In this document: positions 1 to 64,000 of the stretch, in pieces | Numbering within the stretch: position 1 is the first letter of the stretch | Layout: each line of letters opens with the position of its first letter | Source of the DNA: Bispira polyomma | Lineage: Eukaryota | Length of the DNA stretch: 64,000 bases | NCBI GenBank assembly: GCA_965649765.1 | Contig: OZ287756.1 | Location: 66,898,001-66,962,000 of the forward strand | Direction: 5' to 3' | The notes under the pieces: model-generated | The model's database searches: none | What the model saw: only the letters and a program-made list of their open reading frames with translations | What the model was told of the DNA's origin: nothing | Program-made: the position numbers and the translations under genes

Positions 1-279
1 GGAAGAGGAATATCTTTAGGAAGAGGATTTTGTTTATTTTGTCTAGGAGGAAATCTTTTCATTGCACAACTGTCTGTTGTCTTTAAATATGGGGCTAAAG
101 AAAGTTGCTTATTTCTTTTTTCTAAATTATTTCCAAATCAATTCTTTTTTCTTATTATTTAAAAAAACACATTTGCTATGGGAATGGGATTTTTTTCTCT
201 CAATTTGGTAATTATGAGGGCCTTCTTTCTTTCTGTTACTGGGACATCTACTCGCATATAATTTTCACTTTTGATTTTG

Positions 280-660
280 AATTTTGGGCCAGTGACTTAT
301 AATTTCTGTTTGTATGTGTGTGAATTCTTTCTGGGGGACGGTGTAATGTATGGTGGGATGTATATTTAGGGGTTTAAAATTTGGGCCAGTGACTTATAAG
401 TTATGTCTGTATGTGTAAATTGTTTATGAGGGGACAATGTCTGTTTGTTTGGGCTAATATTTTGGGAGTTAAAAATTTGAGCCAGTAATTTATAAGTTAT
501 GTCTGTGTGTGTGTCAATTATTATTGAGGGGACAAAGTAATCTTTTTGTTTGGGCTAATACTTTGGGATTTGTATGTTGGACCAATGATGTTTTTATTTC
601 TGTCTGTATGTGTGAATTGTTTTTGAAGGGACAGTGTAATCTGTATGTTTGGCTTTTTTT
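280..660. repeat. Degenerate ~99-bp tandem repeat, ~4 copies
   Basis: Unit anchor aa(t)ttgggccagtgacttataa recurs near 280, 378, 473 and 575, each followed by tgtctgtatgtgt and gggaca motifs. Confidence 0.8.
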
Positions 661-1307
661 GGTTTTCAGCAAAACAACTCAGATATTGTTCTTGGAGGAA
701 TCAGGTGGCCCTAAAAAAGGCCGGAGGTGACACTTAGGGGGGAGGGGGGATTGAAACACATCCACCCCCCCCCAACCCCCACCCCAACCCCCCACCAACT
801 TCTCGCCCTCTGCTGCTTGGTAGGTGAAAAACGTGCTACTGTTTGATTGTGGCTTCTTGGGGCTTTTGTGTTCTCCAATTAAGCTGCTCATCAGTCTCCT
901 AATTCGGGTGAGGTGCTCTCTAAGCATAAGATTCATATCAATACTGAGTCAGGACAGGGAACTTCTTTATATGCTCCGCATACTGGTCTCTGTAACACTA
1001 TCCCCTCCTATGCTGGAGCATCTCGACAGGTCGTGGGCGTCTTGGCGTGGTGGGGACAATCCCTGTGTCGACGTGTGACCAGCTAATTCTCTCTCTCGGT
1101 GAAATCTGGTGGGGCTTGTCCTGATTTTTTTTTGCCATGAGCTTGCAAAAACGCGTCCTCTGAGATTCGCACTAGGTCTTTAATCTGTCATCTTCAATCC
1201 ATGGGTGGTAGCGAAGTCCTCTCATAACTTCTTCTTCAGGGACATGTCTTTAAATTGTTCGTGTAGCTTGTTGTAAAGCACTTTATTGTCTCTGACAAAA
1301 TCTGCCA

Positions 1308-3658
1308 CTGATTTCATCCACTCCTGTAGATGATCTCTACATCTCAGACCATGTGTCACTCATCTTTGTTATTCAGCTCTCTAAACCTCTTCCTGAAAAG
1401 AAAAGAGTATCTTATAGAAAAATTAACAGCATTGACATTGACCTTTTTAGACAGGACATACAGGCATCTGAAGTTATCACTAAACCTACCAATGATCTGG
1501 ATCTACTTGTTGATCAATACAATCAGTGTTTATCTAACATTTTGGACAATCATGCACCTCTTATTGACCGCTTTATAAGAAGTAAGCCAAAACAACCATG
1601 GAACTGTGACCAAATAAAGATTGAAAAGAGGAATCTCAGAAAACTTGAAAGGGCATGGAGGAAGTAAAAAAAAATAAAACAGACAGAGATTCATTCAAGG
1701 CTCAGCGAAACAGGGTTAATGCCCTCATAAGATCTGCCAAATCAGAGTATTTCAGCACCTACATAGACTCCCACAAAGGCAACCATCGGGCCCTTTTCAA
1801 GACAGTTGCCAAACTTACTCACTCTAAGGCTCCTCAACTCTTGCCACCGCACAGTAACAAACAGGATCTGGTGAATAGCTTCAGTGGTTTCTTTGTTGAA
1901 AAGATTGATAATATAAGGAAGAATTTTTTGGACTGTAAACAAACGAAGGGAGGGAACTCTACTGGAGCATCTACCGCTCAGTTTATACAGTTCAAGACAT
2001 TGTCTCACGATGAGGTAGCTGAACTCATTACTAGAGCCCCATCCAAATCCTGCTCTTTGGATCCTATTCCTACTTGTCTTTTGAAGCATTGCTTGTCTGA
2101 TCTTCTACCCTGCATAACTAACATAATAAATATGTTTCTGCAAACTGGAAAAATGCCTGAGTTTTTCAAACAAGCTGTTCTCACACCAATTCTCAAGAAC
2201 GAAGGGGCTGATCCTGTGTTCAAAAACTTTTGCCCAATTTCAAACCTACCTTTTCTCTCAAAGCTCGTAGAAAAGGTTGTATGCCAACAACTTTCAAAAT
2301 ACATAGATTCAAATAGCCTAAATGAACCTTATCAATCCGCATACAGACCCTGTCACTCCACTGAAACAGCAGTATTGAAGGTGGTAAATGATATTCTGCT
2401 TGAACTGGATAACAAGAAGGTTGTTCTGTTAACACTTCTTGATGTCTCAGCAGCCTTCGACACGGTTGATCATAAAATCCTCTTAAATAGATTGAACGAC
2501 ATGCATGGTATACAAGGCACAGCTCACCGGTGGTTTCACTCATACCTGGATAAGAGAAGTCAAAGTGTAGTGATAGATGATGCTAAATCTGAACCACATA
2601 CTTTGAAGTATAGTGTACCTCAAAGGTCAGTCATGGGACCTGACCTCTACTGCAAGTATACCTAGCCAGTGGCTGGGATTATAGGACAACATCTCATTCA
2701 ATATCACCTTTATGCTGATGACTCACAACTCTATACATCCATCAGTCCCAAAATAGACAATCAAGCCGATACAGTATGTAATCTTGAAAACTGTATTGAT
2801 GCTATTAGCAAGTGGATGAGCAACAACAAGTTGAAATTAAACCAGGATAAAACTGAATTTATACTACTCGGCAATTCCATCCACCGAAGTAAAATGTCAA
2901 TCAACTCCATAAAAGTGAGTGAGTCTCTCATCAGTTCAAGTAAATATGTCATTAATCTAGGAGTGTTTATTGACCAAGACTTCAATATGAAAAAGCAAGT
3001 CAGTCAACTTTGCAGATCCTGTTACTTTCAGCTGAGGAACATTAGATACATTAGATCAAATCTCTCAATGGATGCAGCCAAAACAGTAGTTCAAGCCCTC
3101 GTCATGTCAAAATTAGACTATTGTAATAGTATTCTCTTTGGCATATCAAAAACACTATTAGATAAACTGCAAAGAGTTCAAAATTGTGCAGCTAGACTTG
3201 TGTTAGATTCAAATATGGAGCACAGAAGTTCACTTGAATGCTTGAGAACACTGCATTGGTTACCTGTCAAATACCGGATTCAATACAAAATTGTTCTCTT
3301 GGTGTTTAAATCAATCAGAGGATTGGAACCTCCCTATATCCAAGATCTGCTGCTTCCACACAAAAGCACACGACTACTGCGGTCATCAAGTGAACACTTG
3401 CTAACAGTTCCTAAGGCAAAATTAAAAACCTTTGGAGATCGGGCATTTTCTGTTTGTGGACCTAAGCTATGGAATACTCTACCAAAGCATCTGAAAACCT
3501 GTACAGCAGTCAGTGTTTTTAAAAAGAAACTAAAAACTCACTTTTTTAGTTGTGCTTTTGAACTTTAATTTATAATTTATGCTGTTAAGCGCATTGATTA
3601 CTTTGTGTAGATTTTGCGCTATAGAAGAACTTTTATTATTATTATTATTATTATTATT
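1308..3658 (+). mobile_element. L2-group (CR1/L2) non-LTR retrotransposon, 5'-truncated
   Basis: ORF2 remnant: endonuclease C-terminal SDH (~1345), then KSCSLDPIP, PISNLPFLSKLVEK, QSAYR..HSTETA, LLDVSAAFDTVDH, VPQRSVMGP, YADD, LHWLPV, FGDRAFS..GPKLWNTLP, FKKKLKTHFF. Short 3' UTR with agcgca...tgcgct stem-loop and (TTA)n tail 3633-3658. Confidence 0.95.
1353..3568 (+). pseudogene. LINE ORF2 (endonuclease C-terminus plus reverse transcriptase)
   Basis: Track ORFs 1353-1667, 1655-2665 and 2669-3568 form one protein, with a frameshift in the A-run at ~1666 and one in-frame TAG at 2663-2665 just before YADD. Confidence 0.92.
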
Positions 3659-4617
3659 ACTGCTTTCTCATTTTCCTCTGTGAGAATCACATGGACCATC
3701 TTTCCTAACTTCTTAACATGTCCTCTGAACTTTGAAGATCCAGGCAATACCTCAGACGAATCCTTCAATCCTTGGGAAGCCTCTAACTGAGATCTCTCTG
3801 CCATCTCTCCTCTTCCTCTCCAACTCATATGATGAAACTCCAACATCAAATTCCTTCTCCTTCTCCTTCTTTACAATCTTCTTCTTAACTCTCCTCAATC
3901 TCAGCATCTTGTCGATATGAATGTTGTGTATTTTAATAAAAAACCTAACTATAAAACTTGCCCTAAACTCAATACATATAAATAATTAAAAACAATAAAA
4001 ATCCCTCTCTACAAAAAACACAACCAAGTACCAGCCAGCAATCTCCCAAATACAATGAGTCCTGTACTGTCAGGATGATTTTATACCCAAACACCCCGAT
4101 CTGTATAAGTTTGATACTTTTAATCAGTACTGAATAAGTCAGATCCTATTGCTGATAAGTTCTGTCCTATCCTCCCCCTGTTCGATCTTATACCTCTCCC
4201 AGTAGATTTGATAGCCATTACGTTCTGTCCCACTCTGTTAAGTTTGATCGGGGTTAAAAAACGTATTCACACCAAGTTCTGTCGGGGTGACAAAAAGTTT
4301 AGTCGGGGCTTAATACGTCAGATCGAGAGTCACACAAGTTCACTCGGATTGCCGGCCCTGCCTGTCCTATTCAAAAAGGGGCAGATCCCAATAGGACAGG
4401 CCAGGCCAATAATCTGCTGGGTTAGACCACTGGAAATGGGGCAGGTTGAATGGGTTGGTTGGTGGGTAACCGGCCAGAGTTGTCCCAGCTAGTTGGTGGT
4501 AGAAGAATCCAGAGTATCAATATCAGTTCTGGTTTGGGTATGTTGTCGACCTAATCAACATGGTGGTAGGAAACGCAAAGTATGAATAACTATTGACAGT
4601 TGGTGATAGGTTAGATC

Positions 4618-4619
<2 letters not shown>

Positions 4620-4685
<66 letters not shown>
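4620..4685. repeat. (TA)n microsatellite
   Basis: About 32 uninterrupted TA units. Confidence 0.99.
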
Positions 4686-4688
<3 letters not shown>

Positions 4689-4813
4689 AGATATGCAGAT
4701 ACATATAGATAGAATAAGCAGATACATGATGGAAAAAAATCATCACAAGGGGATACGACAGATGTCGGTCCTTAACTGTTTTCCCCCTCCCGGGGAGCCG
4801 AGCTGGTGGTGTA

Positions 4814-5589
4814 TGTAGCCCGCAGCGTGTGGTGGCCCCCCATCCCGCTACATTTTATGGTGGTAGTGGTTGGATGAGGTAGTAGTGGATGTCATGGCTA
4901 TAGGTTCACAGAAAGTTGGAGTTGTTAGGGCACATTAAGTCAATAGGGAATCACGATTTTAAATTTTGTATTTGCAATAATGGATCAAGGTGACAAGTGG
5001 TGAACATATGTTTTGAAACTCGTGGCAGTTTGTAGGAGGATGGGCTACAGAATCCACACCAAGAGATGCTTTTCCTCTCCAGGAAAACCACCAGTGGAAA
5101 ACAAAGGAACTGGTGGGAGATGAAGTACCCGCACCTGGGGTGAGGAAGGCAGAGCACACAGTTCCCCCTTCTTATTGTGTGCAGGCTCTGCCTACCAGTC
5201 TAATCCCTGGCACTGGCCGGTGGAGGTACCCGTGCCTCAACCAGGGAGGGTGACAACAATCACCACAAAAGTTGAGGTGCAGGCCCGCGCTGTCTGGCCA
5301 TACATTGAGTCAGGGCCCAACATCCACATCTGTCATCAGAAATGGGGTGAGCTCTGTCCAACGGATGGTGATCAACACGGAGACCACAACTGAGCCCACC
5401 CAACAGCTTTCTTCAGCAACGTCCAGGGTCATCATTCTGAGTGATTCTCAGTGAGGTCAGGCAGGGTATGTCTTGCGATGTCACATTACCCCTCATATTT
5501 CAATGTCTTGGTAGCGGATTTTGGCCCAATCTCCTAAACTGGTGGTGTATGTAGCCCGCAGCGTGAGGTGGCCTCCTTGTCGCGCTACA
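4814..5589 (+). mobile_element. Non-autonomous LTR-like element (TRIM-like or Gypsy-derived) with ~40-bp terminal direct repeats
   Basis: Repeats 4814-4852 and 5550-5589 both start TGTAGC and end GCTACA. 4858-4875 tggtggtagtggttggat differs at 3 of 18 positions from a tRNA-Leu-type PBS (TGGTGGCAGCGGTGGGAT). GC-rich interior; no TSD seen. Confidence 0.55.
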
Positions 5590-6857
5590 CAAACTATATT
5601 ACTGCTTAAACATAATCTGCTCATCATATAACGTGTGGTGTTTAATATATATGGCTGCATGTGAACTATGTGTAACTTGTTATATAATTTTTTTATCTCG
5701 ATGTACATTTACAGTGCCTTTTATAATACAGGTCTAAAAGGAGGCATTTCAGGCTAACCACTGAAGGCTTTCTTCATATAGCCCCACAAGGACCTACTTC
5801 AGTATGAATATGTAACAGTGCTGACAAATCTTAGATAATTAAGTGATATGACAATCTGGACACACCGTTCCTCTTTTCGGTGAAGTTTTAGAAAAAAACA
5901 TGTCTGTTATTGTCAAACTTGTAACAGGTAAAGACATAGTTTTCGCATTATGGGAAACTAGTAAACAATGAAGAGCCTGCATGGATATATTACAATTGGA
6001 ATCTAAACCAGGCCAAGTTCAACCTGTGACGTGTCTACACATAATAACCTTACATTGTATTAATTTCACAACTAAAGAATACACCTCTTATAGCTACACA
6101 GTTGGAAATTATACTATTCATCAGAGACCGTAGAAATAGCAGACTTAATAACAGGTATGATACATCTACTTACAATGTCTGATATTTTCCCAGCAACGAC
6201 CATTCTCAATGATGTTCTTCACAAATATAAACTCTGGAAAAACTGCAACTTACCATTCGGTTCTAATAACCAGTTGTCCGCTTATCAGTCGAATTACAAT
6301 CAAGTTGCAAAATGTATTATGTGAAATGACATAGGTGAGGCTGAATCAGCCAATAATATATATGTGTGATAATGTGTGCCTGCACGGACAAACACAAGCT
6401 GTTGGATGATTTTGGGTGTTTTTTTTTCTTAATTTGAAAACTTTGATATGGCTAAAATCTTATGCTTATTATGCAAGTAGTTATACTTAAAGTATTACGC
6501 TTGTAAACCTGGGTAAACCTGCTAGTATGCCTAGTAAGGTCACACAGTTAAATATCAAACTACTCTGTTAGGTCAACTATACATGTAAATATGTAAAATT
6601 ATTTAGTGGGGTAACATGTTGGTAAGGTAACTTGCAAATAATGTCAAGTAGTGTAATATGTAGAAATGTAACATGTGTTTTAACAACAACTAACTGAGTA
6701 TCATATTAACTGAATGTTCTAATAAAATAAAACTCCAAATATGTATTTCACTAACTGACATACCCATGGAAGTGTGACACACACTTCGAATTATTCTAAT
6801 TATTCCTGAACGAACTGTTTCTTCACAATTTAGGATAAATTGAGCATTTATTGGTTA

Positions 6858-7090
6858 TGTGATCTGGTCCATGTGCCCAGTCGGTTATTTTTACCTAGCA
6901 TTTACTATTTATGATCTGGTCTATGTGCCCAGTCGGTTATTTTTACCTAGCATTTACTATTTATATGATCTGGTTCATGTGCCCAGTCGGTTATTTTTAC
7001 CTAGCATTTACTATTTATATGATCTGGTCCATGTGCCCAGTCGGTTATTTTTACCTAGCATTTACTATTTATATGATCTGGTCTATGTGC
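6858..7090. repeat. 54-bp minisatellite, ~4.3 copies
   Basis: gatctgg starts at 6861, 6913, 6967, 7021 and 7075; near-identical units. Confidence 0.97.
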
Positions 7091-8019
7091 ACAGTTTTTG
7101 CCTGTGGCGGTTGGTGTGTTTGTTTTCATCACAATTGTACACTGCGTGGCTGTCTGATATTCTGGGCATACTTGAGAGATAGTGATATTTTTAAGAACAG
7201 GCCTAGTCATTTAACTATACCCAGACACGATGTTTATTCTATATTTTATAGCTACAGTTGTACATGAGAAATTATACATATGGTTAAAAATATCTAGCTC
7301 TTACCCTCTTGTAAGCAATTGTAATCAGCTGCAAACGAGTTTTAACTGGCTTCAATTGATAGCAAGAGTACAACCTTTGACAGCTAATATTTCTCTCATG
7401 TCATTAAATAATCTATTAGATATGTAAATATGTAGCACAAAATCTGTTGTATATTAAGCAACACACTGTTTTTTACATATTATTTTTTTATATTTTTACT
7501 CTCTCCTAAGACATTCTTGGCTGGCTGTGTAACAGGTGAGAGCATAATAAAAAGTCTATCTATCTATCACTGGGCTTAAATAAGTCTACGGCAAAAAAAT
7601 CAGAGTGGCAATACATATGGATGCCTTCATTGGCAATATAGGCTATTCAGGTGAACAAATTATTATAATATAATATACTTTATTGATTGTGTGTAACTTA
7701 AAAGAACAATAGTACATCCAAAATATTAAATACTTTCATAGAGTGAAGGCTTGACAGAAAAATTAATTCCCATTGCAGTGGACATGATTCTAAAAGTTCC
7801 CTAGTGTGGTGAGATTGAACAAGGAACGACAGAATAAGATTTAATGTTTGGAGGTTTATTTTGGAGGTTTATTTTGTTATCTGTACCCAGAGTTACAGTG
7901 TGTGAAATAATAGATACAAATAAAATTGTATATGAACACATATACATATATCGTTGTACAATACAATGACTACCACACATGGGAATGAATGGGAGCATGC
8001 AATAACAAATATTTTGGTG

Positions 8020-9300
8020 AACTTAGACCTAGGGTTATTACCCCCTCTTCTAAGCAGGCCAGTAGCAGCTAAGTAAAAATTGTCTGTGAAATTGGAAATT
8101 TTAATAAAATGGTTTTAATTTAGATTTTTACTTTTTACTGAACTTTATGTTTGTTTTTATACTTTGATTTTAATATATTTTTAATATATTTAGCTGTTTC
8201 TAATACATCATATAAAATGGAGATGTAATAGAGAAGGTGTGAATCTGGACCAGATTGCAGCAGAAGGGAGTACTACCAACAACTTGTCTATAGTCATATA
8301 AACGAGAGGTAACCAAGTCGAAATGTATCAACAAATCTGTCTCAAGCAGCAGACCATGATGGACACAGTATTAAAATCCATGTCCAGATTAGAAAAAGAC
8401 GTAGCAGCCCTGAAGACAAAAGAACGGGTATTACAACCTTGTGTTTCCAGTAGTCTTGCGTATGAGGACAGTATAGTTGATGGTGTGTCCACCACTACTC
8501 AGTTGTTGTCGGGAGCTGTACGTCTTACTCCAGCCCAGGGAAAATGACAACTGGAACAGGGTTATCCTGCTTCATTGCCAGCACCCACGCTTGTCATGTT
8601 ACTTGGAAGGCAGACCCCTTGTCCAGAAGATATCGGAATGGCATGCAGAGTTGCATGACAATAGCTGAGAGGAGTATCCAACAGTGCTCAAGATATCGTT
8701 CCAACACCTGATGTTCTACGTCATTCGGCTCATATTTAAAATGATGTCAGTGTCAGATTGCAACAGTATGAAACAGCAACATCAGCAGAACTTCTGAATG
8801 GTAAGAGTTATATTAAACAAAAGTCTGATCATTATAATTTAGCTAACACTTGTACTATTGACCCCATGTTTCGATGGCCAAACGAGAGAAGCTTAGGTCT
8901 TATTCACAAGAAGAAGGTAGCATTTGATGAGCTTACATTAGCACAATTTGCTTTGAGACAAATTCACAACATCTTAGAAGAGAAGAATGTTGCCATCTTA
9001 CGCAGGATGTTAGGTCAACCGGTCGATACGTTAAGGGATACAGCAAATATTTCATGGCAGATAGCCCGAGGCACGTACGCCCCCAGCATGCATAATGTGG
9101 AACAACCACACACAGAAGAGGGAATTGCATGTACCTTGCGTATACAACATTTTCAATGAAACCAGTGTAGCGAAAGTTCAAATCACAAGTTCGAAACACA
9201 ACTACAGTATTTCAACATATTTGAGAAAATTGTTTCAAAGTGAGCAAGCGAGAAAACCCACATCCCCCAATCATAAGGTTTCAAACTACATGGCAAGCCA
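8020..9300 (+). mobile_element. Tyrosine-recombinase retrotransposon relic C, gag-like region
   Basis: RLQQYET..NGK..QKS..YN..FRWPNE..KKVAFDELTLAQFA..SWQIARG..MHNVE aligns with the gag of the element at 26294-27537 (RLAEYET..QGK..QKLGQFN..LRWANE..FDELSLLQWA..MHDVE). Decayed C..FN...C....H..HI*ENC finger at ~9140-9240. Confidence 0.8.
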
Positions 9301-9959
9301 GTGATGGCAACATCTCAAGACCAATAGGACACGAGACGACTGGCAGATTATGTGACTGAAGATTCAAAGTGTAGTTCCAGGGTGCACAATGTTGAGTATT
9401 TTAATTTTACAAATGGTTATTTCGATAAGAAAATTAATAATTTTACAACAGACAATTAGTTGTTGTAGTTGTAGTGAAAGTAGTAAGAGAGACAAACCGA
9501 CAAATGACGACATAAAAATTTAAAAATTATTAGATTAGAAATTGTGCAAAGACAGTGAACAAAACAATGGTAATATTGTGAACTCGTTTACACATGATTT
9601 AGACAAGACAATGGTAAAAGAAATAATTTTGCAAGTCCTGAGAACAAAAATGTGTATAATTTCAATATTGATAGAAACTTTGATAGTAATGTACAGAACG
9701 GATAGTACAAATGGAGTATGCGCATGTGTACTATAGTAAGTCAATTGATAAAGAAAACATATATTATATAGTTTGAAAGAATGACATCCAATGTAAGAAG
9801 TATACAATAAAAAAACACACACAAAATTAAAAATAAACAAAAATACACAAAAACAATATATATATTGTACTGTATATATGTGTATCTATATATCAAAAAT
9901 AAACAATTAAAAAATTGTTGTTTTTTAATAAAAAAAAATATATGGAAATTTTAAATAAG

Positions 9960-10530
9960 CGTAAATCCAGGTTAAAGTGAATGAGAGATAATGGTGGAGA
10001 AAGTGTGGGACTAAAGCAGCTGCTTGTGAAGTTGACTGTTGCCATAATCCGTGTGAAATGATGTTTTGGAGGGAGACATTGTTATTGAATGCTGAGGTTT
10101 CACCCGGCCAGCGGAATGTGTGGAAGCCGTGTAAGACTGTTTTTATAGCTGCTCTAATGTGACAATACACTATGGAATGAATTGGTGCTACTGTCACAAA
10201 CAGTGGGGAAGTAGGTAGGAGTTTTCTAGCTTTTATGAGTTTGGAAAGTGCCAAAACTGGACATAAAAGTGGGACTTTTTTAGAGGGGTATCAAATAACA
10301 TGGCTTACATTGTTAGTGGTTAAATATTTCAAATTTGTGTCCATATAACACCCATGTCAATGACTGTCAGTCTTGCTCTTCTAGCTGTGAATACCTGCCT
10401 TGTGACAAGGACCCTTTTCTTGATGGAAAGTGTGCCCCTGGATTTTTGGGATTTAACTGTGAAGGTAGCAAGGTATAGTTGGAATGTTGAGCAAACCAAA
10501 ATAAGTTGTACAAATATTAATGATTTCATA
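9960..10530 (-). pseudogene. Tyrosine recombinase fragment of a Ngaro/DIRS-order retrotransposon
   Basis: FHTFRWPGETSAFNNNVSLQNIISHGLW..SQAA matches the YR at 23427-23654 (FQTFRRSGATFAFNNNISLQNIMSHGLW..SQAA). Many frameshifts. Confidence 0.85.
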
Positions 10531-10827
10531 TATTAACGTGTAAGGTAATATTTAACATGTGTTATTTTTAATTTATTTACAGAAGAAATCTACTAGTGCA
10601 TTAATTAGGATTACATAGATTCGAGTGGCATCATTTTGACAACATATATACTTTAATATTTTATTATTTACTCACAAACCACATTATTTGACAACACATA
10701 TACTTCAATATTTTAATATTTTAATCAGAATGATTTGGATGCTGATATATTTAATCATAAGATACATTATTAGACATGTCTATATGAATGTTTTCAGCAA
10801 GAATTACTAAGTATTTCTATCTTTTAG

Positions 10828-11840
10828 ATTGTTCACCTGGTACCTATGGTCTGAAGTGTATAAATCTGTTTCCCCAACTGTAAAGATAGTTGTCATCATG
10901 TCGATGGTTCCTGTAGAGCTGTTTGTGACGAGGGCTGGACTGGGGAGAAGTGTGACTTGGAGATGAAGAAAGTCTAAGTCAGTGATAAATAACCATTCCT
11001 ATACAATTTTGTTTAGTTTGAGTTTAACGAGAAGTGTGAACTTGGAAATAAAGGAAGTCCAAGTCAGTTAGAATTGCCCAATCTCAGATGATGTTAAATG
11101 ACATACAGCATGCCTTATTTTGTATTTGTGATATGCAAACACTTATAGATCAAATAGCTCACTGATATTTTACTAGTTGTTAAGTTTTTGTCTGATCATG
11201 ATGGACAGTTGACTGGTGGTGGAAATCAGAAGCAGATAGTTGCTCACGGTTTTCTATTCTGCAAATCACTTGTCATCACTTGTCATCAGAATGTCTACCA
11301 TAAACTTCTTCACATATACAATAATGCCAAGATTTAAATCATCATCGGAGTGGGAGTGCGTGTGTTACCACTAAACCACTGAATATTTACCCCTGTGGAT
11401 TATAATGAATCATAATACATGTAAAATCATAAAACAGACTTTTCTACTTTTTATGAATTAAGTTTCTTTTTCATAGTGAATCATCTATTCCTAATACTGA
11501 TAAAAATAAGGTTAATATTAGCATAAATTAATTGGTGCCCTTTATTTTGAACAGATGCATACATCATTGGTCTGGCTGTACCATTATCAATACTGGCAGT
11601 TCTGTGCATCGTCTTGATTCACTTTTGTTCTATCACAAAGATGCAGAACCGGACAAAGTGATGCCAGTATCAGCCATCAACAACCGACATCACAGCAACC
11701 ACATATGTATGAAAATGAGGTGGAAGACATCTCTCTTGATCTACATCACAGCACGTAATGAAGCTGGGAATTATGAAAAGTTGGAGTGTTTTCAAATGGA
11801 GGAGGAAATAAACCAGCCTTATGAGGATCTGAGAAATTGA
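10828..11840 (+). pseudogene. Decayed MEGF10/SCARF-like EGF-repeat single-pass receptor (two exons)
   Basis: Exon 10828-10960 after ttttag: DCSPGTYGLKCINL(fs)PNCKDSCHHVDGSCRAVCDEGWTGEKCDL, a laminin-type EGF repeat with a frameshift and lost donor. Exon 11555-11840 after aacag: AYIIGLAVPLSILAVLCIVLI (TM), then a frameshifted tail with MYENE, NYEKL and PYEDL. Confidence 0.7.
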
Positions 11841-13810
11841 GGTTGCAAGGAAGGAACATACATAAAATACTTGAATAACACAAACAATAATTTACTTAGT
11901 TTACACTTCTTAAATAAACAAAAAGTCCATAATGTATCTATAATTTACCTTTAATTATGTGTCCCAAATCCCAGTTACCACAATGCAAAAGCTTTGTTTG
12001 GGACCACCTTGATTATTGTAGCTGTGCTTTTGGAATTTATCCAAATCACAGACGAAAAAATTGTATGGCTCAAGATATCACTAAAACAAAGCTTATTTCA
12101 ACTCCCTCATCATTATTCGTTCTTTTCTGATGGCATGGTTAATGTCTACATGATGAATTACATTGATTGGTGAATCATATGATCCACTCTCATTGTGATT
12201 TTATACAAGAAAAGCATAAGTTACATCAGTAGAGAATTGCAATTAACAGTTTGCACTCTTATCCAGTATCGTATTATTTATAATTTATGACATGCGCTCA
12301 AACTTAAGCGCTTGCTAGAACATGTTCTACAATTTAACTAAACCTCTAGGTGTGTAAACTGGTAATGTAGGGTAGTAATTCAAGTGTAGCCAGTATTAAT
12401 AACTTAATAGCTTATCAGCTTAATTGGAATAGAGAACATAATTTCAAGTCATCTGAACATTACACAAAAATACTGGATAATAATTAGAGAGGGGTTATTC
12501 ATAGTAAAGATACCATCATAGTTAGCAATATTACAGATTTACTATTCATGCGTGATACAAGAAATACTGGATCAAAAGTAGATGAACGCAATCACATATT
12601 GAATTTATATAAATCTGTTACTAAACGATGACAATGGTAATATTTATGCACTGAATTTTGTAAATTTATCATTTTCCAGTCTAAGTAATTTAATTGATTT
12701 TATCACTTTGTAGTAACCGTGTCCTTCAATTTGTATTCCACTAGTAACTGATACAAACCCTGGGTTTTAACAAAAAATATATTCACCATTCATACATCGG
12801 TTATTAATTATTTGTTTAAGATCATATTTTCCACCTGTGTTAAGCTTTCTGGATAATGATATATGCAAGCATTGTGGTTCTTGGGATAGCTGAGTAGTGT
12901 TCCTGCGTCCGGTTTTTATGCTCTTGGGTGTTGTCAAGGCTGATGTGTATACTTTGGTGACGCGGGGTCCGGTGGGCGCCAACCTCCCCCCTTTTTGGTA
13001 TGGCTCCCACCCCATCTTAGCTGATGATCTGTATGTTCTCTGCAAGAAAAATCACAAAGTAACTGTTATAAGTGGCAATGCCTGATTACCTTTAAGGGTA
13101 TGTTCTCTGTTATATCTGTTATAACCGACAATGCCTGACTTTAGGGTATGTTCTTATTTAGAGTAAGGGTATTGTAAGGTCATGTAAGGATGGGTAATAT
13201 TAAGGCCTTAGATGAGTTTAAGGCCACCTTAAACAGTACATGTTATCATTGTAGTTATTATCTCAATATTTTAATAATCATAATGTAGTCTAGTAACTTG
13301 GATGTGCACATATTTGTTAGTATAAGTTTTATTAATTATAAAAATATAATTTCCCGCTTTGCTTTCACTGTGTCCTTGGGTTGTGACCTTCTGTGACATG
13401 GAAATGTTATTCCTTCATGTATAATAAACACTGTAAAAACTTGACATCTAGAAAGAATGGCTAATATTTTATGGTAAATAATCACCGAGAGTTATGTTGT
13501 AATCACATTTATTTATACAGGTATTTGCAGTTGTATGTGTACATTTTGATGGAGACTCGGTTAATAAGGTCCTCCTGTAAAACTGCGTCATAAATAAACC
13601 ACTTCATATGTAAATACGAATACCGGGTAACATATCATGGGTTTATATGTAAACAAATTAGAACTAAACAATATACTGTATTTGTATTGTAGATAGCATT
13701 GTTACAACTTAAAATCATTTGATTATTTGTTCAACCATTCATGTCTGGTAAAATTTAGTATTTCAGTAAATTATAAGCACAATTAGGGCTGGATACAATT
13801 AAAAAAATGA

Positions 13811-14020
13811 TTATTGTTAACCTCGCCCTTTGAAAGAGGTTGTTGTTTTCGGTCTGTGTGTTTGTCTGTGTGTGTGTGTGTGCCATTATCACACAAAATC
13901 TACCCTATGAAATGCATTAAAATTTACAGATCTGTTTCAAAATGGGGACCTCTACATTTGTACTACATTTCAATCAAATTGGTTATGAACTGTAGCTTTA
14001 AGACAAGATTCCATTTTTAA
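13811..14020 (+). mobile_element. 5' part of a non-autonomous Helentron-like (HINE-type) repeat
   Basis: ttattgttaacctcgcc...gaggttgttgttttcggtctgtgtgtttgtctg(tg)n resembles the typical 5' end with microsatellite. Matching 3'-end-type motifs (gc(g/a)gaggtatgcact) occur at ~15868 and ~39900-39936. Confidence 0.45.
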
Positions 14021-14317
14021 ATACAAAAGTACCACTAAAGATCTGTTTACTTTTAGCCATATATAAGAAACGAAGACAGCGTTCGACAAACCGAAGCTGC
14101 ACCGACTCCGAGATCGGTGATCATTTGCATACAGCAATCACCGAAGACACCGCTCGGGAATCTATGACCTAATTTGCATAAATCGAACACCGCTCAGCAA
14201 TGGAAGCTACACTGACTCCGAGATCGGGGACGTATACGAAATATGATGACGTCGTCACACGTCATGAACACAAAAATGGCGATAAGTAAATATTTCTAAA
14301 AATTAAATAGAAATAGG

Positions 14318-14561
14318 GTATATATTTGACATAACCCTATATTCATATTTTAAAGGGAAATACACCTTACATGTGATAAAATGGACTGTTTCTGGCTGAT
14401 ATACTCCATATATTATATAGGGATGTACACTACCATTAGTGCTAGTTTGTGATGTCATATCGGGGTAAATATATGGCGTATATCAGCCAGAAACTGCTTA
14501 TTTTATTGCAAGGTGTATTTTACTTCAAAATATGAAGTTAGGGTTATTATGTTATATATAC
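14318..14561. mobile_element. Fold-back MITE with ~95-bp inverted arms
   Basis: Left arm (ataaccctat..ttcatattttaaag..aaatacacctt..gtttctggctgatatactccatatatt) is the reverse complement of 14468-14561. A further partial arm lies at 14580-14618. Confidence 0.8.
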
Positions 14562-17500
14562 ACACCAATTCCATAGCCGTAAAATGGGTCGTTTCTGGCT
14601 TATATACTCCATATATATACATTCCTCTTCTAAAATTAAATACAAATGGTACACCTCACTCTAACCCCAATTGCCAATTTGCTAGTCCGTGATTGAAATT
14701 CCATGCATGGTTTTGCAGTCTCTGACTGCTATCTAACTTGGTACTTATTGTTTTGTAAGTCTATGTATATGTGGGCACATATCACTATAATAAAAAAAAA
14801 AATTCAATATAATCAGGACGCTTTTTAAATATTTTTTTTAATAGGATTCTTATGTAATATAATAATTTAGTGCACCTTGCTTGTTCATTATAATTGTAAC
14901 TTGTAATTGTCATAATTTGGCACTAGTATTTGTATTAACATTTAGTCATCTTAATTGTACCAGCACGTTCTTGGTGTTTTTATTGTGTTATATATTACCA
15001 TACAAAAACTGTAAGTGTAATGTTATGGTAAAATGTACTAATACAATTAATTTGCAATTTGATTGGATTTCAACACCTCCAGCTTTTAGACCTGGGAGTT
15101 CTAGTTCTAACTCAGACAGATGGAATCAAAGGATTTGTCACAAAATTATAGCATTACCTTGTGTACATCATGCACCAATAATAACATATATATTCACCAA
15201 TTTGGGTCATGTCGTCAGTAATACCATCCCGACACCAACCAACTCGTCACCACTAATACCAACTACTCACCATCAAAACACCAAGTCATCAAATAAATGG
15301 CACTCATCACGAAGATGAGCAATGTGATAATTACACTTCTACAGTCAAATAATTCTTTCACTTCATATACATACATACTTTTTATTAAGCATCCGATTTG
15401 GATTTAATATCTGATACAGAGCAGTAAAAAATTTACAAAACAATATTTTTCAGTTTGGAGGCCATTATTCCGGGTTCTGCCACTTTGGCCGTCCATTACT
15501 CTATTGAGAAGTTTCTCCGTGTCGGGATTTTATCCACTGTTATACACTGCTATGCATCTTAATTGAATCAATGTTGTGAAACTGCAATGCTTTTCGAAAA
15601 TTATTATGTGGTAAAATGATGAAGCTTGTATTACATGTTATGTAAGTTATTTGAGAGTTGTTCCAAATAATTACCTTGTAAATTGTAAAGTGACACAGTA
15701 AACAAGACATCTGTCTTATATTTACACCCATGTCCTTTTCACAAAGTTATAGTTACAGACCAAAATGATGAACCAATTCAACTTATAAAAATGATGGAGG
15801 TGTTTTTTGTAACAAATCTGTGTAGAAGGAACGTTCCTTTCACTGTTTTCACATTGTGGCGCCTCAGCGGAGGTATGCACTAGCTTTAGTGTCTTTATCA
15901 TGTTTGTTTAGGTTTTATATTTCTGCGAATGATCAAGAGTTTATATAACTCAATAGATAATCTTACAGGTATATTCCTTCTTCCCATATTAAAACCACCA
16001 CAGTCATAGATCACAAACCAACATAATTATTGTGTTCTAAAAGCTTTTTTCTATGGCATTAACCTTGTAGATGCCTTATTATTTTCACAAGGACACATTA
16101 TAATTCATGAATTTAGCTTTTTGCTACTCTTTTCAATTACCGATTGACCTTCTTTTGGAATCAACCAAATTTTTTTTTGTATGCGAGTGTGGGGCTAAAG
16201 AAAGAGGGTAGGGGGTACATATGAAAAAGCACTCCACTAAATTGAGTCCATTTAGACTTGACACACGGATGTGAAACTCTTTTATTGGATATATTTTCTG
16301 ATATTTATGGCTATGTACTAACTGTCCTGTGTTAACTAACCTACATATATCCGCATGAATTACTGGTTTAGCGGAAACAAGTAGGCTGATGAATTAATCA
16401 AATAATTGAACATTTTTTTTTTGTTATCTATTTATTTTAGTTTTTTTGGAGGGGGGGGGGGGGGGGTCGATTACAAGTTTTAAAATACTGTCAGATTTAC
16501 ATTTCTGTAGGGACACATACAGTATTTCCGAAATGTTGGAAAGTTTGCAAGGTAGAAGCACAAATATAAATAACTTTATCAGGCTACATAGAACAATATC
16601 ACATAATTGAATAATGAATCTATTCTGCACCAAGTGAACTTTACAGCTCAGTGCGTGAATTTTCAGTCCATTGTGTCATGCCAACTTTTTACATACATTA
16701 CCCAATTATATGGTATGAAAGCAAATGGTATTATATTGTATGGTATTAAATCATGTTTAATTTTACAATTTAATAAATAAGTCATTAGTACATGAATAAC
16801 TGGAATCTTAAACAAGTGTCAGACACAGACTACGTTAGAGAGTCTTATATCAGACAAGGTAACAGTAGGAGATCTAGTTCCATATAGTCACCACAAATTC
16901 TGGCATATCAACATCAGAGAAATTTAGCTAGAAATACATTTTTTTGTAGGAATTTTACTGGCATTCATTAGTTCACTGTAGATTGTTTTATCTTACAGTA
17001 TAGTTATATTTTAAGTACAGATAACAAGTATAAATTTTAACTGGCAATTCTTGTTTTACTCAAGTCAAAATGGGCCAAAAATAATATTAAAAGGTAAACT
17101 TAATTCTATGTGGAACAAAATCCAGTAATACACCTTATGCACATCTATATGTATGCATCAATACACATACACATATGTGTCCTTGACATGTTTAATAACT
17201 ATCAAAGTGGCATCACTTCTCCCCAAATCACTATACCAAACTTAAACCTATATATGTACATATGATTTGTGTCAATATTAGTATAGGCTCCCTTTACAAA
17301 CATCTTTATGTACAAAACCTTACTTTTGATAGGTAGCTTGTTGGGTGTCTATTAACACTCATTTCTCTAATTATGTTAAATTATAACATATACACCTATG
17401 TTTACATGTAATCCCTGAGTCGCATTTACACGAATGGATGCCCCAAATGTTTTAACAAAGTTCATCTGTGTCAAAAACTTGTTAATGGCCTAGTCTCATT

Positions 17501-17691
17501 AACATGTACCTATATGGCTATTTGTGGAGTTGAACAAATGAATGTTACATAAATGGAGTGGCCGATCTGTCTGAACATTTTCCTCCGATATCACATTTGT
17601 ATTTCACTTTTTATATCACTTGGCATGTCTGGTACCAGAAGGTGTTACTTGGAAACGGATGGGAATAGTTGAAAATAGGGTGAAAGATTTA

Positions 17692-18100
17692 TGTGGCAGT
17701 TACACTGTCCAAGTTCTCACAACGTTTATACCAGTTTACTTCCGATCATTAGAACTTGGCTGGTCGGGAGAGAATGGCGAGAAAATGTTCATTTGTATTT
17801 GCATGTATTTGCATGCAGATTTCACCAGTTTTTGACAAATTTATTCCCAGACCTGACCAGATCTAAGACGTTCATTACACGTTCATGTAACGTTTGCTCT
17901 ACATTAAACCAAATTAATTCAGTTCTGGCCAGATCACACACGTTTTAAACAGTTCAAAGTTGGCTCTGTCTCCTGTTATTGCCGATCTCACCCTTTTAAG
18001 CCCAGTTTATGCCTAGATGTTAGACGTTTCCTCCAGTACACACAGGTTCTCAGAACGGTGCTTGAATGGTCCCGAGAACGGTAACAGTGTGACTGCCACA
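17692..18100. mobile_element. MITE with 17-bp TIRs, PIF/Harbinger-like
   Basis: tgtggcagttacactgt ... acagtgtgactgccaca (16/17 match), flanked by TTA and TAA; subterminal short repeats (aagtt/cgtt/cgat). Confidence 0.8.
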
Positions 18101-19879
18101 TAACTGTACTGATACTTAAATACTCAGAATCGGGCAGACACACCAGATTATTGTGACACAAGTGTAGCAGTAGTGAATAGGCAATATTTGGAAACCTGCA
18201 GAAGGTTTGGAAAGGAAGCTAAGTTAGAATAGGTAGATTGATATTGGGTCCTAATAACTTCTTCAACCACCCCTTAATATCGTCATAGCGAGAACGTCAC
18301 TTTCAGAAAAGCATACCAAGGTGAAATGTATGAAGTCCTAGTATTTGTGAAGAAATATTCTATGGACTTTAAAACAAATTTTAATAATTGCCTAGAACGT
18401 CATAGATTTAATTTGGAACATCACTGATCTGGCTATTATTCCAAACTTTAAGACTTACAATTCAGGGACAGGCTGAAAGACATTGTGGCTCAAATGACCA
18501 CTTAAAATGGCGGTCAATGGGTCACTAACCCCAATAGTCACGTAAAATAACATTTGAATTTAGTTTGGTTGGGTTTTAGAAGTAATTGAGGTGAATTGGG
18601 GGTTATATGTTTTTTAACAACTTCTAAGCAGGCGACTCTAACCACATGGCCACTCTGGCCAAAAACTTTGGAAATGTGTTGATATAAATGGTGCCATCCT
18701 CAATCCTCTGTCTTCAGTTAAGGGGAATGACAGTTACTGGGGCTAGTTGGCTGTATTTGTCCAGTCAAGTCATATTATCACCTTGGATCCAAGTAATATA
18801 TTTAAATATAAATAGGGATACAAGGTCATTTTAAAATGAAAAGTTTGAATTTAGTCGGTAATCAAGACAGCAATGACATAAATATTCATTTAAGTACACA
18901 CGTTGAAACTCCTTACAATTACACAGTTGGTACATATCATTAAAAAATAAATGCATGTTCATTTAAATGTTTTGGTGCAAAGCGACCAAAGTACCAACTG
19001 CATATTTTACAACAAGTTAAATTGTATCATTAAAATATAAATATATATATTTTGTAGATTTGTCAAAGTGTGTATTCTATGTAGTTACTGTGGTTGTTTA
19101 TTTCTGTTAGTGATTTCCTGATACGTGTTCAATTACTGTACACAATGGGATTAAAATATATGAAATAAAATAAATTTAGAGCAAAAATGTTTCTGTATAT
19201 TCAGAAATATTAGCAATATTTAGTTATGCTTATAAATATGCCATTGTTGTTCTAAATAAAACCAACACAAAACCCAGTCAATGACAATTTATGTATTTTA
19301 TCAGGTGCAGCCTGGTATTGTTTTATTTCTGAAAAGGGCGCCGGCATTTCAAAAATAATATGTTCGGCCCTTATTGATTCATCAGAAGTATTCGACTCGA
19401 CCAGACAGAGGGGTGTCAGCCTATGGTCAAGTAAAACAGGTGATTTGCCTGCTGGTAATAGTTCTTCTGTTTCGTATCCAGCGTGGAAATGAGTGACTGG
19501 ATAACTTTTCGACATATTCATATGTCACACTGGCATATAGTAGCCATATCAACAGTAGTATACTTCACACTGTGTGCCTTTTTAAAATACAATTCTTGTT
19601 TTGTTTACCTAAAGTTATAATAATTTGTTTACTTCTTGGCAGCTAAAGTACAGCCAAAGAGAACCAACTGACACTCCCTTGACAACATATTTATAGCAAT
19701 GCCCTAAGGCTTCCTTGGTCTGACCACTAAGGAGAAGATCCAAACACATTTATTTGAACCCTTTCCACCACAAGGTGAAACTATTACCAGGAACAAAAGG
19801 AAATTGTTCTTGTAATAGGTTACACATTGGTCACTGGAACACAAAGTACAGACTATTTTCGGCATTTAATAATGATGAC

Positions 19880-20056
19880 GCATATCATTGTTTGAATGTG
19901 GGATTATGCTATACCAATAATTTGCTATTGCAAAGAACTGAAGGAAAATAGATAAATACTTTTGGGTGCATGTCACTGTTTGAATGTGGGATTATGCTAT
20001 ACCAATAATTTGCTATTGCAAAGAACTGAAGGAAAATAGATAAATACTTTTGGGTG
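19880..20056. repeat. 88-bp tandem duplication
   Basis: tgtttgaatgtgggattatgctataccaataatttgc...ttttgggtg present twice, near identical. Confidence 0.97.
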
Positions 20057-22306
20057 TCGACGACTTGCCGAAAGATGTAGGTTATGAATGTAAAATAAAA
20101 TATACCGTTGACTGCTATTCAACAACCTAGGGGTTAAAAGAGTTAAATATCCACCAAAACTTCATTGTTCCCAGATTTAAACCTACGCCCCTGTATCAAC
20201 CGCTTTTCGACAGTTGTAGGCATTATAAAAGTGTGCATAAATGTAGCCCAATCATTTGAACAAAAGCAAATGTAAATAATTCATACATATATAGAATACA
20301 GCTAGATAATTGACCTACTATTTGATGTTTTTTCTTGATTTATTTTATTCGTACACTCAGTACAATAACATGTATAAAAGACAAACAAAAAACAATAAAA
20401 TAACTCTAATTAGGATTATATTAACTAAAGATCCAATATATGTACAAAACAATAACTTATTATGTCTTATACTTAATCAGTGCCTAAATAATGTATTAAT
20501 TCATCAAGTTTGTGTCTATAATACAGTAAATGGTGAATTTGCCTTAGTAATAACATATAATAATATGTATTACCATTTATTGAGAGACAGACACATAACT
20601 TTTTCATAAGCCACAAGTGGCTGTCTGGGTCTAGCATTTAATCAATTGTATGATGTGTTTATATTTACCAGGTGAGAGAAGAATAAAACTCCATCTGTTT
20701 AATTGTTGTCATTTATGATCATACATTGTAACGCATCAGATGCCAGCTTATGTTTGCTTTTTTCTGCCAAATTCATATACTATAAATTAAAAGTTTTTAA
20801 AGATGAAACTACATCGAGTCAGTCTGTCAACAACAAAAAGACACGTGAAAGCTATAGAGACAAAATTACTTTGAGTCCTGAAAAAACTGCCATACATATT
20901 GAACTCAATTACTTCTTCAAAACACCCCCTCTCCTCCCCAATTCCATTCACAACCTGGCTAATTCAGTACTTTTTTGGTTACAAATATCCTTTTGAAGTT
21001 GCAGTGATTGTATCTACCACACAGTAAATCTATTACAATGACCCCTTTTTTTGGCGCCTGGCCCGAATTCCCACAGGACCCCCCTAGCTAAACACATTGC
21101 CTCCTTTAATATAAACACACACCTACACAAACACAGAGCCATACATACACTGTACATAATTTATAGGCGAACCATTAACCCTGAAATATTACATGTACTT
21201 TAATACATAACTCAGTTGAAAGGAATGGAACTCAATCTTCTTTGGTTAATGTTATTATTCCAGAAGGGAAATTTGAAAAAGAAAAAAACCTCATGAAATA
21301 ATCCAACATTCTCTTTTCTAAACGACTCATAATACTTTAATTACAAGATTGTGTTCACTCCAAAGTAATTTCTAAGTACATGTGCACTTAATTTTTTTTT
21401 TAGGATTAATATAATAACGTAAGAGAAACAAGAAGCGTCTTTTCAAAAGGACACATATGAACCCCCTCAGTTGTGGCCGGGTTGATCTCTTTTAACCAAT
21501 CAATCCATGACGGCCTTGCATATTATTTATCAGATGTTGGTGTCATTTTCATTAGCGGTGGCCTTTTTGGAATAGAACAATACGAGGCTGCACCGGATGA
21601 AAAGTAAACACCCTCATTCGATGTACCCAAATACATTAAGTCAAGTCATGTCCTTTTTTATATTGATCAAGTTATTATATCGATAACTCACAATAAATAT
21701 ATTGATCCTAAACAATAACAAAAATTATTGAGATACTAACTGAATCAATTTAGATACACATCTTTATTTATTGAGAAAGCTACTTAACAAATAGAATGAA
21801 AATGCTTTAAGAACTTTTAAGAGAGAGATCCTTTGCCCAAACTGTAAACTGAGAAAAATAACATGTCAACATAAATTTAAGACTGATTTAGAACTTTTTT
21901 TTTTTTAGGAAAGCCTATCTCTTGGATGTCATGTAATTGTGTTTTTTGTTGTTTCTTAATGTAGCAATTTGTCTGTCTAGTGTCTGTACACAGCCATTTA
22001 TGACTACTAATAGTGATGCTCGGACTTGTTTAATCAGTAACATACTCTGCATCCTCCAAGTTAACATAAGATCCATTGACAAGTTTCAAATGGAGCTTCA
22101 AACATCAGTTTTATGGCCAATGATTCTATTCTTGTTTGTCACTTTGTACCATCTGCTGAGACAGTTATGTTTTCAAGTTAATCTGTTTTGCTTATTTTAA
22201 GTCCACCTTGTCTACAAAGAAACAAACAAAACTGATCTACTTCAAATTTGTTAACTCGATAATGTAGGGCACACATAATAAGAACTAAGAATTAAAGTTT
22301 AAAGAC

Positions 22307-22626
22307 GATTCCAGGTTGAAGGATAGATCCAGGTTGAAGGGTGGATCCAGGTTGAAGGGTAGATTCAGGTGGAAGGGTAGATCTAGGTAGGAGGGTTGAT
22401 TCAGGTAGAAGGGTAGATCCAGGTGGAAGGGTAGATCTAGGTAGAAGGGTTGATTAAGGTAGAAGGGTAGATCTAGATAGGAGGGTAGATCTAGGTGGAA
22501 GGGTTGGTTCAGGTAGAAGGGTAGATCTAGGTAGAAGGGTAGATCCAGGTAGAAGGGTTGATTTAGGTTGAATGGTAGATCAAGGTAGAAGGGTAGATCT
22601 AGGTAGAAGGGTAGATCTAGGTAGGA
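22307..22626. repeat. 18-bp minisatellite (gatctaggtagaagggta), ~17.5 copies
   Basis: Read directly; purine-rich strand. Confidence 0.97.
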
Positions 22627-22859
22627 ATTTAAAATAAGGAAATAGTGAATGGACGAGGTATTAATGTTTTGTCTTTGTGCACTTTTAATTAATCAATACC
22701 CAAACTAGGATAACCTAAATATATAGATCTTTGCAAACTAGTGTAAGGCGACTATATACAAGGCAATGCTTTTCTGTAATGGTATTGGTAGTGAAAAAGT
22801 ATATGTATGCACCTTCATATGGTACTCATGAACTGAAACAGTCAACTACATCAAAAACT

Positions 22860-23120
22860 GTCATTCCCCTGACGAAGAGAGGTTCGAGGATGACCATTTA
22901 TCAACGTCCCCAAGTATATCTAGTCTGACACTGGGGATAGTATCCAGTGACAGAGGACCACCATTTTATAAAGTGGTCATCTGAGCCACTAAGCAAATGC
23001 ATGTTTACATCTTGCCTAAATTCATTAACCCACCAATTAAATTAGTGACTGGCATTGGAAGTAGAACGCCAGGACCTTAAGATCACCAGACTAACTCCTT
23101 TAAATACTCGGTCATGTGGA
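22860..23120 (-). mobile_element. tRNA-derived SINE, family 1
   Basis: Aligns with 55186-55415 (gaggatgaccatttatcaacgtcccc...cagtgacagaggacc...gagccacta). A 3' fragment lies on + at ~18665-18740. Confidence 0.8.
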
Positions 23121-23426
23121 ACCACACTATGGTATATTATTAAGAGAATGTAGACTTACATTACATGGCTATGTAAAACATTTTTGGTTATTTTACATGG
23201 TAAAATGATCTGAGTATTAGTAAATATATATCTATTTAAATGCAGTTTGCCCAGGTTGGTGAGATAAGTCAGAGGTAAGTATGTAAAGTAATGTGTTCAG
23301 GGGTCCAAATATAATGCTTCTAATTTGAGATATTTATTTCTGTACATGTTAGAGTATTATTTACAAGTAAAAGTAGGTTAAAAGTTTAAAAGTTCTAAGA
23401 TAAATTTTTAAAAGACCAAAGCCAAA

Positions 23427-23934
23427 CTATAAAAAATGAGGGATAGAGGCTGCAAAGGTGACTTGGACTGTGGAGGCTGCCTGTGAGGTTTTTTGAAGAT
23501 ATGTCCAGACAGCTGAGGATCTCCACAGTCCGTGTGACATGATGTTTTGTAAGGATATGTTATTGTTGAATGCAAATGTCGCCCCTGAACGTCTGAATGT
23601 TTGAAAAGTGTGAGATTTTTTAGGAATTCCTGAAAATGTGAGGACAGATGCCAAAGCAGAACGTATGTGTGTGTCTACAGTTGGTTAATATGGACGTGTG
23701 CAGGCAACAAATAATGGGTAAGTATCTGGAAGAGGCCTGGATTTTAAAAGCTGCTATTCAGGGCAAAGGTTTTTGTTGTCTAATAAAGGAATTTGTATGA
23801 TATGGACCTCACCTCTGGTTTGTAAGTTCTTTGCCCATTTAAGTATCACATGGGCCCCTGGTGGGCCAAATATCACGTCTTTTCTTAACAAGTGGGTGGC
23901 ATATGTTATCAAATTGGGCTCTAGGGTGGGGAAA
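23427..23934 (-). pseudogene. Tyrosine recombinase (catalytic half), element A
   Basis: HLLRKDVIFGPPGAHVILKWAKNLQ..IPLL..LCP; FRRSGATFAF..IMSHGLWRSSAVWTYL. N-terminal part deleted. Confidence 0.88.
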
Positions 23935-25300
23935 TTACATGGTAATGTTAAAGTTAAAAAAGTGAAGTGGGATATGATGCCACACAAACTCTTGTTTTAA
24001 CAATATATTTCTTTCCTTATCTGAGTAGTGGTCAGAGTATATTCTTGACAATGCGTCCGCTATACAGTTCTTTTCATGCTTAATGTGGTCAATTTGTAAG
24101 TTAATATTATATTGTGTTATAACAGCCATATGTTTTTAAGGCACAGGGCTAGAAATTCATCTTAGTCCTGTTGGAACCAACAACTAGTACCACAGCCATG
24201 TTGTCACAGAATATCTTGATTGTACTATGCGCCAACGGTTCGCCCCAGAGTTTAAGAGCTATTAGAATATTAAGCATCTCTATATGTATAATGGACATTT
24301 GACGGTCACTCACATTGTAGAGGGGGGAGGCATAAACCTGAATGTTGAAAATACCCCCTACACCTGTGAAACACGCATCTATATAGACAACGTTAGTTTC
24401 AATGTCGAGCTTTTCATTGTAAGTGATTCTGTTGTACTGTTTGAGGAAAACAACAAACCATGCAATATCTGCCCTCATGGCCTCTGTAATTTTGAATCGT
24501 TTCGCCTGGGCGTTACCTCGAAAGGCCATGAGAAGTCTGTTTGTGAAAGCCCTTGCAGGTTTCACACATTTGTGGATGTACAAAAGTTTGCCTAATTTGT
24601 CCTCAATTTTATCTTGTGTTATACTGATGGTGCCTTTAGGAATGTCTATGTCTATGCCTAAGCAAGTTACTCTGGTATTTGGAGCTGAAAGTTTGTCTGC
24701 ATTAATAGGAAGACCTAAAGAATCGACTAATTGGTATAAATCCTGAAACGCTTTCTCAGCTGTATCGCTGCTTGATATACCGACATAATCGTCGATATAA
24801 CAAAAGACCTGGTGGATTAATTTCTTCAAGGCATAAGCTATCATATCAGAACATCGCTGAAAAGCGGCCGAGCTGTGGACCCAGCCAAACGTGACTGCTG
24901 GATCCACATACTTTTCACCTTTAAAACATATGCCTAATTTGAGTGCGTCTATGGGGTCAACCCGCAAATTTCGAAACGCCCGGAGACGTCCAACTTAAAT
25001 ATCCTGCCACAGTACAAATTGAATGTTGTCAAATAGTTGCTTGTTGACATTATCGTTGACCAGTTTCCCCTGAGGGTATGACAAGTTAAGTAAGTTTCTT
25101 TCTCAAGATATTTAGTGAAGCAGGGTCATCCAAAGACAGGGGGAACCAAATTTTAAGTACTGGAGTAATAATTTATCTGGTTGGTCAATTAAAATTTTTC
25201 CTATTGGTCAATATTTAAAACCAGATATGAGGGGAGTGCGTGCCCATCTATAATTTGGGCACCCCCAGTCCTTAATAATGTTTGCTATTTTAGCCATCTG
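23935..25300 (-). pseudogene. Reverse transcriptase / RNase H, element A
   Basis: ORFs 24149-24967 and 23935-24129 carry YIDD and DIRS-type RNase H motifs; GCPNYRWARTPL at ~25250. Confidence 0.9.
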
Positions 25301-28300
25301 GTCAGTTGATGAAAATAGAACAGGAGCCCTATCTGGGCCTATAAAAGTAAAATTAGTGTCAGATAACACCAGAAAACCCTTATTCTTGTCAGGTAGGTTA
25401 ATATCAGTGACATTCTTGTTTTTGAAATGGTGAAATGTGTGCATTTCTGATTGGTCGGTAGGTGGCGTCGAGACATTACCTTGTGTGCTATCCACACTTG
25501 TTACATTTATTTTAATTATTGACTGATCAATCATTTCTGAATGATTTTTATCATTAACATCCAACATTTGGTCAATTAAATCTGTCACATGATCAGTATA
25601 ATTACACCCATATTTGTTAAATGACAAGATGTCTTTTTTGCTGATCTACAAATACTTCCTTTGGTGTCATATCACCTATAGCATTTGCCTCAGCAGTAAT
25701 CTTAGCAGATTCGTGGTCACCATAAGTGTATGTCACATGAAGAAATGTTTTAATAGTTTGTACTATTGAAATAGGGCCATCTGGTAAAGAGTCACATTTG
25801 AAATAATCACATCTTTGACAAACAGCATTAAATTTTTGAATGAAGAAATCTGTTATTTCCCCATTAGTAGATCTAATATAAATAACAGGCAAAATTTCAG
25901 AAAAAGAATCTGGAAAACAATGTGACCAATTTATCACCTGAATTGTCAAACCACACTTATTAGTGACAAAACCTGAACCTGATCTGATGTCTGTTTTTGA
26001 CTTTGCTGGAAAGCCATTCATGATTACATTATAACTTTAAAGTACTATTTTGACACTTCATGCTGGTTTTTGTGTCCAGCTGATTTTGGGCAAACTTATG
26101 GTCCACCAACACATTGTTATCGCAATTAATTTCCCAGTCACATTCAAGTCTTTCGCCGTGGCTGTACTGCCATTAAATTTTATTTCCTTTATATTACTGT
26201 TCTTTCCATTGCTAATAATATCTGATAATAGTATACTATTAATGTCGTTATTACTGTCATTACTCAATACACTCAAATCCCTACAATGCCTTTCTAATGT
26301 TTGCTCATCCAGTTGTTGGTCACTGGCCTAGTTACTGGTTGTTTTGCCTTCATGTTGTTTCGAAGAGTTAGCCCTATAGCACTTGAATTCCGAGTGAAGC
26401 GATTCCTTGTGCAAAACAGTGGAGCAGTGCTGTGTCTATATTGATCGTGATCTGACTTGTTGGTGCATTTCCTGGCATTGAATAATTTGCAGATAGTTCT
26501 GGCCGATTGTGGTTTGTATGACCGGTGGGAGTTGTGCGAATGGCCCAGGTTGGCCATTGCCATCTGAGCGGCGTTCATTCGGTTGAGAGCCCATTGTGTT
26601 TTGTCGCCCCACTGCAACCTGCCTTTTTCGACATCATGCATATTATGCAACCATGATGTTCTTACTACGTCAGCAGCTTCCCTTAACAACAGAGTAACTT
26701 GTTGAACCATGTTACTTGATGTTTCCGAATCAGTGACCTGCATGGCTTTCGACAGCTGACCGCCTGCCCATTGCAGAAGTGACAATTCATCAAATGTGGG
26801 ACGCTTTCAAGCTGTCCCGCCTACCCAGCCTTCGTTGGCCCATCTGAGTTTGGGATGAGCAGTTGGTATGTTGTTACTATTGAATTGCCCCAATTTCTGT
26901 CTGACTGGCTTACCTTGTGTAAGAGTACGTTGGGCCTGGGTCTCGTACTCAGCCAGCCTTTGGTTGACGAGAGCCTGGACTTCAGGGATGGATTTTAGAA
27001 TGTCTACCTTGGGGAAAATAGCTTCCTTGGAATAATCAACGTGTTGGAACGAACGCGCCTGTGACTGTAGTATGGGTGCTGGAGCACCAGCCAGAGGTAT
27101 ATATGGGGCCATTGTAGCTGATCTTGGCTAGGTGACACAACGGGAGTCGATTGGGACGTCTCACATGCTTCCATTCTGTCTGGCCGTCGGGTGATGACCT
27201 TGTTACACTTCTCTAATCTCTCAAACATTGCCATCATGGCTGGTATTACACTAGTTTCGGCTTGCATTGAGGAAGAGGCTGCTCTGTGAGTCATGGGGGG
27301 GGGGGGGGGGTGTGTATGACTAGCAGTAGTAAAAGGCAACTGTTGGCCAAGTTGGGGAGATGCATACTGAGTAGCATTCTCTGGGTAGAATGGAAAGCAA
27401 AGATTATTTAATACACTGTCATTTACCTGTCCTTGAGTGATTTTTTTCTTTGCAGATTTTACCCGAACACTACTTTCCTTGGATGTCCTTGTTTTAACAC
27501 AAGCTTCATCTGAAGGCATCTTCTTGGGTTTCCCCATTCTTTAAATAATACTCAAATTAAAACACTAAAACGTTACACCACTAAAATCCTGATACTAAAA
27601 AACAGCAACAATTGTAATCAGTCCATAAAATAACAGAAACTAACTTGGATTTCTTATTTCCAAGTTTTACTGTGTGTGTGCTTCAATGTCGAAAAGCTTA
27701 ATGGCGAATTTATTTAGGGAAATTGCATTGTCGAATTAAACAAAGAACTGGTTGGATGTATGGCTGGATAGACATAGCGAAATAAGTCAGCTCAGTCCCC
27801 AGGGGTTAAGGTAGTTTTAAAGATTTAAAGCGCTGGGGCAACTGAAGTACCAGACCCCTCTATGATCATGATATCTACACATAACTGGCCTCAGCTGATA
27901 TATTAACACTTGTGGTAAGTTTTGGTGGTTTACAAAGTTTGATTTGCGGCACTGTATTTGCAAATACCAAAAACTAGTAAGTGCAATAACCCCTTCATCC
28001 TATATTGCTTTTAGTAAGAGGAAATGAAGTAATGGGTTCTATTTTGAAAAACTCATCATGATACCCTTGTTATCTAAGAGATAGATAAGGTGTATTAGAA
28101 AGGTATTAGAAAGGTAACCCAATCAGATTATCACTAATCGCTCAGGCTATTTCTCTATGTTATTGTACTTTAGTATATATAGGGTATCTCCCAAAATAAA
28201 TATAAAAATTACAACTGTGAATTGTTAGTGGAGTTTATATGTGAAGCGTGTGTAGCAAATGTGCTTTGAAGAGTAACAATGAACTCCCAATTTAATACTA

Positions 28301-31104
28301 TTAATTCATAACCGCCAAATTCTAAACTAATAAATTTATATAACTATCAACTTATACAGTTAGAAGTTGTTTATTAGCAATAATTGTAAATCAGTACAAG
28401 TTTATTTTGGGCTAAAATTTCCACTTTTACAGTAAAAGCAGTGAGCTACTATTTTGACAGACATCTAGATTTATATGTATATCTCAATATCTAGTTTATT
28501 CTTAAAAAAAAAAATATTCTTTAAAAATGGATACAAGGAATGATTTGTTCTAATTATTTTGTGGGAATAGTATACTTTAAATCACACTTCAATGGCTGGG
28601 AAACCTGTGTGCCAAGTAGAAATGTCATAAAACATTTTAATATTCATAATACAACGTTTTATCGGACACTTCTTGATGCACATTGGGTACTTTATAAATG
28701 TATGTACCTTGTAAAAAAAAAAAAAAAAAAAATGATTACCTTGTAAAAGTTTCTTTTTACTTTTTATAAAAATAAAAGTGGATTTAGTTCAAAATTAATT
28801 ATATACACTACATTCAAGATTAATTGAAAACTGTTATTTCAATGTTGTTAATATAAATCGTTCTGTATACATTAATTAGGAGACAATTAACATTTTTTTG
28901 TTGCTTGTTGATATTCGAGAGTCATGTAAAAAACAATTGATCTTTTAAGAAACAAGAAATTCAAATAGTTACAGTTTTTAAACCACCAGGCTCCCACAAC
29001 CCAAGCGATCATTAAAATAAAGTCATTTAAAGACACACCTTTTAAATATATGTACCCACGTAATAGAGCACGGCCTATCACTCTACTGTGTCAATGGCTT
29101 TATAGGAGAAAATAAGACGTTTGGAGAAAGAAAAGCGGAGGGGGGGGGGGGGGGGGGGGGAAGGGTAATGTTCTCAGTATTGGTGCCCAACTTCTTGAAT
29201 GTGTGTGTAGGTATATTTACATACTTTTTCTTCAGGTAAAAAATGTAAGCGACTGTTCTTCAGTGTGTATTCAATTGATGTGCGCACACACACACAGAGA
29301 CAGAGGTTTGAATGAAGGATCTCGAGATTTAACTACATTTAAGATCATATCTCAATTGGAGACTCACAAGTTGACAGATATATATATATATATAAACTAC
29401 TGTGTGTAAAAAGAGATTTGTGTGTGCATAGGGAAGGGGTGGAATGTATTAGATAAGGTATTGCTTTTGATGTAAAATCCCATTAATTGAAATCACTTTG
29501 GAGATGTTTCAATCTGTTTGTGTCACAGAGACAGTGGTACAGTTAGATTTTAACGTGACACATATTGGTATCGTTGAATCATCTTAGTTATTCTGTGGAA
29601 CTGACACAGGATATATTAGTGTATGACTTAAAGAGAGTGATTAAACTAGATGTGTTTATAAAGCAAGAAGAGGGAACATTGACATATACATAGTTTGGTT
29701 TTAACATCGATAAGGCTATTTCAAGTTAGGAATCTTGGTATTTGAAGTCTATTTCTCCAAGGTAAAAGGTAAAGTACGAAGATTATCTATTTAGATGTGG
29801 GTTCCTTGATTCTTGTTGTAGTACCAAACTTTGTTGTGTATCAAATTATTTATCCAAATTGTAGTGATGAAATAGTGATGTATTTTTAACATAACAACAG
29901 TAATAAGTTTACCAGAAGCTTGTTTTAGACCAAGTTATACATAATTATATATATCAATAATGGCATCATATCTATTATATTGGACTTGGTAACAGGTTTT
30001 TACCCTAAAATTTAAGTTTGTTTTGGAAAGAAAAGTCAGTGGTAAAAACTTTGTCCATAGGCTGACCTCATTGATCTCATTATGTCACCAGCTATGTATG
30101 TAACGGTACATACTTGCATAATTAATATGGTTGTGTAATTTAATGACAGTAATAATGAGTACAAACCTAGTGCTTCATCAATCATGTTAAATGTTTAATG
30201 TAACTAAATACATCCTAAATATCACAATGGAATTAGAGGCCTTGGTGATATAGAGGCAACATTCCGACCTCTCCATAGTTGGTTCAAATCTCTGCCCTAG
30301 CTATGCTTGTGACCAAAGTAGGCATCTCTGCCCTAGCCACTGATTTCAATATGTCGTCATGTAATACCAATGCACTGAAGCAACCTTAAACCCCTAATAT
30401 ATAAACAAATATGATATCAGAATTTTAAACATTACAAATGATGAATATATGATACAACAAAAACACCTCATTACCGGTATTCAAAGGCTCAATTATGTTT
30501 ACACAAATGAGTTGATTTCTAAAACTGATAAAAAATATGTATTTAATTTAACTCTTGACAAACTAAGGAAATACTACTTTCATTATTTTTATTTTTTTCT
30601 TAAGCTATAACTGTAAACAAGTAGTATACCCTGAATAAAAAACTGTCCATATTGTCTGCATTGTGGGGTAAATACTATGTTATATGCATGACAAACTAGT
30701 ATAACATTTTTTTAAGCAAACTTTTTGATGTACAGAGACCCCGTCTGTCGTTTCAAAGTCCTGTTTTGCCAAATAAATTCACAGAACTAATAAGTTTTGT
30801 GTGAATAGAATAGAATAGGCAAACTAATTGATGCTGTGAATGTCAACAATGTCTGTATCTGATTTTAAATGATATGTATTTGTTTAAATTAATTTCTTTC
30901 TTTTAGTCATTATTTATAGGGTTAAACATAGTGAATCAGTGGACATTTTCACTGAAATTAATTTTACCCGTTTTATTGGTAATGACCTTTGATAGTGAAA
31001 ATGAATTACCGGTAAAAGTATACAGTATGTTTTTTCTTAACATTGATTAGTTCCACACTGAAAATGTGCACATACATATATTAACACTTGTTCATATTTG
31101 GTTT

Positions 31105-31336
31105 GATTTAATTTGGGTTTAACATAACTTTAAATAAATTGTATAGTTAAAATCATGACGGGCAGTTTTAATGCTGGAGGAAGCCATTGTATACCAATTA
31201 GTCAAGATTGTACACTGTAAACAGACGACCATCAGCAAGTAACTGCCAAGTTTCCCACTTAAAGCCCTGGCCGAGATTCAAACCGGCACCTTAGGTGTTG
31301 GAGGCGAGTGTGTTAGCACTCCACCACCGAGTCCCC
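31105..31336 (-). mobile_element. tRNA-derived SINE, family 2
   Basis: Reverse complement begins ggggactcggtggtggagtgctaac..ggtttgaatc (A/B boxes). Related pieces at ~34520-34715 (-), ~53795-53943 (+) and ~61855-61985 (+). Confidence 0.65.
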
Positions 31337-32065
31337 TTATACTTTTCTATACATCTTTCAACAAATCATATTTTCTTCTCTCCAGAATGTAGAGGAAAAA
31401 TTAAAAAACAAACTCCTAGATCCCGCCTTGTATCCAGATCTGCTCCTAAAAATCTGGTATTATTGTCACAACCCAAATATCTATTACCAAATTTTGTGTA
31501 AATCTGTTCAGTAGTTTTTGTCACGGCTCCTGTTGAATGAACCTGGCTCCCACAGACAGTCAGATCACAGAATACAATCACTGGTTTCAGAAACCAACTC
31601 AAGACCTTTAACAGATCAGCATTTAGTTTGTGGTTGTATTGTTTAATCCAATAGCCATTCACAATCTTACAACTTATGGCCAACCTATACGTATGCATTT
31701 TGCATAAATATCATTCATTGACAATATTTCTGTATTTTTGCTCATGTATAGAAAAGAGTAATGTGCCCTGATAGACTTGTTCAGTTTTGTTGATGGAAAC
31801 GTCTCTGTTCATACCATGAAATCAAAACATCGTCGAGGACAGAAAACTAGGTCTATCCCAGGGACATACATGGATACACACACATGCCAAAACTAGATTA
31901 TAATTACAGATAACTACCATTTCTTTGTTCTTGTACAACACCAACACTGATCACTTTTGAGAGACACATCACCACTTTAAATGTAAATGTGGTGCATTTT
32001 TGGAGCTTTCACTTCTTAGCTCAAAGCGCTTTACAAAGTTTACACCCCCAGCCTGGGTTCTCTCA

Positions 32066-32440
32066 CATCTAATCTAATCTAATCTAACTTTTCTAGCACT
32101 TAATCTCTCCCTCTTAGGGAATTCTAAGGCACAGGACGGTATCCTTATTCGATTTGCATTTCCGTTAGACAAACATGGGTTAGCACCATGGACAGTTCCA
32201 CATGTCCACCAATTGTTCACTCTCAACTCCCTAAGGGGGCATACCAACCATGCTGTCGCATACAATACAGTTACAATACACCCATTAGGAGCCAGGTACC
32301 CATTTATACACCTGGGTGGAGAGGGACAACTTTGTGTTTGAAGTACCTTTCTCCAAGGGTACAATCTCCAGGCTAGTAGCGAGGATGGAACTGGGGCTTT
32401 GAGATCGCTCAGATCCAAAGTCTAACACTCTAACCAGTAG
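32066..32440 (-). mobile_element. CORE-type (MIR-like) tRNA SINE with (TAGAT)n tail
   Basis: Reverse complement contains ccttggagaaaggtacttc..ctctccacccaggtgtataaatgggtacc (CORE-like). Second copy at 36825-37041. Confidence 0.75.
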
Positions 32441-32534
32441 TAACATACCTATATATATTTCGTTTTATCCAGACAAGATTCAGTTAGACGTCCCCTAACA
32501 CACACACACAGACCGACCAGACTTTGCAGAGATC

Positions 32535-35500
32535 ATGGATGAAGAAGAGGTCCCCAACTTCCACTGGGCTGACTACCTGGTGTTCTTCCTCTCGCTGGGC
32601 GTATCCCTGGCGGTGGGGCTGTTCTTCTGTATATCTGGTATGAGGAACAAGGCCACCAATGATGACTACCTGATGGGAGGGAGGAACATGAACCCCATAT
32701 CAGTGGGACTCAGCATGACCGCCTCTCTACTAAATGCAGTCTTTCTGATTGGTAAGGATTTACTTTAAATATGTTGTGATAGACTAAGAAATCAATGGGG
32801 TGTCCAATTAGGCGATGACAGGGTCAGCAATACATGATATGATATGTTAGATTTTTAATATGCCTGATTGATGCCAGGCATCTTCTAAAGCGCAACATCA
32901 TTGACAAAGTTGTAAAAGTCGTAACCTGGTTCCAAAGCAAATTCGTGATCTGGGTGACGTGGAGCAGAAAGATGTCTGTGGAGGGTAAGCGAGAGTGAAG
33001 AGATGGTTCTTAATGTTACTTCTAAAGCCAGAGTGGGTTTCCTGGGATTGTATATTGGTTGATAAATTATTCCATAGGGTATGTTTCCCCTGATACACTT
33101 GCTGAAACACAAAAATCTATCAAAGTTAATAGATTCTCATGTGATTCTCCTAACCTGTGGAATGATCTGCCTCAAAATACTCCTGTTTTAAAGTTTCTCC
33201 ACAGGTTGCTTATCCACTGTACGGCAATACTCAAAACTGCTGCTTTTATCTATAAATACCTTAGTCTATTTCTCCCTCGATAATGCAGTCCTTACTTGTT
33301 TCCCTATACATGTCAACTCAATACAAAGTGTGGTATGCCTAATAAGGGTTTCTTAAGGTCCCTACCTTCGTACCATCAGTTCATAAGTAAAAAAGGCATT
33401 TCTAAAATAGTTGCTCATATGATGCTCCTATCTGCCTCCTGATATTCACTCTGCAAAGACGCTCAATCAAGACCTACTGTAGTTGGTACTGTATAAGGCT
33501 TTTCCACCTTGGCATCCCTTACCATTAATAGCGTCTCTACGGTGATGACTCATGTACGTCCAATGGCTGTATGAAATGATGAAAAAGATTATTCTCTTAT
33601 CTCATACGCATTATAATCCCTTGGCACAAAGATTAATTGCTATACAAGTTACATTCGAGTGATGTTATGATTACCTGGTCTGTGGTGAAGGAAATCCGAT
33701 TAAGTGATGTTATGATTACCTGGTCTGTGGTGAAGGAAATCCGAGGAGGGTAGTTGATCATCTCTCTACACAATCCCATCTTTCTGATCGGTAAGGAATA
33801 TGATGAACAGAAGCAGGTTTTGTGATTGTTGTTGTTTAGGACACGTCTGAGGTTTATGGGTGGCTTATAGCAACTCCTTCATGAGGCATCTATTTTCACC
33901 CATGACTGTTTGATAGTTAAATAAATCATTTTTAAAGTTTTGTCTATTTTCATCCATGACTGTTTCATAGTTAATTAAATCATTTTTAAAGTTTTGTCAT
34001 TTCATCTCACCGACATATATTTCAATACATAAAAATGTGAATATATGTGAAATAAATTCTAAGCTTGTGTAGTTTAATCTATTCCTTAATAATCTATATT
34101 CTTAAGAATTTAAAAATGACTACGGATGGTATTATGAACATTTGTGTATAATGTTCAAAATAACAGTTTAATCTGACAATCAACTTGTTGAAAGCTAATA
34201 GTTTATATTTAGGAAATCTTGAATAATTGCTATGAATCGTCAAATACTTCTACATGACTCAAGATTAATATAATTCTAACTATGTAACCTTAGTGAACAC
34301 CATCTTTATATACACATACTGTTGACATACAGGTGTTCCGGCTGAAGTCTACTACAATGGCACCATGTACTCCTTGATTGGTGTATCCTGGATAATCGTC
34401 GGTGTTATCGGCGCTCTTGTCTTTGTGCCCATCTTTAGACACATGAAGATGACCAGCGCATATGAGGTGAGTTTTATTTACACTTTTTATAACAATAATG
34501 AGTCACCCTTGAATTTAAAATTTAGTTGGGTTTCTACAGTTTAGGTCATATCACGTTGGCCAGATGTAAGAGTGGAAGTAGCCAGTGCTAAACCCACAGT
34601 AAACCATTGACCTATGACAAGTACACGACAAACAGGATTCGAACCCACATTAGTGAGATGCCAGTGAGTGTGAAACAGGCACGTTTAAGCACTAGGTCAC
34701 TGCAGCGCCTAAGGCACCCTGGAAGATTGCGGGTAAAAAATCCCTTATCAGGACTGTAGACATTATGATATAAGAATACCAGGCGAACTGCTCCCCCCAA
34801 GTAGATTCCTCACTGTTCTGACATATGTACATAGGTCAAAGGTTCATTTTCACAAAAACAGGTTCGCAAATGATGCTCCTACTCTAAGGAATAGTTTACC
34901 TCAACACATAAGAACAGCTCCTTCCCTGCATTCCTCCTGGAGTAGTTTAAAGACCTATCTGTTCAATGATGCATTCCCTCCATGGCCTGATTCCTGTTCC
35001 TGGTGGGAGTATTTGTGACAACTTCCTTCTGTCAATCACAATATGGTCGTGGTTTTTTGTGTCTTAGAATTTCTTTTGTATCGACTCACTTTTCCATCCG
35101 TAACATTCGTCTGCTGGTTTTGACTGAACTCTGATCATGAACCTTACCTTTATTTTGATTCTGGTTTTGCATATTGACTCGGATATACACTACAAATGAT
35201 GCCTTGCCTTCGATTGTGCCTTAGAAGTAAAACATTAATATTCACAGTCCAGCAGATGTGGCTTGAAAATGAAATGACAACACCTTTACATCGTGTTACC
35301 CCACGTCTCCATAGCTACCTTAGTGGTGACGAATTATTTCCATTTAAAGAGTAGCCTGTACTTTTCAAAATATTACCATATTACAGGATGTTTCATGAAT
35401 TTGTCACTTTTACAAATTTTTTACAAATTTTACAATTTGTCATTTCACAAAATTACATTCAATTACTGATTACAAATCGGTGTACCAAATAAAACACTAT

Positions 35501-38500
35501 AAATTTGACGATCCTGGTTTTGTTTTAGTATTTAGGTGCCAGATTTGACAGTGTTGCTGTCAGATTAGTGGGCTCGATTGTCTTCTGTGCATCAATGGTA
35601 AGTGACTTAGTACTATTAAGTTTGATATCCAGAATGTCTAAGCTACTAAAATATGCTAAGGTTAAGTTTTACTAAGGCCACATTGGAATATTATAAAAAT
35701 CCGCTAACAATTAAGGTGACAATTTAATAGATTTAATGTTAACTTGTTAACTAGTAATGTCACCTTAACATACTGTTGTGGTTCATTATATAGATTGTTT
35801 AAAATATATTTAGTTATTATGACCACCATGACAATTTAAGGTAGGGATAAAATACTGTTATTTTATATCATTTAATCATGCAATATATATGACTAAACTG
35901 AGAACTAGTATTCACTTGTTTAAACTTTTATTAAATTATATCATTTAATCATGCAATATATATGACTAAACTGAGTAACTAGTATTCACTTGTTCAGGCT
36001 TTTATTAGATTATATCATTTATTGGTCTTCGGATCGTTTTAATAATTAAGAAAATGTCTGTTGGGTGTCTGTCTATGTCTATGGTGTATGTAAACATGTA
36101 AGCAACCATATATTAACAATATTTGTCCTAATTTACAGATACTTTTTCTAGCTGTAGTACTGTATGCTCCTTCTCTGGCTTTTCAGCAAGGTAAACTATT
36201 TTGTTATATTTATAATAACAACATTTCTCCTACATGTCATCAAATATTAATACAACAAAGAAAAAATTAAGGTAATGTTTGCAACTTTTGATTAAGTTTA
36301 TTGTTGATAAATCTATAATTGTGTAAACAAAGTTATGGCATGCAAATTACAATGTAATGTTTGTATCATTTGATAAAAATTACTGATTACAAAAAAATAT
36401 CATATATACCCAAGAAAGGATTATGTGGAGATATAAGTTTAACTTAACACCATAAATTAGTGATACTACTTAGCTAACTGTATAATAAGAAATAGGAGCA
36501 TTGTTAAAATAAATATAATAGTAAGTTGTTAAAACAGATTAACCGATGGAGTCATGATGTTAAGTTATTTATTTGTTTGATGTGGTTGTCTTTAAATTGT
36601 TGTGTAACTATTCACTAAATACATGAAACAAAATATAATGTATACATTTCCTTTGATATTTGGCTTATGTTTGGGTCTGAAATTTATAATATACTGTTGC
36701 ATCAACATAATAATGTAACATATAAACAATAATAATTATTCAGTTTTTTGTGATAATAATTATTCATTTGATATAGCCCTTTATGAACATCACTGTTATG
36801 TAATGTGCCTTGACATTATTACCCCAGTCAGGAACCAAACTAGCCTTGCTGTCGCATACCGTACACAAAGACTAACAAACAGTATCTGCCAACTACCCCA
36901 TTTATACACCTGGGTAGAGAGGGCCAACTTCGTTTAAAGCACCTCCTCCAAGGGTACAATCTCCAGGCCAGTAGCGAGGATAAAACAGGGGCTTTCACAT
37001 CACACAGATCCAAAGTCCAACACTCTAAACACTAGGCCACATATACCACAATACTCGAAAAAAAGACACTGGTTGGTATGGGGATAAAACTAGCACCTGT
37101 ACAGTCGTGGGTACGAAACTTGGTCCGAGCATATTATGTGGGGGAAGTTGGCAGTGGATTTACTGCAAGTACGGTGGTTAATTTAATACTAAGTTAAGAT
37201 AAAGACCTTTTGTGAATCCTAACTTAGTCTGAAGCTGAACATTTTGGTCTTTGATTTTTGCCATGAACATGTTCAGATTTTGGTCTTAGTATACCAGTGT
37301 AAGTAAGACAATATACTTGCTTAGTGTGTTAACTTTGCTCTTAGCACCTAGACTAGCAGTAGGCAGTTTGAAGATAATTTAGACATAAATGCTAAGCTTT
37401 TAAAACAAAGGCATGGATAAATCCATTCATTTTAACCCACAATCCTGTTTTATATTTTGTACATTTCTATTATTGTAGCCACTGGCTTGAGTATTCACTT
37501 GATCCAGTTAGTATGTGGGCTAGTCTGCACAATCTACGTCTTTTTGGTAAGTCTTAGCTAGCGAACCCAGGTGATGACAGGGAGAAATGGGGAGAAGAGT
37601 ATGTCTTGGCGGTCCTACACGTCCTTACTTTGTTTGCCAGTAAACTAGAATCAACAATGAAGTGTAACATTCATATTCACAAGCTAAGTTGGGAGTGGAT
37701 ATCCCCCCATTTTAAATAATGCTAGATCTGCCTATAGGTTAGCCTCTGCTTCTTAAATCCCCACAAACATAGTAGGGACAAACGTAGTGACTGGCAAACA
37801 TTTCACTAGGCAGGCCACTAATTGTTACCTTTAGAAAACACTGTATGCCGCCATGACTGATAACATATGTTGGGGCAACAGACGTTGGCCACTGTCTGTT
37901 CTGATCTGCTGATCAAATTTTGGACATTAAAGATCTGATCTGCTGATCAAATTTTGGACATTAAAGGATAACTTAAAATTAGATTACTTGTATGGTCTCC
38001 TTAACTTACCTGTTGTGGTCTTTTTTATAATTTTTTTTAAAATAAATTAAGTTAAGATGACCAGCATGACTGTTATTGTATATAATGTAATCATGCAGAG
38101 ATATGACTAAACTGAGTAACTAATATTCACTGGTTCTACCTTGCTCCACAACAGGGAGGGCTGAAAGCAGTGGTGTGGACTGACGCCATTCAGATGCTGG
38201 TTATCATAGTGGGGACTATAGTGATAGCTGCAGTGGGGATCTCTGAGGTGGGAGGGGCAGCCAGAGTGTGGGATCTGGTCAATAAAGACAACAGGATTGA
38301 GTTGAATGTGTAAGTAATGTGGACAAAATCATTGATTGTGATGCAGTACCTGGCATTGTAGTATTATATAATTACAAATACAATTGATTAATATGAAACC
38401 CCATATTTGACCGTTACATTGCTGATACTAAAACCAAGTGAAACATTTGACGACATAGAAATTGATAAAGTACATGTGATATTTCATTGAGGTGGTACAA

Positions 38501-41500
38501 AAAAAAAGCAAAATATGGTTATAAAAGTCTGCTTATATATATATATATGTTTCAATTTATCCTTTGCAAGAAGATGAGATTGAAGTGTGCCATGCACATT
38601 TTGTTACTTTAGGTAATTTGCATTTTTAAAGAGGTGTCTTTGACGTGTTCTTTTAAACATTTTTGCCACGCCTTAATTAAATGTTTAGTCGTGTCATGTA
38701 AAATTTTCTCCAGCAATTATTTAAAAAAAAATGCTAAGCTGATTACCGAACAAATTATATTTTAGTTCCATATCCATGTATATATCAATGACAGGACAGA
38801 TCCTGATCCACGTGTTCGTCACACCATCTGGACTCAGGTCATTGGTCAGGTGTTTATATTCCTGCCAACCTATGGAGGGAATCAGATGATGATCCAGAGA
38901 TACCATGCTGTTGCGACCACCAGGCAGGCACAGATGTGAGTCTCCCCTTTGAATTGTATTACAGTTGGTTAGCTCCCAGTCTATATATAGACTACGGGGT
39001 ATTGCATTCAGGTTGTATGGTTGGATGTGCTGACAGTGCTTGACAATTTTTTAGATGGGGCTAGTTCTCAGAAAACTCGTGGCCACTGAAGTACACATTT
39101 TGTAGGAATATTCATCAGGCGGTGTAGGTGTCCAACATCATGGTTTGGGGTTTTGGCTTCTCTAATGCTATTTGTAACATAACTATTAATGCCATTTGTC
39201 TGCTAAAATGAACATAAGTATAGATACATTGATTATGATCCGAATACAAAATCGAATTTGTCATCAGTAGAAAGCAGTGTTGTGCCCTGATGACTATTTG
39301 GTGTCACCGGGAGTTAAATAGGGAACCAGACCAATCACATGGCCACTAGTACACACTTAGTAGTAACTATTATATAGAACTGACATAGAAGTTTAATGAC
39401 TAACTTCGATAGCACCACAATAGATAACGGAGCATCCAGTTAGTATTCAAAATAATATTTCAATATGAGAAAAGGTTTGTGATCAGAGTTTACTAAGCAG
39501 ACAAAGGTTAAGGCTGAAAAGCGAGTTGATACAGATGTGTTTTGAGTTTTTTTTCGGAAGTCTGTTAATCTTTGTCTTTAAGTGAACTATGCCATTCAGT
39601 AATGATTTTGAATATACTGTGTTGCATCACTCACTCTCTATAAAATATTTTAGATGGGCCTTGGTGTACAAACTAATAATATACTGAGCATATCACAAGA
39701 GATTGAGTGTCTAGTCAATAAGTAAAACAAAAACAACGTACTGGGATCAGCCAAGTTGTCCGTGTGTTGGTTTTTTGTTGTTAACAATATATATACTGCA
39801 GGGATGGCTAAAGGGCAAGGCATAATCCAACATAAGGTTGGTAAAAAGGCGGATCAATGATTTGTTTTGTTTTTTAACTGTTTTAGCACCGTGGTACCTT
39901 GGCAGAGGTATGCACTCCACTAAGTGTTGTTCTAGTTAATAGTTATTAATATATATTTTGGTTTTAGAATGTAAATTATGACTCTATACGTTATGTGGAC
40001 TTAAAATCTTGTAACACTTTTAAGTTTTCAGCGAAACTTTTTCCTATGACTTCCCGGTAAGACATTGTACTTCTGCGCATACTAATAGGTTTACCTTTAC
40101 AGAGCGTTCTGGATACAGATCCTGGCGGCGGAGTTCCTGCTGGCTATGGTGGTGATCTGTGGTCTGGTGATGTATGCTAACTTTGTGGACTGTGACCCAT
40201 TACTTAGAGGGACAGTAACAAAGCCTGACCAGGTATGTGTGTGTGTTTGTTGTAATGTATATGTTCAATATACCGGGCTGTGTGTGTGAGATGTAGCGTA
40301 TATGTTAAATATACCGGGCCTGTGTGTGTGAGATGTAGTGTATATGTTCAATATACAGGGCTTGTGTGTGTGAGATGTAGTGTATATGTTCAATATACAG
40401 GGCTTGTGTGTGTGAGATGTAGTGTATATGTTCAATATATAGGGCTTGTTTGTGTGGCCATACCTGGTCACTAAAACACACACCATAAACTACATTTGAC
40501 ATTCTACATCAACTTTGCATATATTTAAAAAAAAGTACAGATGTCTGCTGTAGTAACAGTTTTCTATTGCAAGGAGCTGAATTTAAAGAAAATAACATTT
40601 TCGGGCTGCTTGCCAACAACCTGAGGTCGAAATGGTTAAAAACAGCATGTCACATATTAATACCTATAATCCCCTCACCCGAAAGCACACATACGCACCA
40701 TTTCAAACAACACATCATTAAACTATTTCTTTTTAAATTAAATTCTTTTTGTTCTCATTTTAATATTCTAACCTATTTGACTTGTTGTTTATGGGTAACA
40801 CAATAACTATATTAGACAATAATTCTAATTCCAAGCGATATATGTGACGGATTGTTGTGTTATGTCTGCAAAAACAATTCTGACCTGAGGATGGGTGTGA
40901 CTTCCAGTTACGTATATCGAGCCGATAAACCAATTATAGTATTTTACTTCAGTCGTTTTACCATGTTATTGAGGATTTTTTTTATACCAAATCTGCGTCT
41001 TGTTTTAAATAGTAGTGTTCCCATGTATAACTTTTCTGGGCATAAGGTAACCTTAACTCAAATGAGTTTAAGTTTGACACAAGTTTGATTTTAAGTCCAA
41101 ACTTAAGGATTTAATGTAAGGTTATCATAGTTTAAAGTTCGACTTAGGGTTTAAGTCAAACTTTAAATGGATGAGTACAATATGTACTGCTGTAGTGAAG
41201 GGGGACCTTATGCCCAAAAAGGTAAACTATTTAGTTTTACTGTGAGTTAAAAGATACTTTATTTTATATTTTTCATATTTTAAGCTGACTAAATATTTTA
41301 GTCAGACCACCAAACAACAATTTTTAGTAGGTATTTTGTAGAACGTTTCTAAAAGAATCTGCCACATGAGTACCAGCATGGGCAGAATCTGAGATATAGC
41401 GCCAGACGCAGTCAGACATCCAGGTACCCTGCCTCTGAATATCTTGAGTTTTAACATTATTATTGAAGGCAAAAGTGGCACCCCAACGTCGGAAAGCATG

Positions 41501-44500
41501 AAAAGTCAAACCAGAGTACTGCGGGCCAAGTAGGAACAGAACATTCTTCAGATGTCTGCGCACCCTTGTATCAGTAAGAGAAACCCAAGAGCTTTGCAAT
41601 TTATATTGAAATAAGGGAAGATTCTTTCCCTGTGGTGAGATGGCCAGAACAGACTTTAAAGCCTGCACTGGGAAAAGAATGGAATTTGGTATACTGGGGA
41701 TGGTAAGCAATCGAACTGCATCATTTGTCTGCAGTGTTTTTGACCATTTTATCATTAGAACCGCATACCCTGGTTTGAATTGGATCTCAGCTCCGGCTAA
41801 CTTCTTAATAGAATGTGGACACAAATTAGATAGACGCAAGAAAGTAAAAAAACTTGTCAGATAGACAGCCTTGAAAATTATGTATTAAATACTGACTTGA
41901 GCTTGGCTTGCAAAGGTCTGTGCATAGCAAGAGCTTTGTTGTAATAAGCAATTCTTTGGTCTGAAAACGCCTGGACATCCAAATGAAATATGGTACATTT
42001 AGCTTTTATAGCCGAAATTTGATTAACGGCTTGAGTGGCTGACACACCATTGAAAATTAGAAACTCTAAGTAAGCTAATAATTGGAACACAGCCAACTTG
42101 TGGGGAGGCCAAGTCATGAAGACTCCAAAAGCTATGAATTGCCTAAACATTCTGTCATAGGCTTTATTAGTGGCTGGAGTAAAGGCTGAGTTCAGCCTGT
42201 CACAAGCGCTTTTCATCAAAGCCAGACCCACAGGGTGAATCTCTGGAAAACACTACTAATATTTGCTATATTAGAGTATTCACATTAAGTAAACTGTCAA
42301 AAGCAAGAAGCCATTGAACTGGCCCAGCTTGTTTGTACAGTAACAAATGGTTGCTTTCTGTCTCACTCCATCTGGAAAGTAGGTCAGCTATCTTATTTTC
42401 CTTGCCTCAAATATGTACTACAGCAATTTCAATATTAAATTTGCTAGCTAACATGTATATATTTCTAGTAAAAGTGGCCAATGTCGGGTCTCTGGTACAC
42501 CCTGTCTGCAATACACTGACTACTGCCTGGTTATCACATCTGACTAAAATTCTCTGACCTCTCCATTTTTGAACCGACAATTTCATTGCTACCAATATAT
42601 TTAACATTTCTAAAGAAGCTATGTTCAAGTCAGTCATATACTCAGGAATTTCGATTTGATACACTTGTTTTTGATAAATGCCCCCCATACCTGTGAGGCA
42701 GGAATCCTATTCTATTTCGCCAGTTATAGGCTTATGTAAGAAAAATGAAACGCCATTAAACTACTTTGCCAATGTTCTCAACCAATTTGAGTCACTTTTA
42801 AATTCATATGTCATTGAAATTATCTTTTTGCTATAGTTATCACGTAGCAGTTCAAGAGGGACTGTAATTCTCTCTTAGTACAATAACTTTTTGAAGTCCA
42901 TTCATTACATTTGCTTTGAATTTTTTGCAACTTTTCAGACGGGATGGAAGTTGTGCACTCAATTGTATTGATTATTATGCCTAGACAGACTACCTCTGTA
43001 CTGGGTTGAACTAATTTTTCTTATTTACTGTAAGACCAAGCTCCTGAAACAGTTCTTGCAATCTCACAAAGGTTTTTTGAATTTTGCCAGGAATTGAGAC
43101 GCATAAAAAGTCTTCGATGTAATTGTGAACGTTATGATTTTCTGATTTCATTATAAAATGTACTGCGTCCGAAATTCTTTGAAAAATCATGCTGCTGATA
43201 ACCGAATGGCAACGATTTGTCAACATAGTATGATTTCCACTTTAACCTAAGTTGTTAATGTCACCAGGGTCAATCGGGACGTGACGGAATGCTCTGCTCA
43301 GGTCTACCTTGAATATCTGACACCCCTTTCTCAATTTTGACACTTGACTAGTAAGGCTGTCAATGGACAGATAAGATAACAAGAAATCGACACCCAAGTA
43401 TGATGTGGGGGACACCCCTGGATTTTGTGAAGCCCCTTGAGGCCACTTTAAATCCACAATGACTTGTCTATTGAGCGAGTTGGGCTTATGTCTGGTCATA
43501 AGTGGGGAACAATGTAAATTTTGAATTGGTAGTGTCTCGAAAGGGTTGAGCATCGTACCGAGTTCACATTCTTCTTTCATATATGTATCTACATGTTCCG
43601 GAAATTCATTTGCCCACTTATGATCGTTTTCATCAGATTTAGTCTGAATTGTGTGACATATGTAAAGGGGAAATCCATAAAAAGAGGCAATTGCCAGTCC
43701 CAATATGTTTCCAGATAAGTTCCAGATAAGTTTCTGAATTTAATTGAGAATGGACAGCAATCTGCAATCCGCTGTGGTCAAATCTACCATCAGCACATAT
43801 TTTGCTATGCATCTCCAGTATGGTAAGTTCAGTCCCCCCTACCTTGATCAACAATCTTGCTGCCCAAAGCTGAGAGGGGAGTGAACCCATAGGCATATTT
43901 ATTTTGTTCCTGCCATTTTTTGTATGTCTTATTCGAAGCCTCTTTTTGTAGTAATTCTCATTTATTTTGTTTTTGCTTTAAAGCACAAGAGTATTTGCCT
44001 GAGCTTTCAGCATTTTCATTTGCACCTTCAGTGCAAGTATTTGTCTTTTGGTTTATTTTGAAACCTTTATTGTTTATAGCCACAGAGCTAGAGCGAACAA
44101 CCCCTTTGTATGGAATCACTGTTATCGACACCTTTTGTCTCCACATCCCCCTGCTTTCTGCTTGGGTTTTGCTTCACAATAGGTGTCTCACATTTAAGTA
44201 TTTGACAATCAGAAGTGTTAACAAAGCTGACAGTATTGTTTTTAATTCTGCCTTTCACACCTTTTGGTGTGTGAAAGGCCCCTTTCTTTACCACTTTGCT
44301 TTGTCTGGCTTTTCTCACCTCACTTCTGTTAGCCACATTTTTTGTAAATTCAGTATTATGTACAAACATAGAATCTTTACTACTACAAGTACTTTTCAAA
44401 GCCTTGCTATAACTAATATTAGGCCTTCTGATCTTCATATATTTACACATTTTTGTCAAACAGATGATAATCTTTGAATTCTGTCCTATGGACAGTTCTA

Positions 44501-47500
44501 CCTAGAATTTTACTATTTCCTACTTTTCTGTTCACTGCATTTGTGCAGTGGCCCCTCGGTTTTTTACCCCTTTTTACTGTAAGTACTGGTCTTATGACTG
44601 CCCTCACAAGTCTCACATATGTGCTTGTACAACTGATCCCCTGTGTTATGTGAACTGGGAAACTTGCACTTTCTTTCTGGGAAGAACCAACAGATCATGT
44701 ACCCTTTTTTGTAACTGGCTTTCTTGGAATTATTACTAGAACGGCTATTCACCCCATTGAAATTTTAAGTGCTAGAAACATGACGTTGGGCGTGCCCTCT
44801 GCGGATTCTATCGACTTTCTCGACATCTAACCACCCTAACTTATCCATTTCCATGTTCGTTAGAACAACAGCATGGCACGCCTTAGCCTCCTCCCACGAA
44901 AAACTTGGGCATCTTTCATGAGGCCATCCATATAATCTAGCATCGCTTTTTAAATTTCGACCGATTTCTCTTTGCGTGCTATCCGGGTGAAGCCACAGAC
45001 CCACTGTACTAAAGTTAAATCATCATAACTCTGGCACATTTTTACACTACCCGTCAATACATAATTCTGTGGCCATTCAATGACCTTTTTGACCTTTTTG
45101 ACAACAATCATTTCCCTCACTTCTTTGCGACTTAAGTTTACCTTGTAAAGGAGTTTCATTAAGGGTTTGGAGATCTTTGAGCCTCTGCTCTACTTGTAAC
45201 TGAATATGAGCATTTTGCCTTAAAAATTCAACACTAGGAACGACAGAATCTTGGCCTGAACCAGAAGGGCTTTTACCCTTGTCAATAGAGGCAACATTAG
45301 AAGCAGTATTTGAAAGAACGGGAGGACTTGCCTGTTTACTAGTGAGGTTTCCTGCCAACGCTGCCTCTGTTTGTTGAACCCATTGATCCATCCTTTCCGT
45401 AACTTGCCTTAGTAACTGTAATTGCTGCAATATAGCCGTAGACACGGCGGCGTTCGGATGAACCAACGGGTCCTTTACACTAGAGCCAGCGATGACTTCC
45501 TCAACTGAAACATCAGCCACAACCGAACAATTTTTGCCAATTGGCCTCTCATGTTTTTGCAAGCATTTTGGACAGAAAACAACTTTAATGCCCGGCATGA
45601 CTAGAGTGTGTAGTTAAAATAGCTAAAAACAATGTAAAACGTATATGTCACCCAACTCTTTGTCACCCAAACTACACTTTTTTAAAATACTGGTTGCTCT
45701 GTTGACAAAACGGTAAACGGTTTTGTCAATTTTCTCAGGGGTGAAATCGCAGGAAAAAATAAAGATCCACATATGTCATGAATATATAAATTTATATCAT
45801 ATAAGTTTCTGGCTTTTTGTATTGGAAAAAAATCCCTGTCATAGTATTCACAACAAAAAAACAACAACAACAAAAGTAATTACTCACAGGCTTATACCTT
45901 ATTCATAAGCTTATACCTTATACCTCTGACAGTGATCTGCACTTTTGACCAATGTATGGTAGGATTTTAATCAGATTACCCAAGTAACAATATGTAATCT
46001 TAATTCTTTTAGACAAAATACATAGTTAAAAAAAACCTTAGTTAAAAATAATCCTTAGTTAAAAAAAATCCTTCGTTTAAGACTAAAATCTTTTGCTAAT
46101 ATATATCCTATCATGATGTCTAGTAAAAACACTTATTATACTATATACATACTACCTCAGTCTTATCTAACATATTTATGGTTCACACAATAAATGAAAT
46201 AGACATTCATTGAAGTACTATTTGAAAACAACTTTTTTATCAGTGTACAGTGTAAAATGTCAATCTGATTTGAGGACAGACACATAAGTATGAAGCCATT
46301 CTTTAGTGTCACACATGTTGTATTTAAGCATTGAATAAATACATTTATAAAAAGTGGCTGTTAAGGTGAAATTAATGACCCACAAAATATTATCCTTAGT
46401 TCTGTTTAAAGTGTTTTTTGGCCTTACATAAATATTTATAGTCATGCCGTTCTTAAGTTGGTGAATTAACTTGGTGGCTTAAAATGGCCACTTCAAACTA
46501 GTGATTTTGCAAATGCTATTTTAATAATTGCTATTTTTTTATATTATATTTTTTATTATTATGCAAATTAATGTTTTTACTTTATGCAAATGGATACTTT
46601 TTCACAATATTTAAATCTAAAATGATGCTGGACAAGTTTCAGTTGAAGACAAATTAAAAATAACAAAACTGCAGAATTTTGTGCCGACTTAAGGTTAGCT
46701 TCTTCTGCACAAGAATTGCATAATCTTAAAAAAATATATGTACTTGCATGGGTTTAATTAAACAGAAACATCCCGACCCAAGTGGTTTCACTGTTGTCCA
46801 TTGTAAACACTTCAAACACTTTTAGAGTTTGTTTTTTCTAATCATTAAAGTAAAATGTCCACAAAACTAAGTACAAATGGTTATATTATGAAACAGTAAC
46901 CAAGGGGTAAAACTTGTTAATCCATATGTTGTCAAACACAACGAAAACATGCCAAATACCTTCACCTTAATATATTGCATGTAAGGTTGGGCAGGCGATA
47001 CATAAATAGTCACAAAGTATGTAATATGATCTGATATATCACAAATTGTTATTATTTTGCAACATATTTCACAATGTTATCTATTATTTTACATGGTTTG
47101 TACTTGTTTTATATTGTTCATACATGCACTGTCAACAGAAAAATGTTTCACTATATGATGAGTACATTATGTTTACAAGCAAAAAGCTATTTCACATTTA
47201 AATTTACAAATTTGCCCTTCCTTATTATTCAAACCTACACTTACTAGTAATTAAAATTACACACCAATACTATTCAAAACGCACATTATCTAGACTGATG
47301 TATACTCTCACATATACATTATATAGTATTGGAATATATATTGACGCCTTTATTTCCCAACTTTTGGGGATGTAAAGTCTCTGTTATTCTTTATGTGTAG
47401 CACAGATAACCCAAGTAAGTACAGCTTCTTACCCCCAAAACTGGCTGGTATAAAATCATTCAAAGTTGCATCAGATTCACCTGCAGTCTCCCTAATAGTT

Positions 47501-50500
47501 TTTTTTTTCACTGAGACAAGGATGACAGACTTCAGGAAAAAGCTCAAAACGCATCTGTATGAACTCGCTTTTCGGCTTTAACATTCGTCAGCTGATCACG
47601 ACTGAATTCTGATCATTAACCTTTTCTCCTATCGGACTGTTCTTTTGCATACTGAGTAGGATATACACCACAGAGGACGCCTGTCGTCGATTTTGCCACA
47701 ACAGAACATTTACATTAACCAGCCTCAGTAACTTAAGTGTATTCCTTCTTTGTCTCTTTAGGCATCACTAGTTGATGCAGTAATGGGTCTGAATATCAGC
47801 CCTGTCATGTATGTTGTCAAGTTTTAACCTAACTTTTAACCTTACAAACCTGTTATTCTTGTTCTATTACTAGGTGTTCCCCCTGTTACTAATGAGGTTA
47901 CTAGGACAGTATCACGGTCTGCCAGGTCTCTATACAGCGGCTGTGTTTGCTGCTTCTTTAAGGTAAGCGAAGAAACAACTCTGAATCTATTAGACCAAGA
48001 ATGATTGACAAATGATGCAAGCACATTGAAATTCATTCCACGCAAGGAGTATGGATCAAATGTCCAAATATTTAGTTCACCATTTTTTTTTTCATTCAAT
48101 GATAATATTTTTGTGATAGTTCTTTTTTCAGCATTATTTTAAACATTGTACTATATGATATACTGGGGACAGTGAATCATCATTACTTTGTGAGAAGATT
48201 ACCATAAGTAACTTTAACTATTTACTATTTTTTATATTAAAATATCACAATACTAGTTTAAAATTTCAATTGGGATAATTATATTTCTCCATCTAAACTT
48301 ATTATTAGCTAACATACCAAATACTAATTCCTAGTGAAAAATGTTGTACAATGTCCAGTAATTATTGGTACCTTTGTTTCCAGTTCTGTATCCTCAGCAG
48401 TCAACTCCCTGGCCGCTGTATTCATGGCAGATTTCATCCAACCTCTTTATAGGCATATTAATAAGAAAGACATTGTGGACAAACATGCTACCTACATCTC
48501 TAGGGGACTTTGTAAGTCTTGTATAACCCATATTATATAAAAAATTCTTTTAATTATGTCAATCATAAGTCTATATATATCCTGTACCCCAATAGTGGTA
48601 CTTTGTTCAGTTTGTCATGGGTTATTTCTTAAATATATACAAAATAAACTGAGATCAATAAACTTGCTGTCGTTTTTATCTTTCTCGCTGTAGGCCTGGG
48701 GCCGTATTCAATAACTTTTTTTATACTTAGGATAACAATTATTCTTAAACTTAGAAAATAATCTCATGTAAGAAATTTCTTATTCTTAGAATGAAATAGT
48801 ATTCACAAAGCAATTCTTAGTTAAGAATTAATTCTTAGAATAAGAATTTTCTTAGCTAAGAATTGTGAATACAAATGTAGGCACACACGTTTTATGATAA
48901 TAATATGATCACTGTTTACAATACTCTCATATCCAAATATGAAAAAGAATATTTTAGTAAATCCCAAAATTCTTATTCTTAAAATTATTCTTATCTGTCT
49001 AAGAATAACAGGAATTTAAAGAGTAGGACTGTTATTGAAATAGACCCCATATATTCTTGCAGAAGGTTACACAAATATCGAACTCTACCTTTAGAAAACC
49101 TAAATCAGTCATAAAATTAATATTTATCAAATACATAAGAATATCATGTCTTTTTCTTAAGTTTAGTAAGGTATTGACCATTCTTAGAACCAAAGCTCAT
49201 TCTTAGAAAATGTTTTAAGAATAAGAAAAAATTCTAAGTATAACAGTTTAATGAATACCAAAATTATTATCCTTAGAATTATTCTCATAAATCCTGAGCT
49301 TTCTCAGAATAAATCTAAGCATCAGAATGTTAGTGACTATGGCCCCTGGTCACAAAACTCTTAAAGAAGATACGTCACATAAAGTTTGTGCTCTCTTCAA
49401 TGGAGTAAATGGGTGTTCTAGTATGTGGCCGACCAGTTAACAACCACATACAAATTGACACCCATATTGTAAATTATTGCAAACTCCTCTTCAAAAATGA
49501 ACTAAATACACAAGCAATTATAATGTTACATTAATTAGTATATCATTATGTTTACATAACCCAAATAATATTTGAAATATATATTTCTTTAAAGATACAT
49601 TCACTGTTTCAATTAGTGTGGACGTCGATATGTTCACGGGCTATCACTGGTCTGCTACCACTAGTTTTACCTGTGTGTTGTAGCATGGCTAATATGCCCT
49701 CCTGTTGAGGAAGCTGACTTTGAACCTTTGAGATAGGGGTTTGTAAATTGTAAAAGTCAACTGAGACCTTTACAGGGTCATAATATCAGACCAGAAAACT
49801 ATTTTACCCTTTTTCTTTCCAGGTTTATTCTTTGGTCTCCTCACCATTGGGCTGTCCTACATTGCCCCCTTTATGGGAGACGCCATTGTACAGATCCCCC
49901 TCACCATATGGGGCGTGGTGGGAGCCCCTCTGTTTGGCATGTTTGTGCTGGCTATATTCTTCCCCTGTGCAAATGCAGTGGTAAGTGTGTCTCAGCCAAC
50001 TTCACCTTTGTATTTTCTCTCTATATATCGTTATTGTCAAGGCTGTTTTCACTCAACATCCCTCCTATCCCGCTCTCCATCTTTCTACCCGTAACCTTAA
50101 GAGAGGTAATAGACTTTCGGTTTCCTCTATTAACCCACCAGGAAAGCTGGATCCAGAGCTTTCTCCATAGCAGTTATGAACAGTCTCCAGTTGATCTCAG
50201 ATCACTATAATCACATAAAGGTTTTAAGGAAAAAAACCTTAAAATCTATCTTTTTAAGCTCTGTTCTCCCCTTTAATTCCCTCCTGTACACCCTTTTTTA
50301 CGGTCTGGCTATGTTCTTGGACTACACTATTGGTTAACCGATTCTTATGTTGCACTTTGGAAGATGCGTAGCACATTTTAAAAATGTGTAAACATATTAA
50401 TAATACTGACGAGTTTTGAGTGGCTTATTCATACCAGAGACATTCTAAAGTGTGGCCAGTTTCATAATCGCTGGCACTGATGTGAGAAAGTTTGTCAGCA

Positions 50501-53500
50501 AACATGAGGCTAACAACCAAATCTTAACAGTTATTTTTGACGGTATATTATGTAATTTCAAAATTCTGAATTTACCAATACAGTATAATTTAATAGATAT
50601 CTAAGAGAGAACAAAGGTGGAAGAATCCAGGCTTGAGGGTATATGCACATTATAAAGTCAGGTGATACATTATTATGACTTTTTTTGTTGTTTTCCCTTA
50701 CTCAGGGCACTATCTGCGGAGTCATTGTCAGCCTGTTTTTTTCCTTCTGGTTGGCAATCGGTGGAATCTATTATGGACGCAAGACACCTCCCAAGACACC
50801 GTTGGGTTTGGCATGCTGTTTCCCACCGCCTGTAGATGATGTGACACTTTACTCCAACTTTAGTAGTACCACCGAGTGGTCCACAGAGACGACAATGTAT
50901 TCAAACATGACAGAAGCCACTCCCACACCTTGGGTGTCACCGTGTACATTCCCAACACCAGTGAATGAGGAACAGTAAGTAGACAGAACATCATGTATTG
51001 GAATTTTGCATTTCAGTACACTTATCTACCTTTACCTGGCATTCAACTTACCAACTAATTTAACTTTTATAGCCCTTATCGCTGTGCTAGCAGATTCTAA
51101 GGCGCATGAGACAGAAAATCATTTGACAATTTCATAAAGCCGTTGGACGTACAGTGGTTGTGACCAATAAGATGCCGAAAAGATGTCATGAGACTAAGAT
51201 GCAAAAGCCTTGCTAAATAGATAGGTTTTGAACCTTTTCCTGAAACAGTCAAGTGATGAGGCAGTGCGAATACCATGAGGCATTCAAAGTGATACTTTTA
51301 TAAATCCATTCTCCTAACTGTTCATAAAGGTTTGACAATGACACTATTTAGCAACATTCTCAAGGTTTTTTAGCCTGTCCCTGGGGATAGAACTCAATCA
51401 CAAAAGACTGCCATTTTAAGTGGTGACATCCAGGCCACTGTGTTTGAAACTGGTCAACCCGTTAAACGCTTTCACACCAATGTTTGTCACCTAGATCTCA
51501 ACACCATATCTTATTTATTAGTTCAATGTTAGTGAATTAGCATTCAATTCCATCCTTATATTTCACACTTTTTTAATAGACCACATTTGCAACAACTTAA
51601 TTCTGCTGAATTGTGGATTGTTAAGTTTTACACGAGGCCATTATGAAATGTTTTAGCGACTCTCCAATTATGCAGAATGTGTTAATTTCCTTTAGCACTG
51701 TGAAATACCTCATTGTCAAAAGTAATAAAGTCATAAACAGTCAGTCTCATAATGACTGATTATAAATTAAAACAGTGTATTGCCTTACTTGAGCAGCATC
51801 AATCACAATTCTTTAAAAGAGTACACACAGATTTTCAAGCACAAATGTTTTCGAAGTCTCCAAATGTTATTTCAGATGATAAAACAAAAATTACTTTTGC
51901 TAAAATTTTAAATAATTGTTTGCTGATCTACAGCCAGCTGTATATAAGCCATTCTGGTCACTGAAGTGTTGTGTGTATCAGCAGATATATCAACAGACTC
52001 CTGCTGCCCGGGGTGCTAATTTGTTGTTTTATTCATCATTTCTGCTCCTAACAACAATTACTCTAGATAGCCTTTAACCTATTAACTTGAATAGCTTTAA
52101 ATGTATTATATCTCTACTAACTTAATGTATGCGGTTTGTTTTCTAGGTGGGACTTACGAGAGTTTTACTCGATCTCTTACGCCTGGTACGGGCTGATCAA
52201 CCTCCTGGTTTGTGTGATTGTCGGCCTACTTGTCAGCCTTATTTCCGATGGTTGTTACTATGGTAAGTGTCTGTATGCAGAAAAATACACATTCACACTG
52301 TACATAGAACGAACAAAAGCATGTCTGTACAAACATGTCTCAAGTAATAGGGTCACTTGGTGCATATGGTGAACTGTGGCAAGGCCAGTCACCATTATCT
52401 TGCACATAATGGCAAATTTGGAGAATGCATATGCATTTACTTAAATATGTAATAGTTTGCTTTTTTTAGAAAAGGTCATTCTTAAAATTAATAGATGTCC
52501 TGTCATTTCTTGTATTGAAAGAAAGACTAAAGAACAACGATCTGAATTAACACTTCATTAATTCAAAGTGCTATATTGTGTATATTTTTTGTGATATTGC
52601 CGGTACTAGATACAAATAAACTTATTCCTTGTTGTTCCCAGTCATAGAAGACTAAATATAAGTTGTCAAAAATGTTGAACCATGAAATGTTTATGGTCTA
52701 TTAGATCATCTATCGAACAGTTCTTACACTGTAACTTAATGGATCCATGTTTTTCATGTTGTGATCATTAATTGTGTTTGCTATTTATGAAAAATTTACC
52801 CGCATTTCTGACTCTCAGAACTTGTTGGCAAGCAATTGACAACTAAAAATATGGTGTTATTTTCCTTCAATTTCTGGAAATTTGAAATGGTTAGTTATGC
52901 AGAATCACTGTTTAAAACTTTTATGTCAGACTATTACCAAATGCCGGAAATAGACACTGGTGTGGGTGTTAGTGACTCCAGCTATCTGTAACCTATTACC
53001 CCAAGAATTCCTTTAGTTCAAGGTGATAGTTTGCTCTCGGGTGGTTGAAAGTGATTAAGCTTGGCCCATACTTGTCGACCTCCCAGTATATGGTATAGCT
53101 TCATTAATGACTGTCTCTACAATGGTAAGTAGCATGTTGGGACATGTTGCTGCATAGGTTTATTTCATATTCAACTTTTAATTAAATGCATTTGTATACT
53201 AAGGTAGTCGTAGATTGAAAATAAAATTACTTTACTGTAAGAAAAATAATTAGGCATATCATTCTATAAAATGAAGACGAATTGAAAGATAATGTACTAA
53301 TATATGATCAAAGAGCAATTTAAGTGTCTACATAATGTACCCAATTGGATGACTAAGTTGTATTTTAAAACCCTAGATTCAAAAAAAATGAGTTTACAAC
53401 TTTCCCAATGATGGTGTGCGCTCTTAATTTATTCAATTTACTATAAAAAAAAAATGTGTTTGTGTTGATCAATTAACTTGTTCGCTATTTTCAAATTCAA

Positions 53501-54886
53501 TTAGCTTTTGGGGCCATATTGTTTGGGAGTCAACCTACTTAGTGATCAAATTCTCGAGTTAATTATTGTGCCTGGTTCTCTGTTTGAATCTAGTGCATTA
53601 CGAGTTTAAACTCGAGTTGGTATGTTGTTGCATTTACACAAGTGTTGGGTTTAAATTTGAATAACTACAATATATCTAGCTATACATGTATATTTATGTA
53701 TTAAAGAGGGAACGAAAGCCCTGCATAAGATGTACCAACATAATTTGTTGTGATTTACTGGTCTCTCACCAATGTGTTGTTTCTAATCCTGTTTATTCCT
53801 TCATGTGGGAAAGTTTTCAGGTAATTGCCGTAGGTTGGTGGTTTACAGTGGATTCATGACTGGTGTCTTCCACCGTTAAATCTGGTCATCCTGCTATGAC
53901 CTAAACTGCTGAAAGCTACTCAAACCCAACTAAATTCAAATTTAACTCCACAGGTTGTAAAGAAAAAGGCAGTAAACTTTCACCAGAGCTGCTGTATGAC
54001 TGTGGGGGCAAGTGCTTCTGTTACTGTCCAAACTCTGTGCAGGATTGCTGTCGGTGTGCGGTAAACCATGACCACGATCCAGAAGACATACCAGTCAAGG
54101 TAGGGCAATACATGTTTAATGTATAAATATTGTTTGAGTGCAGGTGAGGTTATATTATTGGTATCTGGTTCTCTGTGTTTTGTGTAAACAATCAATATCA
54201 CTAAATATGGTCGATTTGCTTTATACAGGTAGAATGGTACTGGTTTCTATTATATAAATAAATCAAACCTAATGACATCATAATACCCCAGGATTAATGA
54301 ATGACACTAGTCACGATAACTTAACATTAACTGAGGTCGAAATATATAGTTAGTAGTTTGGCACTATTTTATTCTATTAAATTACACTCACTATGACTAC
54401 AACCTTTTAACTATATTTATTGTTTTTTTTTGTATCTAAAACTGGACAAAAAGAAAATATACTTTGTCATTTTTATCCAGATAACGAGGTTTACAATAGT
54501 TTAACTTCCCTAAGCTCCATATCCAGGCAAGATAGCAACTATGAATTAACATAATAACTGCATTGAGTTGTATTATATTTTTGATTTTTAACTCACCTCA
54601 TTAATGTGAGGCATCTTCTAAAGCACAACAACAAAATCAGAACTCAAAAAAATGTCCAAGGTGGGTTCATAACAATAATAGTAAATCTGTTTCTGTGTTT
54701 ATGTTCAATCTTATCCTGTTCCCCTCTGTATCCTAATCTCCCAGAAGCTTATCTCCAAAATATATTAAGATAACATGAATGATTAATAAATATATACGAT
54801 TTCAGATTACTTCGGCAGATAATGGTGGCTTGGAGAACCCAGCTTTTTCGAATATGGAAAGCAAAGAAGAAGAGACTAAATACTGA
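32535..54886 (+). CDS. SLC5A8-like: Sodium:solute symporter, SLC5A5/6/8/12 branch (sodium-coupled monocarboxylate transporter-like), 15 coding exons, ~650 aa
   Basis: GT-AG exons, all phase-compatible: 32535-32751, 34333-34466, 35529-35597, 36139-36190, 37479-37546, 38155-38309, 38795-38935, 40103-40232, 47874-47962, 48384-48511, 49823-49980, 50706-50974, 52147-52262, 53954-54099, 54806-54886 (1953 nt). Motifs DYLMGGRNM, PAEVYY.G, TSAYEYL..RF, LYAPSLA, GGLKAVVWTD, DPRVRHTIW, NQ..IQRY, CDPL..G....DQ, GLPGLY.AAVFAASLSSVSS.VNSLA, GAPLFG.F.L..FFP.AN, ISYAWY, and C-terminal ENPAF..ETKY. Exact orthologue not determinable. Confidence 0.93.
32887..33640. mobile_element. Cluster of L2/CR1 3'-end fragments in intron 1
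   Basis: LWNNLSTNIQS..GFRSNIKNHLFTLAY on -, SPNLWNDLP on +. Similar fragments at ~31520-31610, 34800-35250, 47520-47720, 50040-50400, 51060-51290 (-) and 58540-59050. Confidence 0.7.
36825..37041 (-). mobile_element. CORE-type SINE, second copy
   Basis: High similarity to 32240-32440. Confidence 0.75.
40235..40455. repeat. 42-bp minisatellite, ~5 copies, starting at the exon 8 donor
   Basis: tgtgtgtgagatgtagtgtatatgttcaatatacagggct repeated; explains the periodic 14-aa ORFs in the track. Confidence 0.95.
41031..41222. mobile_element. Small MITE-like fold-back
   Basis: cttttctgggcataaggt ... accttatgcccaaaaagg inverted termini; interior rich in ttaagt/acttaa. Confidence 0.55.
41324..42242 (-). 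pseudogene. Tyrosine recombinase, element B
   Basis: N-terminal core-binding region (AFTPATNKAY..FRQFIAF) plus catalytic residues LRLSNL (R), WSKT (K), FHAFRR (HxxR), GTW and VWRY (Y). One break at ~41860-41880. Confidence 0.9.
42267..43900 (-). pseudogene. Reverse transcriptase / RNase H, element B
   Basis: Track ORFs 43639-43896, 43242-43703, 43011-43226 and 42407-42688 are successive fragments; the frame ends WLLAFDSLLNVNTLI*. Confidence 0.9.
48699..49345. mobile_element. PIF/Harbinger-type MITE in intron 10
   Basis: Termini gggccgtattca ... tgactatggccc with CTG on both sides (48696-48698, 49346-49348); interior built of ttctta/taagaa repeats. Confidence 0.75.
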
Positions 54887-55185
54887 ATCAACAAAAAACA
54901 CCTTTCCAAAAAAAACCAGGAGGAGGCTGGATTCTGAAAATGTCTCATTCATGTCCTGTTTCCAAGTATACCTCAAAAGTAATCCATACATGTCATACAT
55001 GCACATCAATATTTTGGCTCCTGATATATTTTATTAGAATGTTTACATGCCAACAGCTGTCGAATAATTTAATTGAAATAGAATTTAAATGAAATAGTTA
55101 ATTTGGTATAGCACATTTATACAACACAAGGCAATTTGAAATGTACTTTCTCATGGGCAGCCAATATGGGCACTGAGGCTTGCTT

Positions 55186-55415
55186 GAGGATGACCATTTA
55201 TCAACGTCCCCAAATATCTTTAATCTGTCACTGGAGATATTACTCAGTGACAGAGGACCGCTGTTTTAAGTGGCCATCCGAGCCACTAGGCAAACTTGTG
55301 TGTACATCTTGCCCAATGATGGTATCCCACCAAATGAAACTGGTGGCTGGTACAGGGAATATAACCTAGGACTTTGCGATCATCAGATCAACACCCTAAC
55401 CACTAGACCATGGGG
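55186..55415 (-). mobile_element. tRNA-derived SINE, family 1, in the presumed SLC5 3' UTR
   Basis: Reverse complement begins ccatggtctagtggttagg (A box)..ggttatattcc (B-like); homologous to 22860-23120. Confidence 0.8.
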
Positions 55416-55625
55416 GATTACAATGGAATTTCAGTAGAGTTTTACCCCGCTATCAGCAGCTTAAATCATATTACAATGTGAGCTCATTTACATAACATTT
55501 GGTCAAGAGAAGGGGCATGGGTCATGAAATAATTACTTGAGTTTTTGATCATATACCAGTAAAAGAATGTAGAATATAGGAGCTTTTCAATTGTTTGGGG
55601 AGTTGTTACATTTTGGCAGAGGCAT

Positions 55626-55885
55626 TTACTCTACCGCGTGCCCATCTAATTATGAAGGTAACTCATATACGTGATGTATGTACTCTATGTGTGCCCATCT
55701 AACTATAAAGGTAACTCATCTATATGATGTATGTACTCTACCTGGTGTCCATCTAATTATAAAGTTAACTCATCCATGTGTTGTATGTACTCTACCTAAT
55801 TATTAAGGTAACTCATCTATACGATGTACATACTCCACTGGATGCCCATCTAATTATAAAGGTAACTCATATTTGTGATGTATGT
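55626..55885. repeat. ~53-bp minisatellite, ~5 copies
   Basis: gcccatctaattataaaggtaactcat..tgatgtatgtactcta repeated. Confidence 0.92.
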
Positions 55886-58800
55886 TATCTTCTATTGTGT
55901 TTTTTATTCTATTCTACTGTTATAAGTTCTTCAATTAGAAATGTAATAAATATAGTTATATAATATCTGTACATATATGTTTTAATATAAAATATGAGAG
56001 ATTATAGTAAACAAATATATGTGTAAATTTTTAAAACACAATTGTACAGACATATATCATTTTACATACATACTTGTGCAATAGATAAATACATATCTCT
56101 TTTTATTAGTTTTAACAATGTTATTCTATATATGTGTGTATATATATGTATATATGGTTTTGGGTAATAATGACTTAATAAAGTGTGGTTTATAGTATTA
56201 TCGTTGTCTTTTTGGTGTGTAATTGAAGAAATAAACAAACCCTCAAATATACAAAGATAATAACTGTTTTTAAAATATCAGTCCATTGAGTGCATCATGC
56301 TTGTGTCTGAATTGCTGGTAACAATGTAAATAAAGGTTTATAATTATAAGTTCTAAGTTGACTTCAAAATGTACACACACCAACTAATTATTATAGGGAA
56401 TAGCTGGAAAATTTGTTCAAAATTAAATACAGGACATTTAGCACAAATGTCATCAGTAAATGGCGCTACTTGACATTAGTACCACCTGCATTCAGTATTG
56501 GTCTCAGCACTTGAGTCAAACTCAGTATACAGAAAGTGGATCAAACAAAAAAGCAAAAAAGATCATATGGTTGATACATTTTTGAGTTGTATAAAAACTT
56601 GTCAAATATGTAGGAATTATATGAACATAGTGTACCAAGCTATAGGCACACAACTAAGTGTTAGAGGGTACTTAGACAGTATGAAATACTAATGATGACC
56701 ACCAATAGTTAGCCACTCTGAAAGACTATTGGAAATTAGAAATCAAAGTACCATGCCATGAGCATGGCTGGCTTAGTACAAAGACAATATCTGTTTGAAG
56801 AATGTGCACTTAAATTTTACAAACGTACTACCAATGTCAGGAGTAATACAAGGAGTAATACAAGGCATTTTATCATGCAGACATATTAACATTGTTTGAT
56901 GGGTGGTGCAAAATATAGAATGTGTTCAGCTGCATGAACAGCATTATATACATATAAGTCTCGTAAAATAGGATACTTACTCCGATGTAAAATGTTTTGT
57001 GAGCCCCAAATAAATGAAAGCAGAAAATGTAGAAAATGCCGGAATTATGATTTACAAACTGTGATGTCTGCAAACAAAAGGTTTGGTACAGTAGCCTCTG
57101 CATCAATTGCAAAGTTAAACTTGGCAATACTGTCATCCTGAACCTTCCTAAACCATACCAATTGGTGAACATGCTATGCCTAAGCCAAACTAACGCGAAC
57201 CAGTTCAATTCTTTATCCAACACATACATCAGTCACAACTTAAAGATTCTGATAGGCGATGCACTGTAATGGGTTGTGATAGATCACTCTTTTTAATTTG
57301 CAGATATATTACACCAAAAATGCATCACAAATGGCAAATTTATGGACTTGCATTAGCAATGGAACACGTTTTTTAAGGAACATCTCAATGAATTTCATTC
57401 AAGTGACAATTAACATATAAATGACCACGAGTACTTAGCATGGCCATTTGTCGAGGTTGACTTAGTCTATTTTCTTGACATAAATTGCTTCCCATAATGC
57501 CACTGACCAGCACGAAGCATGGCAAAGCACTTACATTACACCTCACAGTGTGTTCTCCCTCATTAAGAATGTGTGATGAAGGAGGTTACTCATTAAAATT
57601 GTTTGCACCATAATAGTGGTTCACAATCCCCAGAACGAGCATTTAATTTATGCAATTTTCTTTAGCCATATATAATCATTTAGATAGACCTTGAACTGAT
57701 ACGGGTGACATCAACACATATAGAGAAGGTGGTGACTTTGTCCAGGATTACAATATAATATAGAATTAAGAGCTGAATTTCACCAGGGTTCAGTGTTATC
57801 TCCAGTAACATTTTGATTTCCAGGAGAGGGATTGCTAACCATGATCATTTTTAACGTCAAATACCTCATTTGAAATATCAATGTGACCGGACTCAATAAT
57901 GTTCGAAATATAGAGGAACATCAGATGCAAGAGCAAAAATAATTTTTGCTAAATGTATTAAAATGTAATTTAACAGTCTGTCTATTTCGGCATGTAGTTA
58001 GTTACCTATAATATGTTTACAGTTGTCATAAGGTTAACTTATTCATATATGTTGTATTAAATGTGCACTAACTTATCACGAAAACAAGATCTTGCCCGTT
58101 GTATTTGATTATCTTGATGAATCTTTATGTTTTATATTTGACAGTCTGTCACCATCTATTTCTTATATAAGTACACTTAAGTCTGTATATTATTGTGAAG
58201 TTGCAGATAAGAAAACTAATATGGACACACTGTAAATCTTTTATATATGCTATCAGTTATAAATTTCAATTGTACAACATTATCATGAAGTACTATTTGT
58301 TATTGTCAACGACTTCATCCTGCAGACGTATGGATATTAATGACAAATATATTGAGTGATATTCTATTGATAATTGGTGTAAATATCTTGTGACTTTTCA
58401 TCATTTAACAAGGTAAGCAACATAGTAAAGCCATTTTATTGGTTTTTTTAAAACTTATTTCTTTTATTTGTATTATTCTGTATGATTAAGTATGATATTG
58501 TGACAAGTACATGTCATGCCTTCAGCCAATCAAGAAGACACTCGCTCGTATCATCACTAATACCTCAACCTATTCCTACATATCTCCTGTTCTAAAAGAT
58601 TTACACTGTTAAATTTTGATGTTTTTTCAAAACTGCCACATTGGTCTACTCTTAATACAGACCTCCCCAAATACCCCAAGTCCATGTCTTCCCTGTTACT
58701 CTCAGCAAGTCAATACCTGTTGTGATAATCCTAACAAATTGTTTCTCAATGTTCCCACTTTTGATCGCAGCACACACACATTAAATGTTCATTTTAATCC

Positions 58801-59624
58801 TAGTTTTTATATGCTGCACTCATGTTATGGAATAATCTAACACAAGATACTAAATGTTCACCTTCTTTTTTAACTTTTAGAAGTAAGCGTACGACCTATC
58901 TTTATTAAAAAGCTTGCTCCTGAGGCGGTTTTACCATCAGCGACTCAATCCCGGGTAACAACTCTTGTTCTGTTCATCATAAGATGATTACTGAATAATG
59001 ATTCTAATAAAGCTCCTTTGAATCTGCTAGCACGGCGATTAAGCTCCATTTTGGAATTGATTAGATTCTTCAGTACAAACCAGTGGATTTTAGCAATTGT
59101 ATTGCCAACTTTTCTACATTAATTTTAGAGTCGAATCCATGACGGCAGAAGTTAGTAGAGAGACCAGAGTCCTATTGTAACCAGCAGGCGAATGTAAATC
59201 AGGAAAAGCACGATGATTCTACATCAATTGTTTCAAATTTTCCGCAATTTTCCCAATTTGCCTCTGTCCCATGCAAAGCAACAGTGAATTACAGTGATCA
59301 AATTCACTTGACACTTTATATTGTACTGCTAAAACTACTGAATAATGGGTGTTTCTTGTGAAAACGGTGATTCATCTACTTGTGATATGCTACCAGTTGG
59401 CTGATTTTAAAAGTTCTAGGTCTGTTGGTCTATTCTGTTGTTTGGCTTTACTAGATGTCTCGCATGAATAAGGTGCATTAGGAATACAATAGGTATGTAG
59501 CTACAGAACAGAGAAATTTTTATTTCGTACTGCATGGCAGAGGTTGGCACTCAACTGAAAGGTATTGTTTAAATTGCATTCTCTGTTTTACCAGGTTGTC
59601 TGCAGCCATTTGGAAGTTGCAGAT

Positions 59625-62600
59625 ATGGCATCCACTTCCTTCCACTGGGCTGATTACTTGGTGTTCGCCTTCTCCCTTCTGGTATCTCTGTTTGTGGGCT
59701 TGTTCTTCTACGTCCAAGGCAAGAAGAGGAAGAACACCAATGATGACTTCTTGATGGGGGAGAGAAATATCAACCCAATCTCTGTGGGTCTCAGTTTGTC
59801 AGCATCACTACTCAATGCTGTGTTCCTTATTGGTATGTGTGTAACCATTAGGTTATTACCATAGTTAGGTATTCATAACTAAAATAAGTATACAGGTTAG
59901 TCAATCTATATTTTTTTGTACTGTAGATCACTGTTAGCTCTTGGGATTAGGTGTTCAATTGCTCAGAGGTCGTACTGTTAGACTGGGGTGTAACTTCAGA
60001 TGATACTGACTGTCATTTCACCTCCATCTTGTTGTCGATATATATGTTTGTATCATTGTATGTTTAGTAAAGAGGGTAGTGGTGTCTAGGCTATATATCT
60101 GTATGCGGTGGGATTGTGGGTGCCTGGTGACTAGAAATGTCAGCTTTAATACAACTAGCCTCTCATCTCTAAGGGTGGTGGGTTCCAATTGGATTGGTTC
60201 CTCCATGTGGTAGAGTTTGTCTTTCTATAGGTTGGTTGTTTCCAGTATAAATAGCATTGGTATTGTAAAGATTGAAAGAAAGTGACACCTACACTGGTTC
60301 TCCCACTTATGAGACCGATGCTTAACAGTTGAGCTAAAAGGGAGACTGCGGAAGCACAAGTTATTATTGCGTACATATACACTAGTATATTAAATACCTC
60401 TTCTTTGCAAACACCTGTCCTTGGGTCTTACATGACTACATCTTTACTCTAACTTGCTTAGCTTACGAGAGGGTGCATCTTACCACTGATCTCACCCGTG
60501 TAAAGATTAACAGATTGCTACAATGATAATTAAAATATCTATAATAGACTTACATTAAGCAACCTCCACGTCCGCATGGGCTGCCATTTTAAAAGACAAT
60601 TTATGTTTGCAATTGCAGGTGCTCCTGCTGAGATGTATTACCAAGGTGTCATCTACTCGTTAATAGGGATAGCTCTCATCATCATGACCCTGATTGCTAC
60701 CAATGTATTCATTCCTATTTTTAGAAACATGAAGATGACAAGTGCCTACGAGGTGTGTTTTATTTCATGCAATTCATTGGACTATCGATATGATACTAAT
60801 ACACATACCTCTATATAGTACACATTACAATATGTAAACGATTCTACTACAATGGTATATGGCACACTGTGTACATTTTTCATATAAAACGACAAACATA
60901 AATGTATGCAAAACTGTATTATTTACATGGTTTGAGGTGGTGTTAGTATTGCCAAAACCAACCAATTTATCCATAAATGTGGCCTTATAAATTTATGATA
61001 TTTGTTTCTCGTAGTGAGTTTTCATTGTTGCACTATCTGGGAATTATTCAGTTCTATCTAGTAAAAAGACTCTTGTAAATGCTTTGTCTGCTTCATCACT
61101 TAATTCAATAGTTTTATTATTATATATGGTTGGCAAGAGGTGGATAATCAAGTTGAACATGTTGCACTAATAACTTATTTTTTTTTTAATATATAGCTGC
61201 TTTGTGTAATTTTTGTTGACAAAGTTGACTTTGTATTAGCCTTCCGACACTTTGTCGATAAAATATTGATTAATATAGAAATTGTAACCGAGTTGTTTCT
61301 CTTCCAACAGATCTAAAACAAATCAACTTTTTATGTTACCATAATGAACTTCAAAGTGTAAAACTGAAGTTGGCCTTACAAAGCAAATAAAATAATCACT
61401 TGCACAATAACTAGGAGGGCTGTGGATACACCTTTCAAAACGGATGTAAGTTTTGTGCAACATTGTGCTTCATCTTTGTGTAATTATTTTGACAAACAAG
61501 CACACCAATACGTATAGATGAAAATTATGACAGACACCATAGTAAATTGTTATAGATGTTTTGCATTTTGTAATTTCTTAGTACCTTGGCGTCAGATTTA
61601 ACAGTATGGCTGTCAGATATGCTGGCTCCTTGGTGTTTGCCATTTCAATAGTAAGTGTAGTACTGAATGCTAGCATAAATTTAGCTTTAGATATGTGTAT
61701 TTCTTCTTTAACATTGGGGCCCGAAGTCTCTGTTGATAGTCCTGGAATATCTGTGGTGAATCAAAATCAGAGTAAAATACATCATCCTTTAAGATCAACT
61801 AGCATTACACATGATTATCAAAACTTTGTTTTCCAAGGTCCATTTGTGGTTGTGGTGGCCTAGCGGTAACTTTCTAGCCCTGGTGGTGTACCGTGCTTCT
61901 GCCCTGGCTTCTTCCACCATTGAATCTGATCGTCATGATACGACCTATAATCTATTCAAAGAGGCGTCAATACCAAATTAATTGAAATGTAAGGGTCATT
62001 TTGACAGTGATTACTCCTATGACAGGTCTACTATGTTGAATAGCCTACCATACTACAAATAAGCTACATATAAGAGTATTTCCCTTCATACCTTTTTCAC
62101 TTGGCTGTCTTTCTGATCTAGATCCCTCTATGTTATTGGTTTGTTACTTATATTTATGTTTTATTAGTGTGTTTTTAAATGGTTGTGTTCTCGAAGCACT
62201 GTAGATATTTGTTGAATGATGTCATATATGATCAAATATTTCCCGTAGACCAGCATCATTTTGTTTTTAACCTTGAATGACCAAGTATATTTCTTGTCCC
62301 TGTATTGTGTCTTTAACTGGATGCAAAAAAGGAATGACTGTAACATATACAGGACATTGACCAATCTTTATATCAGTTGTTTCATAATAACATTTTACTT
62401 CATCAAACTGGATTTATTTGTCCAGTTTTGTATTTGATTTGTCACTGTTTACCAGTTGGTAGTATATATTTGTATATATATATATACTGGCTCTGGAAAA
62501 CAGAGGTCCTAGATTTGAATTCAGTCCAGGCCTCCTAGGTATATGCAGATATAAGTGTTTGGGGGCCATATGTACAAAACACCTTAGTCTTAACTTAGTC

Positions 62601-63329
62601 TAAACATTAACATTTAAGTCTAAAACATTTAACACTGCCTATCGTTAGGCTGATAGTAAAGTGCAAGTAACACTACCCAAATATATCACTATAGTTTTCA
62701 TCCTTTTCAGCTCCTCTTTCTGGCTGTGGTATTGTATGCACCATCCCTTGCCTTTTCCCAAGGTAAACTGACTACTGTAAAACATAGCACAAACATAGCA
62801 CAACAAACTCTTTGTAATGTTCCATGTTTTGTTAAGTGAATATAAAATATATTGTGCAAGCCATATTCATATGATATATATATATACAATTCATTAATAA
62901 TTGATGTTTTTCATCAACAACTTATCGTATTTGGCATTAAATGAAATACAGTATTTGTTATAGTGTTATTCTTGTATTTGTTTTATTAGACATTGTTACA
63001 CAAGATACAGTTGCAATAAATGCTCTATTAAATAGTTTAGTGACAAAAAGGGATTGGCAATGTTAATTAATCTCTTTATATATTTATAACACACAAAAGT
63101 ATCTCAGAATAAAGTTAACGTTTTCAAACAGTAAGTTTTGAATTTTTAGATATACTGTTGTCATATAAATATGGTATCTTACTGACAACAAAAACTTTTG
63201 TAATTGAAGCAATGTAATATTGACCTAAGTACATGTATACACTCTTATTTTGGATTTACAGTGACAGGAATCAACATTCACCTCATTCAAATTGGCTGTG
63301 GATTGGTGTGCACACTCTATGTCTTTATG
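59625..63329 (+). CDS. SLC5A8-like: Tandem paralogue of the SLC5 symporter, coding exons 1-5 (continues beyond the window)
   Basis: Exons 59625-59832, 60619-60752, 61582-61650, 62711-62762, 63262-63329. Exon 2-5 lengths (134, 69, 52, 68) and all phases equal gene 1. FHWADYLVF..SL.VSL.VGLFF, ASLLNAVFLIG, MKMTSAYEYLG.RF, LFLAVVLYAPSLAF, IHLIQ..CGLVCT.YVF. Confidence 0.93.
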
Positions 63330-64000
63330 GTGAGTACTCTCTTTTAGAAACACAATAAATTAATACCGTATCTGTCATTTTCTGATCCACCATTTGCTGA
63401 TAAAATCAATGTAGTTACTATCACATGTGGTTAACTAATTTTATTTATTAATATTAATGATTGATTATTTTATAAACAACTAGCTGTGTGTAATATGATC
63501 TTGTGTATATATACCACGTCAGTCAAAACTCAAAAGTAGTGCCAAAGTTTCCTTAACTGACACAGATTAAGAAATCAATTATCTGTTAACATTTAAACAT
63601 AAAGTTTTAGTGAAAACCAAAGAGAAAAGGTTTTAAATTACTTTTCAGCAATTCTCTTTGGCAACACAACTCTTTTTGCCGATAGTGTCAAAACCTGGAA
63701 GTCACTTAGGACTCTGGTTTCTCCTTCAAAAACTTGTTTTTAGCATCGGTCGATCCTGCTACTGTAAAATCCAAAAAGTTTGTAGGATTCATCGACACCT
63801 AACTCTCATGACAAGTTGATTTGATAACTGCAACTCACTACAGTAAAGAATTGGATAGGGGGCCAAAAACAAGCTGCAAAAAATTCAAAACAATCTATGC
63901 TGAATTGTATGCAATGCTAGTCCGTACTCACACACAACACATCTGCTCCTTACATTGCACTGGCTGCCTATTCTTGTTCTGTATTAAATTTAATGTAATT

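Follow-up and report, generated by a model that had tools for sequence, protein, structure and literature searches.

A conserved candidate splice donor in gag of Ngaro-like retrotransposons and its predicted pairing with an acceptor at the head of the tyrosine recombinase frame

Retrotransposons in the window

The window, which is the whole stretch of 64,000 nucleotides of Bispira polyomma DNA analysed here (contig OZ287756.1), contains three decayed Ngaro-like tyrosine recombinase (YR) retrotransposons, namely elements A and B and relic C. Their recognisable parts, in coordinates of the window, are:

about 23430-27540, minus strand: element A as a whole, with decayed gag, RT-RNase H and YR
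26328..27540, minus strand: element A gag, with frameshifts and a stop, terminated by TAG (26330-26328), after which pol follows in the same frame
23935..26327, minus strand: element A pol (RT/RNase H), broken, with Pfam domains RVT_1 (E 2e-8) and RT_RNaseH (E 0.002)
23430..23920, minus strand: element A tyrosine recombinase, with frameshifts and a large internal deletion
41324-45600, minus strand: element B as a whole, with decayed gag, RT-RNase H and YR
44564..45600, minus strand: element B gag, frameshifted
44533..44566, minus strand: element B gag/pol junction, an A-run followed by a 7-bp hairpin, with pol in another frame
42266..44560, minus strand: element B pol (RT/RNase H), broken, without a methyltransferase after RNase H
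41324..42242, minus strand: element B tyrosine recombinase, with one frameshift
about 8200..9300, plus strand: relic C gag, with several stops and an unrecognisable pol
9925..10290, minus strand: YR C-terminal fragment adjoining relic C, on the strand opposite to the gag of C

The gag pieces of A, B and C are 30-33% identical as proteins over 48-150 columns, and blastn among them gave no DNA match, in agreement with an earlier description of the surrounding DNA as unalignable; the exception is a 51-nt blastn match between the YR sequence next to relic C and that of element A. The family of element B returned about 900 related contigs in each of three runs and is thus multi-copy. Alignment of the RT yielded at least 18 related loci from metagenome contigs, and all counts of relatives given below are among the matches listed. 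The viral contigs and genome contigs searched yielded no loci, a word-index search with the element A gag gave no match, and the ESM Atlas gave no usable match to the relic C gag.

Assignment to the Ngaro-like elements

In the available portions of three publications (PMC4157794, PMC8547959, PMC7192593), Ngaro-like elements of the order DIRS are described as carrying, in this order and in a single orientation, gag, RT/RH and YR, without a methyltransferase, with split direct repeats arranged as A1-[ORFs]-B1A2B2 and an optional hydrolase ORF. By the definitions in the portions of PMC4157794 and PMC8547959, the layout of elements A and B is, as read from their sequence, that of Ngaro: in both, YR follows RT/RH in the same orientation, and an inverted YR fragment lies beside relic C. 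Pfam RVT_1 and RT_RNaseH domains are found in element A and in relatives, and the RNase H piece of element B matches relatives in blastp with E down to 4e-47. Phage_integrase is detected in one relative (L001, E 2e-10), with which the YR of element B aligns at 40%; the two pieces of the element B YR had no Pfam match on their own. Pol ends 33-40 residues past the D-x-LSR motif of RNase H in element B and in 14 of 14 loci, which leaves no methyltransferase. A GDSL/SGNH hydrolase frame (Lipase_GDSL_2) lies 3' of YR in three relatives of a distant branch (L012, L014, L018), and no hydrolase ORF was seen in A, B or C. The window elements, being decayed copies, retain no terminal repeats. In two of the seven loci scanned (L003 and L004) the 5' end is repeated downstream of YR (211 and 713 nt), and these contigs stop before B1/B2; inverted terminal repeats were found neither in the window elements nor in the seven loci, which are decayed copies and mostly short contigs, respectively. 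The RT tree comprises relatives of the elements and one Mytilus protein, without named reference elements, and element B was placed by blastp. Dirs1-like and PAT-like elements share with A and B the order gag, RT/RH, YR and the use of YR in place of a DDE integrase. DIRS-1 of Dictyostelium, according to the available part of PMC5633606, has a methyltransferase, inverted repeats and an ORF2 that overlaps ORF3, whereas the elements studied here have no methyltransferase after RNase H and little or no overlap of YR with pol.

Candidate splice donor in gag

Each of the three gag sequences contains a predicted 5' splice site (the slash stands at the splice point):

26908..26917, minus strand: element A, AAG/GTAAGC (context ACACAAG/GTAAGC), last exon base 26914, phase 1, frame T-Q-G-K
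45136..45144, minus strand: element B, AAG/GTAAAC (context TTACAAG/GTAAAC), last exon base 45142, phase 1, frame L-Q-G-K
8798..8806, plus strand: relic C, ATG/GTAAGA (context CTGAATG/GTAAGA), last exon base 8800, phase 1, frame L-N-G-K

At all three donors the splice point would follow the first base of a GGT codon, and all three occupy a single alignment column directly after the helix R-L-x-x-[YL]-[EQ]-T. The sequence-only reading had reported phase-1 donors at 26914 in A (TQGK) and at 8800 in C (LNGK), homologous to that of B and following the same helix, with GGT for glycine in every copy; both positions proved exact, and the shared column and codon bear out the rest. The donor of element A is the best match to U1 (7/9) within its gag frame. 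Relic C has no surviving partner acceptor on the plus strand within the element. The same reading went on to propose a constraint on the nucleotides beyond that on the protein. GGT accounts for 27 of the 66 other glycine codons in the stop-free element frames of the window, so that its use at all three donors has a p value of about 0.07; the three copies are suggestive only and do not convincingly exceed chance, and the argument from them was not significant on its own, whereas the relatives do exceed it.

The relevant part of gag is present in 7 of the 18 loci listed and the aligned glycine in six, all six of which have GGT followed by AA (AAG/GTAATT, AGG/GTAACA, AAG/GTAAAA, ATG/GTAATA, CAG/GTAATA and AAG/GTAAGC). 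In the loci listed, GGT makes up 274 of 808 glycine codons, and 32 of the 90 that belong to other Gly-Lys/Asn pairs. The comparison with other conserved glycines of gag that the proposal called for, made on these relatives, gave GGT in 6 of 6 codons at the donor versus 1 of 13 at three other conserved positions in the loci listed (Fisher p 2.6e-4), which upholds a nucleotide-level constraint. L002 and L004 belong to one RT clade, so that the sample amounts to some five lineages (0.36^5, about 0.006). The donor column sits in a linker of varying length: the L013 gag has no aligned glycine there, the L012 gag aligns only loosely, and L001 has a second glycine seven residues further on, coded by GGC, which if counted instead would make the tally 5 of 6. 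These sites are predicted to be donors of moderate strength (5-7 of 9 matches to U1), and a better-matching GT exists elsewhere in the gag of L001, L003 and L004.

Among 150 protein homologues, the donor column holds glycine in 101, in which the next residue is K (79), R (9), N (4), G, S or M (2 each), or I, E or T, all of them residues compatible with a purine at intron position +3. The lysine could be conserved for the sake of the protein. An explanation that we consider unlikely extends this to the whole site: Gly-Lys would be kept for Gag, GGT would reflect chance or AT bias, and YR would be made from an RNA of its own or by reinitiation at an internal AUG. The conservation of Gly (84%) and Lys (72%) in homologues, which is at the level of other conserved residues, is consistent with that explanation, as are the p value for the window by itself and the presence of a methionine before the conserved YR anchor in 10 of 16 YR frames. 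Against it stand the codon contrast in the relatives, six YR frames that lack a methionine before the anchor and have their first one 27-100 codons past the candidate acceptor described below, within the N-terminal domain, and the phase and position of that acceptor, which it leaves without explanation.

In an AlphaFold2 model of the gag homologue P0001 (mean pLDDT 71.5), a long helix (residues 68-97) and further helices extend up to residue 199, the last being 178-199; the donor glycine is residue 200, in a low-confidence loop (199-204), beyond which lie a confident helical domain and a zinc-finger-like end. Since the glycine lies in a loop between domains, splicing there would exchange the C-terminal domain of Gag for YR at a domain boundary. 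Foldseek found no fold match to the model at E<=0.001 and the best VIA score was Z 5.1, no clear match, which says nothing on novelty.

Candidate acceptor at the head of the recombinase frame

A partner for the donor was sought by scoring every AG in the 150 nt before the conserved YR anchor with an ad hoc pyrimidine score. The best-scoring AG is in phase 1 of the YR frame in 15 of 16 relatives and lies 14.7-18.7 codons upstream of the anchor in 14 of 16; L013 and L018 depart from this, and each carries a lower-scoring phase-1 AG at the corresponding position. In control windows taken from within pol and YR and scored in the same way, phase 1 was obtained in 112 of 239 cases (median best score 6.8-6.9), from which the p value of 15 in 16 is 1e-4, or 1e-3 to 2e-3 if 8-9 lineages are counted. 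The corresponding predictions in the window are:

23915..23935, minus strand: element A 3' splice site, ...TTTCCCCACCCTAG/AG, also given as CCCACCCTAG/AG, with the exon beginning at base 23920 in phase 1 of the YR frame, just past the pol stop
26913-23921, minus strand: element A predicted intron, 2993 nt
42237..42260, minus strand: element B 3' splice site, ...GTGTTTTCCAG/AG, also given as TTTTCCAG/AG, with the exon beginning at base 42242 in phase 1 of the YR frame
45141-42243, minus strand: element B predicted intron, 2899 nt

By the ad hoc score, the acceptor of element A ranks 7 of 264 AGs in that element. That of element B is weaker (rank 35 of 324), and a higher-scoring AG, at 42293, is followed by an in-frame stop; the predicted acceptor is 18 codons upstream of the anchor residue, with a methionine 9 codons past it. 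Predicted introns in the five relatives with both ends measure 2404-3926 nt.

An in-frame stop lies 3-28 codons upstream of the acceptor in all 16 YR frames of relatives, and in 6 of the 16 YR starts 253-783 nt past the pol stop, which rules out frameshifting from pol in those six. The donor and acceptor signals are spread across deep branches of the RT tree, and the predicted sites combine a GT donor complementary to U1, an AG acceptor with a pyrimidine tract and compatible phases, as in a U2-type intron. The phase-1 AG at the head of YR is likely to be the partner of the gag donor, because the phases match and no other route to YR is apparent. An alternative that we consider unlikely is that the acceptor is real and is joined to some other upstream exon, either a leader or another donor in gag, with G/GTAA being incidental or serving another splice. 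Further phase-1 GT sites with an equal or better U1 match do exist, for example at amino acids 50 and 362 of L003 and 134 of L012, but they vary in position, whereas 9 of the 10 gags compared have the donor studied here in a single alignment column, and it has the phase of the acceptor.

Expression of pol and a predicted Gag–recombinase fusion

Pol seems, from the layout of gag and pol, to be made by stop readthrough or frameshifting rather than by splicing. A single in-frame TGA parts gag from pol in 8 of the 8 relatives in which the junction is present, which argues against a spliced pol, and an in-frame TAG does so in element A. The junction of element B, with its A-run and hairpin, looks like a -1 frameshift signal; a candidate phase-1 acceptor for pol after the B gag (TGCAG/TG near 44535) was rejected as the 3' arm of this frameshift-type hairpin.

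From the sites, their phases and positions, the codon bias and the one stop that separates gag from pol, we infer splicing together with readthrough or frameshifting. In the proposed model, the conserved G/GTAA would be the retrotransposon's own spliceosomal 5' splice site. Unspliced RNA would serve as the genome and as the message for Gag and, by stop readthrough (element A and relatives) or a -1 frameshift (element B), for Gag-Pol. In part of the RNA, the mid-gag donor would be spliced to the phase-1 acceptor at the start of the YR frame; this would excise 2.4-3.9 kb, comprising the 3' half of gag and the entire RT/RH, and yield a fusion of the N-terminal half of Gag with the recombinase. 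With the donor at a domain boundary, the fusion would retain the N-terminal Cys/His motif, coiled coil and helix of Gag, with YR in place of the C-terminal domain, and the Gag half may recruit YR to the particle or the RNA of the element. We regard a functional donor that gives a Gag-N–YR fusion mRNA through one large intron as probable. A search of YR proteins of 390-2000 aa gave three matches, none of them a Gag-YR fusion, which is weak evidence, and the joint 42242-45142 was absent from the joints listed (15 of 132) in DNA contigs. That the nucleotide constraint is real and serves something other than a protein-making splice, such as a U1 snRNP site that guards the full-length RNA from early polyadenylation (a role reported for the Arabidopsis EVD Copia element in the available part of PMC5580714) or an RNA element, is very improbable, as it does not account for phase-locked acceptors at YR starts that lack methionine; U1 protection could act alongside splicing.

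Comparison with other retroelements

The genomic RNA of Arabidopsis EVD (Ty1/Copia) has a splice donor and acceptor, and its partial splicing sets protein ratios, according to the same portion of PMC5580714. The elements studied here would resemble EVD as retroelements that keep a donor and an acceptor for partial splicing, and would differ in that the spliced RNA of EVD encodes only Gag whereas here the integrating enzyme would be fused to half of Gag. In the env mRNAs of retroviruses and gypsy elements and the pol mRNA of foamy viruses, a long splice likewise bypasses the central part of the genome to give access to a downstream gene; in the elements studied here the predicted product would be a tyrosine recombinase, made from a donor at a domain boundary in mid-gag. 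Goodwin and Poulter 2004 reportedly mention, in their abstract, spliceosomal introns in some YR retrotransposons, and part of the gag-to-YR splicing may already be in print. No description of such splicing was found in the literature searched, including the available portions of PMC7192593, PMC4495291, PMC4157794, PMC6681497, PMC9341512, PMC8547959, PMC2632668, PMC12477816, PMC5633606, PMC3950715 and PMC5580714. The portions available describe Ngaro-like elements as having three separate ORFs and do not address the mode of expression of the third, YR, which in the elements studied here seems to be an exon spliced to half of gag.

If the model is true, the recombinase of these elements is a Gag fusion and their annotated stand-alone YR ORFs begin at the wrong place, and the model predicts the exact junctions. 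A tentative extension, which has a real but somewhat lesser chance of being correct than of failing, is that a broad animal clade of Ngaro-like elements makes YR solely as a spliced Gag-N–YR protein and Pol by readthrough or frameshifting, that members with a hydrolase join the same donor to another phase-1 acceptor and so produce a Gag-N–hydrolase protein, and that the N-terminal half of Gag is a shared packaging tag. Under the model, the intron would be kept through reverse transcription because only the unspliced RNA encodes the whole element.

Expression of pol

In all eight of the related metagenome loci that contain the junction between gag and pol, the gene for reverse transcriptase/RNase H (L001, L002, L003, L004, L005, L009, L012 and L013), the two genes are separated by a single in-frame TGA, and in element A, a decayed Ngaro-like tyrosine recombinase (YR) retrotransposon, by an in-frame TAG, which suggests that pol of the relatives and of element A may be expressed by stop-codon readthrough. 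The base after the TGA is C in five of the eight. The gag of L002 (264-728) has only 155 codons and lacks the C-terminal domain, and retains both the predicted phase-1 5' splice site (donor) and the in-frame TGA leading into a pol of 1029 codons. In the second decayed retrotransposon, element B, and its closest protein family (the P0133 cluster), pol lies in a different frame from gag, after an A-run and a hairpin; judged from this arrangement, -1 frameshifting, instead of readthrough, is the likely route to pol.

Gag/pol junctions in the window
26330-26328 (-), element A, in-frame TAG
44566-44533 (-), element B, A-run and hairpin ahead of pol

Predicted splice sites

At conserved gag glycines other than that of the donor, GGC is the codon at 11 of 13 sites (gags of L001-L013), a preference that could possibly reflect avoidance of cryptic donors. 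The GDSL/SGNH hydrolase frame 3' of YR has a phase-1 best AG in all three loci listed below; because these loci are related to one another and about 0.47 of control windows are also phase 1, this is only a hint of an acceptor for the hydrolase frame. That of L012 has no Met ahead of the catalytic motif.

Phase-1 best AG of the hydrolase frame
L012:4511
L014:2226
L018:2448

Surroundings of the elements

The YR fragment near relic C, a (+)-strand gag remnant, is inverted relative to that gag and matches the end of the element A YR (80% over 51 nt). On the same strand as the donor of relic C and 2 kb downstream of it, a short Cys-rich exon-like piece, which we take to resemble an EGF repeat, has a phase-1 acceptor; its frame is broken after 18 codons. 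The exons of at least two copies of one membrane protein, presumably similar to a sodium:solute symporter, include the 197-nt repeat D4; a Pfam search with two pieces of this protein gave no match. Contig depth is high at the MITE-like element.

Other features of the window
1296-3568 (+), broken LINE-type reverse transcriptase (Pfam RVT_1, E 1e-13)
6858-7095, tandem repeat, ~54-nt unit
9925-10290 (-), YR fragment
10828 (+), Cys-rich piece
22237-22668, tandem repeat, 18-nt unit
32558-32754, 49765-50094 and 59559-59864 (+), membrane-protein exons
40238-40446, tandem repeat, 42-nt unit
about 41034-41220, MITE-like element, ~190 nt, 15-nt inverted ends, just beyond the 3' end of element B

Follow-up and report, generated by a model that had tools for sequence, protein, structure and literature searches.

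Retroviral and gypsy env and foamy virus pol are produced from spliced subgenomic RNAs, and gag-pol is recoded except in foamy virus. The tyrosine recombinase (YR) retrotransposons analysed here would share with these systems a 3′ gene reached through a spliced subgenomic RNA, but the env and foamy virus RNAs lose gag completely or almost completely, whereas between a third and a half of Gag would be retained and fused here, and the 3′ gene of YR elements encodes the integration enzyme. An earlier note on this DNA had drawn the analogy to spliced env; MLV P50 is the closer one. The MLV SD′ RNA is spliced from a donor in gag over pol and places the N-terminal part of Gag (Gag-N) in frame with integrase sequence (PMC10496198), so that a gag-internal donor spliced over pol into enzyme sequence is common to both. 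According to the same source, P50 is an accessory protein whose integrase part is limited to the final 116 residues of a DDE enzyme, whereas the exon 2 predicted here encodes a whole tyrosine recombinase, for which splicing would be the main or only route. In plant Ty1/Copia elements, conserved alternative splicing sets protein ratios by making Gag alone, in contrast to the Gag-enzyme fusion predicted here (PMC5580714). For Ngaro elements, Poulter and Butler (2015) proposed a -1 frameshift from pol to YR, as quoted in PMC13003380.

The stretch under study is 64,000 nucleotides of Bispira polyomma DNA (the window), and it contains a decayed YR retrotransposon copy, element B, with gag, RT/RNase H and YR (Table 1). 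Ngaro-like elements are defined by gag, RT/RNase H and YR, by split direct repeats and by the lack of a methyltransferase (PMC4157794, PMC3266345, PMC8547959). The order gag, RT/RNase H, YR on one strand, with RT and RNase H in ORF2, was found here; pol terminates about 30–46 codons past the ADxLSR motif of RNase H, and a Pfam scan of two pol frames contained no methyltransferase family. Split direct repeats (A1-ORFs-B1-A2-B2) were seen with longer flanks, all four repeats in 9 of 10 copies picked on suspicion of a second repeat and A2 only in the tenth, while many other copies stop at B1; element B has lost its 5′ A repeat and keeps only part of B1 at its 3′ end. PAT-like elements share the YR, the DIRS-type RT/RNase H and the split direct repeats, but this assignment was rejected since their methyltransferase after RNase H is missing here. 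DIRS-like elements likewise share the YR and the RT/RNase H type, but their methyltransferase, inverted repeats and ICR were not seen, and self-comparisons of 15 copies gave direct repeats or none, with no inverted terminal repeats with an ICR. The lineage is thus Ngaro-like, placed by the published definitions (gene order, repeats, no methyltransferase). It differs from described Ngaro-like retrotransposons (order DIRS) in an A2–B2 spacer of 455–1048 nt, in the lack of a visible hydrolase ORF, and in the predicted use of splicing rather than the frameshift proposed in print. The enzyme is a tyrosine recombinase in place of a DDE integrase: PF00589 matches 23 of 25 aligned YRs at E<=0.01 (member 1 falls under the curated cut-off), the predicted fold matches Cre (E 5e-8), and the alignment has invariant K, H, W and Y columns.

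Table 1 Features of the YR retrotransposons in the window
Feature	Position	Strand	Description
Element B	41023..45717	-	Decayed Ngaro-like YR retrotransposon copy; blastn to relatives L061/L062/L036, tblastn, three-frame translation
Predicted exon 1, coding part (Gag-N)	45142..45598	-	152 codons + 1 base, from the gag ATG at 45598
Predicted splice donor AAG/GTAAAC (AAG, then GTAAAC)	45136..45144	-	Phase 1, within a conserved Gly codon
Predicted intron	42243..45141	-	2899 nt (gag C-half, RT, RNase H); predicted to be removed
Predicted gag-pol -1 frameshift signal	44533..44565	-	A AAA AAC at 44565-44559, stem-loop at 44550-44533
pol (linker, RT, RNase H)	42266..44565	-	Frame interrupted by stop codons and frameshifts; terminal TAG at 42268-42266; RNase H not followed by a methyltransferase
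Predicted splice acceptor TTTTCCAG	42243..42257	-	Phase 1 in the YR frame
Predicted exon 2, tyrosine recombinase	41324..42242	-	SAM-like N-domain and catalytic domain; frameshift near 41880
In-frame ATG, rival YR start	42214..42216	-	In 31/33 close relatives; missing from most distant families
Element A donor AAG/GTAAG (AAG, then GTAAG)	26909..26916	-	Homologous to that of B; element A belongs to a distant clade
Element C (third gag fragment), donor-like ATG/GTAAGA (ATG, then GTAAGA)	8798..8806	+	At the homologous Gly; single copy

From element B, the earlier note had predicted that the front of gag is spliced to YR, and its coordinates could all be reproduced: a donor cut at 45142|45141, with GTAAAC beginning at 45141, 457 coding bases of gag (45598 to 45142) ahead of it, an acceptor whose last base is 42243 (acceptor-side sequence GTGTTTTCCAG), phase 1 at both sites and an exon 2 that joins the YR frame. 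The acceptor, placed by that note about 25 nt past the RNase H stop, lies 23 nt from it when measured from the stop to the AG. Two supporting details proved specific to this copy and were dropped as evidence. The TAG TAG that closes the YR frame is present just upstream in element B, but in relative L036 the frame is open 36 codons upstream; the branch-like CTAAT is also present, but it lies within RNase H coding sequence, where relatives have CTTAT (24), CTCAT (7) or other strings (2; n=33). The zinc finger ascribed to Gag-N exists as a CxxC..H..C motif in predicted exon 1 of element B, followed by helix 1, a linker and helix 2, and is missing from the element-A clade.

Element B is broken in gag (a frameshift just past the donor), in pol (many stops) and in YR (the frameshift listed in Table 1), and a whole recombinase is therefore beyond the capacity of this copy; a Pfam scan of its broken frames gave no match. 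Within it, 8 donor-like and 13 acceptor-like strings occur, so that in one copy alone the predicted sites are unremarkable, and it is their conservation across relatives that makes them more than chance. Since element B is decayed, the evidence for splicing was drawn from these relatives, compared as 31 families <80% identical to one another, 27 of which could be scored at the donor.

At the end of the second conserved Gag helix, AG/GTA (AG, then GTA) is present in 26 of the 27 scorable families, compared with 19 of 377 other gag Gly codons. Conservation of GGT at this Gly, which the earlier note had named as a check, was likewise observed (26/27 families versus 122/377 other codons), and AG/GTAA (AG, then GTAA) occurs in 25/25 relatives of element B that cover the donor. 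One could argue that GGT-AAR merely reflects a conserved Gly-Lys and that the T-rich CAG before YR is ordinary AT-rich spacer, as G-K/R-x-K-S is conserved in gag homologs. However, the residues preceding the Gly (S14 T5 A4 Q2 K1 L1) and following it (T13 K6 N3 I2 R1 M1 S1) vary across the 27 families while the junction bases are fixed (A 27, G 27, G 27, T 26, A 27), which indicates that the constraint acts on nucleotides. Seven different residues occur behind the Gly, each encoded by a codon that begins with A, and synonymous sites elsewhere are saturated; at five further conserved Gly columns of gag, the four codons are all, or nearly all, in use. The donor Gly itself holds a steady 11–14 codons from the upstream helix, while the linker behind it ranges from 2 to 8 residues.

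The acceptor follows the intron-end pattern TTNYAG/R (TTNYAG, then R). YAG is found at one of two phase-1 offsets opening YR in 30/31 families, as against 18/31 for the best alternative pair of offsets (median 2), so that the phase-1 acceptor ahead of YR sought by the earlier note is present. Across the 31 families, T stands at intron position -5 in 31 and at -6 in 30, -4 is free, and a purine occupies +1 in all 31; a picker blind to phase selected phase 1 in 29/31. CAG is found in 32/33 relatives of element B covering the site, and the distance from RNase H stop to AG within the window's family is 19–27 nt. Fisher tests gave p values of 2e-11 and 1e-27, which overstate independence because the families are related, and the -57/-54 rule was fixed after seeing the data. 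A translated trace of the acceptor also appears in database homologs, in 27/31 of one set and in 30/34 of a second, where about 54% would be expected by chance. Between donor and acceptor, TTNYAG/R is found 0–9 times per family at scattered places, which speaks for a chance origin, but the acceptor sits at a single place and in a single phase. A distant clade with 34–40% YR identity retains both sites (donor at 16/16 anchored loci, acceptor at 19/20 loci); in the window's own copy of element A, the acceptor region is deleted near 23930. Chance or protein constraint is thus largely refuted by the donor, acceptor and distant-clade comparisons, and we regard it as barely credible. A large group of elements in this genome keeps a matched donor/acceptor pair.

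Such a pair could still be used differently, with a real acceptor and a YR translated alone from a nearby ATG, whether through a donor in the 5′ UTR, re-initiation or an internal promoter. The early in-frame ATG reported for element B was found at 42216, and in the window's own clade it lies ten codons into exon 2 and is retained in 31/33 relatives; it is not conserved beyond that clade, although an in-frame ATG of some kind lies close to the start of YR in 19/31 families. The other 12, multi-copy families with open frames included, have none ahead of the conserved AFRPxT motif, and their first Met is codon 30–55, inside the Pfam SAM-like domain and predicted helix 21–41. Moreover, many ATGs lie upstream of the acceptor within the predicted intron, no donor-like string occurs in the 100 nt of element B's 5′ UTR scanned, and the phase-matched, conserved gag donor would be left unexplained. 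We therefore consider translation of YR alone improbable.

The published frameshift could be compared with the gag-pol boundary of the same elements, where a slippery site for -1 shifting and a hairpin are conserved at the end of gag (a predicted signal), with a -1 pol frame open for 848–869 codons in L136, L147, L148 and L151. No conserved acceptor for pol was seen, the TTNYAG/R sites being scattered; YR alone appears to be spliced. Given this clear signal at gag-pol, one at pol-YR would be expected to be visible. Among 143 loci examined, 43 were unusable, and in the 100 usable copies the YR frame relative to pol was -1 in 54, 47 of these with a slight overlap, in agreement with the published proposal. 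Yet it was +1 in 29 and 0 in 17, only 3/100 combine a -1 overlap with a slippery heptamer inside it, and several families have no overlap. Programmed -1 frameshifting from the end of RT/RNase H is thus very unlikely, and the route to the recombinase in these elements likely differs from the published ribosome-slip proposal.

Direct traces of a spliced product were also sought. In three pattern searches (the window's family, one distant group and the element-A clade), no genomic copy was found in which the donor runs directly into the start of YR. On L148, contigs from three runs of one study, of unrecorded kind, gave depth in 30/30 bins, and the intron junction was absent among 15 listed of 89 joints. 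Gag-N/YR fusion proteins were found neither among 120 listed of 153 database matches nor in the best 150 of 12,828 matches and 7981 longer candidates, a weak negative because the entries resemble ORF predictions from genomic DNA. In L066, a 2.65-kb deletion starts exactly at the donor and ends at an AG in RNase H; as a trace of splicing it is suggestive only, being 1 among 28 deletions listed and having 5 nt of microhomology at its junction. L066 was one of 3 matches to a donor-then-non-T search, against 5 for the control, and the other two showed no similarity to the element's proteins. L066 suggested that a third acceptor might be conserved where RNase H starts; this was rejected, since among 28 rows it was seen only in those of the window's clade and in 4 others. 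No published description of a spliced Gag-N/YR fusion was found in the literature searched, which did not extend to key reviews.

Alternatively, the splice may be regulatory, or a host-driven inactivation that removes RT, with a fusion protein that is not the integrating enzyme. The MLV product of a similar splice, P50, is accessory (PMC10496198). Nevertheless, phase is matched in every clade examined, the whole catalytic YR is retained and, for 12 families, no alternative way of reaching YR is apparent, which leaves this reading with very little probability.

The conservation of donor and acceptor in relatives thus supports the earlier note's spliced Gag-N/YR reading, with a predicted RNA junction. 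Given the sites, their matching phase, their conservation, the lack of a usable YR start codon in many families and the slippery site with hairpin where gag ends, we infer that the recombinase of intact members of the lineage is likely produced by splicing, as a Gag-N/YR fusion. Some transcripts would lose the ~3-kb intron, and the gag AUG would then drive about 115–205 residues of Gag-N and the whole ~330-residue recombinase, about 450–540 aa. In the least supported steps of this scheme, the recombinase may be recruited, through the shared Gag-N helices, to Gag assemblies that contain the cDNA, and its dose may be set independently of RT by how efficiently the intron is spliced.

As for the wider lineage, we lean towards the view that an entire lineage of Ngaro-like elements, spread over many genomes, makes its recombinase solely by splicing, fused to the front half of Gag, and its Pol by recoding. 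This would be a retrovirus-like plan, with the recombinase in the spliced position and Gag-N as packaging tag, and would replace the frameshift model. Where that model has been the published proposal for expression of the third gene, splicing offers a sharp alternative with exact junctions. If this holds, the YR ORFs annotated in repeat libraries lack their genuine N-terminus, a gap that bears on tests of activity and targeting; the recombinase's path to the cDNA would be explained, and host control of splicing would be a possible lever on these elements.

The earlier note had proposed that element B, a decayed Ngaro-like tyrosine recombinase (YR) retrotransposon copy, expresses its YR as a fusion spliced to the N-terminal part of Gag (Gag-N). 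The donor, the acceptor, the phase 1 entry and the 2899 nt between them could all be reproduced in element B, as could an in-frame ATG near the YR start (42216). The hybrid codon across the predicted junction would encode Glu, and 23 nt separate the RNase H stop from the acceptor AG. The TAG TAG closure and the CTAAT motif are likewise present, but both proved peculiar to this copy rather than general features. Given this, and because element B is decayed (frameshifted directly behind the donor, with numerous stops in pol and a further frameshift in YR near 41880), the claim must be tested on relatives.

A DNA search of the element's own genome, in which 37 of 1914 candidates were scored, returned 143 matches; 36 loci were taken from these. 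Copies with longer frames encode Gag (weak CCCH match), RT with RNase H, and a YR whose predicted fold matches Cre; pol stops soon after RNase H, without a methyltransferase. Nine of 10 copies with longer flanks, picked for a suspected second repeat, show the order A1-ORFs-B1-A2-spacer-B2. By the definitions in the portions consulted of PMC4157794, PMC3266345 and PMC8547959, the lineage is Ngaro-like. The A2-B2 spacer of the split direct repeats measures 455-1048 nt, and many copies terminate at the B1 end. Genome-wide, young Ngaro-like families with open frames form a large radiation (at least 31 families that are less than 80% identical, together with the clade of element A, a distant copy in the window); first-look YR candidates numbered 13,000-14,000, which are not copy numbers.

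Features in the window, with related loci (strand in the third column)
Feature	Window position	Strand	Remark
Gag start	45598	-	element B
Predicted donor	45142, then GTAAAC	-	152 codons and one base from gag start
Predicted acceptor AG	ends 42243	-	exon 2 joins YR frame in phase 1
A AAA AAC with stem-loop	44533-44565	-	at gag end; also L136, L147, L148, L151 and others
Element A, decayed copy	23300-27600	-	donor retained at 26914|26913
Element C, gag fragment	8300-9300	+	donor-like site 8800|8801
Element C, YR fragment	10042-10329	-	orientation opposite to gag fragment
Near-continuous frames	1296-3568	+	presumably resembling non-LTR retrotransposon ORF2
Tandem array	22237-22668		unit 18 nt
Tandem array	6858-7095		unit 54 nt
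Tandem array	40238-40446		unit 42 nt
Split-repeat locus pairs			L136/L195, L145/L196, L135/L197, L131/L198, L048/L199, L051/L200, L138/L202, L130/L203, L147/L204

Among 35 aligned relatives of element B (L065 excluded), AG|GTAA occupies the donor in all 25 that cover it, and CAG the acceptor in 32/33, preceded by a T-rich tract of varying length. The stop-to-AG distance is 19-27 nt across 29 measurable loci, and the in-frame ATG is retained in 31/33. As these copies are 71-96% alike, the family alone cannot distinguish splicing from internal initiation.

More distant families were reached with two database YR homologs as queries (119 and 121 genome matches). Forty loci were chosen for diversity and fetched whole before any gag DNA was seen, although the translated YR start had already been seen for 14. 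Together with four window-clade loci, 43/44 carried the YR anchor (L166 was dropped) and fell into 31 families whose mutual identity stays below 80% (43-79%, median 51%); the gag anchor was found in 27 of these, L132, L146, L152 and L169 being dropped. At a single Gly 11-14 codons past a conserved Arg, the bases in the 27 families are A27 G27 | G27 T26 A27. The residues flanking this Gly take 6 and 7 values, with codons that always preserve the flanking As, and codon use is mixed at other conserved gag Gly columns. GGT makes up 122/377 of the remaining gag Gly codons, and 19/377 lie in an AG|GTA context (Fisher p = 2e-11 and 1e-27, respectively); because the families are not independent of one another, the saturation control carries more weight than these p values.

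At the other end, 30/31 families have a YAG, invariably in phase 1, at 57 or 54 nt upstream of the AFRPxT anchor. These offsets were picked after inspection of the data; the best alternative pair reached 18/31, with a median of 2. A phase-blind picker selected phase 1 in 29/31, missing the window copy and L162. Within the intron, T stands at -5 in 31 and at -6 in 30 families while -4 is free, a purine follows at +1 in 31/31, and a second AG within 12 nt upstream occurs in one; this is the usual base pattern of animal 3' splice sites. Each site has one exception, seen in one copy, AG|GC at the donor of L154 and AAG| at the acceptor of L137, reflecting either mutation or non-canonical sites. As for internal initiation, some ATG lies near the YR start in 19/31 families, often 5' of the acceptor; the other 12 have no in-frame ATG from the upstream stop to the anchor, and in these the earliest Met is at codon 30-55, within the SAM-like domain.

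Published work offers another route: PMC13003380, in the part consulted, cites Poulter and Butler 2015 for a YR that overlaps RT/RH in the -1 frame, probably expressed via frameshifting. YR indeed lies in relative frame -1 in 54 of 100 usable loci (143 examined), with a -1 overlap in 47, but it lies in +1 in 29 and in 0 in 17, and a slippery heptamer occurs in only 3/100 against a phase-1 YAG in 96/100. A -1 frameshift into YR thus does not fit this lineage. For pol, the sequences point to recoding. In 24/27 families an AAAAAAC heptamer lies 554-610 nt past the donor; in intact copies it falls in the gag frame. The copies that were folded show a stem-loop behind it, differing in sequence among clades, and the -1 frame is then open over 848-869 codons in four copies (L136, L147, L148 and L151), consistent with a gag-pol -1 frameshift. 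The families scanned showed no acceptor conserved at pol or at RNase H.

The element-A clade was sampled by 20 loci with 34-40% YR identity to other families. RAG|GT occupies the homologous Gly in 16/16 anchored loci and TTTCAG|R precedes YR in 19/20; Gag lacks the N-terminal zinc finger and retains both helices. Here pol continues in the gag frame, interrupted by just one TAG (L177, L182, L183, L184 and element A near 26800-25000), suggestive of read-through. In element A itself, a ~460-nt deletion near 23930 took out the acceptor and the YR start. Among database YR proteins with a called start farther upstream, 27/31 carry the residues that a phase-1 YAG would leave on translation, as do 30/34 in a second set (~54% expected; 58/150 anchorable), which weakly suggests that the feature extends beyond this genome.

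Spliced products were also sought. None of the 15 listed, of 89 joints in contigs aligned to L148, matched the intron; three pattern searches (window family, one distant group, element-A clade) found no intron-less genomic copy, and the database matches listed held no Gag-N/YR fusion protein. One locus (L066:2076-2200; G000:C4 near 99,647,490) carries a 2.65-kb in-frame deletion that starts exactly at the donor and runs to an AG where RNase H begins. This could be a retro-copied mis-spliced RNA or a microhomology deletion. Microhomology at the junction amounts to 5 nt, and at least 28 deletions were listed, of which this is one; by our own estimate the chance of coincidence is roughly 3%, for a case noticed post hoc.

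Judged from sequence conservation, a spliced Gag-N/YR is supported at the lineage level. Spliced YR expression in DIRS-order elements was not found in the portions consulted of the literature (including PMC7192593, PMC9341512, PMC6681497, PMC2632668, PMC4157794, PMC8547959, PMC3266345, PMC13003380, PMC9210276, PMC10496198 and PMC5580714); an earlier mention is possible, since the abstract of Goodwin and Poulter 2004 reportedly mentions intron-containing YR elements. The nearest precedent is MLV P50, described in the consulted part of PMC10496198 as a protein in which splicing joins Gag-N to the C-terminal 116 residues of integrase. Very probably, full-length RNA would yield Gag and recoded Gag-Pol and serve as the reverse transcription template, and a spliced RNA would yield Gag-N/YR. 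Where its frame is intact, exon 1 encodes 116-207 residues, and the shared helices suggest that Gag-N may carry YR into Gag assemblies.
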